Assembly: GCA_032718475.1 (NCBI GenBank)
Contig: JAUCBJ010002587.1
Span: 62,001 to 126,000, forward strand
Reading direction: 5' to 3'
Source of the DNA: Nemertoderma westbladi
Lineage: Eukaryota; Animalia; Xenacoelomorpha
Length of the DNA: 64,000 bases
In this document: positions 1 to 64,000 of the stretch, piece by piece
How positions within the stretch are numbered: the first letter of the stretch is position 1
How the letters are laid out: each line of letters begins with the position of its first letter
Made by a program: the position numbers and the translations under genes
Notes under the pieces: model-generated
What the model saw: only the letters and a program-made list of their open reading frames with translations
The model's database searches: none
What the model was told of the DNA's origin: nothing

Positions 1-3000
1 TATTAATTGGTTTGTAGTTGACCTTTGCACTTTACGACGGTCTGCTATTAATTGGTTTGTAGTTGACCTTTGCACTTTACGACGGTCTGCTATTAATTGG
101 TTTGTAGTTGACCTTTGTACTTTACTACGTTCTACTATTAATTGGTTTGTAGTTGACCTTTGCACTTTACGACGGTCTGCTATTAATTGGTTTGTAGTTT
201 ACCTTTGTACTTTACGACGGTCTGCTATTAATTGGTTTGTAGTTGACCTTTGTACTTTACTACGGTCTGCTATTAATGGGTTTGTAGTTGACCTTTGCAC
301 TTTACGACGGTCTGCTATTAATGGGTTTGTAGTTTACCTTTGTACTTTACTACGGTCTGCTATTAATGGGTTTGTAGTTGACCTTTGCACTTTACGACGG
401 TCTGATATTAATTGGTTTGTAGTTTACCTTTGTACTTTACTACGGTCTGCTATTAATGGGTTTGTAGTTGACCTTTGCACTTTACGACGGTCTGCTATTA
501 ATGGGTTTGTAGTTTACCTTTGTACTTTACTACGGTCTGCTATTAATGGGTTTGTAGTTGACCTTTGCACTTTACGACGGTCTGCTATTAATGGGTTTGT
601 AGTTTACCTTTGTACTTTACTACGGTCTGCTATTAATGGGTTTGTAGTTGACCTTTGCACTTTACGACGGTCTGCTATTAATGGGTTTGTAGTTTACCTT
701 TGTACTTTACTACGGTCTGCTATTAATGGGTTTGTAGTTGACCTTTGCACTTTACGACGGTCTACTATTAATTGGTTTGTAGTTGACCTTTGCACTTTAC
801 TACGGTCTGCTATTAATTGGTTTGTAGTTGACCTTTGCACTTTACTACGGTCTGCTATTAATTGGTTTGTAGTTTACCTTTGTACTTTACTACGGTCTGC
901 TATTAATTGGTTTGTAGTTGACCTTTGTACTTTACTACGGTCTGCTATTAATTGGTTTGTAGTTGACCTTTGCACTTTACTACGGTCTGCTATTAATTGG
1001 TTTGTAGTTGACCTTTGCACTTTACGACGGTCTGCTATTAATTGGTTTGTAGTTGACCTTTGCACTTTACGACGGTCTGCTATTAATTGGTTTGTAGTTG
1101 ACCTTTGTACTTTACTACGTTCTACTATTAATTGGTTTGTAGTTGACCTTTGCACTTTACGACGGTCTGCTATTAATTGGTTTGTAGTTTACCTTTGTAC
1201 TTTACGACGGTCTGCTATTAATTGGTTTGTAGTTGACCTTTGTACTTTACTACGGTCTGCTATTAATGGGTTTGTAGTTGACCTTTGCACTTTACGACGG
1301 TCTGCTATTAATGGGTTTGTAGTTTACCTTTGTACTTTACTACGGTCTGCTATTAATGGGTTTGTAGTTGACCTTTGCACTTTACGACGGTCTGATATTA
1401 ATTGGTTTGTAGTTTACCTTTGTACTTTACTACGGTCTGCTATTAATGGGTTTGTAGTTGACCTTTGCACTTTACGACGGTCTGCTATTAATGGGTTTGT
1501 AGTTTACCTTTGTACTTTACTACGGTCTGCTATTAATGGGTTTGTAGTTGACCTTTGCACTTTACGACGGTCTGCTATTAATTGGTTTGTAGTTGACCTT
1601 TGCAACTTAACTACGGTCTGCTATTAATTGGTTTGTAGTTGATCTTTGCACTTTACTACGGTCTGCTATTAATTGGTTTGTAGTTGACCTTTGCACTTTA
1701 CTACGGTCTGCTATTAATTGGTTTATAGTTGACCTTTGCACTTTACGACGGTCTGCTATTAATTGGTTTCTAGTTGACCTTTGTACTTTACGACGGTCTG
1801 CTATTAATTGGTTTGTAGTTGACCTTTGGACTTTACTACGGTCTGCTATTAATTGGTTTGTAGTTGACCTTTGTACTTTACTACGGTCTGCTATGTTTGT
1901 AGTTGACCTTTGCACTTTACGACGGTCTGCTATTAATTGGTTTGTAGTTGACCTTTGCACTTTACTACGGTCTGCTATTAATTGGTTTGTAGTGACCTTT
2001 GGACTTTACTACGGTCTGCTATTAATTGGTTTGTAGTTGACCTTTGTACTTTACTACGGTCTGCTATGTTTGTAGTTGACCTTTGCACTTTACGACGGTC
2101 TGCTATTAATTGGTTTGTAGTTGACCTTTGCACTTTACTACGGTCTGCTATTAATTGGTTTGTAGTTGACCTTTGCACTTTACGACGGTCTGCTATTAAT
2201 TGGTTTGTAGTTGACCTTTGCACTTTACTACGGTCTGCTATTAATTGGTTTGTAGTTGACCTTTGGACTTTACTACGGTCTGCTATTAATTGGTTTGTAG
2301 TTGACCTTTGTACTTTACTACGGTCTGCTATGTTTGTAGTTGACCTTTGCACTTTACGACGGTCTGCTATTAATTGGTTTGTAGTTGACCTTTGCACTTT
2401 ACTACGGTCTGCTATTAATTGGTTTGTAGTTGACCTTTGCACTTTACGACGGTCTGCTATTAATTGGTTTGTAGTTGACCTTTGTACTTTACTACGGTCT
2501 GCTATTAATTGGTTTATAGTTGACCTTTGCACTTTACGACGGTCTGCTATTAATTGGTTTGTAGTTGACCTTTGTACTTTACGACGGTCTGCTATTAATT
2601 GGTTTGTAGTTGACCTTTGGACTTTACTACGGTCTGCTATTAATTGGTTTGTAGTTGACCTTTGCACTTTACTACGGTCTGCTATTAATTGGTTTGTAGT
2701 TGACCTTTATAATTTACTACGGTCTGCTATTAATTGGTTTATAGTTGACCTTTGCACTTTACGACGGTCTGCTATTAATTGGTTTGTAGTTGACCTTTGT
2801 ACTTTACGACGGTCTGCTATTAATGGGTTTGTAGTTGACCTTTGCACTTTACGACGGTCTGCTATTAATGGGTTTGTAGTTGACCTTTGGACTTTACTAC
2901 GGTCTGCTATTAATTGGTTTGTAGTTGACCTTTGCACTTTACTACGGTCTGCTATTAATTGGTTTGTAGTTGACCTTTGCACTTTACTACGGTCTGCTTT

Positions 3001-6000
3001 TAATTGGTTTGTAGTTGACCTTTGCACTTTACTACGGTCTGCTATTAATTGGTTTATAGTTGACCTTTGTACTTTACGACGGTCTGCTATTAATTGGTTT
3101 GTAGTTGACCTTTGGACTTTACTACGGTCTGCTATTAATTGGTTTGTAGTTGACCTTTGTACTTTACTACGGTCTGCTATGTTTGTAGTTGACCTTTGCA
3201 CTTTACGACGGTCTGCTATTAATGGGTTTGTAGTTGACCTTTGCACTTTACGACGGTCTACTATTAATTGGTTTGTAGTTGACCTTTGCACTTTACTACG
3301 GTCTGCTATTAATTGGTTTGTAGTTGACCTTTGCACTTTACGACGGTCTGCTATTAATGGGTTTGTAGTTGACCTTTGCACTTTACTACGGTCTGCTATT
3401 AATTGGTTTGTAGTTGACCTTTGCACTTTACGACGGTCTGCTATTAATTGGTTTGTAGTTGACCTTTGCACTTTACGACGGTCTGCTATTAATTGGTTTG
3501 TAGTTTACCTTTGTACTTTACTACGGTCTGCTATTAATGGGTTTGTAGTTGACCTTTGCACTTTACGACGGTCTGCTATTAATGGGTTTGTAGTTGACCT
3601 TTGCACTTTACTACGGTCTGCTATTAATTGGTTTGTAGTTGACCTTTGCACTTTACTACGGTCTGCTATTAATTGGTTTGTAGTTGACCTTTGCACTTTA
3701 CTACGGTCTGCTATTAATTGGTTTATAGTTGACCTTTGCACTTTACGACGGTCTGCTATTAATTGGTTTGTAGTTGACCTTTGCACTTTACGACGGTCTG
3801 CTATTAATTGGTTTGTAGTTGACCTTTGTACTTTACGACGGTCTGCTATTAATTGGTTTGTAGTTGACCTTTGCACTTTACTACGGTCTGCTTTTAATTG
3901 GTTTGTAGTTGACCTTTGCACTTTACTACGGTCTGCTATTAATTGGTTTATAGTTGACCTTTGTACTTTACGACGGTCTGCTATTAATTGGTTTGTAGTT
4001 GACCTTTGGACTTTACTACGGTCTGCTATTAATTGGTTTGTAGTTGACCTTTGTACTTTACTACGGTCTGCTATGTTTGTAGTTGACCTTTGCACTTTAC
4101 GACGGTCTGCTATTAATTGGTTTGTAGTTGACCTTTGCACTTTACTACGGTCTGCTATTAATTGGTTTGTAGTTGACCTTTGCACTTTACGACGGTCTGC
4201 TATTAATTGGTTTGTAGTTGACCTTTGCACTTTACTACGGTCTGCTATTAATTGGTTTGTAGTTGACCTTTGCACTTTACGACGGTCTGCTATTAATTGG
4301 TTTGTAGTTTACCTTTGTACTTTACTACGGTCTGCTATTAATGGGTTTGTAGTTGACCTTTGCACTTTACGACGGTCTGCTATTAATGGGTTTGTAGTTG
4401 ACCTTTGCACTTTACTACGGTCTGCTATTAATTGGTTTGTAGTTGACCTTTGCACTTTACGACGGTCTGCTATTAATGGGTTTGTAGTTGACCTTTGCAC
4501 TTTACGACGGTCTGCTATTAATTGGTTTGTAGTTGACCTTTGTACTTTACGACGGTCTGCTATTAATGGGTTTGTAGTTGACCTTTGTACTTTACGACGG
4601 TCTGCTATTAATTGGTTTGTAGTTGACCTTTGCACTTTACTACGGTCTGCTATTAATGGGTTTGTAGTTGACCTTTGCACTTTACGACGGTCTGCTATTA
4701 ATTGGTTTGTAGTTTACCTTTGTACTTTACTACGGTCTGCTATTAATGGGTTTGTAGTTGACCTTTGCACTTTACGACGGTCTGCTATTAATGGGTTTGT
4801 AGTTGACCTTTGCACTTTACTACGGTCTGCTATTAATTGGTTTGTAGTTGACCTTTGCACTTTACTACGGTCTGCTATTAATTGGTTTGTAGTTGACCTT
4901 TGCACTTTACTACGGTCTGCTATTAATTGGTTTGTAGTTGACCTTTGCACTTTACGTCGGTCTGCTATTAATTGGTTTGTAGTTGACCTTTGGACTTTAC
5001 TACGGTCTGCTATTAATTGGTTTGTAGTTGACCTTTGCACTTTACTACGGTCTGCTATTAATGGGTTTGTAGTTGACCTTTGCACTTTACGACGGTCTGC
5101 TATTAATTGGTTTGTAGTTGACCTTTGCACTTTACGACGGTCTGCTATTAATGGGTTTGTAGTTGACCTTTGCACTTTACGACGGTCTGCTATTAATGGG
5201 TTTGTAGTTGACCTTTGCACTTTACGACGGTCTGCTATTAATTGGTTTGTAGTTGACCTTTGTACTTTACGACGGTCTGCTATTAATGGGTTTGTAGTTG
5301 ACCTTTGCACTTTACGACGGTCTGCTATTAATTGGTTTGTAGTTTACCTTTGTACTTTACTACGGTCTGCTATTAATGGGTTTGTAGTTGACCTTTGCAC
5401 TTTACTACGGTCTGCTATTAATTGGTTTGTAGTTGACCTTTGTACTTTACTACGGTCTGCTATTAATTGGTTTGTAGTTGACCTTTGCACTTTACTACGG
5501 TCTGCTATTAATTGGTTTGTAGTTGACCTTTGGACTTTACTACGGTCTGCTATGTTTGTAGTTGACCTTTGTACTTTACTACGGTCTGCTATTAATTGGT
5601 TTGTAGTTGACCTTTGTACTTTACGACGGTCTGCTATTAATTGGTTTGTAGTTTACCTTTGTACTTTACTACGGTCTGCTATTAATTGGTTTGTAGTTGA
5701 CCTTTGCACTTTACGACGGTCTGCTATTAATTGGTTTGTAGTTGACCTTTGCACTTTACTACGGTCTGCTATTAATTGGTTTGTAGTTGACCTTTGCACT
5801 TTACGACGGTCTGCTATTAATTGGTTTGTAGTTGACCTTTGCACTTTACTACGGTCTGCTATTAATTGGTTTGTAGTTGACCTTTGTACTTTACGACGGT
5901 CTGCTATTAATTGGTTTGTAGTTGACCTTTGCACTTTACTACGGTCTGCTATTAATTGGTTTGTAGTTGACCTTTGCACTTTACTACGGTCTGCTATTAA

Positions 6001-6069
6001 TTGGTTTGTAGTTGACCTTTGCACTTTACGACGGTCTGCTATTAATTGGTTTGTAGTTGACCTTTGCAC
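1..6069. repeat. 45-bp tandem satellite A, array 1 (~135 copies, runs off the window's left edge)
   Basis: Consensus TCTGCTATTAATTGGTTTGTAGTTGACCTTTGCACTTTACTACGG repeated head-to-tail with point variants and occasional 36-bp deletion monomers (CTGCTATGTTTGTAG). Confidence 0.98.
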
Positions 6070-6146
6070 GGGTGCTATATAACTGTTTTCGTACCAAAAT
6101 ATCGTTTCCCCATATAACAATATTATGGCGGCGACTTCGTATGAAA
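6070..6146. repeat. 77-bp unique flank of satellite A, copy 1 (identical to 42306-42382)
   Basis: GGGTGCTATATAACTGTTTTCGTACC...GGCGGCGACTTCGTATGAAA follows the last TGCAC of both satellite A arrays. Confidence 0.93.
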
Positions 6147-6260
6147 CTAACTACATGGGTAAAAAGCCTCGTTGCAGATATTCAAGATTTTCACAAATTT
6201 GCTGGAATTATCGCTGTTAAATATTATGGCTGTATATCTTTTCGGTGGTATATCGTTGCT

Positions 6261-9200
6261 ATGTGCGGATATCAATATTATGGTTGCATACCGTTTATGT
6301 GTGCGGGATATCAATATTATGGTTGCATACCGTTTCTATATTTCCGGGATATCAATATTATGGTGGCATACCGTTTCTATGTGCGGGATATCAATATTAT
6401 GGTTGCATACCGTTTCTATATATCCGGGATATCAATATTATGGTGGCATACCGTTTATGTGTGCGGGATATCAATATTATGGTGGCATACCGTTTCTATG
6501 TGCGGGATATCAATATTATGGTTGCATACCGTTTATGTGTGCGGGATATCAATATTATGGTGGCATACCGTTTCTATGTGCGGGATATCAATATTATGGT
6601 TGCATACCGTTTCTATATATCCGGGATATCAATATTATGGTGGCATACCGTTTATGTGTGCGGGATATCAATATTATGGTAGCATACCATTTATGTGTGC
6701 GGGATATCATTATTATGGTTGCATACCGTTTCTATGTGCGGGATATCAATATTATGGTTGCATACCGTTTATGTGAGCGGGATATCAATATTATGGTTGC
6801 ATACCGTTTCTATGTGCGGGATATCAATATTATGGTTGCATACCGTTTATGTGTGCGGGATATCAATATTATGGTGGCATACCGTTTATGTGTGCGGGAT
6901 ATCAATATTATGGTTGCATACTGTTTCTATGTGCGGGATATCAATATTATGGTGGCATACCGTTTATGTGTGCGGGATATCAATATTATGGTTGCATACC
7001 GTTTATGTGTGCGGGATATCAATATTATGGTGGCATACCGTTTATGTGTGCGGGATATCAATATTATGGTTGCATACCGTTTATGTGTGCGGGATATCAA
7101 TATTATGGTGGCATACCGTTTATGTGTGCGGGATATCAATATTATGGTTGCATACCGTTTCTATATATCCGGGATATCAATATTATGGTGGCATACCGTT
7201 TATGTGTGCGGGATATCAATATTATGGTTGCATACCGTTTCTATGTGCGGGATATCAATATTATGGTAGCATACCATTTATGTGTGCGGGATATCAATAT
7301 TATGGTTACATACCGTTTCTATGTGCGGGATATCAATATTATGGTTGCATACCGTTTATGTGAGCGGGATATCAATATTATGGTTGCATACCGTTTATGT
7401 GTGCGGGATATCAATATTATGGTTGCATACCGTTTCTATATATCCGGGATATCAATATTATGGTGGCATACCGTTTATGTGTGCGGGATATCAATATTAT
7501 GGTTGCATACCGTTTCTATGTGCGGGATATCAATATTATGGTAGCATACCATTTATGTGTGCGGGATATCAATATTATGGTTGCATACCGTTTATGTGTG
7601 CGGGATATCAATATTATGGTTGCATACCGTTTCTATGTGCGGGATATCAATATGGTAGCATACCATTTATGTGTGCGGGATATCAATATTATGGTTGCAT
7701 ACCGTTTCTATGTGCGGGATATCAATATTATGGTGGCATACCGTTTATGTGTGCGGGATATCAATATTATGGTTGCATACCGTTTATGTGTGCGGGATAT
7801 CAATATTATGGTTGCATACCGTTTCTATGTGCGGGATATCAATTATGGTAGCATACCATTTATGTGTGCGGGATATCAATATTATGGTCGCATACCGTTT
7901 CTATGTGCGGGATATCAATATTATGGTTGCATACCGTTTATGTGTGCGGGATATCAATATTATGGTTGCATACCGTTTCTATGTGCGGGATATCAATATT
8001 ATGGTAGCATACCATTTATGTGTGCGGGATATCAATAGTATGGTTGCATACCGTTTCTATGAGCGGGATATCAATATTATGGTTGCATACCGTTTATGTG
8101 AGCGGGATATCAATATTATGGTTGCATACCGTTTCTATGTACGGGTTATCAATATTATGGTTGCATACCGTTTATGTGTGCGGGATATCAATATTATGGT
8201 GGCATACCGTTTATGTGTGCGGGATATCAATATTATGGTTGCATACCGTTTCTATATATCCGGGATATCAATATTATGGTGGCATACCGTTTATGTGTGC
8301 GGGATATCAATATTATGGTTGCATACCGTTTCTATGTGCGGGATATCAATATTATGGTGGCATACCGTTTATGTGTGCGGGATATCAATATTATGGTTGC
8401 ATACCGTTTATGTGTGCGGGATATCAATATTATGGTTGCATACCGTTTCTATGTGCGGGATATCAATATTATGGTAGCATACCATTTATGTGTGCGGGAT
8501 ATCAATATTATGGTTGCATACCGTTTCTATGTGCGGGATATCAATATTATGGTTGCATACCGTTTATGTGTGCGGGATATCAATATTATGGTTGCATACC
8601 GTTTCTATGTGCGGGATATCAATATTATGGTAGCATACCATTTATGTGTGCGGGATATCAATATTATGGTTGCATACCGTTTCTATGTGCGGGATATCAA
8701 TATTATGGTTGCATACCGTTTCTATGTGCGGGATATCAATATTATGGTAGCATACCGTTTCTATGTGCGGGATATCAATATTATGGTTGCATACCGTTTC
8801 TATGTGCGGGATATCAATATTATGGTTGCATACCGTTTCTATGTGCGGGATATCAATATTATGGTTGCATACCGTTTATGTGTGCGGGATATCAATATTA
8901 TGGTTGCATACCGTTTATGTGTGCGGGATATCAATATTATGGTGGCATACCGTTTATGTGTGCGGGATATCAATATTATGGTTGCATACCGTTTCTATGT
9001 GCGGGATATCAATATTATGGTTGCATACCGTTTCTATGTGCGGGATATCAATATTATGGTGGCATACCGTTTATGTGTGCGGGATATCAATATTATGGTT
9101 GCATACCGTTTATGTGTGCGGGATATCAATATTATGGTGGCATACCGTTTATGTGTGCGGGATATCAATATTATGGTTGCATACCGTTTCTATGTGCGGG

Positions 9201-12200
9201 ATATCAATATTATGGTTGCATACCGTTTATGTGTGCGGGATATCAATATTATGGTTGCATACCGTTTCTATGTGCGGGATATCAATATTATGGTTGCATA
9301 CCGTTTCTATGTGCGGGATATCAATATTATGGTAGCATACCGTTTCTATGTGCGGGATATCAATATTATGGTTGCATACCGTTTCTATGTGCGGGATATC
9401 AATATTATGGTTGCATACCGTTTCTATGTGCGGGATATCAATATTATGGTGGCATACCGTTTATGTGTGCGGGATATCAATATTATGGTTGCATACCGTT
9501 TCTATGTGCGGGATATCAATATTATGGTTGCATACCGTTTATGTGTGCGGGATATCAATATTATGGTTGCATACCGTTTATAGTGTGCGGGATATCAATA
9601 TTATGGTTGCATACCGTTTATGTGTGCGGGATATCAATATTATGGTTGCATACCGTTTCTATGTGCGGGATATCAATATTATGGTAGCATACCGTTTATG
9701 TGTGCGGGATATCAATATTATGGTTGCATACCGTTTCTATGTGCGGGATATCAATATTATGGTTGCATACCGTTTATGTGTGCGGGATATCAATATTATG
9801 GTTGCATACCGTTTCATATGTGCGGGATATCAATATTATGGTAGCATACCGTTTATGTGTGCGGGATATCAATATTATGGTTGCATACCGTTTCTATGTG
9901 CGGGATATCAATATTATGGTTGCATACCGTTTCTATGTGCGGGATATCAATATTATGGTTGCATACCGTTTCTATGTGTCGGGATATCAATATTATGGTT
10001 GCATACCGTTTCTATGTGCGGGATATCAATATTATGGTTGCATACCGTTTATGTGTGCGGGATATCAATATTATGGTTGCATACCGTTTCTATGTGCGGG
10101 ATATCAATATTATGGTAGCATACCGTTTATGTGTGCGGGATATCAATATTATGGTTGCATACCGTTTCTATGTGCGGGATATCAATATTATGGTTGCATA
10201 CCGTTTCTATGTGCGGGATATCAATATTATGGTTGCATACCGTTTCTATGTGCGGGATATCAATATTATGGTTGCATACCGTTTCTATGTGCGGGATATC
10301 AATATTATGGTTGCATACCGTTTCTATGTGCGGGATATCAATATTATGGTTGCATACCGTTTATGTGTGCGGGATATCAATATTATGGTGGCATACCGTT
10401 TATAGTGTGCGGGATATCAATATTATGGTTGCATACCGTTTATGTGTGCGGGATATCAATATTATGGTTGCATACCGTTTCTATATATCCGGGATATCAA
10501 TATTATGGTGGCATACCGTTATGTGTTCGGGTTATCAATATTATGGTTGCATACCGTTTCTATGTGCGGGATATCAATATTATGGTTGCATACCGTTTCT
10601 ATGTGCGGGATATCAATATTATGGTTGCATACCGTTTCTATGTGCGGGATATCAATATTATGGTGGCATACCGTTTATGTGTGCGGGATATCAATATTAT
10701 GGTTGCATACCGTTTCTATGTGCGGGATATCAATATTATGGTTGCATACCGTTTCTATGTGCGGGATATCAATATTATGGTAGCATACCATTTATGTGTG
10801 CGGGATATCAATATTATGGTTGCATACCGTTTCTATGTGCGGGATATCAATATTATGGTTGCATACCGTTTATGTGTGCGGGATATCAATATTATGGTTG
10901 CATACCGTTTCTATGTGCGGGATATCAATATTATGGTTGCATACCGTTTATGTGTGCGGGATATCAATATTATGGTGGCATACCGTTTATGTGTGCGGGA
11001 TATCAATATTATGGTTGCATACCGTTTATGTGTGCGGGATATCAATATTATGGTTGCATACCGTTTCTATGTGCGGGATATCATATTATGGTAGCATACC
11101 ATTTATGTGTGCGGGATATCAATATTATGGTTGCATACCGTTTCTATGTGCGGGATATCAATATTATGGTTGCATACCGTTTATGTGTGCGGGATATCAA
11201 TATTATGGTTGCATACCGTTTATGTGTGCGGGATATCAATATTATGGTTGCATACCGTTTATGTGTGCGGGATATCAATATTATGGTTGCATACCGTTTC
11301 TATGTGCGGGATATCATATTATGGTAGCATACCATTTATGTGTGCGGGATATCAATATTATGGTTGCATACCGTTTCTATGTGCGGGATATCAATATTAT
11401 GGTTGCATACCGTTTATGTGTGCGGGATATCAATATTATGGTTGCATACCGTTTCTATGTGCGGGATATCAATATTATGGTTGCATACCGTTTCTATATA
11501 TCCGGGATATCAATATTATGGTGCATACCGTTTATGTGTGCGGGATATCAATATTATGGTTGCATACCGTTTCTATGTGCGGGATATCAATATTATGGTT
11601 GCATACCGTTTATGTGTGCGGGATATCAATATTATGGTGGCATACCGTTTATAGTGTGCGGGATATCAATATTATGGTTGCATACCGTTTATGTGTGCGG
11701 GATATCAATATTATGGTTGCATACCGTTTCTATATATCCGGGATATCAATATTATGGTGGCATACCGTTATGTGTTCGGGTTATCAATATTATGGTTGCA
11801 TACCGTTTCTATGTGCGGGATATCAATATTATGGTAGCATACCGTTTATGTGTGCGGGATATCAATATTATGGTTGCATACCGTTTCTATGTGCGGGATA
11901 TCAATATTATGGTAGCATACCGTTTATGTGTGCGGGATATCAATATTATGGTTGCATACCGTTTCTATGTACGGGTTATTCTATTATGGTAGCATACCAA
12001 TTATGTGTGCGGGATATCAATATTATGGTTGCATACCGTTTCTATGTGCGGGATATCAATATTATGGTGGCATACCGTTATGTGTTCGGGTTATCAATAT
12101 TATGGTTGCATACCGTTTCTATGTGCGGGATATCAATATTATGGTAGCATACCGTTTATGTGTGCGGGATATCAATATTATGGTTGCATACCGTTTCTAT

Positions 12201-15200
12201 GTGCGGGATATCAATATTATGGTAGCATACCGTTTATGTGTGCGGGATATCAATATTATGGTTGCATACCGTTTCTATGTACGGGTTATTTCTATTATGG
12301 TAGCATACCAATTATGTGTGCGGGATATCAATATTATGGTTGCATACCGTTTCTATGTGCGGGATATCAATATTATGGTGGCATACCGTTATGTGTTCGG
12401 GTTATCAATATTATGGTTGCATACCGTTTCTATGTGCGGGTTATTACTATTATGGTAGCATACCAATTATGTGTGCGGGATATCAATATTATGGTTGCAT
12501 ACCGTTTCTATGTGCGGGATATCAATATTATGGTTGCATACCGTTTATGTGTGCGGGATATCAATATTATGGTTGCATACCGTTTCTAAGAGCGGGATAT
12601 CAATATTATGGTGGCATACCGTTTATATATGTGTGCGGGACATCAATATTATGGTAGCATACCGTTTATGTGTGCGGGATATCAATATTATGGTTGCATA
12701 CCGTTTCTATATATCCGGGATATCAATATTATGGTGGCATACCGTTATGTGTTCGGGTTATCAATATTATGGTTGCATACCGTTTCTATGTGCGGGATAT
12801 TACTATTATGGTAGCATACCGTTTCTATGTGCGGGATATCAATATTATGGTTGCATACCGTTTATGTGTGCGGGATATCAATATTATGGTTGCATACCGT
12901 TTCTATGTACGGGTTATTTCTATTATGGTAGCATACCAATTATGTGTGCGGGATATCAATATTATGGTTGCATACCGTTTCTATGTGCGGGATATCAATA
13001 TTATGGTGGCATACCGTTATGTGTTCGGGTTATCAATATTATGGTTGCATACCGTTTCTATGTACGGGTTATTACTATTATGGTAGCATACCAATTATGT
13101 GTGCGGGATATCAATATTATGGTTGCATACCGTTTCTATGTGCGGGATATCAATATTATGGTAGCATACCGTTTATGTGTGCGGGATATCAATATTATGG
13201 TTGCATACCGTTTCTAAGTGCGGGATATCAATATTATGGTGGCATACCGTTTATAGTGTGCGGGATATCAATATTATGGTAGCATACCGTTTATGTGTGC
13301 GGGATATCAATATTATGGTTGCATACCGTTTCTATATATCCGGGATATCAATATTATGGTGGCATACCGTTATGTGTTCGGGATATCAATATTATGGTTG
13401 CATACCGTTTCTATGTGCGGGATATCAATATTATGGTGGCATACCGTTTCTATGTGCGGGATATCAATATTATGGTTGCATACCGTTTATGTGTGCGGGA
13501 TATCAATATTATGGTTGCATACCGTTTCTATGTGCGGGATATCAATATTATGGTGGCATACCGTTTCTATGTGCGGGATATCAATATTATGGTTGCATAC
13601 CGTTTATGTGTGCGGGATATCAATATTATGGTTGCATACCGTTTCTATGTACGGGTTATTACTATTATGGTAGCATACCAATTATGTGTGCGGGATATCA
13701 ATCTTATGGTTGCATACCGTTTCTTATGTGCGGGATATCAATATTATGGTGGCATACCGTTATGTGTTCGGGTTATCAATATTATGGTTGCATACCGTTT
13801 CTATGTACGGGTTATTGCTATTATGGTAGCATACCAATTATGTGTGCGGGATATCAATATTATGGTTGCATACCGTTTCTATGTGCGGGATATCAATATT
13901 ATGGTAGCATACCGTTTATGTGTGCGGGATATCAATATTATGGTTGCATACCGTTTCTATGTGCGGGATATCAATATTATGGTAGCATACCGTTTATGTG
14001 TGCGGGATATCAATATTATGGTTGCATACCGTTTATGTGTGCGGGATATCAATATTATGGTTGCATACCGTTTATGTGTGCGGGATATCAATATTATGGT
14101 TGCATACCGTTTCTATGTGCGGGATATCAATATTATGGTTGCATACCGTTTCTATATATCCGGGATATCAATATTATGGTTGCATACCGTTTCTATATAT
14201 CCGGGATATCAATATTATGGTGGCATACCGTTATGTGTTCGGGTTATCAATATTATGGTTGCATACCGTTTCTATGTGCGGGATATCAATATTATGGTTG
14301 CATACCGTTTCTATGTGCGGGATATCAATATTATGGTTGCATACCGTTTCTATATGTGCGGGATATCAATATTATGGTTGCATACCGTTTCTATGTATCC
14401 GGGATATCAATATTATGGTGGCATACCGTTTCTATATATCCGGGATATCAATATTATGGTGGCATACCGTTTATGTGTTCGGGTTATCAATATTATGGTT
14501 GCATACCGTTTCTATGTGCGGGATATCAATATTATGGTTGCATACCGTTTCTATATATCCGGGATATCAATATTATGGTGGCATACCGTTATGTGTTCGG
14601 GTTATCAATATTATGGTTGCATACCGTTTCTATATATCCGGGATATCAATATTATGGTTGCATACCGTTTCTATATATCCGGGATATCAATATTATGGTT
14701 GCATACCGTTTCTATATATCCGGGATATCAATATTATGGTTGCATACCGTTTCTATATATCCGGGATATCAATATTATGGTTGCATACCGTTTCTATATA
14801 TCCGGGATATCAATATTATGGTTGCATACCGTTTCTATATATCCGGGATATCAATATTATGGTTGCATACCGTTTCTATATATCCGGGATATCAATATTA
14901 TGGTGGCATACCGTTATGTGTTCGGGTTATCAATATTATGGTTGCATACCGTTTCTATGTGCGGGATATCAATATTATGGTTGCATACCGTTTCTATATA
15001 TCCGGGATATCAATATTATGGTGGCATACCGTTATGTGTTCGGGTTATCAATATTATGGTTGCATACCGTTTCTATGTGCGGTATATCAATATTATGGTT
15101 GCATACCGTTTCTATGTGCGGGATATCAATATTATGGTTGCATACCGTTTCTATGTGCGGGATATCAATATTATGGTTGCATACCGTTTCTATGTACGGG

Positions 15201-18200
15201 TTATTACTATTATGGTAGCATACTAATTATGTGTGCGGGATATCAATATTATGGTTGCATACCGTTTCTATGTGCGGGATATCAATATTATGGTTGCATA
15301 CCGTTTATGTGTGCGGGATATCAATATTATGGTTGCATACCGTTTCTATGTGCGGGATATCAATATTATGGTTGCATACCGTTTCTATGTGCGGGATATC
15401 AATATTATGGTTGCATACCGTTTATGTGTGCGGGATATCAATATTATGGTTGCATACCGTTTCTATGTGCGGGATATCAATATTATGGTTGCATACCGTT
15501 TCTATATATCCGGGATATCAATATTATGGTTGCATACCGTTTCTATGTGCGGGATATCAATATTATGGTTGCATACCGTTTATGTGTGCGGGATATCAAT
15601 ATTATGGTTGCATACCGTTTCTATGTGCGGGATATCAATATTATGGTTGCATACCGTTTCTATATATCCGGGATATCAATATTATGGTTGCATACCGTTT
15701 CTATGTGCGGGATATCAATATTATGGTTGCATACCGTTTATGTGTGCGGGATATCAATATTATGGTTGCATACCGTTTCTATGTGCGGGATATCAATATT
15801 ATGGTTGCATACCGTTTCTATATATCCGGGATATCAATATTATGGTGGCATACCGTTATGTGTTCGGGTTATCAATATTATGGTTGCATACCGTTTCTAT
15901 GTGCGGGATATCAATATTATGGTTGCATACCGTTTCTATGTGCGGGATATCAATATTATGGTTGCATACCGTTTCTATGTGCGGGATATCAATATTATGG
16001 TTGCATACCGTTTCTATATATCCGGGATATCAATATTATGGTTGCATACCGTTTCTATATATCCGGGATATCAATATTATGGTGGCATACCGTTATGTGT
16101 TCGGGTTATCAATATTATGGTTGCATACCGTTTCTATGTGCGGGATATCAATATTATGGTTGCATACCGTTTCTATGTGCGGGATATCAATATTATGGTT
16201 GCATACCGTTTCTATATATCCGGGATATCAATATTATGGTTGCATACCGTTTCTATGTGCGGGATATCAATATTATGGTTGCATACCGTTTCTATATATC
16301 CGGGATATCAATATTATGGTTGCATACCGTTTCTATATATCCGGGATATCAATATTATGGTGGCATACCGTTATGTGTTCGGGTTATCAATATTATGGTT
16401 GCATACCGTTTCTATGTGCGGGATATCAATATTATGGTTGCATACCGTTTCTATATATCCGGGATATCAATATTATGGTGGCATACCGTTATGTGTTCGG
16501 GTTATCAATATTATGGTTGCATACCGTTTCTATGTGCGGGATATCAATATTATGGTTGCATACCGTTTCTATATATCCGGGATATCAATATTATGGTTGC
16601 ATACCGTTTCTATATATCCGGGATATCAATATTATGGTGGCATACCGTTATGTGTTCGGGTTATCAATATTATGGTTGCATACCGTTTCTATGTGCGGGA
16701 TATCAATATTATGGTTGCATACCGTTTCTATGTGCGGGATATCAATATTATGGTTGCATACCGTTTCTATATATCCGGGATATCAATATTATGGTTGCAT
16801 ACCGTTTCTATGTGCGGGATATCAATATTATGGTTGCATACCGTTTCTATATATCCGGGATATCAATATTATGGTTGCATACCGTTTCTATATATCCGGG
16901 ATATCAATATTATGGTGGCATACCGTTATGTGTTCGGGTTATCAATATTATGGTTGCATACCGTTTCTATGTGCGGGATATCAATATTATGGTTGCATAC
17001 CGTTTCTATGTGCGGGATATCAATATTATGGTTGCATACCGTTTCTATATATCCGGGATATCAATATTATGGTTGCATACCGTTTCTATATATCCGGGAT
17101 ATCAATATTATGGTGGCATACCGTTATGTGTTCGGGTTATCAATATTATGGTTGCATACCGTTTCTATGTGCGGGATATCAATATTATGGTTGCATACCG
17201 TTTCTATGTGCGGGATATCAATATTATGGTTGCATACCGTTTCTATGTGCGGGATATCAATATTATGGTTGCATACCGTTTCTATGTGCGGGATATCAAT
17301 ATTATGGTTGCATACCGTTTCTATGTGCGGGATATCAATATTATGGTTGCATACCGTTTCTATGTGCGGGATATCAATATTATGGTTGCATACCGTTTCT
17401 ATGTGCGGGATATCAATATTATGGTTGCATACCGTTTCTATGTGCGGGATATCAATATTATGGTTGCATACCGTTTCTATGTGCGGGATATCAATATTAT
17501 GGTTGCATACCGTTTCTATGTGCGGGATATCAATATTATGGTTGCATACCGTTTCTATGTGCGGGATATCAATATTATGGTTGCATACCGTTTCTATGTG
17601 CGGGATATCAATATTATGGTTGCATACCGTTTCTATATATCCGGGATATCAATATTATGGTTGCATACCGTTTCTATGTGCGGGATATCAATATTATGGT
17701 TGCATACCGTTTCTATGTGCGGGATATCAATATTATGGTTGCATACCGTTTCTATATATCCGGGATATCAATATTATGGTTGCATACCGTTTCTATGTGC
17801 GGGATATCAATATTATGGTTGCATACCGTTTCTATATATCCGGGATATCAATATTATGGTTGCATACCGTTTCTATATATCCGGGATATCAATATTATGG
17901 TGGCATACCGTTATGTGTTCGGGTTATCAATATTATGGTTGCATACCGTTTCTATGTGCGGGATATCAATATTATGGTTGCATACCGTTTCTATGTGCGG
18001 GATATCAATATTATGGTTGCATACCGTTTCTATATATCCGGGATATCAATATTATGGTTGCATACCGTTTCTATATATCCGGGATATCAATATTATGGTG
18101 GCATACCGTTATGTGTTCGGGTTATCAATATTATGGTTGCATACCGTTTCTATGTGCGGGATATCAATATTATGGTTGCATACCGTTTCTATGTGCGGGA

Positions 18201-21200
18201 TATCAATATTATGGTTGCATACCGTTTCTATGTGCGGGATATCAATATGGTAGCATACCAATTATGTGTGCGGGATATCAATATTATGGTTGCATACCGT
18301 TTCTATGTGCGGGATATCAATATTATGGTTGCATACCGTTTCTATGTGCGGGATATCAACATTATGGTTGCATACCGTTTCTATGTACGGGTTATTACTA
18401 TTATGGTAGCATACTAATTATGTGTGCGGGATATCAATATTATGGTTGCATACCGTTTCTATGTGCGGGATATCAACATTATGGTTGCATACCGTTTATG
18501 TGTGCGGGATATCAATATTATGGTGGCATACCGTTTATGTGTGCGGGATATCAATATTATGGTGGCATACCGTTTCTATGTACGGGTTATTACTATTATG
18601 GTAGCATACTAATTATGTGTGCGGGATATCAATATTATGGTTGCATACCGTTTCTAAGAGCGGGATATCAACATTATGGTAGCATACCGTTTATGTGTGC
18701 GGGATATCAATATTATGGTGGCATACCGTTTCTATGTACGGGTTATTACTATTATGGTAGCATACTAATTATGTGTGCGGGATATCAATATTATGGTTGC
18801 ATACCGTTTCTATGTGTGGGATATCAATATTATGGTTGCATACCGTTTCTATGTGCGGGATATCAACATTATGGTTGCATACCGTTTCTATGTGCGGGAT
18901 ATCAATATTATTGTTGCATACCATTTATGTGTGCGGGATATCAATATTATGGTTGCATACCGTTTCTATGTGCGGGATATCAACATTATGGTTGCATACC
19001 GTTTCTATGTACGGGTTATTACTATTATGGTAGCATACTAATTATGTGTGCGGGATATCAATATTATGGTTGCATACCGTTTCTATGTGCGGGATATCAA
19101 CATTATGGTTGCATACCGTTTCTATGTGCGGGATATCAACATTATGGTTGCATACCGTTTCTATGTACGGGTTATTACTATTATGGTAGCATACTAATTA
19201 TGTGTGCGGGATATCAATATTATGGTTGCATACCGTTTCTATGTGCGGGATATCAATATTATGGTTGCATACCGTTTCTATGTGCGGGATATCAATATTA
19301 TGGTAGCATACCGTTTATGTGTGCGGGATATCAATATTATGGTTGCATACCGTTTCTATGTGCGGGATATCAATATTATGGTTGCATACCGTTTCTATGT
19401 GCGGGATATCAATATTATGGTAGCATACCGTTTATGTGTGCGGGATATCAATATTATGGTTGCATACCGTTTCTAAGAGCGGGATATCAATATTATGGTG
19501 GCATACCGTTTATGTGTGCGGGATATCAATATTATGGTTGCATACCGTTTCTAAGAGCGGGATATCAATATTATGGTGGCATACCGTTTATGTGAGCGGG
19601 ATATCAATATTATGGTGGCATACCGTTTATGTGAGCGGGATATCAATATTATGGTTGCATACCGTTTCTATGTGCGGGATATCAACATTATGGTTGCATA
19701 CCGTTTCTATGTACGGGTTATTACTATTATGGTAGCATACTAATTATGTGTGCGGGATATCAATATTATGGTTGCATACCGTTTCTATGTGCGGGATATC
19801 AATATTATGGTTGCATACCGTTTCTATGTGCGGGATATCAATATTATGGTGGCATACCGTTTATGTGAGCGGGATATCAATATTATGGTGGCATACCGTT
19901 TATGTGAGCGGGATATCAATATTATGGTTGCATACCGTTTCTATGTGCGGGATATCAACATTATGGTTGCATACCGTTTCTATGTACGGGTTATTACTAT
20001 TATGGTAGCATACTAATTATGTGTGCGGGATATCAATATTATGGTTGCATACCGTTTCTATGTGCGGGATATCAACATTATGGTTGCATACCGTTTCTAT
20101 GTACGGGTTATTACTATTATGGTAGCATACTAATTATGTGTGCGGGATATCAATATTATGGTTGCATACCGTTTCTAAGAGCGGGATATCAATATTATGG
20201 TTGCATACCGTTTCTATGTGCGGGATATCAACATTATGGTTGCATACCGTTTCTATGTACGGGTTATTACTATTATGGTAGCATACTAATTATGTGTGCG
20301 GGATATCAATATTATGGTTGCATACCGTTTCTATGTGCGGGATATCAACATTATGGTTGCATACCGTTTCTATGTACGGGTTATTACTATTATGGTAGCA
20401 TACTAATTATGTGTGCGGGATATCAATATTATGGTTGCATACCGTTTCTATGTGCGGGATATCAACATTATGGTTGCATACCGTTTCTATGTACGGGTTA
20501 TTACTATTATGGTAGCATACTAATTATGTGTGCGGGATATCAATATTATGGTTGCATACCGTTTCTAAGAGCGGGATATCAATATTATGGTTGCATACCG
20601 TTTCTATGTGCGGGATATCAACATTATGGTTGCATACCGTTTCTATGTACGGGTTATTACTATTATGGTAGCATACTAATTATGTGAGCGGGATATCAAT
20701 ATTATGGTTGCATACCGTTTCTATGTGCGGGATATCAATATTATGGTTGCATACCGTTTCTATGTACGGGTTATTACTATTATGGTAGCATACTAATTAT
20801 GTGTGCGGGATATCAATATTATGGTTGCATACCGTTTCTATGTGCGGGATATCAATATTATGGTTGCATACCGTTTCTATGTACGGGTTATTACTATTAT
20901 GGTAGCATACTAATTATGTGTGCGGGATATCAATATTATGGTTGCATACCGTTTCTATGTGCGGGATATCAATATTATGGTGGCATACCGTTTATGTGAG
21001 CGGGATATCAATATTATGGTTGCATACCGTTTCTATGTGCGGGATATCAATATTATGGTTGCATACCGTTTCTATGTGCGGGATATCAATATTATGGTTG
21101 CATACCGTTTCTATGTGCGGGATATCAATATTATGGTTGCATACCGTTTCTATGTGCGGGATATCAATATTATGGTAGCATACCGTTTATGTGTGCGGGA

Positions 21201-21561
21201 TATCAATATTATGGTTGCATACCGTTTCTATGTGCGGGATATCAATATTATGGTTGCATACCGTTTCTATGTGCGGGATATCAATATTATGGTAGCATAC
21301 CGTTTCTGTGTGCGGGATATCAATATTATGGTTGCATACCGTTTCTATGTGCGGGATATCAATATTATGGTGGCATACCGTTTATGTGTGCGGGATATCA
21401 ATATTATGGTTGCATACCGTTTCTATGTGCGGGATATCAATATTATGGTTGCATACCGTTTCTGTGTGCGGGATATCAATATTATGGTTGCATACCGTTT
21501 CTATGTGCGGGATATCAATATTACGGTAGCACACCTTTTCTGTGTGCGGGATATCAATATT
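6261..21561. repeat. 39-bp tandem satellite B (~390 copies)
   Basis: Consensus GGGATATCAATATTATGGTTGCATACCGTTTCTATGTGC. Length variants of 38-41 bp and substitution variants are regionally clustered. Confidence 0.98.
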
Positions 21562-21773
21562 GTACGTAAAAAACCATACGCTGTGTTGTTGAGGGCAAAA
21601 TGTCCGGAAATGCACTGTGTAATTTGTTGAAGGCTCCTCCCATTTCGTTTTTATAATCCTATGAGCTGATGTTTCGTATATATCTAGCGCGGGATGCGTC
21701 TTCGAGAGAACACTGGCTCATGCAACGTTTGTTAATTAAGCTATACTGTTAGAAATGGTTAACAGGCTTGTCT

Positions 21774-21810
21774 ACTAGAAACCGATGACCGAAGGCCACG
21801 GGCTTCTAAT
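21774..21810. other. Imperfect hairpin ending in CTAA/T; candidate Helitron/Helentron (HINE-like) terminus
   Basis: ACTAGAAACCGATGACC-GAA-GGCCACGGGCTTCTAAT: arms pair imperfectly and it ends in CTRR followed by T. It marks the switch to very AT-rich sequence ~250 bp past satellite B. Confidence 0.4.
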
Positions 21811-22761
21811 TTGATACATATAAATCAAATTATTCGTCGCTCATTCGAGTCATTTCCATTGTATATTCATAACGTTTGTAATTGGTTCGCCAAGACCAAA
21901 ATGTAATGTATGAATTGTATTTTATAATGATTAAGATTTATACGAACTTGGCATAAAGATTATTTTTAAATCTGATATCTAAACTTATAAAAGTTACAAA
22001 TTTGTTTAAAAATAGTTATTTTTATGTTACGCAGTATTATCTGGCTATTCTCTTACTTTTCATTAATTTCTTTTTTTGCTCTATCTATTACTCGCACAAT
22101 ATAATAATTTATTTAATATAATATATTTAATTAATAAATAATCACTTTTTGCACAATTTTTTATCACTGAATTGAGTTCCTCGTAACAGTAATTAAGTTA
22201 ATTTTGATTTAGCAGCTGGTGCCTTTAAGATCAAAATTAGTTTAATCAATTAATTTTAGTTACATTAATTGTTTATTTAATATTAAATTCATCTGCTCTT
22301 TTCCGTTAATTTGTAACAATACCGTTTATTATTTTGGTTCGAAAACCTAACCTTTTGTAACATGCCTCGCTCCCTTCCCTTACTTCAATTAATACTGGTA
22401 TGTGGTTTCATGCGCCATTGGAAATTGTAAATTTATTTTTATAAAAAGGCTATTTAATTTTTGCATATTGGTCCATCACGTCATCACTGTTCCGTCCGCA
22501 TTCAGGTCACTTTTCGCTGCATTAATAATTAAAAGAAGTAAAAATTTTAAAATTCTGATTTGCGACTTAGATGGAATGATTCCATGAAATTATAGAAATA
22601 ATTAAAAGGAATTTATTTTTTACCGTATATTTTTTACTTTATTTTATTATTATTATTTAATTACAAAATGTATCTATATTAAACTGATTTAACTAAATTT
22701 CTCGTTTTCTACTAATAAATAAATAAACAGACGCCGCTGAGGCAACAAAACGTCTACATAA

Positions 22762-23106
22762 ATGAGTTCCCATAGCAATAGGAGCGATATTTTCCGTGTA
22801 TTCCTGTATCAATGGAATCAGACAACAGCTGCAGCTGATATCTTAACCACAACGGGATTACCTCACCAGGTTGTTCCACCCACAGTCTACTTCCACTACG
22901 TTAATTTCTTCGTCCTCGGACTAGTGCTACTGTTGCTGATCGTCGGATTCAGTGTGCTCGGAAAAATATTTCGGCTTTATCGGCGTCGTTCATTGAGAAA
23001 TCAAGACGTATGGGTAACCATAGAGATGGTGGCCCCATCTAGTTCGATCTACAACCGGGACCGTAACTCTATGCGATGTACTGACGTCATAATGGTTAAT
23101 GGATAG
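22762..23106 (+). CDS. Possible small single-pass membrane protein ORF or captured exon fragment (114 aa)
   Basis: ATG-to-TAG ORF in a GC-richer island within AT-rich DNA. Hydrophobic segment FFVLGLVLLLLIVGFSVLG is followed by basic KIFRLYRRR. No family recognised. Confidence 0.25.
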   Translation: MSSHSNRSDIFRVFLYQWNQTTAAADILTTTGLPHQVVPPTVYFHYVNFFVLGLVLLLLIVGFSVLGKIFRLYRRRSLRNQDVWVTIEMVAPSSSIYNRDRNSMRCTDVIMVNG

Positions 23107-23157
23107 CGGAATACTCTATGCGATGTACTGACGTCATAATGGTTAATGGATAGCGGA
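23066..23157. repeat. Two-copy direct repeat (45 bp identical, period 47)
   Basis: ACTCTATGCGATGTACTGACGTCATAATGGTTAATGGATAGCGGA at 23066-23110 and 23113-23157. Confidence 0.92.
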
Positions 23158-23531
23158 TTAACTGCTTACGTTGTCGTTGTGTCTGAGTTTCTGTTTATTT
23201 TTGTGGAGTTGAATGTTTCAGCATAAAGGAATATCAATATTTTGTATGCTGATTGTATGTATACGTGCAAGGCGCATCGTTGTCTTTTTCTTTACGGTTT
23301 AGTTGAATTGAGTGCGACCAATTTCATAAATTTTGATGATTATAAAAAAAAGAAATTAATGAAAAATTGTTCAATCAGTGAAAAAAAGAAACGAAATAAT
23401 ATAATTTTAGCAGAAAGGTTTTCATCTCGGTTAATAAAAAATAGATATTAAAGGCAACGAAAGCCCTGCCAGGTTGTTTGAGAGTTTCTGTGTAAGGGAT
23501 AGCATTATAATTATGTTTTGTGTTTTCTATA

Positions 23532-26500
23532 TGCACTTTACTACGGTCTGCTATTAATTGGTTTGTAGTTGACCTTTGTACTTTACTACGGTCTGCTATT
23601 AATTGGTTTGTAGTTGACCTTTGCACTTTACGACGGTCTGCTATTAATGGGTTTGTAGTTGACCTTTGCACTTTACTACGGTCTGCTATTAATTGGTTTG
23701 TAGTTGACCTTTGCACTTTACGACGGTCTGCTATTAATTGGTTTGTAGTTGACCTTTGTACTTTACGACGGTCTGCTATTAATTGGTTTGTAGTTGACCT
23801 TTGCACTTTACGACGGTCTGCTATTAATGGGTTTGTAGTTGACCTTTGCACTTTACGACGGTCTGCTATTAATGGGTTTGTAGTTGACCTTTGCACTTTA
23901 CTACGGTCTGCTATTAATTGGTTTGTAGTTGACCTTTGCACTTTACGTCAGTCTGCTATTAATTGGTTTGTAGTTGACCTTTGCACTTTACGACGGTCTG
24001 CTATTAATTGGTTTGTAGTTGACCTTTGTACTTTACGACGGTCTGCTATTAATTGGTTTGTAGTTGACCTTTGCACTTTACGACGGTCTGCTATTAATGG
24101 GTTTGTAGTTGACCTTTGCACTTTACGACGGTCTGCTATTAATGGGTTTGTAGTTGACCTTTGCACTTTACTACGGTCTGCTATTAATTGGTTTGTAGTT
24201 GACCTTTGCACTTTACGACGGTCTGCTATTAATTGGTTTGTAGTTGACCTTTGCACTTTACGACGGTCTGCTATTAATTGGTTTGTAGTTGACCTTTGGA
24301 CTTTACGTCAGTCTGCTATTAATTGGTTTGTAGTTGACCTTTGTACTTTACGACGGTCTGCTATTAATTGGTTTGTAGTTGACCTTTGCACTTTACTACG
24401 GTCTGCTATTAATTGGTTTGTAGTTGACCTTTGCACTTTACTACGGTCTGCTATTAATTGGTTTGTAGTTGACCTTTGCACTTTACTACGGTCTGCTATT
24501 AATTGGTTTGCAGTTGACCTTTGCACTTTACTACGGTCTGCTATTAATTGGTTTGTAGTTGACCTTTGTACTTTACGACGGTCTGCTATTAATTGGTTTG
24601 TAGTTAACCTTTGTACTTTACTACGGTCTGCTACTAATTGGTTTGTAGTTGACCTTTGCACTTTACGACGGTCTGCTATTAATTGGTTTGTAGTTGACCT
24701 TTGCACTTTACTACGGTCTGCTATTAATTGGTTTGTAGTTGACCTTTGCACTTTACTACGGTCTGCTATTAATTGGTTTGTAGTTGACCTTTGCACTTTA
24801 CTACGGTCTGCTATTAATTGGTTTGTAGTTGACCTTTGCACCTTACTACGGTCTGCTATTAATTGGTTTCTAGTTGACCTTTGCACTTTACGACGGTCTG
24901 CTATTAATTGGTTTGTAGTTGACCTTTGCACTTTACTACGGTCTGCTATTAATTGGTTTGTAGTTGACCTTTGTACTTTACTACGGTCTGCTATTAATTG
25001 GTTTGTAGTTGACCTTTGCACTTTACTACGGTCTGCTATTAATTGGTTTGTAGTTGACCTTTGCACTTTACTACGGTCTGCTATTAATTGGTTTGTAGTT
25101 GACCTTTGCACTTTACTACGGTCTGCTATTAATTGGTTTGTAGTTGACCTTTGTACTTTACTACGGTCTGCTATTAATTGGTTTGTAGTTGACCTTTGCA
25201 CTTTACGACGGTCTGCTATTAATTGGTTTGTAGTTTACCTTTGTACTTTACGACGGTCTGCTATTAATTGGTTTGTAGTTGACCTTTGTACTTTACTACG
25301 GTCTGCTATTAATTGGTTTGTAGTTGACCTTTGCACTTTACGACGGTCTGCTATTAATGGGTTTGTAGTTGACCTTTGTACTTTACTACGGTCTGCTATT
25401 AATTGGTTTGTAGTTTACCTTTGTACTTTACTACGGTCTGCTATTAATGGGTTTGTAGTTGACCTTTGTACTTTACTACGGTCTGCTATTAATTGGTTTG
25501 TAGTTGACCTTTGTACTTTACGACGGTCTGCTATTAATTGGTTTGTAGTTGACCTTTGCACTTTACTACGGTCTGCTATTAATTGGTTTGTAGTTGACCT
25601 TTGTACTTTACTACGGTCTGCTATTAATTGGTTTGTAGTTGACCTTTGCACTTTACTACGGTCTGCTATTAATTGGTTTGTAGTTGACCTTTGCACTTTA
25701 CTACGGTCTGCTATTAATTGGTTTGTAGTTGACCTTTGCACTTTACTACGGTCTGCTATTAATTGGTTTGTAGTTGACCTTTGCACTTTACGACGGTCTA
25801 CTATTAATTGGTTTGTAGTTGACCTTTGTACTTTACGACGGTCTGCTATTAATTGGTTTGTAGTTGACCTTTGTACTTTACGACGGTCTGCTATTAATTG
25901 GTTTGTAGTTTACCTTTGTACTTTACTACGGTCTGCTATTAATTGGTTTGTAGTTGACCTTTGTACTTTACGACGGTCTGCTATTAATTGGTTTGTAGTT
26001 GACCTTTGTACTTTACGACGGTCTGCTATTAATTGGTTTGTAGTTTACCTTTGTACTTTACTACGGTCTGCTATTAATTGGTTTGTAGTTGACCTTTGTA
26101 CTTTACGACGGTCTACTATTAATTGGTTTGTAGTTGACCTTTGCACTTTACTACGGTCTGCTATTAATTGGTTTGTAGTTGACCTTTGCACTTTACTACG
26201 GTCTGCTATTAATTGGTTTGTAGTTGACCTTTGTTTGCACTTTACTACGGTCTGCTATTAATTGGTTCGTAGTTGACCTTTGTACTTTACTACGGTCTGC
26301 TATTTATTGGTTTGTAGTTGACCTTTGTACTTTACTACGGTCTGCTATTAATTGGTTTGTAGTTGACCTTTGTACTTTACTACGGTCTGCTATTAATTGG
26401 TTTGTAGTTGACCTTTGTACTTTACTACGGTCTGCTATTAATTGGTTTGTAGTTGACCTTTGTACTTTACTACGGTCTGCTATTAATTGGTTTGTAGTTG

Positions 26501-29500
26501 ACCTTTGTACTTTACTACGGTCTGCTATTAATTGGTTTGTAGTTGACCTTTGTACTTTACGACGGTCTACTATTAATTGGTTTGTAGTTGACCTTTGCAC
26601 TTTACTACGGTCTGCTATTAATTGGTTTGTAGTTGACCTTTGCACTTTACTACGGTCTGCTATTAATTGGTTTGTAGTTGACCTTTGCACTTTACTACGG
26701 TCTGCTATTAATTGGTTTGTAGTTGACCTTTGCACTTTACGACGGTCTGCTATTAATTGGTTTGTAGTTGACCTTTGCACTTTACTACGGTCTGCTATTA
26801 ATTGGTTTGTAGTTGACCTTTGCACTTTACGACGGTCTGCTATTAATTGGTTTGTAGTTGACCTTTGCACTTTACTACGGTCTGCTATTAATTGGTTTGT
26901 AGTTGACCTTTGCACTTTACGACGGTCTGCTATTAATTGGTTTGTAGTTGACCTTTGTACTTTACGACGGTCTACTATTAATTGGTTTGTAGTTGACCTT
27001 TGCACTTTACTACGGTCTGCTATTAATTGGTTTGTAGTTGACCTTTGCACTTTACTACGGTCTGCTATTAATTGGTTTGTAGTTGACCTTTGCACTTTAC
27101 TACGGTCTGCTATTAATTGGTTTGTAGTTGACCTTTGCACTTTACGACGGTCTGCTATTAATTGGTTTGTAGTTGACCTTTGCACTTTACTACGGTCTGC
27201 TATTAATGGGTTTGTAGTTGACCTTTGCACTTTACGACGGTCTGCTATTAATTGGTTTGTAGTTGACCTTTGCACTTTACTACGGTCTGCTATTAATTGG
27301 TTTGTAGTTGACCTTTGCACTTTACTACGGTCTGCTATTAATTGGTTTGTAGTTGACCTTTGTACTTTACTACGGTCTGCTATTAATTGGTTTGTAGTTG
27401 ACCTTTGTACTTTACTACGGTCTGCTATTAATTGGTTTGTAGTTGACCTTTGTACTTTACTACGGTCTGCTATTAATTGGTTTGTAGTTGACCTTTGTAC
27501 TTTACTACGGTCTGCTATTAATTGGTTTGTAGTTGACCTTTGCACTTTACGACGGTCTGCTATTAATTGGTTTGTAGTTGACCTTTGCACTTTACTACGG
27601 TCTGCTATTAATTGGTTTGTAGTTTACCTTTGTACTTTACTACGGTCTGCTATTAATTGGTTTGTAGTTGACCTTTGCACTTTACGACGGTCTGCTATTA
27701 ATTGGTTTGTAGTTGACCTTTGCACTTTACGACGGTCTGCTATTAATTGGTTTGCAGTTGACCTTTGCACTTTACTACGGTCTGCTATTAATTGGTTTGT
27801 AGTTGACCTTTGTACTTTACGACGGTCTACTATTAATTGGTTTGTAGTTGACCTTTGCACTTTACGACGGTCTGCTATTAATTGGTTTGTAGTTGACCTT
27901 TGCACTTTACTACGGTCTGCTATTAATTGGTTTGTAGTTGACCTTTGTACTTTACGACGGTCTACTATTAATTGGTTTGTAGTTGACCTTTGTACTTTAC
28001 GACGGTCTACTATTAATTGGTTTGTAGTTGACCTTTGCACTTTACTACGGTCTGCTATTAATTGGTTTGTAGTTGACCTTTGTACTTTACGACGGTCTAC
28101 TATTAATTGGTTTGTAGTTGACCTTTGTACTTTACTACGGTCTGCTATTAATTGGTTTGTAGTTGACCTTTGCACTTTACTACGGTCTGCTATTAATTGG
28201 TTTGTAGTTGACCTTTGCACTTTACTACGGTCTGCTATTAATTGGTTTGTAGTTGACCTTTGCACTTTACTACGGTCTGCTATTAATTGGTTTGTAGTTG
28301 ACCTTTGCACTTTACTACGGTCTGCTATTAATTGGTTTGTAGTTGACCTTTGCACTTTACGACGGTCTGCTATTAATTGGTTTGTAGTTGACCTTTGTAC
28401 TTTACTACGGTCTGCTATTAATGGGTTTGTAGTTGACCTTTGTACTTTACTACGGTCTGCTATTAATTGGTTTGTAGTTGACCTTTGCACTTTACTACGG
28501 TCTGCTATTAATTGGTTTGTAGTTGACCTTTGCACTTTACTACGGTCTGCTATTAATTGGTTTGTAGTTGACCTTTGCACTTTACTACGGTCTGCTATTA
28601 ATTGGTTTGTAGTTGACCTTTGTACTTTACTACGGTCTGCTATTAATTGGTTTGTAGTTGACCTTTGCACTTTACTACGGTCTGCTATTAATTGGTTTGT
28701 AGTTGACCTTTGCACTTTACTACGGTCTGCTATTAATTGGTTTGTAGTTGACCTTTGCACTTTACTACGGTCTGCTATTAATTGGTTTGTAGTTGACCTT
28801 TGCACTTTACTACGGTCTGCTATTAATTGGTTTGTAGTTGACCTTTGCACTTTACGACGGTCTGCTATTAATTGGTTTGTAGTTGACCTTTGCACTTTAC
28901 GACGGTCTGCTATTAATTGGTTTGTAGTTGACCTTTGTACTTTACTACGTTCTACTATTAATTGGTTTGTAGTTGACCTTTGCACTTTACGACGGTCTGC
29001 TATTAATTGGTTTGTAGTTGACCTTTGTACTTTACTACGGTCTGCTATTAATTGGTTTGTAGTTGACCTTTGTACTTTACTACGGTCTGCTATTAATTGG
29101 TTTGTAGTTGACCTTTGTACTTTACTACGGTCTGCTATTAATTGGTTTGTAGTTGACCTTTGTACTTTACTACGGTCTGCTATTAATTGGTTTGTAGTTG
29201 ACCTTTGCACTTTACGACGGTCTGCTATTAATTGGTTTGTAGTTGACCTTTGCACTTTACGACGGTCTGCTATTAATTGGTTTGTAGTTGACCTTTGCAC
29301 TTTACGACGGTCTGCTATTAATTGGTTTGTAGTTAACCTTTGTACTTTACTACGGTCTGCTACTAATTGGTTTGTAGTTGACCTTTGTACTTTACTACGG
29401 TCTGCTATTAATTGGTTTGTAGTTGACCTTTGTACTTTACTACGGTCTGCTATTAATTGGTTTGTAGTTGACCTTTGCACTTTACGACGGTCTGCTATTA

Positions 29501-32500
29501 ATTGGTTTGTAGTTGACCTTTGCACTTTACGTCGGTCTGCTATTAATTGGTTTGTAGTTGACCTTTGCACTTTACTACGGTCTGCTATTAATTGGTTTGT
29601 AGTTGACCTTTGTACTTTACTACGGTCTGCTATTAATGGGTTTGTAGTTGACCTTTGCACTTTACGACGGTCTGCTATTAATTGGTTTGTAGTTGACCTT
29701 TGCACTTTACTACGGTCTGCTATTAATTGGTTTGTAGTTTACCTTTGTACTTTACTACGGTCTGCTATTAATTGGTTTGTAGTTGACCTTTGTACTTTAC
29801 GACGGTCTACTATTAATTGGTTTGTAGTTGACCTTTGCACTTTACGACGGTCTGCTATTAATTGGTTTGTAGTTGACCTTTGCACTTTACGACGGTCTGC
29901 TATTAATTGGTTTGTAGTTGACCTTTGCACTTTACTACGGTCTGCTATTAATTGGTTTGTAGTTGACCTTTGTACTTTACTACGGTCTGCTATTAATTGG
30001 TTTGTAGTTGACCTTTGTACTTTACGACGGTCTACTATTAATTGGTTTGTAGTTGACCTTTGCACTTTACGACGGTCTACTATTAATTGGTTTGTAGTTG
30101 ACCTTTGCACTTTACGACGGTCTGCTATTAATTGGTTTGTAGTTGACCTTTGCACTTTACTACGGTCTGCTATTAATTGGTTTGTAGTTGACCTTTGTAC
30201 TTTACGACGGTCTACTATTAATTGGTTTGTAGTTGACCTTTGTACTTTACGACGGTCTACTATTAATTGGTTTGTAGTTGACCTTTGCACTTTACTACGG
30301 TCTGCTATTAATTGGTTTGTAGTTGACCTTTGTACTTTACGACGGTCTACTATTAATTGGTTTGTAGTTGACCTTTGTACTTTACTACGGTCTGCTATTA
30401 ATTGGTTTGTAGTTGACCTTTGCACTTTACTACGGTCTGCTATTAATTGGTTTGTAGTTGACCTTTGCACTTTACTACGGTCTGCTATTAATTGGTTTGT
30501 AGTTGACCTTTGCACTTTACTACGGTCTGCTATTAATTGGTTTGTAGTTGACCTTTGCACTTTACTACGGTCTGCTATTAATTGGTTTGTAGTTGACCTT
30601 TGCACTTTACGACGGTCTGCTATTAATTGGTTTGTAGTTGACCTTTGTACTTTACTACGGTCTGCTATTAATGGGTTTGTAGTTGACCTTTGTACTTTAC
30701 TACGGTCTGCTATTAATTGGTTTGTAGTTGACCTTTGCACTTTACTACGGTCTGCTATTAATTGGTTTGTAGTTGACCTTTGCACTTTACTACGGTCTGC
30801 TATTAATTGGTTTGTAGTTGACCTTTGCACTTTACTACGGTCTGCTATTAATTGGTTTGTAGTTGACCTTTGTACTTTACTACGGTCTGCTATTAATTGG
30901 TTTGTAGTTGACCTTTGCACTTTACTACGGTCTGCTATTAATTGGTTTGTAGTTGACCTTTGCACTTTACTACGGTCTGCTATTAATTGGTTTGTAGTTG
31001 ACCTTTGCACTTTACTACGGTCTGCTATTAATTGGTTTGTAGTTGACCTTTGCACTTTACTACGGTCTGCTATTAATTGGTTTGTAGTTGACCTTTGCAC
31101 TTTACGACGGTCTGCTATTAATTGGTTTGTAGTTGACCTTTGCACTTTACGACGGTCTGCTATTAATTGGTTTGTAGTTGACCTTTGTACTTTACTACGT
31201 TCTACTATTAATTGGTTTGTAGTTGACCTTTGCACTTTACGACGGTCTGCTATTAATTGGTTTGTAGTTGACCTTTGTACTTTACTACGGTCTGCTATTA
31301 ATTGGTTTGTAGTTGACCTTTGTACTTTACTACGGTCTGCTATTAATTGGTTTGTAGTTGACCTTTGTACTTTACTACGGTCTGCTATTAATTGGTTTGT
31401 AGTTGACCTTTGTACTTTACTACGGTCTGCTATTAATTGGTTTGTAGTTGACCTTTGCACTTTACGACGGTCTGCTATTAATTGGTTTGTAGTTGACCTT
31501 TGCACTTTACGACGGTCTGCTATTAATTGGTTTGTAGTTGACCTTTGCACTTTACGACGGTCTGCTATTAATTGTTTTGTAGTTGACCTTTGGACTTTAC
31601 TACGGTCTGCTATTAATGGGTTTGTAGTTGACCTTTGCACTTTACTACGGTCTGCTATTAATTGGTTTGCAGTTGACCTTTGCACTTTACTACGGTCTGC
31701 TATTAATTGGTTTGCAGTTGACCTTTGCACTTTACTACGGTCTGCTATTAATTGGTTTGTAGTTGACCTTTGCACTTTACTACGTTCTGCTATTAATTGG
31801 TTTGTAGTTGACCTTTGCACTTTACGTCGGTCTGCTATTAATTGGTTTGTAGTTGACCTTTGCACTTTACGTCGTTCTGCTATTAATTGGTTTGTAGTTG
31901 ACCTTTGTACTTTACTACGGTCTGCTATTAATGGGTTTGTAGTTGACCTTTGCACTTTACTACGGTCTGCTATTAATTGGTTTGTAGTTGACCTTTGCAC
32001 TTTACTACGTTCTGCTATTAATGGGTTTGCAGTTGACCTTTGCACTTTACGTCGGTCTGCTATTAATTGGTTTGTAGTTGACCTTTGCACTTTACTACGG
32101 TCTGCTATTAATTGGTTTGTAGTTGACCTTTGCACTTTACGACGGTCTGCTATTAATTGGTTTGTAGTTGACCTTTGCACTTTACTACGGTCTGCTATTA
32201 ATTGGTTTGTAGTTGACCTTTGCACTTTACGACGGTCTGCTATTAATTGGTTTGTAGTTGACCTTTGTACTTTACTACGGTCTGCTATTAATTGGTTTGT
32301 AGTTGACCTTTGCACTTTACGACGGTCTACTATTAATTGGTTTGTAGTTTACCTTTGTACTTTACTACGGTCTGCTATTAATTGGTTTGTAGTTGACCTT
32401 TGCACTTTACGACGGTCTGCTATTAATTGGTTTGTAGTTGACCTTTGCACTTTACTACGGTCTGCTATTAATTGGTTTGTAGTTGACCTTTGCACTTTAC

Positions 32501-35500
32501 GACGGTCTGCTATTAATTGGTTTGTAGTTGACCTTTGTACTTTACTACGGTCTGCTATTAATTGGTTTGTAGTTGACCTTTGCACTTTACGACGGTCTAC
32601 TATTAATTGGTTTGTAGTTTACCTTTGTACTTTACTACGGTCTGCTATTAATTGGTTTGTAGTTGACCTTTGCACTTTACGACGGTCTGCTATTAATTGG
32701 TTTGTAGTTGACCTTTGTACTTTACTACGGTCTGCTATTAATTGGTTTGTAGTTGACCTTTGCACTTTACGACGGTCTACTATTAATTGGTTTGTAGTTT
32801 ACCTTTGTACTTTACTACGGTCTGCTATTAATTGGTTTGTAGTTGACCTTTGCACTTTACTACGGTCTGCTATTAATTGGTTTGTAGTTGACCTTTGTAC
32901 TTTACTACGGTCTGCTATTACTTGGTTTGTAGTTGACCTTTGCACTTTACGTCGGTCTGCTATTAATTGGTTTGTAGTTGACCTTTGCACTTTACTACAG
33001 TCTGCTATTAATTGGTTTGTAGTTGACCTTTGCACTTTACGTCGGTCTGATATTAATTGGTTTGTAGTTGACCTTTGCACTTTACGACGGTCTGCTATTA
33101 ATTGGTTTGTAGTTTACCTTTATACTTTACTACGGTCTGCTATTAATTGGTTTGTAGTTGACCTTTGTACTTTACTACGGTCTGCTATTAATTGGTTTGT
33201 AGTTGACCTTTGCACTTTACTACGGTCTGCTATTAATTGGTTTGTAGTTTACCTTTGTACTTTACTACGGTCTGCTATTAATTGGTTTGTAGTTGACCTT
33301 TGCACTTTACTACGGTCTGCTATTAATTGGTTTGTAGTTGACCTTTGCACTTTACTACGGTCTGCTATTAATTGGTTTGTAGTTTACCTTTATACTTTAC
33401 TACGGTCTGCTATTAATTGGTTTGTAGTTGACCTTTGCACTTTACGTCGGTCTGCTATTAATTGGTTTGTAGTTGACCTTTGCACTTTACGTCGGTCTGC
33501 TATTAATTGGTTTGTAGTTGACCTTTGCACTTTACGTCGTTCTGCTATTAATTGGTTTGTAGTTGACCTTTGTACTTTACTACGGTCTGCTATTAATGGG
33601 TTTGTAGTTGACCTTTGCACTTTACTACGGTCTGCTATTAATTGGTTTGTAGTTTACCTTTATACTTTACTACGGTCTGCTATTAATTGGTTTGTAGTTG
33701 ACCTTTGCACTTTACTACGGTCTGCTATTAATTGGTTTGTAGTTGACCTTTGCACTTTACTACGGTCTGCTATTAATTGGTTTGTAGTTTACCTTTATAC
33801 TTTACTACGGTCTGCTATTAATTGGTTTGTAGTTGACCTTTGCACTTTACTACGGTCTGCTATTAATTGGTTTGTAGTTGACCTTTGCACTTTACGTCGG
33901 TCTGCTATTAATTGGTTTGTAGTTGACCTTTGCACTTTACGTCGTTCTGCTATTAATTGGTTTGTAGTTGACCTTTGTACTTTACTACGGTCTGCTATTA
34001 ATGGGTTTGTAGTTGACCTTTGCACTTTACTACGGTCTGCTATTAATTGGTTTGTAGTTGACCTTTGCACTTTACTACGTTCTGCTATTAATGGGTTTGC
34101 AGTTGACCTTTGCACTTTACGTCGGTCTGCTATTAATTGGTTTGTAGTTGACCTTTGCACTTTACTACGGTCTGCTATTAATTGGTTTGTAGTTGACCTT
34201 TGCACTTTACGACGGTCTGCTATTAATTGGTTTGTAGTTGACCTTTGCACTTTACTACGGTCTGCTATTAATTGGTTTGTAGTTGACCTTTGCACTTTAC
34301 GACGGTCTGCTATTAATTGGTTTGTAGTTGACCTTTGCACTTTACTACGGTCTGCTATTAATTGGTTTGTAGTTGACCTTTGCACTTTACTACGTTCTGC
34401 TATTAATTGGTTTGTAGTTGACCTTTGCACTTTACGACGGTCTGCTATTAATTGGTTTGTAGTTGACCTTTGCACTTTACTACGGTCTGCTATTAATTGG
34501 TTTGTAGTTGACCTTTGCACTTTACTACGTTCTGCTATTAATTGGTTTGTAGTTTACCTTTGTACTTTACTACGGTCTGCTATTACTTGGTTTGTAGTTG
34601 ACCTTTGCACTTTACGTCGGTCTGCTATTAATTGGTTTGTAGTTGACCTTTGCACTTTACTACAGTCTGCTATTAATTGGTTTGTAGTTGACCTTTGCAC
34701 TTTACGTCGGTCTGATATTAATTGGTTTGTAGTTGACCTTTGCACTTTACGACGGTCTGCTATTAATTGGTTTGTAGTTTACCTTTATACTTTACTACGG
34801 TCTGCTATTAATTGGTTTGTAGTTGACCTTTGTACTTTACTACGGTCTGCTATTAATTGGTTTGTAGTTGACCTTTGCACTTTACTACGGTCTGCTATTA
34901 ATTGGTTTGTAGTTTACCTTTGTACTTTACTACGGTCTGCTATTAATTGGTTTGTAGTTGACCTTTGCACTTTACTACGGTCTGCTATTAATTGGTTTGT
35001 AGTTGACCTTTGCACTTTACTACGGTCTGCTATTAATTGGTTTGTAGTTTACCTTTATACTTTACTACGGTCTGCTATTAATTGGTTTGTAGTTTACCTT
35101 TATACTTTACTACGGTCTGCTATTAATTGGTTTGTAGTTTACCTTTGTACTTTACTACGGTCTGCTATTACTTGGTTTGTAGTTGACCTTTGCACTTTAC
35201 GTCGGTCTGCTATTAATTGGTTTGTAGTTGACCTTTGCACTTTACGTCGGTCTGCTATTAATTGGTTTGTAGTTTACCTTTGTACTTTACTACGGTCTGC
35301 TATTACTTGGTTTGTAGTTGACCTTTGCACTTTACGTCGGTCTGCTATTAATTGGTTTGTAGTTGACCTTTGCACTTTACTACAGTCTGCTATTAATTGG
35401 TTTGTAGTTGACCTTTGCACTTTACGTCGGTCTGATATTAATTGGTTTGTAGTTGACCTTTGCACTTTACGACGGTCTGCTATTAATTGGTTTGTAGTTT

Positions 35501-38500
35501 ACCTTTATACTTTACTACGGTCTGCTATTAATTGGTTTGTAGTTGACCTTTGTACTTTACTACGGTCTGCTATTAATTGGTTTGTAGTTGACCTTTGCAC
35601 TTTACTACGGTCTGCTATTAATTGGTTTGTAGTTTACCTTTGTACTTTACTACGGTCTGCTATTAATTGGTTTGTAGTTGACCTTTGCACTTTACTACGG
35701 TCTGCTATTAATTGGTTTGTAGTTGACCTTTGCACTTTACTACGGTCTGCTATTAATTGGTTTGTAGTTTACCTTTATACTTTACTACGGTCTGCTATTA
35801 ATTGGTTTGTAGTTTACCTTTATACTTTACTACGGTCTGCTATTAATTGGTTTGTAGTTTACCTTTATACTTTACTACGGTCTGCTATTAATTGGTTTGT
35901 AGTTGACCTTTGTACTTTACTACGGTCTGCTATTAATTGGTTTGTAGTTTACCTTTATACTTTACTACGGTCTGCTATTAATTGGTTTGTAGTTGACCTT
36001 TGTACTTTACTACGGTCTGCTATTAATTGGTTTGTAGTTTACCTTTATACTTTACTACGGTCTGCTATTAATTGGTTTGTAGTTTACCTTTATACTTTAC
36101 TACGGTCTGCTATTAATTGGTTTGTAGTTTACCTTTGTACTTTACTACGGTCTGCTATTAATTGGTTTGTAGTTTACCTTTATACTTTACTACGGTCTGC
36201 TATTAATTGGTTTGTAGTTTACCTTTATACTTTACTACGGTCTGCTATTAATTGGTTTGTAGTTGACCTTTGTACTTTACTACGGTCTGCTATTAATTGG
36301 TTTGTAGTTGACCTTTGTACTTTACTACGGTCTGCTATTAATTGGTTTGTAGTTGACCTTTGCACTTTACTGCGGTCTGCTATTAATTGGTTTGTAGTTG
36401 ACCTTTGTACTTTACTACGGTCTGCTATTAATTGGTTTGTAGTTGACCTTTGCACTTTACTGCGGTCTGCTATTAATTTGTTTGTAGTTGACCTTTGCAC
36501 TTTACTACGGTCTGCTATTAATTGGTTTGTAGTTGACCTTTGCACTTTACGACGGTCTGCTATTAATTGGTTTGTAGTTTACCTTTGTACTTTACTACGG
36601 TCTGCTATTAATTGGTTTGTAGTTTACCTTTATACTTTACTACGGTCTGCTATTAATTGGTTTGTAGTTTACCTTTATACTTTACTACGGTCTGCTATTA
36701 ATTGGTTTGTAGTTGACCTTTGTACTTTACTACGGTCTGCTATTAATTGGTTTGTAGTTGACCTTTGTACTTTACTACGGTCTGCTATTAATTGGTTTGT
36801 AGTTGACCTTTGCACTTTACTGCGGTCTGCTATTAATTGGTTTGTAGTTGACCTTTGCACTTTACTACGGTCTGCTATTAATTGGTTTGTAGTTGACCTT
36901 TGCACTTTACGACGGTCTGCTATTAATTTGTTTGTAGTTGACCTTTGCACTTTACTACGGTCTGCTATTAATTGGTTTGTAGTTGACCTTTGCACTTTAC
37001 GACGGTCTGCTATTAATTGGTTTGTAGTTGACCTTTGCACTTTACTACGGTCTGCTATTAATTGGTTTGTAGTTGACCTTTGCACTTTACGACGGTCTGC
37101 TATTAATTGGTTTGTAGTTGACCTTTGTACTTTACGACGGTCTGCTATTAATTGGTTTGTAGTTGACCTTTGCACTTTACTACAGTCTGCTATTAATTGG
37201 TTTGTAGTTGACCTTTGCACTTTACGTCGGTCTGATATTAATTGGTTTGTAGTTGACCTTTGCACTTTACGACGGTCTGCTATTAATTGGTTTGTAGTTT
37301 ACCTTTGTACTTTACTACGGTCTGCTATTAATTGGTTTGTAGTTTACCTTTGTACTTTACTACGGTCTGCTATTAATTGGTTTGTAGTTGACCTTTGTAC
37401 TTTACTACGGTCTGCTATTAATTGGTTTGTAGTTGACCTTTGCACTTTACTACGGTCTGCTATTAATTGGTTTGTAGTTGACCTTTGCACTTTACTACGG
37501 TCTGCTATTAATTGGTTTGTAGTTGACCTTTGCACTTTACGACGGTCTGCTATTAATTGGTTTGTAGTTGACCTTTGCACTTTACTACGGTCTGCTATTA
37601 ATTGGTTTGTAGTTGACCTTTGCACTTTACGACGGTCTGCTATTAATTGGTTTGTAGTTGACCTTTGCACTTTACTACGGTCTGCTATTAATTGGTTTGT
37701 AGTTGACCTTTGCACTTTACGACGGTCTGCTATTAATTGGTTTGTAGTTGACCTTTGCACTTTACTACGGTCTGCTATTAATTGGTTTGTAGTTGACCTT
37801 TGTACTTTACTACGGTCTGCTATTAATTGGTTTGTAGTTGACCTTTGGACTTTACTACGGTCTGCTATTAATTGGTTTGTAGTTGACCTTTGGACTTTAC
37901 TACGGTCTGCTATTAATTGGTTTGTAGTTGACCTTTGCACTTTACTACGGTCTGCTATTAATTGGTTTATAGTTGACCTTTGCACTTTACGACGGTCTGC
38001 TATTAATTGGTTTGTAGTTGACCTTTGCACTTTACGACGGTCTGCTATTAATTGGTTTGTAGTTGACCTTTTCACTTTACGACGGTCTGCTATTAATTGG
38101 TTTGTAGTTGACCTTTGCACTTTACGACGGTCTGCTATTAATTGGTTTGTAGTTGACCTTTGCACTTTACTACGGTCTGCTATTAATTGGTTTGTAGTTG
38201 ACCTTTGCACTTTACTACGGTCTGCTATTAATTGGTTTGTAGTTGACCTTTGTACTTTACGACGGTCTGCTATTAATGGGTTTGTAGTTGACCTTTGTAC
38301 TTTACTACGGTCTGCTATTAATTGGTTTGTAGTTGACCTTTGCACTTTACGACGGTCTGCTATTAATGGGTTTGTAGTTGACCTTTGTACTTTACTACGG
38401 TCTGCTATTAATTGGTTTGTAGTTGACCTTTGTACTTTACTACGGTCTGCTATTAATTGGTTTGTAGTTGACCTTTGGACTTTACGTCGGTCTGCTATTA

Positions 38501-41500
38501 ATTGGTTTGTAGTTGACCTTTGCACTTTACGTCGGTCTGCTATTAATTGGTTTGTAGTTGACCTTTGCACTTTACGTCGGTCTGCTATTAATTGGTTTGT
38601 AGTTGACCTTTGCACTTTACGACGGTCTGCTATTAATTGGTTTGTAGTTGACCTTTGGACTTTACGTCGGTCTGCTATTAATTGGTTTGTAGTTGACCTT
38701 TGCACTTTACGACGGTCTGCTATTAATTGGTTTGTAGTTGACCTTTGCACTTTACTACGGTCTGCTATTAATTGGTTTGTAGTTGACCTTTGGACTTTAC
38801 TACGGTCTGCTATTAATTGGTTTGTAGTTGACCTTTGGACTTTACGTCGGTCTGCTATTAATTGGTTTGTAGTTGACCTTTGCACTTTACGTCGGTCTGC
38901 TATTAATTGGTTTGTAGTTGACCTTTGCACTTTACGTCGGTCTGCTATTAATTGGTTTGTAGTTGACCTTTGCACTTTACGACGGTCTGCTATTAATTGG
39001 TTTGTAGTTGACCTTTGCACTTTACGACGGTCTGCTATTAATTGGTTTGGAGTTGACCTTTGCACTTTACGTCGGTCTGCTATTAATTGGTTTGTAGTTG
39101 ACCTTTGCACTTTACTACGGTCTGCTATTAATTGGTTTGTAGTTGACCTTTGGACTTTACGTCGTTCTGCTATTAATTGGTTTGTAGTTGACCTTTGCAC
39201 TTTACGTCGGTCTGCTATTAATTGGTTTGTAGTTGACCTTTGCACTTTACGACGGTCTGCTATTAATTGGTTTGTAGTTGACCTTTGCACTTTACTACGG
39301 TCTGCTATTAATTGGTTTGTAGTTGACCTTTGGACTTTACGTCGGTCTGCTATTAATTGGTTTGTAGTTGACCTTTGCACTTTACGTCGGTCTGCTATTA
39401 ATTGGTTTGTAGTTGACCTTTGCACTTTACGACGGTCTGCTATTAATTGGTTTGTAGTTGACCTTTGCAATTTGCGACGGTCTGCTATTAATTGGTTTGT
39501 AGTTGACCTTTGGACTTTACGTCAGTCTGCTATTAATTGGTTTGTAGTTGACCTTTGCACTTTACGACGGTCTGCTATTAATTGGTTTGTAGTTGACCTT
39601 TGCACTTTACTACGGTCTGCTATTAATTGGTTTGTAGTTGACCTTTGCACTTTACTACGGTCTGCTATTAATTGCTTTGTAGTTGACCTTTGCACTTTAC
39701 TACGGTCTGCTATTAATTGGTTTATAGTTGACCTTTGCACTTTACGACGGTCTGCTATTAATTGGTTTGTAGTTGATCTTTGCACTTTACTACGGTCTGA
39801 TATTAATTGGTTTCTAGTTGACCTTTGCACTTTACTACGGTCTGATATTAATTGGTTTGTAGTTGACCTTTGCACTTTACGACGGTCTGCTATTAATTGG
39901 TTTCTAGTTGACCTTTGTACTTTACTACGGTCTGTTATTAATTGGTTTCTAGTTGACCTTTGCACTTTACGACGGTCTGCTATTAATTGGTTTGTAGTTG
40001 ACCTTTGCACTTTACGACGGTCTGCTATTAATTGGTTTGTAGTTGACCTTTGCACTTTACTACGGTCTGCTATTAATTGGTTTGTAGTTGACCTTTGCAC
40101 TTTACGACGGTCTGCTATTAATTGGTTTGTAGTTGACCTTTGCACTTTACTACGGTCTGCTATTAATTGGTTTGTAGTTGACCTTTGCACTTTACTACGG
40201 TCTGTTATTAATTGGTTTCTAGTTGACCTTTGCACTTTACGACGGTCTGCTATTAATTGGTTTGTAGTTGACCTTTGCACTTTACGACGGTCTGCTATTA
40301 ATTGGTTTGTAGTTGACCTTTGCACTTTACTACGGTCTGCTATTAATTGGTTTGTAGTTGACCTTTGCACTTTACGACGGTCTGCTATTAATTGGTTTCT
40401 AGTTGACCTTTGTACTTTACTACGGTCTGTTATTAATTGGTTTCTAGTTGACCTTTGCACTTTACGACGGTCTGCTATTAATTGGTTTGTAGTTGACCTT
40501 TGCACTTTACGACGGTCTGCTATTAATTGGTTTGTAGTTGACCTTTGCACTTTACTACGGTCTGCTATTAATTGGTTTGTAGTTGACCTTTGCACTTTAC
40601 GACGGTCTGCTATTAATTGGTTTGTAGTTGACCTTTGCACTTTACTACGGTCTGCTATTAATTGGTTTGTAGTTGACCTTTGCACTTTACTACGGTCTGC
40701 TATTAATTGGTTTATAGTTGACCTTTGCACTTTACGACGGTCTGCTATTAATTGGTTTGTAGTTGACCTTTGCAATTTGCGACGGTCTGCTATTAATTGG
40801 TTTGTAGTTGACCTTTGGACTTTACGTCAGTCTGCTATTAATTGGTTTGTAGTTGACCTTTGCACTTTACTACGGTCTGCTATTAATTGGTTTGTAGTTG
40901 ACCTTTGCACTTTACGACGGTCTGCTATTAATTGGTTTGTAGTTGACCTTTGTACTTTACGTCGGTCTGCTATTAATTGGTTTGTAGTTGACCTTTGTAC
41001 TTTACCACGGTCTGCTATTAATTGGTTTGTAGTTGACCTTTGCACTTTACGACGGTCTGCTATTAATTGGTTTGTAGTTGACCTTTGCACTTTACGACGG
41101 TCTGCTATTAATTGGTTTGTAGTTGACCTTTGCACTTTACGACGGTCTGCTATTAATTGGTTTGTAGTTGATCTTTGCACTTTACTACGGTCTGATATTA
41201 ATTGGTTTCTAGTTGACCTTTGCACTTTACTACGGTCTGCTATTAATTGGTTTGTAGTTGACCTTTGCACTTTACTACGGTCTGCTATTAATTGGTTTGT
41301 AGTTGACCTTTGCACTTTACTACGGTCTGCTATTAATTGGTTTGTAGTTGACCTTTGCACTTTACGACGGTCTGCTATTAATTGGTTTGTAGTTGACCTT
41401 TGCACTTTACGACGGTCTGCTATTAATTGGTTTGTAGTTGACCTTTGCACCTTACGACGGTCTGCTATTAATTGGTTTGTAGTTGACCTTTGTACTTTAC

Positions 41501-42305
41501 GACGGTCTGCTATTAATTGGTTTGTAGTTGACCTTTGTACTTTACTACGGTCTGCTATTAATTGGTTTGTAGTTGACCTTTGCACTTTACGACGGTCTGC
41601 TATTAATTGGTTTGTAGTTGACCTTTGCACTTTACGTCGGTCTGCTATTAATTTGTTTGTAGTTGACCTTTGCACTTTACTACGGTCTGCTATTAATTGG
41701 TTTGTAGTTGACCTTTGCACTTTACGACGGTCTGCTATTAATTGGTTTGTAGTTGACCTTTGCACTTTACGTCGGTCTGCTATTAATTGGTTTGTAGTTG
41801 ACCTTTGCACTTTACTACGGTCTGCTATTAATTGGTTTGTCGTTGACCTTTGCACTTTACGACGGTCTGCTATTAATTGGTTTGTAGTTGACCTTTGCAC
41901 TTTACTACGGTCTGCTATTAATTGGTTTGTAGTTGACCTTTGCACTTTACGACGGTCTGCTATTAATTGGTTTGTAGTTGACCTTTGCACTTTACGTCGG
42001 TCTGCTATTAATTGGTTTGTAGTTGACCTTTGTACTTTACTACGGTCTGCTATTAATTGGTTTGTAGTTGACCTTTGCACTTTACGTCGGTCTGCTATTA
42101 ATTGGTTTGTAGTTGACCTTTGCACTTTACTACGGTCTGCTATTAATTGGTTTGTAGTTGACCTTTGCACTTTACGACGGTCTGCTATTAATTGGTTTGT
42201 AGTTGACCTTTGGACTTTACTACGGTCTGCTATTAATTGGTTTGTAGTTGACCTTTGCACTTTACGACGGTCTGCTATTAATTGGTTTGTAGTTGACCTT
42301 TGCAC
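23532..42305. repeat. 45-bp tandem satellite A, array 2 (~417 copies)
   Basis: Same monomer and orientation as array 1; begins and ends on TGCAC; one 4-bp insertion near 26233. Confidence 0.98.
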
Positions 42306-42382
42306 GGGTGCTATATAACTGTTTTCGTACCAAAATATCGTTTCCCCATATAACAATATTATGGCGGCGACTTCGTATGAAA
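42306..42382. repeat. 77-bp unique flank of satellite A, copy 2
   Basis: Identical to 6070-6146; the two copies diverge after ATGAAA. Confidence 0.93.
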
Positions 42383-42476
42383 TATCTACATTTGTTTGTA
42401 CTAACATAACAAGCACGTTGTAGATATTCGGTTAGCTATAATAAGTCACTTAAATCCCGTTGTATTTTACTTTCAG

Positions 42477-42782
42477 TTGTTTGGAGCGCTGTTATCTGAA
42501 CGCCTAAAGATCTCTGATAGTTACTATGGGAACGGGCAATCCTTTCTGTTCCGCTACCGCCCCATGTTGGAGGTCTACAGATGGACCGGCCATAACAACT
42601 TCTTTATCAAAGGTGACAAGCAGTACTTGGTGATCGGAGGCGGACGGGGTACGTTCGGTTTGTGGTTCGATCGGGATCTGTTCCACGGACGGTGCCAGAT
42701 CTGTGATACATTCAATAACGAAATGTTATCTGATAGGGAAGACTTTAATATAGTTAGTCTAGAGGCTTGGTCGTTCGACTGA
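42477..42782 (+). CDS. OXR1: Terminal coding exon of a TLDc-domain protein (OXR1/NCOA7/mustard-like), C-terminal half of TLDc
   Basis: Splice acceptor TGTATTTTACTTTCAG ends at 42476 (phase 0). The translation shows TLDc hallmarks: FGA..SE.LK.SD.YYGNGQSFLF, WTG.N.FFIKG, IGGG.G.FGLWFD.DL.HGR...C.TFNN..LS..EDF....LEAW.F*. TGA stop at 42780-42782. The symbol is a family-level call. Confidence 0.9.
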   Translation: MFGALLSERLKISDSYYGNGQSFLFRYRPMLEVYRWTGHNNFFIKGDKQYLVIGGGRGTFGLWFDRDLFHGRCQICDTFNNEMLSDREDFNIVSLEAWSFD

Positions 42783-43617
42783 TACGTCTAGAGGCTTGGT
42801 CGTTCGACTGATACGTCTAGAGGCTTGGTCGTTCGACTGATACGTCTAGAGGCTTGGTCGTTTGACTGATACATCTAGAGGCTTGGTCGTTTGACTGATA
42901 CGTCTAGAGGTTTGGAGTGCGACTGAAACGTCTAGAGGCTTGGTCATTCGACTGATACGTCTAGAGGCTTGGACGTTCGACTGATACGTCTAGAGGCTTG
43001 GTCGTTCGACTGATACGTCTAGAGGCTTGGAGTTCGACTGATACGTCTAGAGGCTTGTTCGTTCGACTGATACGTCTAGAGGCTTGGTCGTTTGACTGAT
43101 ACTTCTAGAGGTTTGGAGTTCGACTGATACGTCTAGAGGCTTGGTCGTTCGACTGATACGTCTAGAGGCTTGGACGTTCGACTGATACGTCTAGAGGCTT
43201 GGTCGTTTGACTGATACGTCTAGAGGTTTGGAGTGCGACTGAAACGTCTAGAGGCTTGGTCGTTCGACTGAAACGTCTAGAGGCTTGGTCGTTTGACTGA
43301 TACGTCTAGAGGTTTGGAGTGCGACTGAAACGTCTAGGGGCTTGGTCGTTCGACTGAAACGTCTAGAGGCTTGGTCGTTCGACTGATACGTCTAGAGGCT
43401 TGGTCGTTCGACTGATACGTCTAGAGGTTTGGAGTGCGACTGAAACGTCTAGAGGCTTGGTCGTTCGACTGAAACGTCTAGAGGCTTGGTAGTTCGACTG
43501 ATACGTCTAGAGGCTTGGTCGTTCGACTGATACGTCTAGAGGCTTGGAGTTCGACTGATACGTCTAGAGGCTTGTTCGTTCGACTGATACGTCTAGAGGT
43601 TTGGTCGTTCGACTGAT
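42757..43617. repeat. 29-bp minisatellite (~30 copies) overlapping the TLDc stop codon and 3' UTR
   Basis: GTCTAGAGGCTTGGTCGTTCGACTGATAC repeated; the first copy encodes (S)LEAWSFD* of the exon. Confidence 0.95.
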
Positions 43618-44067
43618 CCCTATACTTCCCACACATCCATTGATTACAAAAAAGCTAAGGTGCTGAATGAATGATAAATTATATATTGATAAATTACACG
43701 TGTCTGTATTAGAGTGCAGTATGACGAGCTCTTTGGTGTAGTTAATTGTTCGACACTGACACGAATTGTGCTTCAGTGATGTAGTTACGGTGTGCTCTTC
43801 TAGTATACTACGGTTCGATTTGTCGTGGGTTGCTCGTTCTGCTGAGAGGTGATACATTTGTATTCGAGATTTTAAGTTAGTGCTAGAGGTTCTATTAATT
43901 ACATTGGCGCAGTTGTTTATATATTAAACTTTTTTTAATTATAAAGTCATTTAAGTATTACATAATACATCAGGGTCTTTTTTTTATTTATCTACTCATG
44001 TTAAACTGCAAGTGGTAATCATTATTTAAAACACTAAGTATTTTCTGGAAGTAAGTTTTATTTGTAG

Positions 44068-45152
44068 GGTGTCCGGACACTCCCCCCCCCCCAGACACTT
44101 CCCCCCCGCGGACACTTCCCCCCCCAGACACTTCCCCCCCGGACACTTCCCCCCCGACTGTTCTTAACTTCGCACATTCGTATTTTTCATTTTGTAAGGT
44201 AAACGGACCGCTTGTATCCAGATAAGTTATATCCAATTTTCCTTTCGTATCTCAGAAAGTGATCTTTTGCAACCCGATTTTACATTTTATATCCAAGTTT
44301 TATTTATGGGTTTTATCAATGCAATTACATCGTATTGTTTGCTAATCTTTAAACAATTAATTAGATGACCTATAAATTCCATCCCCCGAATGATATACTG
44401 TTTTTATTAACTATAGAATTATAATATTTAATTGTTTTAATTATAGGTATTATTATGTAATAGTCTTCTTCAAATTGTAGCAGATGGGGATGAATATTAT
44501 TGTTGCAATCAAAATTATACCTCTCCAGGGTAAAATCGACATGCGTCGACCTGTATTCTGTGTTCAGCATTACATATTGATAAACTAATTAAATTTCCTG
44601 GTTACTTGCAATATTTTTAATATGATTTTGTTGAATTATATAATATTGTAGTAATTTATATATTAAATTGGTTAACATTCAATACAGCTCCTACTTTAGG
44701 CTTAGTCAATTTATTATCTGATGATACAAACATGAATTGATTTATTTCAAAATGGTTTCAAAGTTTTTCACCACGGGCACACAAGGAATGCCGGGGTTTG
44801 GGGACGGCAGCCCCCAACCAAAGAAGCGAGGGTTTGGAGGCGGCAGCCCCCAACAAAAGAAGCGGGGGTTTGGGGGCGGCAGCCCCCAATTAAAAGAAAA
44901 ACAAACAAAATTTGACTATAAAAATCTTGAATAATCTTGAAAAAACTTGTCTAGATACAACTTGTCCTGTAACCATCTTTAACTTTTGTTTATTGCTTTG
45001 GTGCACCCAGATTAATTTTAACACTTTAACTGGGGGGGAAGTGTCCGGGGGGGAAGTGTCCTACTTTGGCGGGGGGGAAGTGTCCGGGGGTGAAGTGTCC
45101 GGGGGGGAAGTGTCCGGGGGTGAAGTGTCCGGGGGGGAAGTGTCCTAGATCC
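44068..45152. mobile_element. Non-autonomous TIR DNA transposon (~1.09 kb) with tandem subterminal repeats and 8-bp TSD
   Basis: Left end GGTGTCCGGACAC plus (GGACACTTCCCCCCC)n; right end (GGGGGGGAAGTGTCC)n plus TAGATCC. ATTTGTAG is duplicated at 44060-44067 and 45153-45160. No transposase ORF. Confidence 0.85.
44792..44890. repeat. Three copies of a ~36-bp GC-rich unit inside the TIR element
   Basis: GGGTTTGGRGRCGGCAGCCCCCAA-containing unit, three copies. Confidence 0.8.
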
Positions 45153-45400
45153 ATTTGTAGACTATCACCATTTATGAGGATGAAAATGCTACCCCACAGA
45201 AATGTCGGCAATCAGCACTGAGAAAATGAAAGTAAAAAATCTCTTGCAGTCTTTTAAATAATTATATTTTTGCGAATCAGTGCAAGCGAATAACTTAATA
45301 GGTATTTTTTAAAGAAAATTATTGTATTTGATTATCTCATTGAGTGCACACAGATGGGTTTGTTTGAGATACTTATCTTACTGTAACGCTAGTTCAAATA

Positions 45401-45624
45401 GGGTCAGAGTAAAACGCGGATCCGGATCCGGATTCTACATTTAACATTGTCCCTACGGAAGTCGATTTTTTTACATTTTTATAACTCCCAAAAATAAATC
45501 TATAACCTGTTCTATTGACTTTAGTTTATTGTTTTGGTTAAAATAACGTGCCACTGTAACCTGCTCCTTTCCCTAAATTGATAATTTTGGAATCCGGATC
45601 CGGATCCGCGTTTTACATCTACTC
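45401..45624. mobile_element. MITE (224 bp), Mutator-like by its 9-bp TSD
   Basis: TIRs GGGTCAGAGTAAAACGCGGATCCGGATCCGGATTC ... GAATCCGGATCCGGATCCGCGTTTTACATCTACTC. Flanked by GTTCAAATA (45392-45400) and GTTAAAATA (45625-45633), an 8/9 match. Confidence 0.75.
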
Positions 45625-46944
45625 GTTAAAATAGGTACTATGCAGTTTTCCCTAATTACCAGGAGTGGGTGGTATTTGTGTTAGTTGCTCATAAATTTTT
45701 ATTTAAACCTGTGTTAATGTGCTATTGTTAGTAATGTATTAATTAATTGACTTAAGTTACTTTGTCTAGGAAATTTTGTAGATTATTTTTAAGTAATTTT
45801 GTGTATTAAAAGATGTTTAATTTTGTTTTACCTTTTCCTCACAATAATGATTACTGTATGAAACTCGAAATAAATTGATTATAATATGACATTATTAATA
45901 TTCTAGTGATGTAAATAAAATATAAGTTATTAAATAATTAATTTCGTTCATTTTTATGTTGGGGGTCTGGGGGGTCATTCCGAAATGCTGTCGGGTCTAA
46001 TAAACCTGCTGCCACACAAGAAATAGGGTTGGTGCACGTAGAAATTGTTGGGCTAGAAACAAATGAATAAGGGGTAACAAGGTGCCCTGAATCGAGTGAC
46101 GGACGGGGTGTTTTTTTTGTATAAACACGAGAAAACGGTCGAAACGGCATGTTGAGGTAAGTGCAATTTCTAAACTTAAACGCCCAGGCTCTTATTCGAG
46201 TAAATACGGTGTATCAATTGAAAGGCGGATAGTATTGCGCGTTTTTTGACACTATAATTATTAATTAAATTTATACGAGTAAAGTTAAATGCTGTTTGCA
46301 ATTAATAGTGATCTCGGAAAATTATCCGCTTCCACAAATCTCAACTCAGTCTTGAATACACTCTTCAGAATTCATGATGTTTCAAACATTAAAGGGCATT
46401 GGCCAACATTTCCCCTCTATCAGCAGACATGATAACTACTGTACTGATGAGTAACCTCCCTCAAAAACACGCAGCATTTGGTTTGGTACATATATTGCAA
46501 GATTCAGCTTAAACGGATTAAGATCAGGGAAATTTCACATGAAAATATGTGAAATTAACCGTCGCCTTCGTCAAAGTCACGTCCGACTATACATACCCCT
46601 TCCCCTTCGATTTCCGACATGACATTAGCAACATATGTGGAGTGAAATTTTAATCTATTTGCAACCACCCCCCCCCCCCCCCCCCCCTTCCCACCACAGC
46701 ACCACTCCCCGGTTAGAATTCCCTAGTGTATCTCACTCGCGGGGTGTATTTTCCCTAGTGTATTTTAACCCCCTCCAGTGACAATTCACCCCTGCATTTA
46801 TCAATTGTCACTCTGCAAATCCATCCCCGGTTAAATTTCCCTTACTGTATTCTCACTCCCGGTATATTTTTTTGTATCTTCTACCGTACAGTATTTTACT
46901 ATGTACAAATCTACAGCGTGTATTTTTCTGTGTACTACAGTAGA

Positions 46945-49223
46945 TGTTAAACTAGCGCGACCCCTATACTAACAGCAGAACTGTTGAACAGACAAATACC
47001 CGTATACTTCTCTGCCAACCTAATGAGTTCCCGCCTAACCAATAAGACACAAAGACTGCTCTACTGTTAAGTAAAGGCGATCAGGAGCGTGCTATTACTA
47101 AATTGTAGGGCTGCTAAATACAAAACCGCTACTTACCGTTGGATGGCGCTAATCTGCCGTCCGCTAATATATTTTACTAAATTTACACGGCTCCCGCAAA
47201 ATCGCTTGTTCCTTTCTCTACCGATTGCTCGATAGAGAGCTAACTGTTCGAATCTATGAGCCACGCGGGAATAACCAAAACAATAAACCCGAGTCGGCTC
47301 CCTAAGCTTACTTAAGACGAGTGCGAGAGGCTTTGCACTCAGAGTATTCTTATGCCTAATTTTACTATTGAAATACGATAATGCCTACGTCTTTTCTAAT
47401 CGCGAATACTGGGGGTTCCCTAACGGAATGTATGAATGCGAGAATATTTAAAATAATCAAAATGGTACAGTATTTTGTCTCTACGTGGATAATACCGCTC
47501 TGGGTCTAAACTTGCCTGCAGCTGGCTTTAGGCCAGCAAATTACTAGTGTGTTGTGCGTACTGAATAATGCGATCTAGCTTATTGCCCGCTAATGCAAAT
47601 AACCGCTCAGCGTGAATAGTTTACAGTACCCTAATTATTACTTTAGCTATTCTCCGCTATGTTGCGTACTAATTCTTAATTTTACTAATCAATTACAGTC
47701 ACAAATATGTAACAGCGTACTAATTACTAAGAGTTCCAGAATGCGTAATTCTAATTTATTACACAACAGGTTTCGCTAGTAATAGCCTAAAATACCGTAT
47801 TACTTTGACCTAATCAGTAATTAATTGTTGTAAACTAAGAAATAGAAATCAATCTAAGGGAAAGGCGCCTACCTAAGCATTCGTAATCATAGGCACACTT
47901 CAGTAACACACCAATCAGCGTCAGCAATCACAGTTCGCAATTATGCAGTTCACTACCGTGTAGCCCACAGTTGTGCAATTCACTCTTCGTACTCCACACT
48001 TCACGCTGTAATACGTGCAGGCCTCTCCCGAGTACATCTAGGCTTCCTAACTAACCCGATTCCTGCCCCCCTAATACTAAATAGAGACGAAACCTGGATC
48101 ATAATAATTAATGTAATGTAATTAATGTAATCGTTAATCCCCCTAATTACTGTATCGGCGAATGGTCTGCATGCTACAGTGCGAAACGCCCGACCGCAAC
48201 GGTGACCCCCCGCCAGCGTTGCCCGCTTTTGAATCCTCCGCTCTCCCTTAGTCGCCCAACCCCCCGATGCGCCCACCGCCTACCGGCACCTTAGCCCTTC
48301 ATTTATTTGAATAGCTACCGTAGCGGCGCATGCAAATCACAAAGTCTGACAGTCTCAGAAAATCCCTTAGGATTATTGCGTAGAAATGAATCACATAGAA
48401 CCATTAACAAAAGGGGTAGAAATCATAGTTCCGATTGTAATTAGCAGTAATCGATAGGATTGATTGAGAAACGCAATTGAGAATAGTAGCACTAACAAAT
48501 CATTTCAAGAAATTAATCGAAAAATAGCAAATTGCAGAAATACGCAAAATTATACTTCTAACTTAATGGTACTAAATATGTCTGATGGCGTTGTTGTAAG
48601 AGGTAGCAAATGGATTGAGTTGATACAGCTCTACCGGCAAACCGCCAATTTATAGGTGATCCGAGAAGGGTGATGCAATCGCTCACTCATTGGCTCTTCA
48701 ATCCGCGCTTATCATTAGACCAACCTGGAAACAGTTAGTCCAATAAGAAAGCCGGATTGTAGCCCTATTGCTTCTCAAACCCTCAAAACGTCACCATATA
48801 AGGTAATTTTGCCGGTGCTTAATTTAGCGGTACTAATAACATGATGCACAAACATTAATTTAGCGCAATTATAGGAAATTACGACACGTGATAGCTAGCC
48901 CATCAAGACTAATAACAGCAAGCCCAAAATCCAGGGTCCAACTGAACTTGCTACCCTGGAACTATCTACTTATATCCTAATACAAAATTACGTAGGTAGG
49001 GCTACATACAGTACTATACAAAATGGATGAATTCAAATATATGGGCGTTTCAATTTCCTTATCTAAGTGTCACTGCGCTATTATACCTTATCTAAATAAT
49101 TATATTGCATAACAGACTAATATTGCGTACAGTATAACGGACTAATATATTATACTGCATAATGGACCAATATATTATACTGTATAATGGCTAATAATGT
49201 GTACAGCGCCATATACCGTAACA
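46945..49223 (-). repeat. Candidate 3' LTR of the BEL/Pao element (boundaries tentative)
   Basis: On the minus strand a short purine-rich GGAGCGG precedes TGTTA at 49223. A matching inverted TGTTA lies at 46945. TATAAA (minus, ~48650) and AATAAA (minus, ~48305) are inside. The partner LTR is outside the window, so this is unverified. Confidence 0.35.
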
Positions 49224-49335
49224 CCGCTCCAAGGGAAATCATACAATGTTTCCCTCCAACTGTAGAAGAGTATAAGGTGATGTATACAAACAAAATAAAT
49301 TTCTTTCAAATAATCTAAATAACACAATAATTCTA

Positions 49336-49505
49336 CTATTTACAAATATTGCCTGTCATAGATATTGCATAATGGAATTGCATACAAATTAAATTTACAA
49401 ATATTATCTCTCTCACTGTTTAACGATTATTACATACAAATTAAATTTACAAAATATTGTTTCTCGTTCGTACTACATAATGATTACTACATACAAGATC
49501 AAATA
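49336..49505. repeat. Degenerate ~55-bp AT-rich tandem repeat in the element's 3' UTR
   Basis: CATACAAATTAAATTTACAAA(A)TATT..TCTC recurs about three times. Confidence 0.6.
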
Positions 49506-49715
49506 TAAAAAATTTTGCTAGGGCAAGTGAAAGGAGTAAGCCAAACCCGCAGGTTTGTCTCCCCAATCACTTCCTTCGCCTCTCTCATAATATAAATTCA
49601 AAACAGCTCAACTAGTGTATATGAGTCTAGTCGGATATTTCTAAAATGCTACAATATACATCAGAGCGACGATGATGTATATATCTAGAGTCTGTCGCCC
49701 TGTGCTATAAATGCA

Positions 49716-52700
49716 TTATCGACCCGCTCCTGGGTTCTTTGGGCTCGCTACCCTCTTTCGCCCTCTTCCCAGATACACCAGTCTACCCCCTGTAGACTCT
49801 GTTGACGGCGTCCGTGAGGCGTCACTCCCCGGAACCGGCGACGATGTTCCCTGAGCCCCGACAGACTCCCGGCTGGTACTTCTACCTCGGCCTCGTCCCA
49901 ATTGTCGTGCTCCTGTGGTCGCTTCCGCCAACTCTTCCTTCTGCAATTGCACGCGCGCCTTCTCCGACGCACCCTGCGCCTTGCGCTGCAATCGCTGTGC
50001 CTCTATTATAGAGTGATAGTGGTCGTCCTTGACTTGACGCTTGTCTTGGACCTCTCCTCCTGGTTCTCTCCGCGAGCCTTGAGCTCCAGCGGTTGTCGCT
50101 GTGGTCGCTGCGATTCTCTGTTCCTGTATCCTCTCAGCGGTCAATGACCCCACTGGCACATGAGTCAACAAGAATTCGTTGCGGTATTGTATAGCCGCCA
50201 TCCTCCAATCACCTCGCGCGCGTACCACTTTTCTAGTTTCCGAAAACAGACCTTTTGTAATCCGGTCGCAAATGGCAACAAAGTTCCAAGTATACTTGTT
50301 ATCCATATTTAACTGTCTGAAGTATTCTCGGACTACGATAACTCCAGTGTTTTGTGGAAGGTCTTGAGCGGTTAGGATGAGCTCTTGATACTGTGGCAAA
50401 GACTGTAAATACGGCTCATATGCAACGTGAGATGGGTCTACTGCCCAGAATCCGTATCCCGCCTTAAATGGTAACCAACGCATCTGCGCTTGAATGTGGT
50501 AGTCGGCCACACTTTCCCACTTATCTAACATCTCCCGAAGTAGGTTAGCGCTATGGTTTTGGAAGGAATCATCTCGCAGCTGACATCTCGCGCTGCGATG
50601 TCCCTTTACCCCACAATATCCGCATTGAGAAATGAAGACGGTGCACGTGTGAAACGAATGGTCGGTCTCATTACACCAACGGCAGACCTTATGCGCCGCC
50701 TCTACTACCGCGTCGCACGACTTTTGATTGTGCCTTGTGCTGCCGCACAACTTACACCTCCGCGCTTGTGGAAACCAGGCCCTCTCGTATATGAGGTCTC
50801 CAATCGGTTTCGCACTTCCTTCTTTCCCAATGTCTAATACGATGTCGTCCTCTCCGGTCAGCGGTTGTCGATCCGGAACAAAGTAAACATCCTCGCCCTT
50901 GTCCTCTATCTCCAATATTTCCTCCCGCGTTCGTTTCGGATATGTCTTCTCCACCGGAAGATCTACTCCGAACACCTCTACTAACGTCTCCGGCCAACCC
51001 TCCTTAACGGGTCTATCAGCCTCCGAGTGGAAGGGAGTACCAAACCCGCGGGTTTGATTCCCGAACCACTTCTCCAAGGCTTCTGGCGTCGGATATTCCA
51101 TCGACGGTCGGTCTCCCAAATCTCCGATGTTCTGTCGATATACTCCTTCGAATATCGCTAATCCTCTCCTAACCATCGACGTATTCTCTAACGATTGGTT
51201 GAAGAACGGGGTTAAGAAACGCTTCATCACGTCGGATTGGATTCCCCCTTTCGAGCGAACGTATTGATCTCCTCCGAATACCAATGGATGACGCTTCAAA
51301 ACTCGCGCAACGATATCCGCTAATAAACAAGTCACCGTGTTCGACTCAAGCACCAAATAATATTGTAGCGACGCACGGGGTGGCGCGCAAATGTTCCAAT
51401 ACACTAACGCTTGCCGCTTGAAGTGGGATTTGAACTCCGCTCCCGGTGGCGTGTTGTATTCGCCATACGCCTCCTCGTATTTCTTCTGCGTCTTTAACTT
51501 AAAGTCCCAATTATACAATAAGTGTGCTATGAAGCCCATACCAGTCTTGGCAGAGTTGGGATACTCCCTATAAATTCCAATATCCTGTGCCCATAGCAAC
51601 AATAGCTTGGTGTCGACGAACGGTCTCGGCAATCTATCTTCCAGATCAGTCATGGCGTTGAAGTCACTCTCCAAATCGCTCTGGACTCCCGATCCCACCT
51701 TGACGTAATCTTGGTTGAGAATAGCCTCTCTAACCTTCTTGGGTAGCATCCTGGCGTCGATACGCTCCGCTCCGTGCATACCTCCTCGCCTGCATACCTC
51801 CAAAATCTGCTCCCTAGGATCCTTCCCCCTCCGATATTGTGTCGTTATGATGGGCTCCGGTCTCTCTCGATCCGCCCTCACGCGCATAAACACATGAGTC
51901 ACACCATCGGCCGCACGAATTTGAATGCACTTGCTAGTCAAACATTCCTGATGGGACCCTCCTTCATTGTCATAGAACATCACCCTCCAATCCTGCAGTG
52001 ATTCCTCCGTTTTCCTCCACTGACGCTGAATCTCGTCTGATGGGGTCCACATGCGCTCGATAGCCTTGTGGTCATCATATCGGGTGTAAGAACCCTTCCT
52101 CCTCAGCCACGTCTGGTCTACCTCCTCGTCGTCTGGGAATGTAGCCACCGCGACCCATACTTTGATGTACTTATCCAACCATCCAAACAGTTTGCTCTCC
52201 TTCCCCGGAGCTCCAATCTTGTCCAATGTGTCATAATCTGTGATCTGCATTGGGACATCACGCAAGAACTTCGCGCATAAAACTTCCCGTAGACAGTCAA
52301 CGTTCCAATGATCCGCCATTCTTACCATCGGCAAGAATCTTATCGCTTCTCGCGACTCCGGATGATCTACTAATATCGCAGGTTCGTTGCCGTCGGAATA
52401 ATACACCGGTCGGGGTTGAGATACGACCTGTGGAACAAATCCGGTCACTCTCCTCGTCTCCTCTTGATGTCTATCCGCGGTCTTATTATACTCCGCTATC
52501 CTATTCTCGAATAACTCTTTCGCCTTCGCCGCTCGCTCCTCCTGTCGCAACGCGTCTATGTCGTCCTGATGCTCAGGAGTGAGGGTTCTCGCTCGGTGAG
52601 GTGAAGTAAACGCAGTCCAGGGACTCGAGAGCTCCAAACCCGCGGGTTTGGTACCCGAGTCCCGTGCCGCTTCGCGCCGCGCCTCTAGATCCTTGTAGGC

Positions 52701-53423
52701 TCGGTACAGCGAAATGGCCGCTGCCGTCTCTATCAAACTGGGTGTCGAACAGGGTTTAATCTCCGTATACGGATCTAATGTCGTAACGGTCGGCGTAATG
52801 GGTCTCGGAGGTCGCTTTCCGCTGAAGTCGATACTGATCATCGGGTTGCTCATCGGGTAACCTCCCTCGTTATATCTAAGGAACTGGTGAGCTTGACATC
52901 GCGTTAATATCGGTTCTGGATGTTGCTCGTCTAGTCGGTCGGGAATCGCCACGTCTTGTTTATTCATGCATTCACCGCACTTGTAGAACAGCTTGTACAC
53001 GCTGAAGATTTTCGGCGTCTCCTGATCCTCGCCTCGAGTCCTCCGGTACAGATGCATTCCGTCGAACTGATCGCGGACTGCAGGTAGAGGTTCTTCGTGT
53101 CGTAAATACATATTCATATGGTACAGCCGTGCGATCTCCTCGTCCGGGTCTGCACTAATGTCACATACGTCTAAAGCGAAGTCGTAGGGATACCGAGTGC
53201 GATACTCTCTCCGCAAAACTTCCATACGGTCCCCCAACGCTCTCATTCTTTCCCTCCGTAATTCCTTATCATAAGTGGGTTTGTATTTCCCATTTAGCTC
53301 CATCACCGACCGCCCATGGTAGTAAACGTTCGAATCTTTACATCCCGGTCGCGCGAATGGTAGCTCCGCCTCCTCTCTGGCAGTAAATCCTCTGCGCGGT
53401 TGCGCTCTAATATCCTTCTCCAT
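49716..53423 (-). CDS. Accessory ORF (~1235 aa from the first in-frame ATG): DnaQ/DEDDy 3'-5' exonuclease-like domain (WRN/Mut-7/EXD/RNase D type), three CCHC zinc knuckles and an RG-rich tail
   Basis: Open for 3.7 kb. ExoI-like MFYDNEG (~51961-51980), ExoII-like LPKKVREAILNQDYVKVGSGVQSDL (~51672-51750), FVDTK, GMGFIAHLL, ExoIII-like W....P...LQYYLVLES (~51341-51400). Knuckles CKLCGSTRHNQKSC, CRWCNETDHSFHTC and CGYCGVKGHRSARC (~50583-50756). C-terminal GRGRGR. Confidence 0.8.
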   Translation of the reverse strand: MEKDIRAQPRRGFTAREEAELPFARPGCKDSNVYYHGRSVMELNGKYKPTYDKELRRERMRALGDRMEVLRREYRTRYPYDFALDVCDISADPDEEIARLYHMNMYLRHEEPLPAVRDQFDGMHLYRRTRGEDQETPKIFSVYKLFYKCGECMNKQDVAIPDRLDEQHPEPILTRCQAHQFLRYNEGGYPMSNPMISIDFSGKRPPRPITPTVTTLDPYTEIKPCSTPSLIETAAAISLYRAYKDLEARREAARDSGTKPAGLELSSPWTAFTSPHRARTLTPEHQDDIDALRQEERAAKAKELFENRIAEYNKTADRHQEETRRVTGFVPQVVSQPRPVYYSDGNEPAILVDHPESREAIRFLPMVRMADHWNVDCLREVLCAKFLRDVPMQITDYDTLDKIGAPGKESKLFGWLDKYIKVWVAVATFPDDEEVDQTWLRRKGSYTRYDDHKAIERMWTPSDEIQRQWRKTEESLQDWRVMFYDNEGGSHQECLTSKCIQIRAADGVTHVFMRVRADRERPEPIITTQYRRGKDPREQILEVCRRGGMHGAERIDARMLPKKVREAILNQDYVKVGSGVQSDLESDFNAMTDLEDRLPRPFVDTKLLLLWAQDIGIYREYPNSAKTGMGFIAHLLYNWDFKLKTQKKYEEAYGEYNTPPGAEFKSHFKRQALVYWNICAPPRASLQYYLVLESNTVTCLLADIVARVLKRHPLVFGGDQYVRSKGGIQSDVMKRFLTPFFNQSLENTSMVRRGLAIFEGVYRQNIGDLGDRPSMEYPTPEALEKWFGNQTRGFGTPFHSEADRPVKEGWPETLVEVFGVDLPVEKTYPKRTREEILEIEDKGEDVYFVPDRQPLTGEDDIVLDIGKEGSAKPIGDLIYERAWFPQARRCKLCGSTRHNQKSCDAVVEAAHKVCRWCNETDHSFHTCTVFISQCGYCGVKGHRSARCQLRDDSFQNHSANLLREMLDKWESVADYHIQAQMRWLPFKAGYGFWAVDPSHVAYEPYLQSLPQYQELILTAQDLPQNTGVIVVREYFRQLNMDNKYTWNFVAICDRITKGLFSETRKVVRARGDWRMAAIQYRNEFLLTHVPVGSLTAERIQEQRIAATTATTAGAQGSRREPGGEVQDKRQVKDDHYHSIIEAQRLQRKAQGASEKARVQLQKEELAEATTGARQLGRGRGRSTSRESVGAQGTSSPVPGSDASRTPSTESTGGRLVYLGRGRKRVASPKNPGAGR

Positions 53424-53732
53424 TATACCCCGCGTATATACATATATATATCCCAATAAGTGCCGTTACGTAACCAATTACACTGTGGGTAAATCAGTTA
53501 GATGTCGCCGAAGGACAGACCTCCCGAACCCCCCCCCCCCCCCCCCCCCGCTGCCTTCCAGCAGTTCAGGTTCGACTCTCTAGATCCCGTCTCTTCCTAA
53601 CTAACTATCCTCTAACCTATTCCCATGCATAGCGCAAAAACTTTGGAGATAAACTGGCCGTGACCAACTCACTTTTTGATGCCCAAACTACTCCCATTAC
53701 TCGTACTAAACTACAGTAGTTAGAAGGACTAT

Positions 53733-54863
53733 CTGGCTGTTATCTTTGTTGACTTCTTCAAGGCCTTTGATTCAGTCTCTCGCTCACGTATGTTCAGCAT
53801 ACTTTCATTATATGGGATTCCTGATGAAATTATTGCAGCAATCAGATCAGTATACGATGGTTCGACAACATTTGTGTCTACTGTTGACGGTGACACAGAA
53901 CCATTTGAAGTGTTATGGGGCGTCCTCCAAGGAGACACACTTGCACCATTCTTGTTCATTATTGTGGTTGACTATGTTCTACGCATGTCCTTAGATCATC
54001 ATAATGATGATGGGGTGATGATAACTCCACCTACTGGCTCCAGAAGTCGAGGAAATCCTGCCAAGTACCTAACTGATCTAGACTTTGCTGATGACTTAGG
54101 AGTACTCTCAGAATCATTAGAGGGAGCCCAACGGCTCCTCAGCTCATTAGAACATGCTGCTTCTAGTGTTGGTCTTTTTATTAACTCCAGAAAGACCAAA
54201 ATTCTGACAGTTAACTTTGAAAGTCCTCAGCAAGTCTCTGATCGGATGAGCATAAGCTCAAAGGATGGTATGCTTGAGCATGTGGACGACTTCTGTTACC
54301 TGGGATCATGGATCCGGAAGTCAGGTGAGGACCTTCGAATACGTAAGGGAAAGGCATGGGCAGCCTTGAATAGGCTTTCCAGGATTTGGAAGTCACCGAG
54401 AATTAATCGGAAACTTAAGGTCCGATTATTTAGAGCAGCAGTAGTTCCAGTACTCCTCTATGGGAGTCCATGCTGGGCTCTAACTGCTGAGGACACCAAA
54501 TCTCTGGATGGCACATTCACAAGAATGCTACGCCGGGTTCATTGTGTCAAGTACAATGCACACATCTCCAACCAGACACTATATAACATTGGAGGTGTCT
54601 CATTGGTTCCCCCAAGCTTGACACTAGAACAAAATCGCCTCCGCTTTGCAGGACATTGCTTTCGCCGTGAGGACCAGCCAGTGCATAATCTTGTACTTTG
54701 GCAGCCTCATGGAGTGAATAAGCATGGTGGACAGCCCATGACTTTCTTGAGACGCATCTTAAAGGACACTGGCCTTAAAGATGCGGATGATCTAGCAAAT
54801 GTCATGGGTGATAGGGAGTTGTGGCGGTGCAATTTTGTTGACAAGCCGGCACAGCATTCTTAA
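53733..54863 (+). pseudogene. Non-LTR reverse transcriptase, C-terminal part (no endonuclease, 5' truncated)
   Basis: Motifs VDFFKAFDSV, GVLQGDTLAPFLF, FADD, GLFINSRKTK, FCYLGS, LLYGSPCW and RLRFAGHCFR; no C-terminal CCHC, as in RTE-type elements. Confidence 0.9.
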
Positions 54864-54897
54864 AAATGCAGCTGCAATGCAGCATGCCGATCCTAGT
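53733..54897 (+). mobile_element. 5'-truncated non-LTR retrotransposon (RTE-like LINE) nested antisense in the BEL/Pao element
   Basis: RT fragment starts abruptly at the VIFVDFFKAFDS motif. Short 3' UTR with TGCA-type repeats. AGGACTAT at 53725-53732 and 54898-54905 is a candidate TSD. Confidence 0.8.
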
Positions 54898-55370
54898 AGG
54901 ACTATAGCCACAATACTCGACTATACCAAACCCACAGGTTTGATAATCGAACATCACACTTCACTGCAAACTACTGAGTGGGGTCCATGTACGCCTCTGG
55001 TGCTACTAACCTTTAGCACCTTAGTTGCACTGTTGGCACCAATCTGTGGAAGTTGCTAAACTCAATTTACACTCCTACGTAATATAGCCGTCACCATGGT
55101 TTCTAAATGCTATTTTCCAGGCTTCACGACTTTTCAAATTACTGTATATCTATAGACGAATTCTAAAACGCGTCTATACACAGCGTCTGGAATTGTCTTG
55201 GGTTCACTTCTAATTTTTTAAATTTTTAAATTTTCCAAAAATTTTGAAAATAAAATTTTGTTTTTGATACCCACCAGACAAAACTCAACGCAAATCACTG
55301 CAAACCCGCTCCTATGCATTTCCTTGTATTTGCATACGAGGAATGCATACGAAGTGAGTTGCATCCAACG

Positions 55371-58300
55371 CTAATTCTGTTTAGAGGCAGGAGACAAATT
55401 ATAATCTCCTGTCTCGATACGTGTCTCCTCTAATAACACGATATCTTGGACCGGTCGGTCCAAGGTGTGTAAACCATTAGTTTTACACTTCTTTGGGTGC
55501 GGACACTTGCACCTAATTTTCACAGTGACTGTGCGCACTATGTTTTGCACGTCTGGGTGTGTGTGCAAGATGACACCTGTCTCCCAGTATTTTCTCTTGA
55601 CAATTGGTTCGGTTATCAATACGTAATCTCCCCTTTGGAGACTCCGAACCGTTTTGTACCACTTTGTTCTGGTAGATATGGTGGGAAGATAGTATTCCCG
55701 CCAATATTCCCAGATTGTGTACGCCACTAATTGTGTCACCTTCCAGCTTTTACGACTATATAGGTCGGCACTAACGGGTTCTGATGCCGGCACAAGAAAT
55801 GCTGGACTCTGCATTAACAAATGATTCGGCGTTAATGCAACACCATCTGGCAACATAGCTATCGGCCTCGAGTTTAATGTATGCTCGATTTCGATGAAAG
55901 CTGTGACCAGTTCGTCGTCGGTAAGTTGTTTGTTTACAGGCAATGTTTTGGCAATGGCCTGTTTTACAGAGCGAACTAAACGCTCCCAACTTCCTCCTCT
56001 CCAAGGACTTTCTGGAGTATTAAATCTCCACTCTACTCCTAGCGGCAAAAGTGCTGCAGAAATTTCCTTATTCCGTGCCGCTTTATGAGCCGCGTTCAAC
56101 TCGCTATTCCCTCCGACAAAGTTTGTACCCTTATCAGAGTAGAACGCCTTTACTAGTCCTCTCCTGGCCATAAATCTCTTTAAGGCCAGGAGCAGAGATT
56201 TGGTCGACATGTCTGCCACACGCTCAATGTGTATGGCTCTACTAGCCATACATGTCAGTAGCAGACCCCATCGCTTGTGGGTCAGCCATCCACTCTTTGC
56301 TTCAATCGGACCAAAACAGTCCACCCCTGTGTTCGTAAAGGGTGGGTCATTTGCCTGCACTCTCGCTTCCGGGAGTTCAGCCATCTCCTGTTCCAATACT
56401 CTGGCGTTCACTCTCTTGCAAACCAGACAGGCGTCGTACATGGTGCCGACTGCCCTGCTTGGCTGCAATAGAATGAATCGCTGTCTCGCTGCCGACAGAC
56501 AGTGTAACTTTCCCGCGTGATGCAACCTCTTGTGTATATCCCATAGAATCGCTCTTTGCAATTCTATTGGGTGACTAGGGATTATCACTGGGAACCGAAA
56601 CTGTGAGTTTATGTCGACAGTCTGGATTCTCGATCTATGACAAATTAAACCCTTATGGATTAATGGACTCCATTTTCTAAGGGGTTTATAGAGAACTGGT
56701 CGTTGAGCCGATAATAGATAGAATTCTTTTGGGAAGGCACACATTTGATAATGTTTCAAATGCTTTAATTCCGCTTGATCAATCTCATCCTCTGTCAGAG
56801 GTTGTTTCAATTTCCGAATTCGCTCACTATTGGCGCTCGATGGTTCTCTCAAATGTTCCGAATGTTTTATACAAAGGTACGAAATGTATCGGCTTAACCA
56901 CGCAGTTCTTTTACAAATTGTCAGCCAAGAGGCAGACGAATTTAGTAATTTGTCATAAATACTGCATGACTCTAATGCCAGCGACGGTTGTCCGCTAACT
57001 AATGGAAGTTTCGAATCCAAACCCGCAGGTTTGGAAACCAAAGGCTCCATTTTGTCGGTCATTTTCTGTCCGTCACTTACCAACTGTGACTCTGGTTTAG
57101 TCTGTAAGGGTGGTTTTATGTCATAACTTACCCTTCCGGACCTAGTAGTCACGTAAGTCTGTTGGTCTGACAGGTCTCCGGGACGCTCCAATAACTCTTC
57201 AGGCCGCTCCAATGACTCTTCAGGCCGCTCCAATGACTTAAGTTTGGCTTTAGACTTCGACTTAGAGACTTTCTCCACCTTGACTTCTGCATCTTCAGGC
57301 ATCGGATTGGTCACTATCTTTAGTCGCTCTGGCCAATGTTCCTGTGTCCTCGTTAGAAAATCAGGTCCATGCAACCAAAACTCCTGCGACTCCTCCTGAC
57401 AGAATTCCGCCGGCATTGCACCTCTCGAAGTTATGTCGGCCGGGTTTAACACTCCCGGACAATGTCTCCATTGTTCCTTCGTCGAAAAGTCGACTATCTG
57501 AGCGCGTCTATTGGCCACAAATGTCTTTAGTGCAATATTGTCGGCCGCAATGTACACTAACACCAAGGATGCGTCCGTCCAATAAAATAAGGTCAATGTC
57601 GTATCTAACTCCTCAGTTATCTGCTTACTTACCTCGACTGAAACTACAGCCGCCTGTAACTCTGCACGAGGGACAGTCATGTATTTGACCGGCATTGTCT
57701 TTGATCTAGAAGTCACAAAGGCCGTCTCAAATTTATCCTGACTCACCTCTCGGCGAAGGTAGGCTACCATACCAAAGCCGGTGTCACTTGCGTCACTAAA
57801 CAGATGCAGTTCGAGATCAGCTGGAAATACCAGCTGATTCGGAAAGTAGGAACGGGGTACATCTATATTTTTCAATAGATGCAACTCGGCTTCCCACTCC
57901 CTCCACTGCTTTGCATGTATAGGAGATATTGGTTCGTCCCACTCTAGGTCGGACAACCAAATTTTCCTCATGCACGCTCGTGCCTGTAATATAACCGGAC
58001 TGATATAGTTCATCGGGTCAAATAGTCTACTCAAAGTCGATAAGCAAATTCTCTTTGTCAAAACTTTGTCTGGGCTACTGGGCTCAAATCTAACTCTTAC
58101 CTGGAATTTATCCGTATTCGGATTCCAAGCGAGTCCCAGTACTCGCGCCATGGGAATTGGTTCTACCCCCAATTCTATGTCTCCGCTCCCGCGATCTTTC
58201 ACCGGGAATGACTCTAATAGGGCCTCCGAGTTCGTAGTGAACTTGGTGAGAGGAAATCCCCCTGTAGCCAAGCACTCTTGCAGGCCGTGAGCCACTTCTA

Positions 58301-61300
58301 TGGCTTGTTCCGCCGTGTCCTTGGACACCAATCCGTCGTCCATGTAGAAGTTTCTCAAGATGGACTCGATAACCTCTACTGGATACTTACCAATCTGGGC
58401 TGTTGCCGTTTTCTTTAAAACAAACAGCGTGCCATTTGGACTATCGCGGGCACCAAATATCCTTACGTACATCTGGTATGTAACCACTGGGCCGGATAAG
58501 TCTTCATTCTCATACCAGAGAAAGCGAAGGCTATCCTGGTCTGCCTTACAGGCTCTTACCTGGTGGAACATCGCCTCGATGTCACAAGTAAATGCGAATC
58601 GCCGCTGTCTAAAACGTAACAGTATTCCAATCAAATAATTATTCAGGTTGGGACCATCCATCAACTCTGAATTCAGGGACATACCTCTATAGACTGCTGC
58701 GCAGTCGTTGACTACTCGGACTTTGTCAGGTTTGTCAGGGTGAGTCACATAGTGGTGTGGGAGGTAATAAGTCTGGTCTGTCACTAAGTCAGGGTCCTCT
58801 ACCTTCCCAGCAAATCCCTTGGCGAAATAGTTGTTGATCTGGGCGCAATACTTCTCCCTAATGTCTGGATTCTTCAACAACCGAGCCCTTACTCCGTTTA
58901 ATCTTTTCAAGGCTAAGTTGTAGTTGTTCTCCAACTTAGGTGGTTGTCGACGCCACAACATTCCAACTTCAAAATGTCCAGTCGGTAGTAGACGTATGGT
59001 ATCTTCCATCATCTCCAGCGACCGTTTCTCATCAGTAGACATGGCTAGGTCATATCCACCGGGTTCCATTGCGTCCCTATCCAGCCATTCGACGGTTCTG
59101 GCTCCTGTCTCAAGGTCCTGGCGTATCAATTCCTTCTGCAATTCCTCCTCACTGTACTGGAAAATGTCTAGGTCTCGATATTTAGCCACCTGACCCTCCA
59201 CTATGTCAGTATAAGTCAAAACGTTACTCAGATAGGTAGCGTGGGCCGCTGAACCAGACCCACGGGTCTGATAACAGTAGTCCTCGGGTTCACTATCTGT
59301 CCGGTCATTATGAAGTGGTTCCGACAACCTAACATTATCGGGAATCAACTCCTCGTCCGACTCGCTAAAGTCACTATAGTGGTCAATACAGGTTCTCCTA
59401 AACTCGTCTATGTCTGGTGGTTCTACTAACGGTGGTTGAGTTATAGGCTGTAATTCGTCATATCTGTCTATTGGCTTGCCGCCACCTGTAAACTCATAAG
59501 ACATGGGTACTCTTGTATACCAACCTAATATGGTCCTATGGGCATGTGGTCCATTGACATGCGGCTCAGCTGGTCTCGTTTCCCATATCTGGTGTGCGAT
59601 CAGCTGTTCTGCACCAATCAACATAGAAACATTCCTATAACCTACCTGGTGTCTGGGTATCCTGAGCTTGTCAAAATACTCCTGTGCTATGGGACTCATC
59701 GGTGGCACCTTACCTAACTGCCTGCCGAATCCCTTCATAGCTAGACACTTAAATCCGTCCAATGGCAAAGCTTTCCATTCTTGTCGAGTATGTTGGTCTC
59801 TCGGAAGTAGGGAATCTAGTTCTACAGATATCCTGTGTCCCTTGAGGTCACCTACCCCATGCATAGACTTCAACTCTATTTGGATCTCCTCAGCGTCCTG
59901 GAAGCTAGAAACAGCTCTCGCCACTTCCTCGTCGATATAAGATAATGTGGACGCAGTGTCCAACATGACATATATTCGCTTCGATCCCTTATCGCCAGTA
60001 ACTTTCACCGGATTCACGCTAAATATTTCCGACGTGGCCGATGATAGATACGTCCGCGCGCTGGTCGATGAACTATCCGCAGTGAAACCTTGGCAGGTCA
60101 CTTCTCTCGCGCTCGACTCGCCATCTTCGTCCGACGAACCTGGTTGATAACCATCGTCCTGGATGCCGGTGTACGTATTCCTTCTTATCGATACGGGTTC
60201 TTTGCTCCCCTTCCTGTGAGGATTTCGCTGTAAGTAACGGTCCGTTGGGGTATGGAAATCCGCATGTAGCAACTTGTGATGTAGTCTGCCGCATTCCATG
60301 CATCCGTCCTTGCTGTTCGGGCACTGCCGCCGTACATGACCTGGCGCAAGACATGCCCAACAGGTGTCCAACGTCCGCACTTGAACTCTTCTCTGTTCCG
60401 AAATTAATTCTTTGAACCGTCTGCAACTATCTAACTTATGGTCGTCAGATCTTACCTCCTTTAGTAAGCAGTATTGGCAACCTACAAATCCATCCGGCAA
60501 CTCCTGTTGCTTTAACCTAGGTCTATCTAACCGCTCACCTGACCATACTCGCGAGTCTGATCTAAAGGCTGGGGTACTCGAATTATATCTGTCTACTGAG
60601 TTAAATGTCACAGTGGTCCTGTCATCGTCAAAACTTACCATAGACTTACCGGTAACAGGTTTAGACTCTCTCATATTCTCCTCTGAGAAGTTTGATTTCA
60701 TCTCTGCTACTGCGTCTGTGGCTATCATGTCATGAATATGCTGAAGTGTCAACACTTTACCTTGACCCTCCAACTTATTCTCTAATTTGCGCCATTTCTG
60801 TCGGTAACGCATGTTTAAACGTCTTATTACGCTTTTTAAAACTTCGGCGTGATCACCATGATGAGGTAGATTCACCGTCCTCAAGATGTCCAATGCGTTC
60901 GAAATGGCGTTCGCTAAGTTCAACAGCTCTAACGGAGTTGTAATCCTTCCGCCCTTACCCAAGTCTTCTACTATCGACTGCGCCATCTTGGTTTTATTCC
61001 CGTAGATGTCGCTAAGCGTCTTCATCGCTAACTCGAATGCCCTTTCATTGCCGACGAAGTTGTCAGCAATGGCTCTAGGTTCTCGATGGAGCATCTGAAG
61101 CAAATAGTTGAACTTCTCGTTGGGAGTAAAGGTGCTGTTGGTTAGCTGCTCGTCGACATAGGTTTTGAAGGTCCTCCAATGCTTATGGTTGCCCATAAAC
61201 TTCTGGGGTTGTTGCGTCGGCAGTCCTTGCCTAGCAGCAAACTTACCTATGTCCCTAAGGGTTGCGTCGTTCCGGGTTAACAAATGGTTTAGTTCCGCAG

Positions 61301-62906
61301 GGTTGTTAAGTCTGGTCCTTTCCCGGTGGTTCAAACTTACCTGCTCGGCGTCCGTCCTTCTTTCCTTATAGTTTCGGGACTTCTGACGTCTCATGTCTTC
61401 CTCTTCATCGCTTGAATCGGTGTCAGTCCTTAGCGCTCGCGATGGTTTGCGCGCCGAGGCCCTGACCCAAGCCTCCTCAATAAATTTCTCGGCTGAGTTT
61501 TCGAAATTGGGATTATGAATATTCGGGACAGGCGTCCTTACCTGAGGTCTATGTGGTATAGTCTCCTCCGATATGCGTACTCGTTGACTAGGCTGGACTT
61601 TATATAACTCAGGCCTGCTAGGATTAGAATTACTTCTTACCTGGGCTGCTTCCTTTAACCGTAGGTTACTAAGCATGTCCGTTATAGGTTGGATGTGCGG
61701 CGATATAGCTTGCGCTAAACTAGCACTTAACTCATCCCTCGTAATAAATTCCTGGCTAGGGTTCTGTTGTATAGTCGGCTCTATCTGAGTAATCCGCTGT
61801 CTCTCATATGATCCCTCTTCCGGTTTAACCCGGAAGTTCTCCGTCGAACTGGGTCGGCGTTCCGTCCGCGTATTCCAAACCCGCGGGTTCGGTTCTCCCA
61901 ATACTCGGCCCGTCGGAGTTTCTTCTCTAAATTCCTCGTTGTCGCGTTCGGTGTATAGTGGTGCGGTGTTCCGATGCCGTGGAGCCTGGGCGATGGGTGA
62001 AGCACTAATACCAACTGGCGTGCGATATGTAGAGAACGGTTTAGCGATCCGTGTACTCGTAATAGCTGGACCGGGTATAGGAATTCTGGTCGTCGTCGAC
62101 TCGCGTATGGTCGGAGTTCTCGCTTCCTGTTCGGCCTTCTGCAGTGCGAACAGTTCTCGCAACTCTGTCCCTACACTCGCCCCACATTCTTCGATCATTC
62201 GCATCCCCTTCTCGGCGATTTCGTTCGCCTTCCTAGTCCGTTCTTCGCTCTCTAAACTTAATCTCGCACTTTCCAACTGCGCCAGTTTACGTTCTTCTTC
62301 TTCCCTCGCTCGTCTCGCTACGCTCTCTTCTTCCACACGCGCCTTTTCTTCATACAACGCTTGTCGCTCTTTCTCGATCTCGAGTTCGCGTTCCTTGCGT
62401 TCGCGTTCAAGTTCGAGTTCGCGTTTCTTCTGTTCGCGTTCGAGCTGGAGTTCGCATTCTTTCTGTTCGCGTTCAAGCTGGAGTTCGCGTTCCTTGCGCT
62501 CGCGTTCCGCTCGCTCACGCTTACCTTTATCTTCCAGCTCGCGCAACTTCGCGTCTAACTTACGTGTTCGCTCCCTTTCCCGCTCGGCTTCCTTCCGTGC
62601 TTCCGATGCACGCAAAACTTCCGCCTGTTGTTCGTCCAGTCGGCGTCTTCTCTCCTCCGCAGAGTTGTGAGAAACAAGGGATCTAGCACATATAACCTTC
62701 CCTCGCGCGTGACTAACCTGGGAATCGCCGCTGTCTCTGGATGCATCGTCGGGTGGAGTCAACGTCCTCTGTTGGATGTTCTCCGTCGTCAGTAGCACCT
62801 GGCCCGGTACCACCACTCCATTCTGCATCAGCCAGCTAGTAACTTCCCTCTGATACCGGCGCTCTTCTTTATCTTGGATCTCTTCCCGCTCCACTAAGTC
62901 TCTCAA
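55371..62906 (-). CDS. BEL/Pao Gag-Pol polyprotein, main part (Gag coiled coil/DUF1759-like/zinc knuckles, aspartic protease, RT, RNase H, integrase)
   Basis: FMGNHKHWRTF; CQYC..HKLDSC, CWACLAPGHVRRQC, CMECGRLHHKLLH; protease MLDTAS; RT YYLPHH, RVVNDCA, DIEAMFHQV, FYMDD; RNase H LHLFSDAS, VPRAELQAA, NPADITSRG; integrase H..H..CLVC, GVDCFGP, SDKGTNF, GGSWERLVRSVK. No ATG at the ORF boundary (TTG directly after TAG). Confidence 0.96.
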   Translation of the reverse strand: MRDLVEREEIQDKEERRYQREVTSWLMQNGVVVPGQVLLTTENIQQRTLTPPDDASRDSGDSQVSHARGKVICARSLVSHNSAEERRRRLDEQQAEVLRASEARKEAERERERTRKLDAKLRELEDKGKRERAERERKERELQLEREQKECELQLEREQKKRELELERERKERELEIEKERQALYEEKARVEEESVARRAREEEERKLAQLESARLSLESEERTRKANEIAEKGMRMIEECGASVGTELRELFALQKAEQEARTPTIRESTTTRIPIPGPAITSTRIAKPFSTYRTPVGISASPIAQAPRHRNTAPLYTERDNEEFREETPTGRVLGEPNPRVWNTRTERRPSSTENFRVKPEEGSYERQRITQIEPTIQQNPSQEFITRDELSASLAQAISPHIQPITDMLSNLRLKEAAQVRSNSNPSRPELYKVQPSQRVRISEETIPHRPQVRTPVPNIHNPNFENSAEKFIEEAWVRASARKPSRALRTDTDSSDEEEDMRRQKSRNYKERRTDAEQVSLNHRERTRLNNPAELNHLLTRNDATLRDIGKFAARQGLPTQQPQKFMGNHKHWRTFKTYVDEQLTNSTFTPNEKFNYLLQMLHREPRAIADNFVGNERAFELAMKTLSDIYGNKTKMAQSIVEDLGKGGRITTPLELLNLANAISNALDILRTVNLPHHGDHAEVLKSVIRRLNMRYRQKWRKLENKLEGQGKVLTLQHIHDMIATDAVAEMKSNFSEENMRESKPVTGKSMVSFDDDRTTVTFNSVDRYNSSTPAFRSDSRVWSGERLDRPRLKQQELPDGFVGCQYCLLKEVRSDDHKLDSCRRFKELISEQRRVQVRTLDTCWACLAPGHVRRQCPNSKDGCMECGRLHHKLLHADFHTPTDRYLQRNPHRKGSKEPVSIRRNTYTGIQDDGYQPGSSDEDGESSAREVTCQGFTADSSSTSARTYLSSATSEIFSVNPVKVTGDKGSKRIYVMLDTASTLSYIDEEVARAVSSFQDAEEIQIELKSMHGVGDLKGHRISVELDSLLPRDQHTRQEWKALPLDGFKCLAMKGFGRQLGKVPPMSPIAQEYFDKLRIPRHQVGYRNVSMLIGAEQLIAHQIWETRPAEPHVNGPHAHRTILGWYTRVPMSYEFTGGGKPIDRYDELQPITQPPLVEPPDIDEFRRTCIDHYSDFSESDEELIPDNVRLSEPLHNDRTDSEPEDYCYQTRGSGSAAHATYLSNVLTYTDIVEGQVAKYRDLDIFQYSEEELQKELIRQDLETGARTVEWLDRDAMEPGGYDLAMSTDEKRSLEMMEDTIRLLPTGHFEVGMLWRRQPPKLENNYNLALKRLNGVRARLLKNPDIREKYCAQINNYFAKGFAGKVEDPDLVTDQTYYLPHHYVTHPDKPDKVRVVNDCAAVYRGMSLNSELMDGPNLNNYLIGILLRFRQRRFAFTCDIEAMFHQVRACKADQDSLRFLWYENEDLSGPVVTYQMYVRIFGARDSPNGTLFVLKKTATAQIGKYPVEVIESILRNFYMDDGLVSKDTAEQAIEVAHGLQECLATGGFPLTKFTTNSEALLESFPVKDRGSGDIELGVEPIPMARVLGLAWNPNTDKFQVRVRFEPSSPDKVLTKRICLSTLSRLFDPMNYISPVILQARACMRKIWLSDLEWDEPISPIHAKQWREWEAELHLLKNIDVPRSYFPNQLVFPADLELHLFSDASDTGFGMVAYLRREVSQDKFETAFVTSRSKTMPVKYMTVPRAELQAAVVSVEVSKQITEELDTTLTLFYWTDASLVLVYIAADNIALKTFVANRRAQIVDFSTKEQWRHCPGVLNPADITSRGAMPAEFCQEESQEFWLHGPDFLTRTQEHWPERLKIVTNPMPEDAEVKVEKVSKSKSKAKLKSLERPEESLERPEELLERPGDLSDQQTYVTTRSGRVSYDIKPPLQTKPESQLVSDGQKMTDKMEPLVSKPAGLDSKLPLVSGQPSLALESCSIYDKLLNSSASWLTICKRTAWLSRYISYLCIKHSEHLREPSSANSERIRKLKQPLTEDEIDQAELKHLKHYQMCAFPKEFYLLSAQRPVLYKPLRKWSPLIHKGLICHRSRIQTVDINSQFRFPVIIPSHPIELQRAILWDIHKRLHHAGKLHCLSAARQRFILLQPSRAVGTMYDACLVCKRVNARVLEQEMAELPEARVQANDPPFTNTGVDCFGPIEAKSGWLTHKRWGLLLTCMASRAIHIERVADMSTKSLLLALKRFMARRGLVKAFYSDKGTNFVGGNSELNAAHKAARNKEISAALLPLGVEWRFNTPESPWRGGSWERLVRSVKQAIAKTLPVNKQLTDDELVTAFIEIEHTLNSRPIAMLPDGVALTPNHLLMQSPAFLVPASEPVSADLYSRKSWKVTQLVAYTIWEYWREYYLPTISTRTKWYKTVRSLQRGDYVLITEPIVKRKYWETGVILHTHPDVQNIVRTVTVKIRCKCPHPKKCKTNGLHTLDRPVQDIVLLEETRIETGDYNLSPASKQN

Positions 62907-63665
62907 CTATGTGTCACTCACCTGAGTCGCCTGCGCTTGTGATGCCCATAGCAGCCAGTTCTCCGTCCTAACTCGTCGGAATCGCTCCGATAACTCGCGG
63001 TGCTCCAACAAAGCTGCTAAAACCCTGTTGTAAATCCTCGTCGCCACGTCGCTCGACTGAGACTCTACTGCCTTCTTCGCTAGGACTGCAAGCTCCTCCG
63101 TCTGTTTGAATAACGCTGAGTTGTATCCTCTTCTAATCTCTACTAACTCCACCCTCCCGATGTTGGCTGAGTCAGCTAACATCTTCCTTACCTTGTCCGT
63201 CGTCCGGGTTTTATGTCCGGCATGCGCGCGAAGTTTCTTCTTTATCGCGATATCAAGTTCTCTCTCGCTTACCTGACTCACACTCGGTGGACTTGAAGGA
63301 TTATTTCGGGAACTACGGGTACTCCTTACAGCCGTCGGGACCATGGCACTTACCATACCCACAGGTCTGGAAACCGGGCTCCGGGCTCTCGCTTCTGCTA
63401 CACTACCCTCCCTATCACTCACCTCTGTCCGGGCTGCTGTGCGGTCCTTCCTTTCAGTAGTGGTAGGGGATCCTAATACTATTACCTCACCTTGTTCTTC
63501 CTCACTGGTTACTGTCTCGTCCTCCTGTTCACTTACGTCAGCGTCGCTCGCTGCGTCGTCATAGTCGGCATTGTCGTCAACAGTAATATTGACACTATCG
63601 TCAGTCGGCGGTCCTGCCGCCGTCTCATAGCTGTCCTCCAGTGCCTCCTTGTCTGAGACACTCAT
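62907..63665 (-). CDS. N-terminal Gag segment (252 aa), in frame with gag-pol and separated from it by a single TAG
   Basis: ATG at 63665 after an AT-rich leader; acidic low-complexity N-terminus followed by a helical region. The junction reads ACA TAG TTG AGA in one frame. Confidence 0.8.
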   Translation of the reverse strand: MSVSDKEALEDSYETAAGPPTDDSVNITVDDNADYDDAASDADVSEQEDETVTSEEEQGEVIVLGSPTTTERKDRTAARTEVSDREGSVAEARARSPVSRPVGMVSAMVPTAVRSTRSSRNNPSSPPSVSQVSERELDIAIKKKLRAHAGHKTRTTDKVRKMLADSANIGRVELVEIRRGYNSALFKQTEELAVLAKKAVESQSSDVATRIYNRVLAALLEHRELSERFRRVRTENWLLWASQAQATQVSDT

Positions 63666-64000
63666 AGTCTAAATAATGTTTTGCCTTCCGGCAAAAATAT
63701 CTCGCAAAAGTTCGAGATATAATTATAATTTAACCGAAATACGGTCAAATTATTTGTCAAATAATCAGTTGGTCCAAATGTCAAATAAATTCGCAATGCA
63801 ATATTGTGAATTTAATAGGGTATAGTTATAGCAAATACTAGCACAATATTTAAACAAAATATTATTATATAGCTACTATAGCAATTAAATACCGGTATGA
63901 CACAAAATAATTTCTGAATCTAATACAAAATATTCAGAATAAATTTGCCACCCAAATAATTCCAATTTTGCATATATAGCTCTAATCAACGTAATTTTAA

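Follow-up and report, generated by a model that had tools for sequence, protein, structure and literature searches.

Retroelement genes for stand-alone exonucleases have been described in bdelloid rotifers, in which a DEDDy exonuclease ORF3 lies downstream of pol in Juno, Vesta and the Terminons (Rodriguez, Kenefick and Arkhipova 2017, PMC5408684). According to that study, ssDNA is a possible substrate of DEDDy enzymes and the element's RNA might be processed at its 3' end; variation within the genome was neutral in the env-like and GDSL ORF3s that were sequenced (PMC5408684). A second comparable system is cellular: Trypanosoma brucei RNase D (TbRND; PDB 7C42, 7C45) is a DEDD exonuclease with C-terminal CCHC fingers, which bind the RNA substrate of the DEDD site (PMC7797062). 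Given these two precedents, the original prediction for the locus analysed here overstated the novelty of its exonuclease plus CCHC architecture; it also mentioned RNase D-like domains in some nematode BEL-type elements, for which our literature searches found no report. The new features are a BEL/Pao element as host, the fusion to knuckles and the protein family itself.

The BEL/Pao element and ORF3

The window, 64,000 nucleotides of Nemertoderma westbladi DNA, contains the following features.

55371–63664, minus strand: BEL/Pao gag-pol (knuckles, protease, RT, RNase H, integrase)
53725–54905, plus strand: nested 5'-truncated LINE (RT and DUF6451) in the pol-ORF3 spacer, from Pfam and read-contig joints
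53483–53501, minus strand: predicted branch point, pyrimidine tract and CAG splice acceptor, about 60 nt upstream of the ORF3 ATG, read from the sequence
49716–53423, minus strand: ORF3, 1235 aa from the first ATG (53423), with an exonuclease-like domain, three CCHC knuckles and a conserved C-terminal domain
49224–49230, minus strand: short purine tract, likely PPT, directly before the LTR start
46945–49223, minus strand: likely 3' LTR, 2279 bp, with TGTTA...TAACA ends, from terminal repeats and a depth edge

The gag-pol gene is of BEL/Pao type, matching the Pfam models for Pao RNase H (PF05380, E 7.1e-39), DUF1759 (3.8e-9) and DUF5641 (5.5e-15). Its domains follow in a single frame as knuckles (810, 849 and 869), protease (981), YMDD (1521), RNase H (1703) and integrase (2125–2307), with catalytic motifs present; one in-frame stop (62907–62909) interrupts the gene in this copy. 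The termini of the likely 3' LTR are exact inverted repeats, which place its start at 49223 rather than at about 49245; ORF3 lies upstream of the likely PPT and LTR, as anticipated. The LTR contains a TATA box (48654) and two AATAAA signals (48307 and 47760), and repeat-level depth drops between 46903 and 47004, matching its edge; the call rests on the one LTR within the window, the 5' end of the element being beyond base 64000. Depth is at repeat level from 47004 to 64000, compared with 15–40 on unique flank contigs. The data support a multi-copy BEL/Pao retrotransposon. The nested LINE is an insertion of 1173 bp with an 8-bp target duplication (53725–53732 and 54898–54905); read contigs in three of four runs join 53725 to 54898, skipping it, and the insertion is private to some copies, with others lacking it.

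The minus strand is open over 49716–53465 (1249 codons stop to stop), and ORF3 residue numbers start from 53456. As predicted, ORF3 is intact, without introns, on the same strand as gag-pol, and located between gag-pol and the likely 3' LTR, its ATG 1948 bp from the pol stop, or about 775 bp without the LINE. With a predicted splice acceptor upstream, ORF3 is likely made from spliced RNA. No transmembrane stretch is present in ORF3: the highest 19-residue Kyte-Doolittle mean is 1.34, within the nuclease domain. The N-terminus is charged, and the signal peptide plus TM anchor that characterize env are not seen, supporting the earlier view that ORF3 is not env.

ORF3 is also not a single-copy sequence. 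One exact 174-bp ORF3 contig has a depth of 7733; flank contigs from that run are at about 20. Summed ORF3 depth is about a third to half that of pol, depth here not being equal to copy number; many copies may thus lack ORF3 or carry a diverged ORF3. In the run guessed to be RNA, ORF3 and pol depths are alike, a comparison that is not informative on expression. Among 25 listed ORF3 variants, a best-supported, non-random subset of several hundred, 21 are synonymous against 30% expected (p 2.7e-8, rough omega 0.08), and the variants showing this excess include exonuclease-domain and knuckle sites. This dN/dS-type analysis, proposed with the original prediction, supports purifying selection on ORF3. 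It also largely refutes the idea that ORF3 is a host gene or a recently acquired passenger, useless to the element. Such a passenger would fit the summed depth below pol, the deletion of parts of ORF3 in some copies and a 5' LTR beyond the window; against it stand, besides the synonymous excess, the lack of introns, the failure of our searches to find a close host-type homologue, and two element-wide hairpins written into ORF3 codons in different frames (below). We regard it as very improbable.

The exonuclease-like domain and zinc knuckles

ORF3 contains the following regions and motifs.

52062–53423, minus strand: N-terminal region, aa 12–465, with CxxC...CxxH at aa 160–190
51276–52061, minus strand: DEDDy-type (WRN/EXD2/Nibbler-like) exonuclease domain, aa about 466–727, from profile, atlas and model
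51963–51974, minus strand: candidate ExoI, D496/E498 (YDNE 495–498)
51675–51701, minus strand: ExoII, D594 (KVGSGVQSD 586–594)
51345–51359, minus strand: ExoIII, Y700-x3-E704 (YLVLE 700–704)
50583–50756, minus strand: three CCHC zinc knuckles, aa 901–958, from motif reading and profile
50367–50579, minus strand: conserved domain after the knuckles, aa about 960–1030, without a family name (motif in 8/8 relatives)

Eight distant relatives, none of them named, have a common layout of exonuclease-like domain, three CCHC knuckles and conserved domain, and exonuclease and knuckles co-occur in all eight. They are known as proteins alone; metagenome and viral scans for their loci gave no confirmed locus. 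Word-index homologue searches returned 0/6415, 0/7992 and 0/3886 candidates and are weak, the 7992 search having missed its own query relatives. Literature searches, with Repbase, subscription journals and supplements outside their scope, found no prior report of a BEL/Pao exonuclease or of the palindrome discussed below. The predicted N-terminal CxxC...CxxH is present, but the region that holds it (aa 12–465) is missing from all eight relatives, and an in-frame 327-bp deletion (aa about 61–170) removes half of the motif in some copies. An HMM from the relatives' N-terminal block alone did not match the ORF3 protein.

Several lines of evidence, each modest, agree on the fold. First, the family profile matches EXD2 (E 4.6e-5), followed by Egalitarian (0.019) and WRN (0.29). 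Second, the atlas places the domain with a PF01612 cluster (0.91; 154 shared features, family on 50% of members). Third, a structure search with a low-confidence model (mean pLDDT 45, first 103 residues <50; a single-sequence fold reached only 31) has the Nibbler EXO domain as its best match (Z 6.1, rmsd 4.6, 172 aligned). DEDD nucleases fill its top rows, and polymerase proofreading domains and Egalitarian-BicD with K10 TLS RNA are also among the matches. The structural check was otherwise negative, with no Foldseek match to the model at E<=0.001, and Pfam matched no family at all, the expected DNA_pol_A_exo1 included (whole ORF3 protein, E<=1; exonuclease part, E<=10). No direct PDB sequence match was found for the exonuclease domain, and PF01612 matched 0/8 relatives at E<=0.1. 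Rotavirus VP4 matches (E 0.06 and 0.008) over 59 residues inside the nuclease domain were judged to be chance. Overall, sequence profiles and modelling support the predicted DnaQ-like fold of the WRN/EXD2/Nibbler-type DEDDy group.

YDNE, KVGSGVQSD, YLVLE and the three knuckles all lie where they had been predicted. The ExoII D594 is invariant in the family alignment, with the VGS...D motif in 7/8 relatives. ExoIII departs from Y-x3-D: Y700 is kept and E704 replaces Asp, giving a D-E-D-E set; among the relatives the fourth carboxylate is Glu in 2/8 and Asp in 5/8, the segment being missing in one. The register of ExoI is less clear. YDNE ranks 2 of 1235 windows against the relatives' ExoI block, the hairpin after it ranks 7 of 1229 with a spacing of 22 (20–27 in the relatives), and both hhalign runs place D496/E498 on ExoI. 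However, MAFFT and blastp against P0009 place ExoI at aa 519–527, which has no acidic residues, ordinary gap penalties prefer this register in 4/6 and 5/6 relatives, and the D496/E498 register requires an insertion of about 30 aa. The structure model was built on an alignment in the rival register and does not decide the question. D496/E498 are favoured as ExoI but not settled; in the rival alignment the site would be dead.

The knuckles, at 901, 925 and 945, all have the exact form C-x2-C-x4-H-x4-C, following the nuclease domain after a linker of about 170 aa. The family profile matches Lin28 knuckles (E 2.3e-6) and, through the knuckles, TbRND (E 7.5e-5), which is also in the fold list (Z 4.3); an atlas search with the knuckle region returned generic knuckle clusters only, below 0.9. 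Of the tail, which had been called RG-rich, the last 60 residues contain just three RG pairs.

Our leading explanation, offered tentatively and at somewhat less than even confidence, is that ORF3 is a spliced accessory 3'-to-5' exoribonuclease that benefits the element by trimming small RNAs of the host or RNA tails. The three knuckles would grip single-stranded RNA and feed it to the active site, by analogy with trypanosome RNase D, and D496/E498/D594/E704 would carry out two-metal catalysis, as in homologues. Left untrimmed, the small RNAs or tails would silence the element. The substrate, the least-supported part of this scheme, might be piRNA or siRNA precursors, tRNA fragments or oligo-U tails. 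We know of no animal LTR retrotransposon for which suppression of small-RNA silencing by an encoded protein has been proven.

Domains of the EXD2 and WRN type take both DNA and RNA as substrates, and an alternative is that ORF3 works in the particle on replication intermediates, through tRNA primer trimming, cDNA 3'-end proofreading or trimming, or genomic RNA tail removal. The proofreading domains among the fold matches are consistent with such a role, as are the ssDNA activity and 3'-end processing considered for the rotifer enzymes (PMC5408684). Against this, ORF3 is encoded apart from Pol, in a gene of its own that has a predicted splice acceptor. To our knowledge, moreover, most BEL/Pao elements replicate without such a nuclease gene, and we consider a role in the particle unlikely.

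A putative hairpin array in the element RNA

Nine palindromes of 16–20 nt, 1.1–2.2 kb apart, which the original prediction had overlooked, are distributed over gag-pol, ORF3 and both spacers.

49542–49557, minus strand: palindrome 1, 3' spacer
51041–51056, minus strand: palindrome 2, inside ORF3
52635–52650, minus strand: palindrome 3, inside ORF3, other reading frame
54927–54942, minus strand: palindrome 4, pol-ORF3 spacer
57018–57033, minus strand: palindrome 5, pol
59255–59270, minus strand: palindrome 6, pol, with compensatory pair
60544–60559, minus strand: palindrome 7, gag, weakest match, with compensatory pair
61876–61891, minus strand: palindrome 8, gag
63354–63369, minus strand: palindrome 9, 5' gag

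The palindromes fall in different reading frames, including the two inside ORF3 codons. Their 18 non-Watson-Crick positions include 12 G-U pairs when read on the RNA strand and none when read on the other, which points to action as RNA hairpins, and the loops are G-rich. An origin of the hairpin variants by CpG decay was rejected (CpG observed/expected 1.06 in the element, changes one-sided). Rfam had no match. It is likely that all nine fold as hairpins in the full-length element RNA, and their occurrence at the same spacing within ORF3 indicates a long history of ORF3 as part of this RNA. Most simply, the hairpins would be packaging or dimerisation marks for Gag to read. Retroviral dimerisation palindromes and the dispersed packaging signals of ssRNA viruses are known RNA marks of this kind, and share with these hairpins the form of short palindromic stem-loops that could pair two RNA molecules. 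However, the signals of retroviruses and Ty elements are concentrated towards the 5' end, whereas the nine hairpins spread evenly over 14 kb, within coding sequence. If the array is functional, the element would mark its RNA in a manner unusual among retroelements.

The hairpins bear on a further reading, in which ORF3 serves as an adaptor, perhaps without catalytic activity in this lineage, that binds the hairpins of the element and helps to package, pair or transport its genomic RNA in the manner of Egalitarian. Lin28- and nucleocapsid-type CCHC knuckles bind G-rich hairpin loops, and the element carries nine such evenly spaced sense-strand hairpins. Egalitarian, whose exonuclease-like domain has been solved with localisation-signal RNA, is second in the family profile and appears in the fold list with BicD and K10 TLS RNA; in addition, the rival alignment register removes ExoI. 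Retention of catalytic acids in most relatives (ExoI DxE in 6/8, ExoII Asp in 7/8) argues for an active enzyme, and Gag, with three knuckles of its own, is a simpler reader of packaging marks. An adaptor is possible, though on the unlikely side. The exoribonuclease reading could also be joined to the hairpins in a two-part RNA system: the array would mark, pair or compact the element's own RNA, in the way of packaging signals scattered through RNA-virus genomes, and the knuckle-guided exonuclease, from a family not described before, would read these marks, spare or escort self RNA and trim host small RNAs. We think this combination improbable.

Comparison with known systems

The WRN-exo/EXD2/Nibbler (Mut-7)/Egalitarian group (PF01612, DNA_pol_A_exo1) provides the best profile and fold matches, and its ExoII and ExoIII regions align with ORF3. 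Unlike this group, ORF3 has no direct Pfam match, Glu as the fourth carboxylate and an uncertain ExoI register, and we know of no host protein of these types with such a knuckle module. The ORF3 family is a protein family that Pfam misses. The element itself resembles other BEL/Pao elements (Belpaoviridae) in its single gag-pol, PR-RT-RH-IN order, Pao RNase H model, DUF1759, DUF5641 and three Gag knuckles; it differs in its long LTR of 2.3 kb, its element-wide hairpins and the extra 1.2-kaa nuclease-like ORF where other elements have env or no gene.

ORF3 and TbRND share a DEDD exonuclease followed by C-terminal CCHC fingers (PMC7797062). TbRND is a mitochondrial enzyme of the cell, its four fingers set on a linker of 28 aa (PMC7797062), whereas ORF3 has three knuckles about 170 aa on, a long N-terminus and an extra conserved C-terminal domain. 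The two layouts are probably convergent, with no evidence of orthology.

The rotifer ORF3 is likewise a stand-alone DEDDy ORF after pol, in the env position and without a TM domain, with functions predicted alone and the same candidate roles listed, 3'-end processing and silencing (PMC5408684). It differs in having a DEED rather than a DEDE set, in having no reported CCHC knuckles compared with three here, and in its hosts, since the elements treated in that study are Juno, Vesta, TelKA and Mag, with no mention of BEL/Pao (PMC5408684). The present locus adds a third retroelement group to those that have presumably captured a DEDDy ORF3. The functions of the rotifer DEDDy ORF3s have been only predicted since 2017, and ORF3 offers an intact, selected, multi-copy case with an RNA-binding module and named candidate catalytic residues, which opens a simple enzyme assay. 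In contrast to the neutral variation of the rotifer env-like and GDSL ORF3s (PMC5408684), ORF3 here is under purifying selection.

ORF3 within the BEL/Pao element

A single LTR retrotransposon runs on the minus strand from ~46.9 kb to the window end and is a BEL/Pao element by domain and domain-order tests (PF05380 is the BEL/Pao RNase H; PMC3985635). Its parts are as follows:

55371–63664, minus strand: gag-pol gene
53725–54905, pol-ORF3 spacer: nested LINE, 5'-truncated, with RT and DUF6451 and an 8-bp target duplication
53423–49716, minus strand: ORF3, 1,235 codons, in the env position
directly before TGTTA at 49223, minus strand: short purine tract
49223–46945, minus strand: candidate 3' LTR, 2279 bp, starting TGTTA and ending TAACA

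The predicted placement of ORF3 between pol and the 3' LTR is supported by three observations. Contigs from other copies join 53725 directly to 54898, skipping the LINE, in three of four runs, which connects the ORF3 flank with the pol flank in those copies; repeat-level read depth ends between 46903 and 47004; and 49223–46945 has LTR-like ends. We read this segment as the 3' LTR of an inferred pair whose 5' member lies beyond the window. The window's copy has a single in-frame gag-pol stop at 62907–62909, 253 codons into gag; in each of the four runs, contigs from other copies carry something else at this position, so the stop looks private. The nested LINE belongs to a very high-copy family (summed depth >1 million) and inserted 22 bp from hairpin 4 (54927–54942, pol-ORF3 spacer), one of the palindromes described below. 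Elsewhere, satellite DNA of 45-bp period fills positions 1–42305 (~the first 42.3 kb), with stop-free frames of up to 5364 codons; adjoining it is a fragment resembling the last exon of a host gene with a TLDc domain (42405–42782, plus strand; PF07534, E 8.4e-27), a 29-bp tandem array follows at 42757–43617, and a ~1.07-kb MITE-like unit at 44075–45147 bears inverted arrays of a 15–16-bp G/C-rich repeat at both ends.

ORF3 is a real and well-supported gene: selected, element-borne and of DEDDy fold. First, it is not single-copy; in two DNA runs its summed depth is 15,000–54,000 against 15–40 for unique flank contigs, and one ORF3 contig, exact over its 174 bp, reaches depth 7733 in a run whose flank contigs lie at ~20, which suggests hundreds of copies, summed depth not being a copy number. 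Second, a rough form of the proposed dN/dS check, made on the 25 best-supported ORF3 variants (849 and 267 further rows fall in the compared stretches), points to purifying selection: 21 are synonymous where 30% would be expected (p 2.7e-8; omega roughly 0.08). Counting against a selected multi-copy gene, ORF3 is covered one third to one half as deeply as pol, and deletions occur in some copies; one of these, found in three of four runs, removes 327 bp in frame from the N-terminal part. A passenger gene, which such losses would suit and the synonymous excess opposes, is very improbable.

The ORF3 frame is open over 53465–49716, with its first ATG at 53423. Upstream of the ATG, a branch-point-like motif, a pyrimidine tract and a CAG ending at 53483 form a predicted splice acceptor, a feature that an env-position gene made from spliced RNA should have. 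A six-codon upstream ORF (53423–53443, minus strand) has a stop that overlaps the ORF3 ATG (TAATG), and a run of ~20 G lies at 53524–53545, before the predicted acceptor. The splice-donor consensus GGTAAGT occurs nine times on the gag-pol sense strand (57081–63354, minus strand), once on the antisense strand and nowhere in ORF3; synonymous-codon shuffles of gag-pol give 2.7 on average and reached nine in 0 of 300, and a looser pattern is more weakly enriched (7 of 300 shuffles). Possibly these sites, a pattern picked after the fact, bind U1 or act as donors in splicing of the ORF3 message.

Protein family and catalytic residues

Pfam and PDB sequence searches with ORF3 returned nothing convincing. 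Exhaustive HMMER searching found eight relatives at E<=0.001 (25–32% identity, 514–727 aa), none informatively named, and in all eight a nuclease-like region precedes CCHC knuckles, after which comes a conserved helical motif; the N-terminal 460 aa of ORF3 are absent from them. The DnaQ-type fold of the original prediction is supported by profile matches of the nuclease region to EXD2 (E 4.6e-5), Egalitarian (0.019) and WRN (0.29). Modelling from the nine aligned sequences gave a weak structure (mean pLDDT 45), whose top structural matches are DEDD nucleases, the best being Nibbler EXO (Z 6.1, rmsd 4.6, 172 aligned); Foldseek gave no match at E<=0.001 but ranked EXD2 and polymerase exonuclease domains first. 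The ESM atlas offers a modest lead, a PF01612 cluster at 0.91 sharing 154 features with ORF3. The knuckles match Lin28 and nucleocapsid fingers, and no transmembrane stretch was found in the protein, in agreement with its not being env. One relative, P0002, carries two copies of the three-knuckle and C-terminal module, and its nuclease region has decayed, which suggests that the module may be able to act alone.

Residue numbers for the exonuclease motifs count from 53456. ExoII is firmly D594, and ExoIII is present as Y700 and E704, with Glu in two of the eight relatives and Asp in five. ExoI has two possible registers. The first, on D496/E498, comes second among 1235 windows scored against the ExoI block of the relatives, its next hairpin ranks 7 of 1229, and its spacing fits the relatives; mafft-linsi, mafft-einsi and hhalign choose it, at the cost of a ~30-aa insertion where one relative's insertion is larger. 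The second, on aa 519–527 with the acids lost, is chosen by the alignment tool, by blastp against another relative (P0009) and by standard gap penalties, and the predicted model follows it because its input alignment did. The active register is moderately favoured over the acid-less one.

We tentatively prefer to see ORF3 as an accessory exoribonuclease acting on host small RNA or RNA tails, targets suggested by analogy with Nibbler/Mut-7. Its knuckles would grip a single-stranded 3' end and pass it to the DEDD-type site, as the knuckles of trypanosome RNase D hold RNA and feed such a site (PMC7797062). The same site could instead process primer, cDNA or genomic RNA ends, a role that we consider quite unlikely.

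A palindrome array along the element

A 16-nt palindrome occurs seven times at <=3 mismatches (0.14 expected; 0 of 100 shuffles), and a matrix scan adds two before scores drop sharply. All nine (49542–63369) fall in the stretch from the gag start to the LTR: gag-pol has five, ORF3 two and the spacers two. The LTR, the LINE and the remainder of the window have none. Once the LINE is excluded, the gaps span 1120–2237 bp (CV 0.23, P ~2e-4 under random placement). Reading frames differ among sites, and synonymous-codon shuffles seldom yield such sites (gag-pol, four against 0.26, 0 of 100; ORF3, two against 0.15, 2 of 100). The motif definition is post hoc and comes from one element copy, and an Rfam search gave no match.

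The 8-bp stem pairs in 66 of 72 cells, and four cells have both partners altered (3 of 500 shuffles). With the central four bases, 18 of 90 positions are non-Watson-Crick, of which 12 are G-U in the sense orientation and 0 in the antisense, and CpG depletion is not seen in the element. This one-sidedness and the absent depletion favour pairing in RNA (or plus-strand ssDNA) rather than a double-stranded DNA site. The palindromes are thus likely RNA hairpins, and for seven of the nine 40-nt windows folded the hairpin is the minimum-energy structure; two molecules could pair through the central Y-G-Y-G. An Egalitarian-like adaptor for these hairpins, possibly non-catalytic, would suit the array, the Egalitarian match and the acid-less register; we regard it as somewhat unlikely.

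Comparison with known systems

Our literature search, with Repbase, subscription journals and supplements outside its scope, found no earlier report of a BEL/Pao exonuclease and no published account of the palindrome. Capture of an active RNA demethylase is shown for an orchid Gypsy element (PMC9289625). The exonuclease-plus-knuckle architecture had been put forward as possibly new; an element-borne DEDDy ORF3 as such has precedents: Rodriguez et al. (2017) described DEDDy ORF3 genes (motif DEED), untested, in rotifer Juno/Vesta LTR elements and Terminons (PMC5408684), an account repeated in PMC5718144 and PMC6431247. Unlike those genes, the N. westbladi ORF3 resides in a BEL/Pao element, none of which is named among the carriers in the main text or legends of PMC5408684. 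What this locus adds to the rotifer case is a BEL/Pao host, an undescribed exonuclease-knuckle family, the selection evident among copies, and the array of hairpins.
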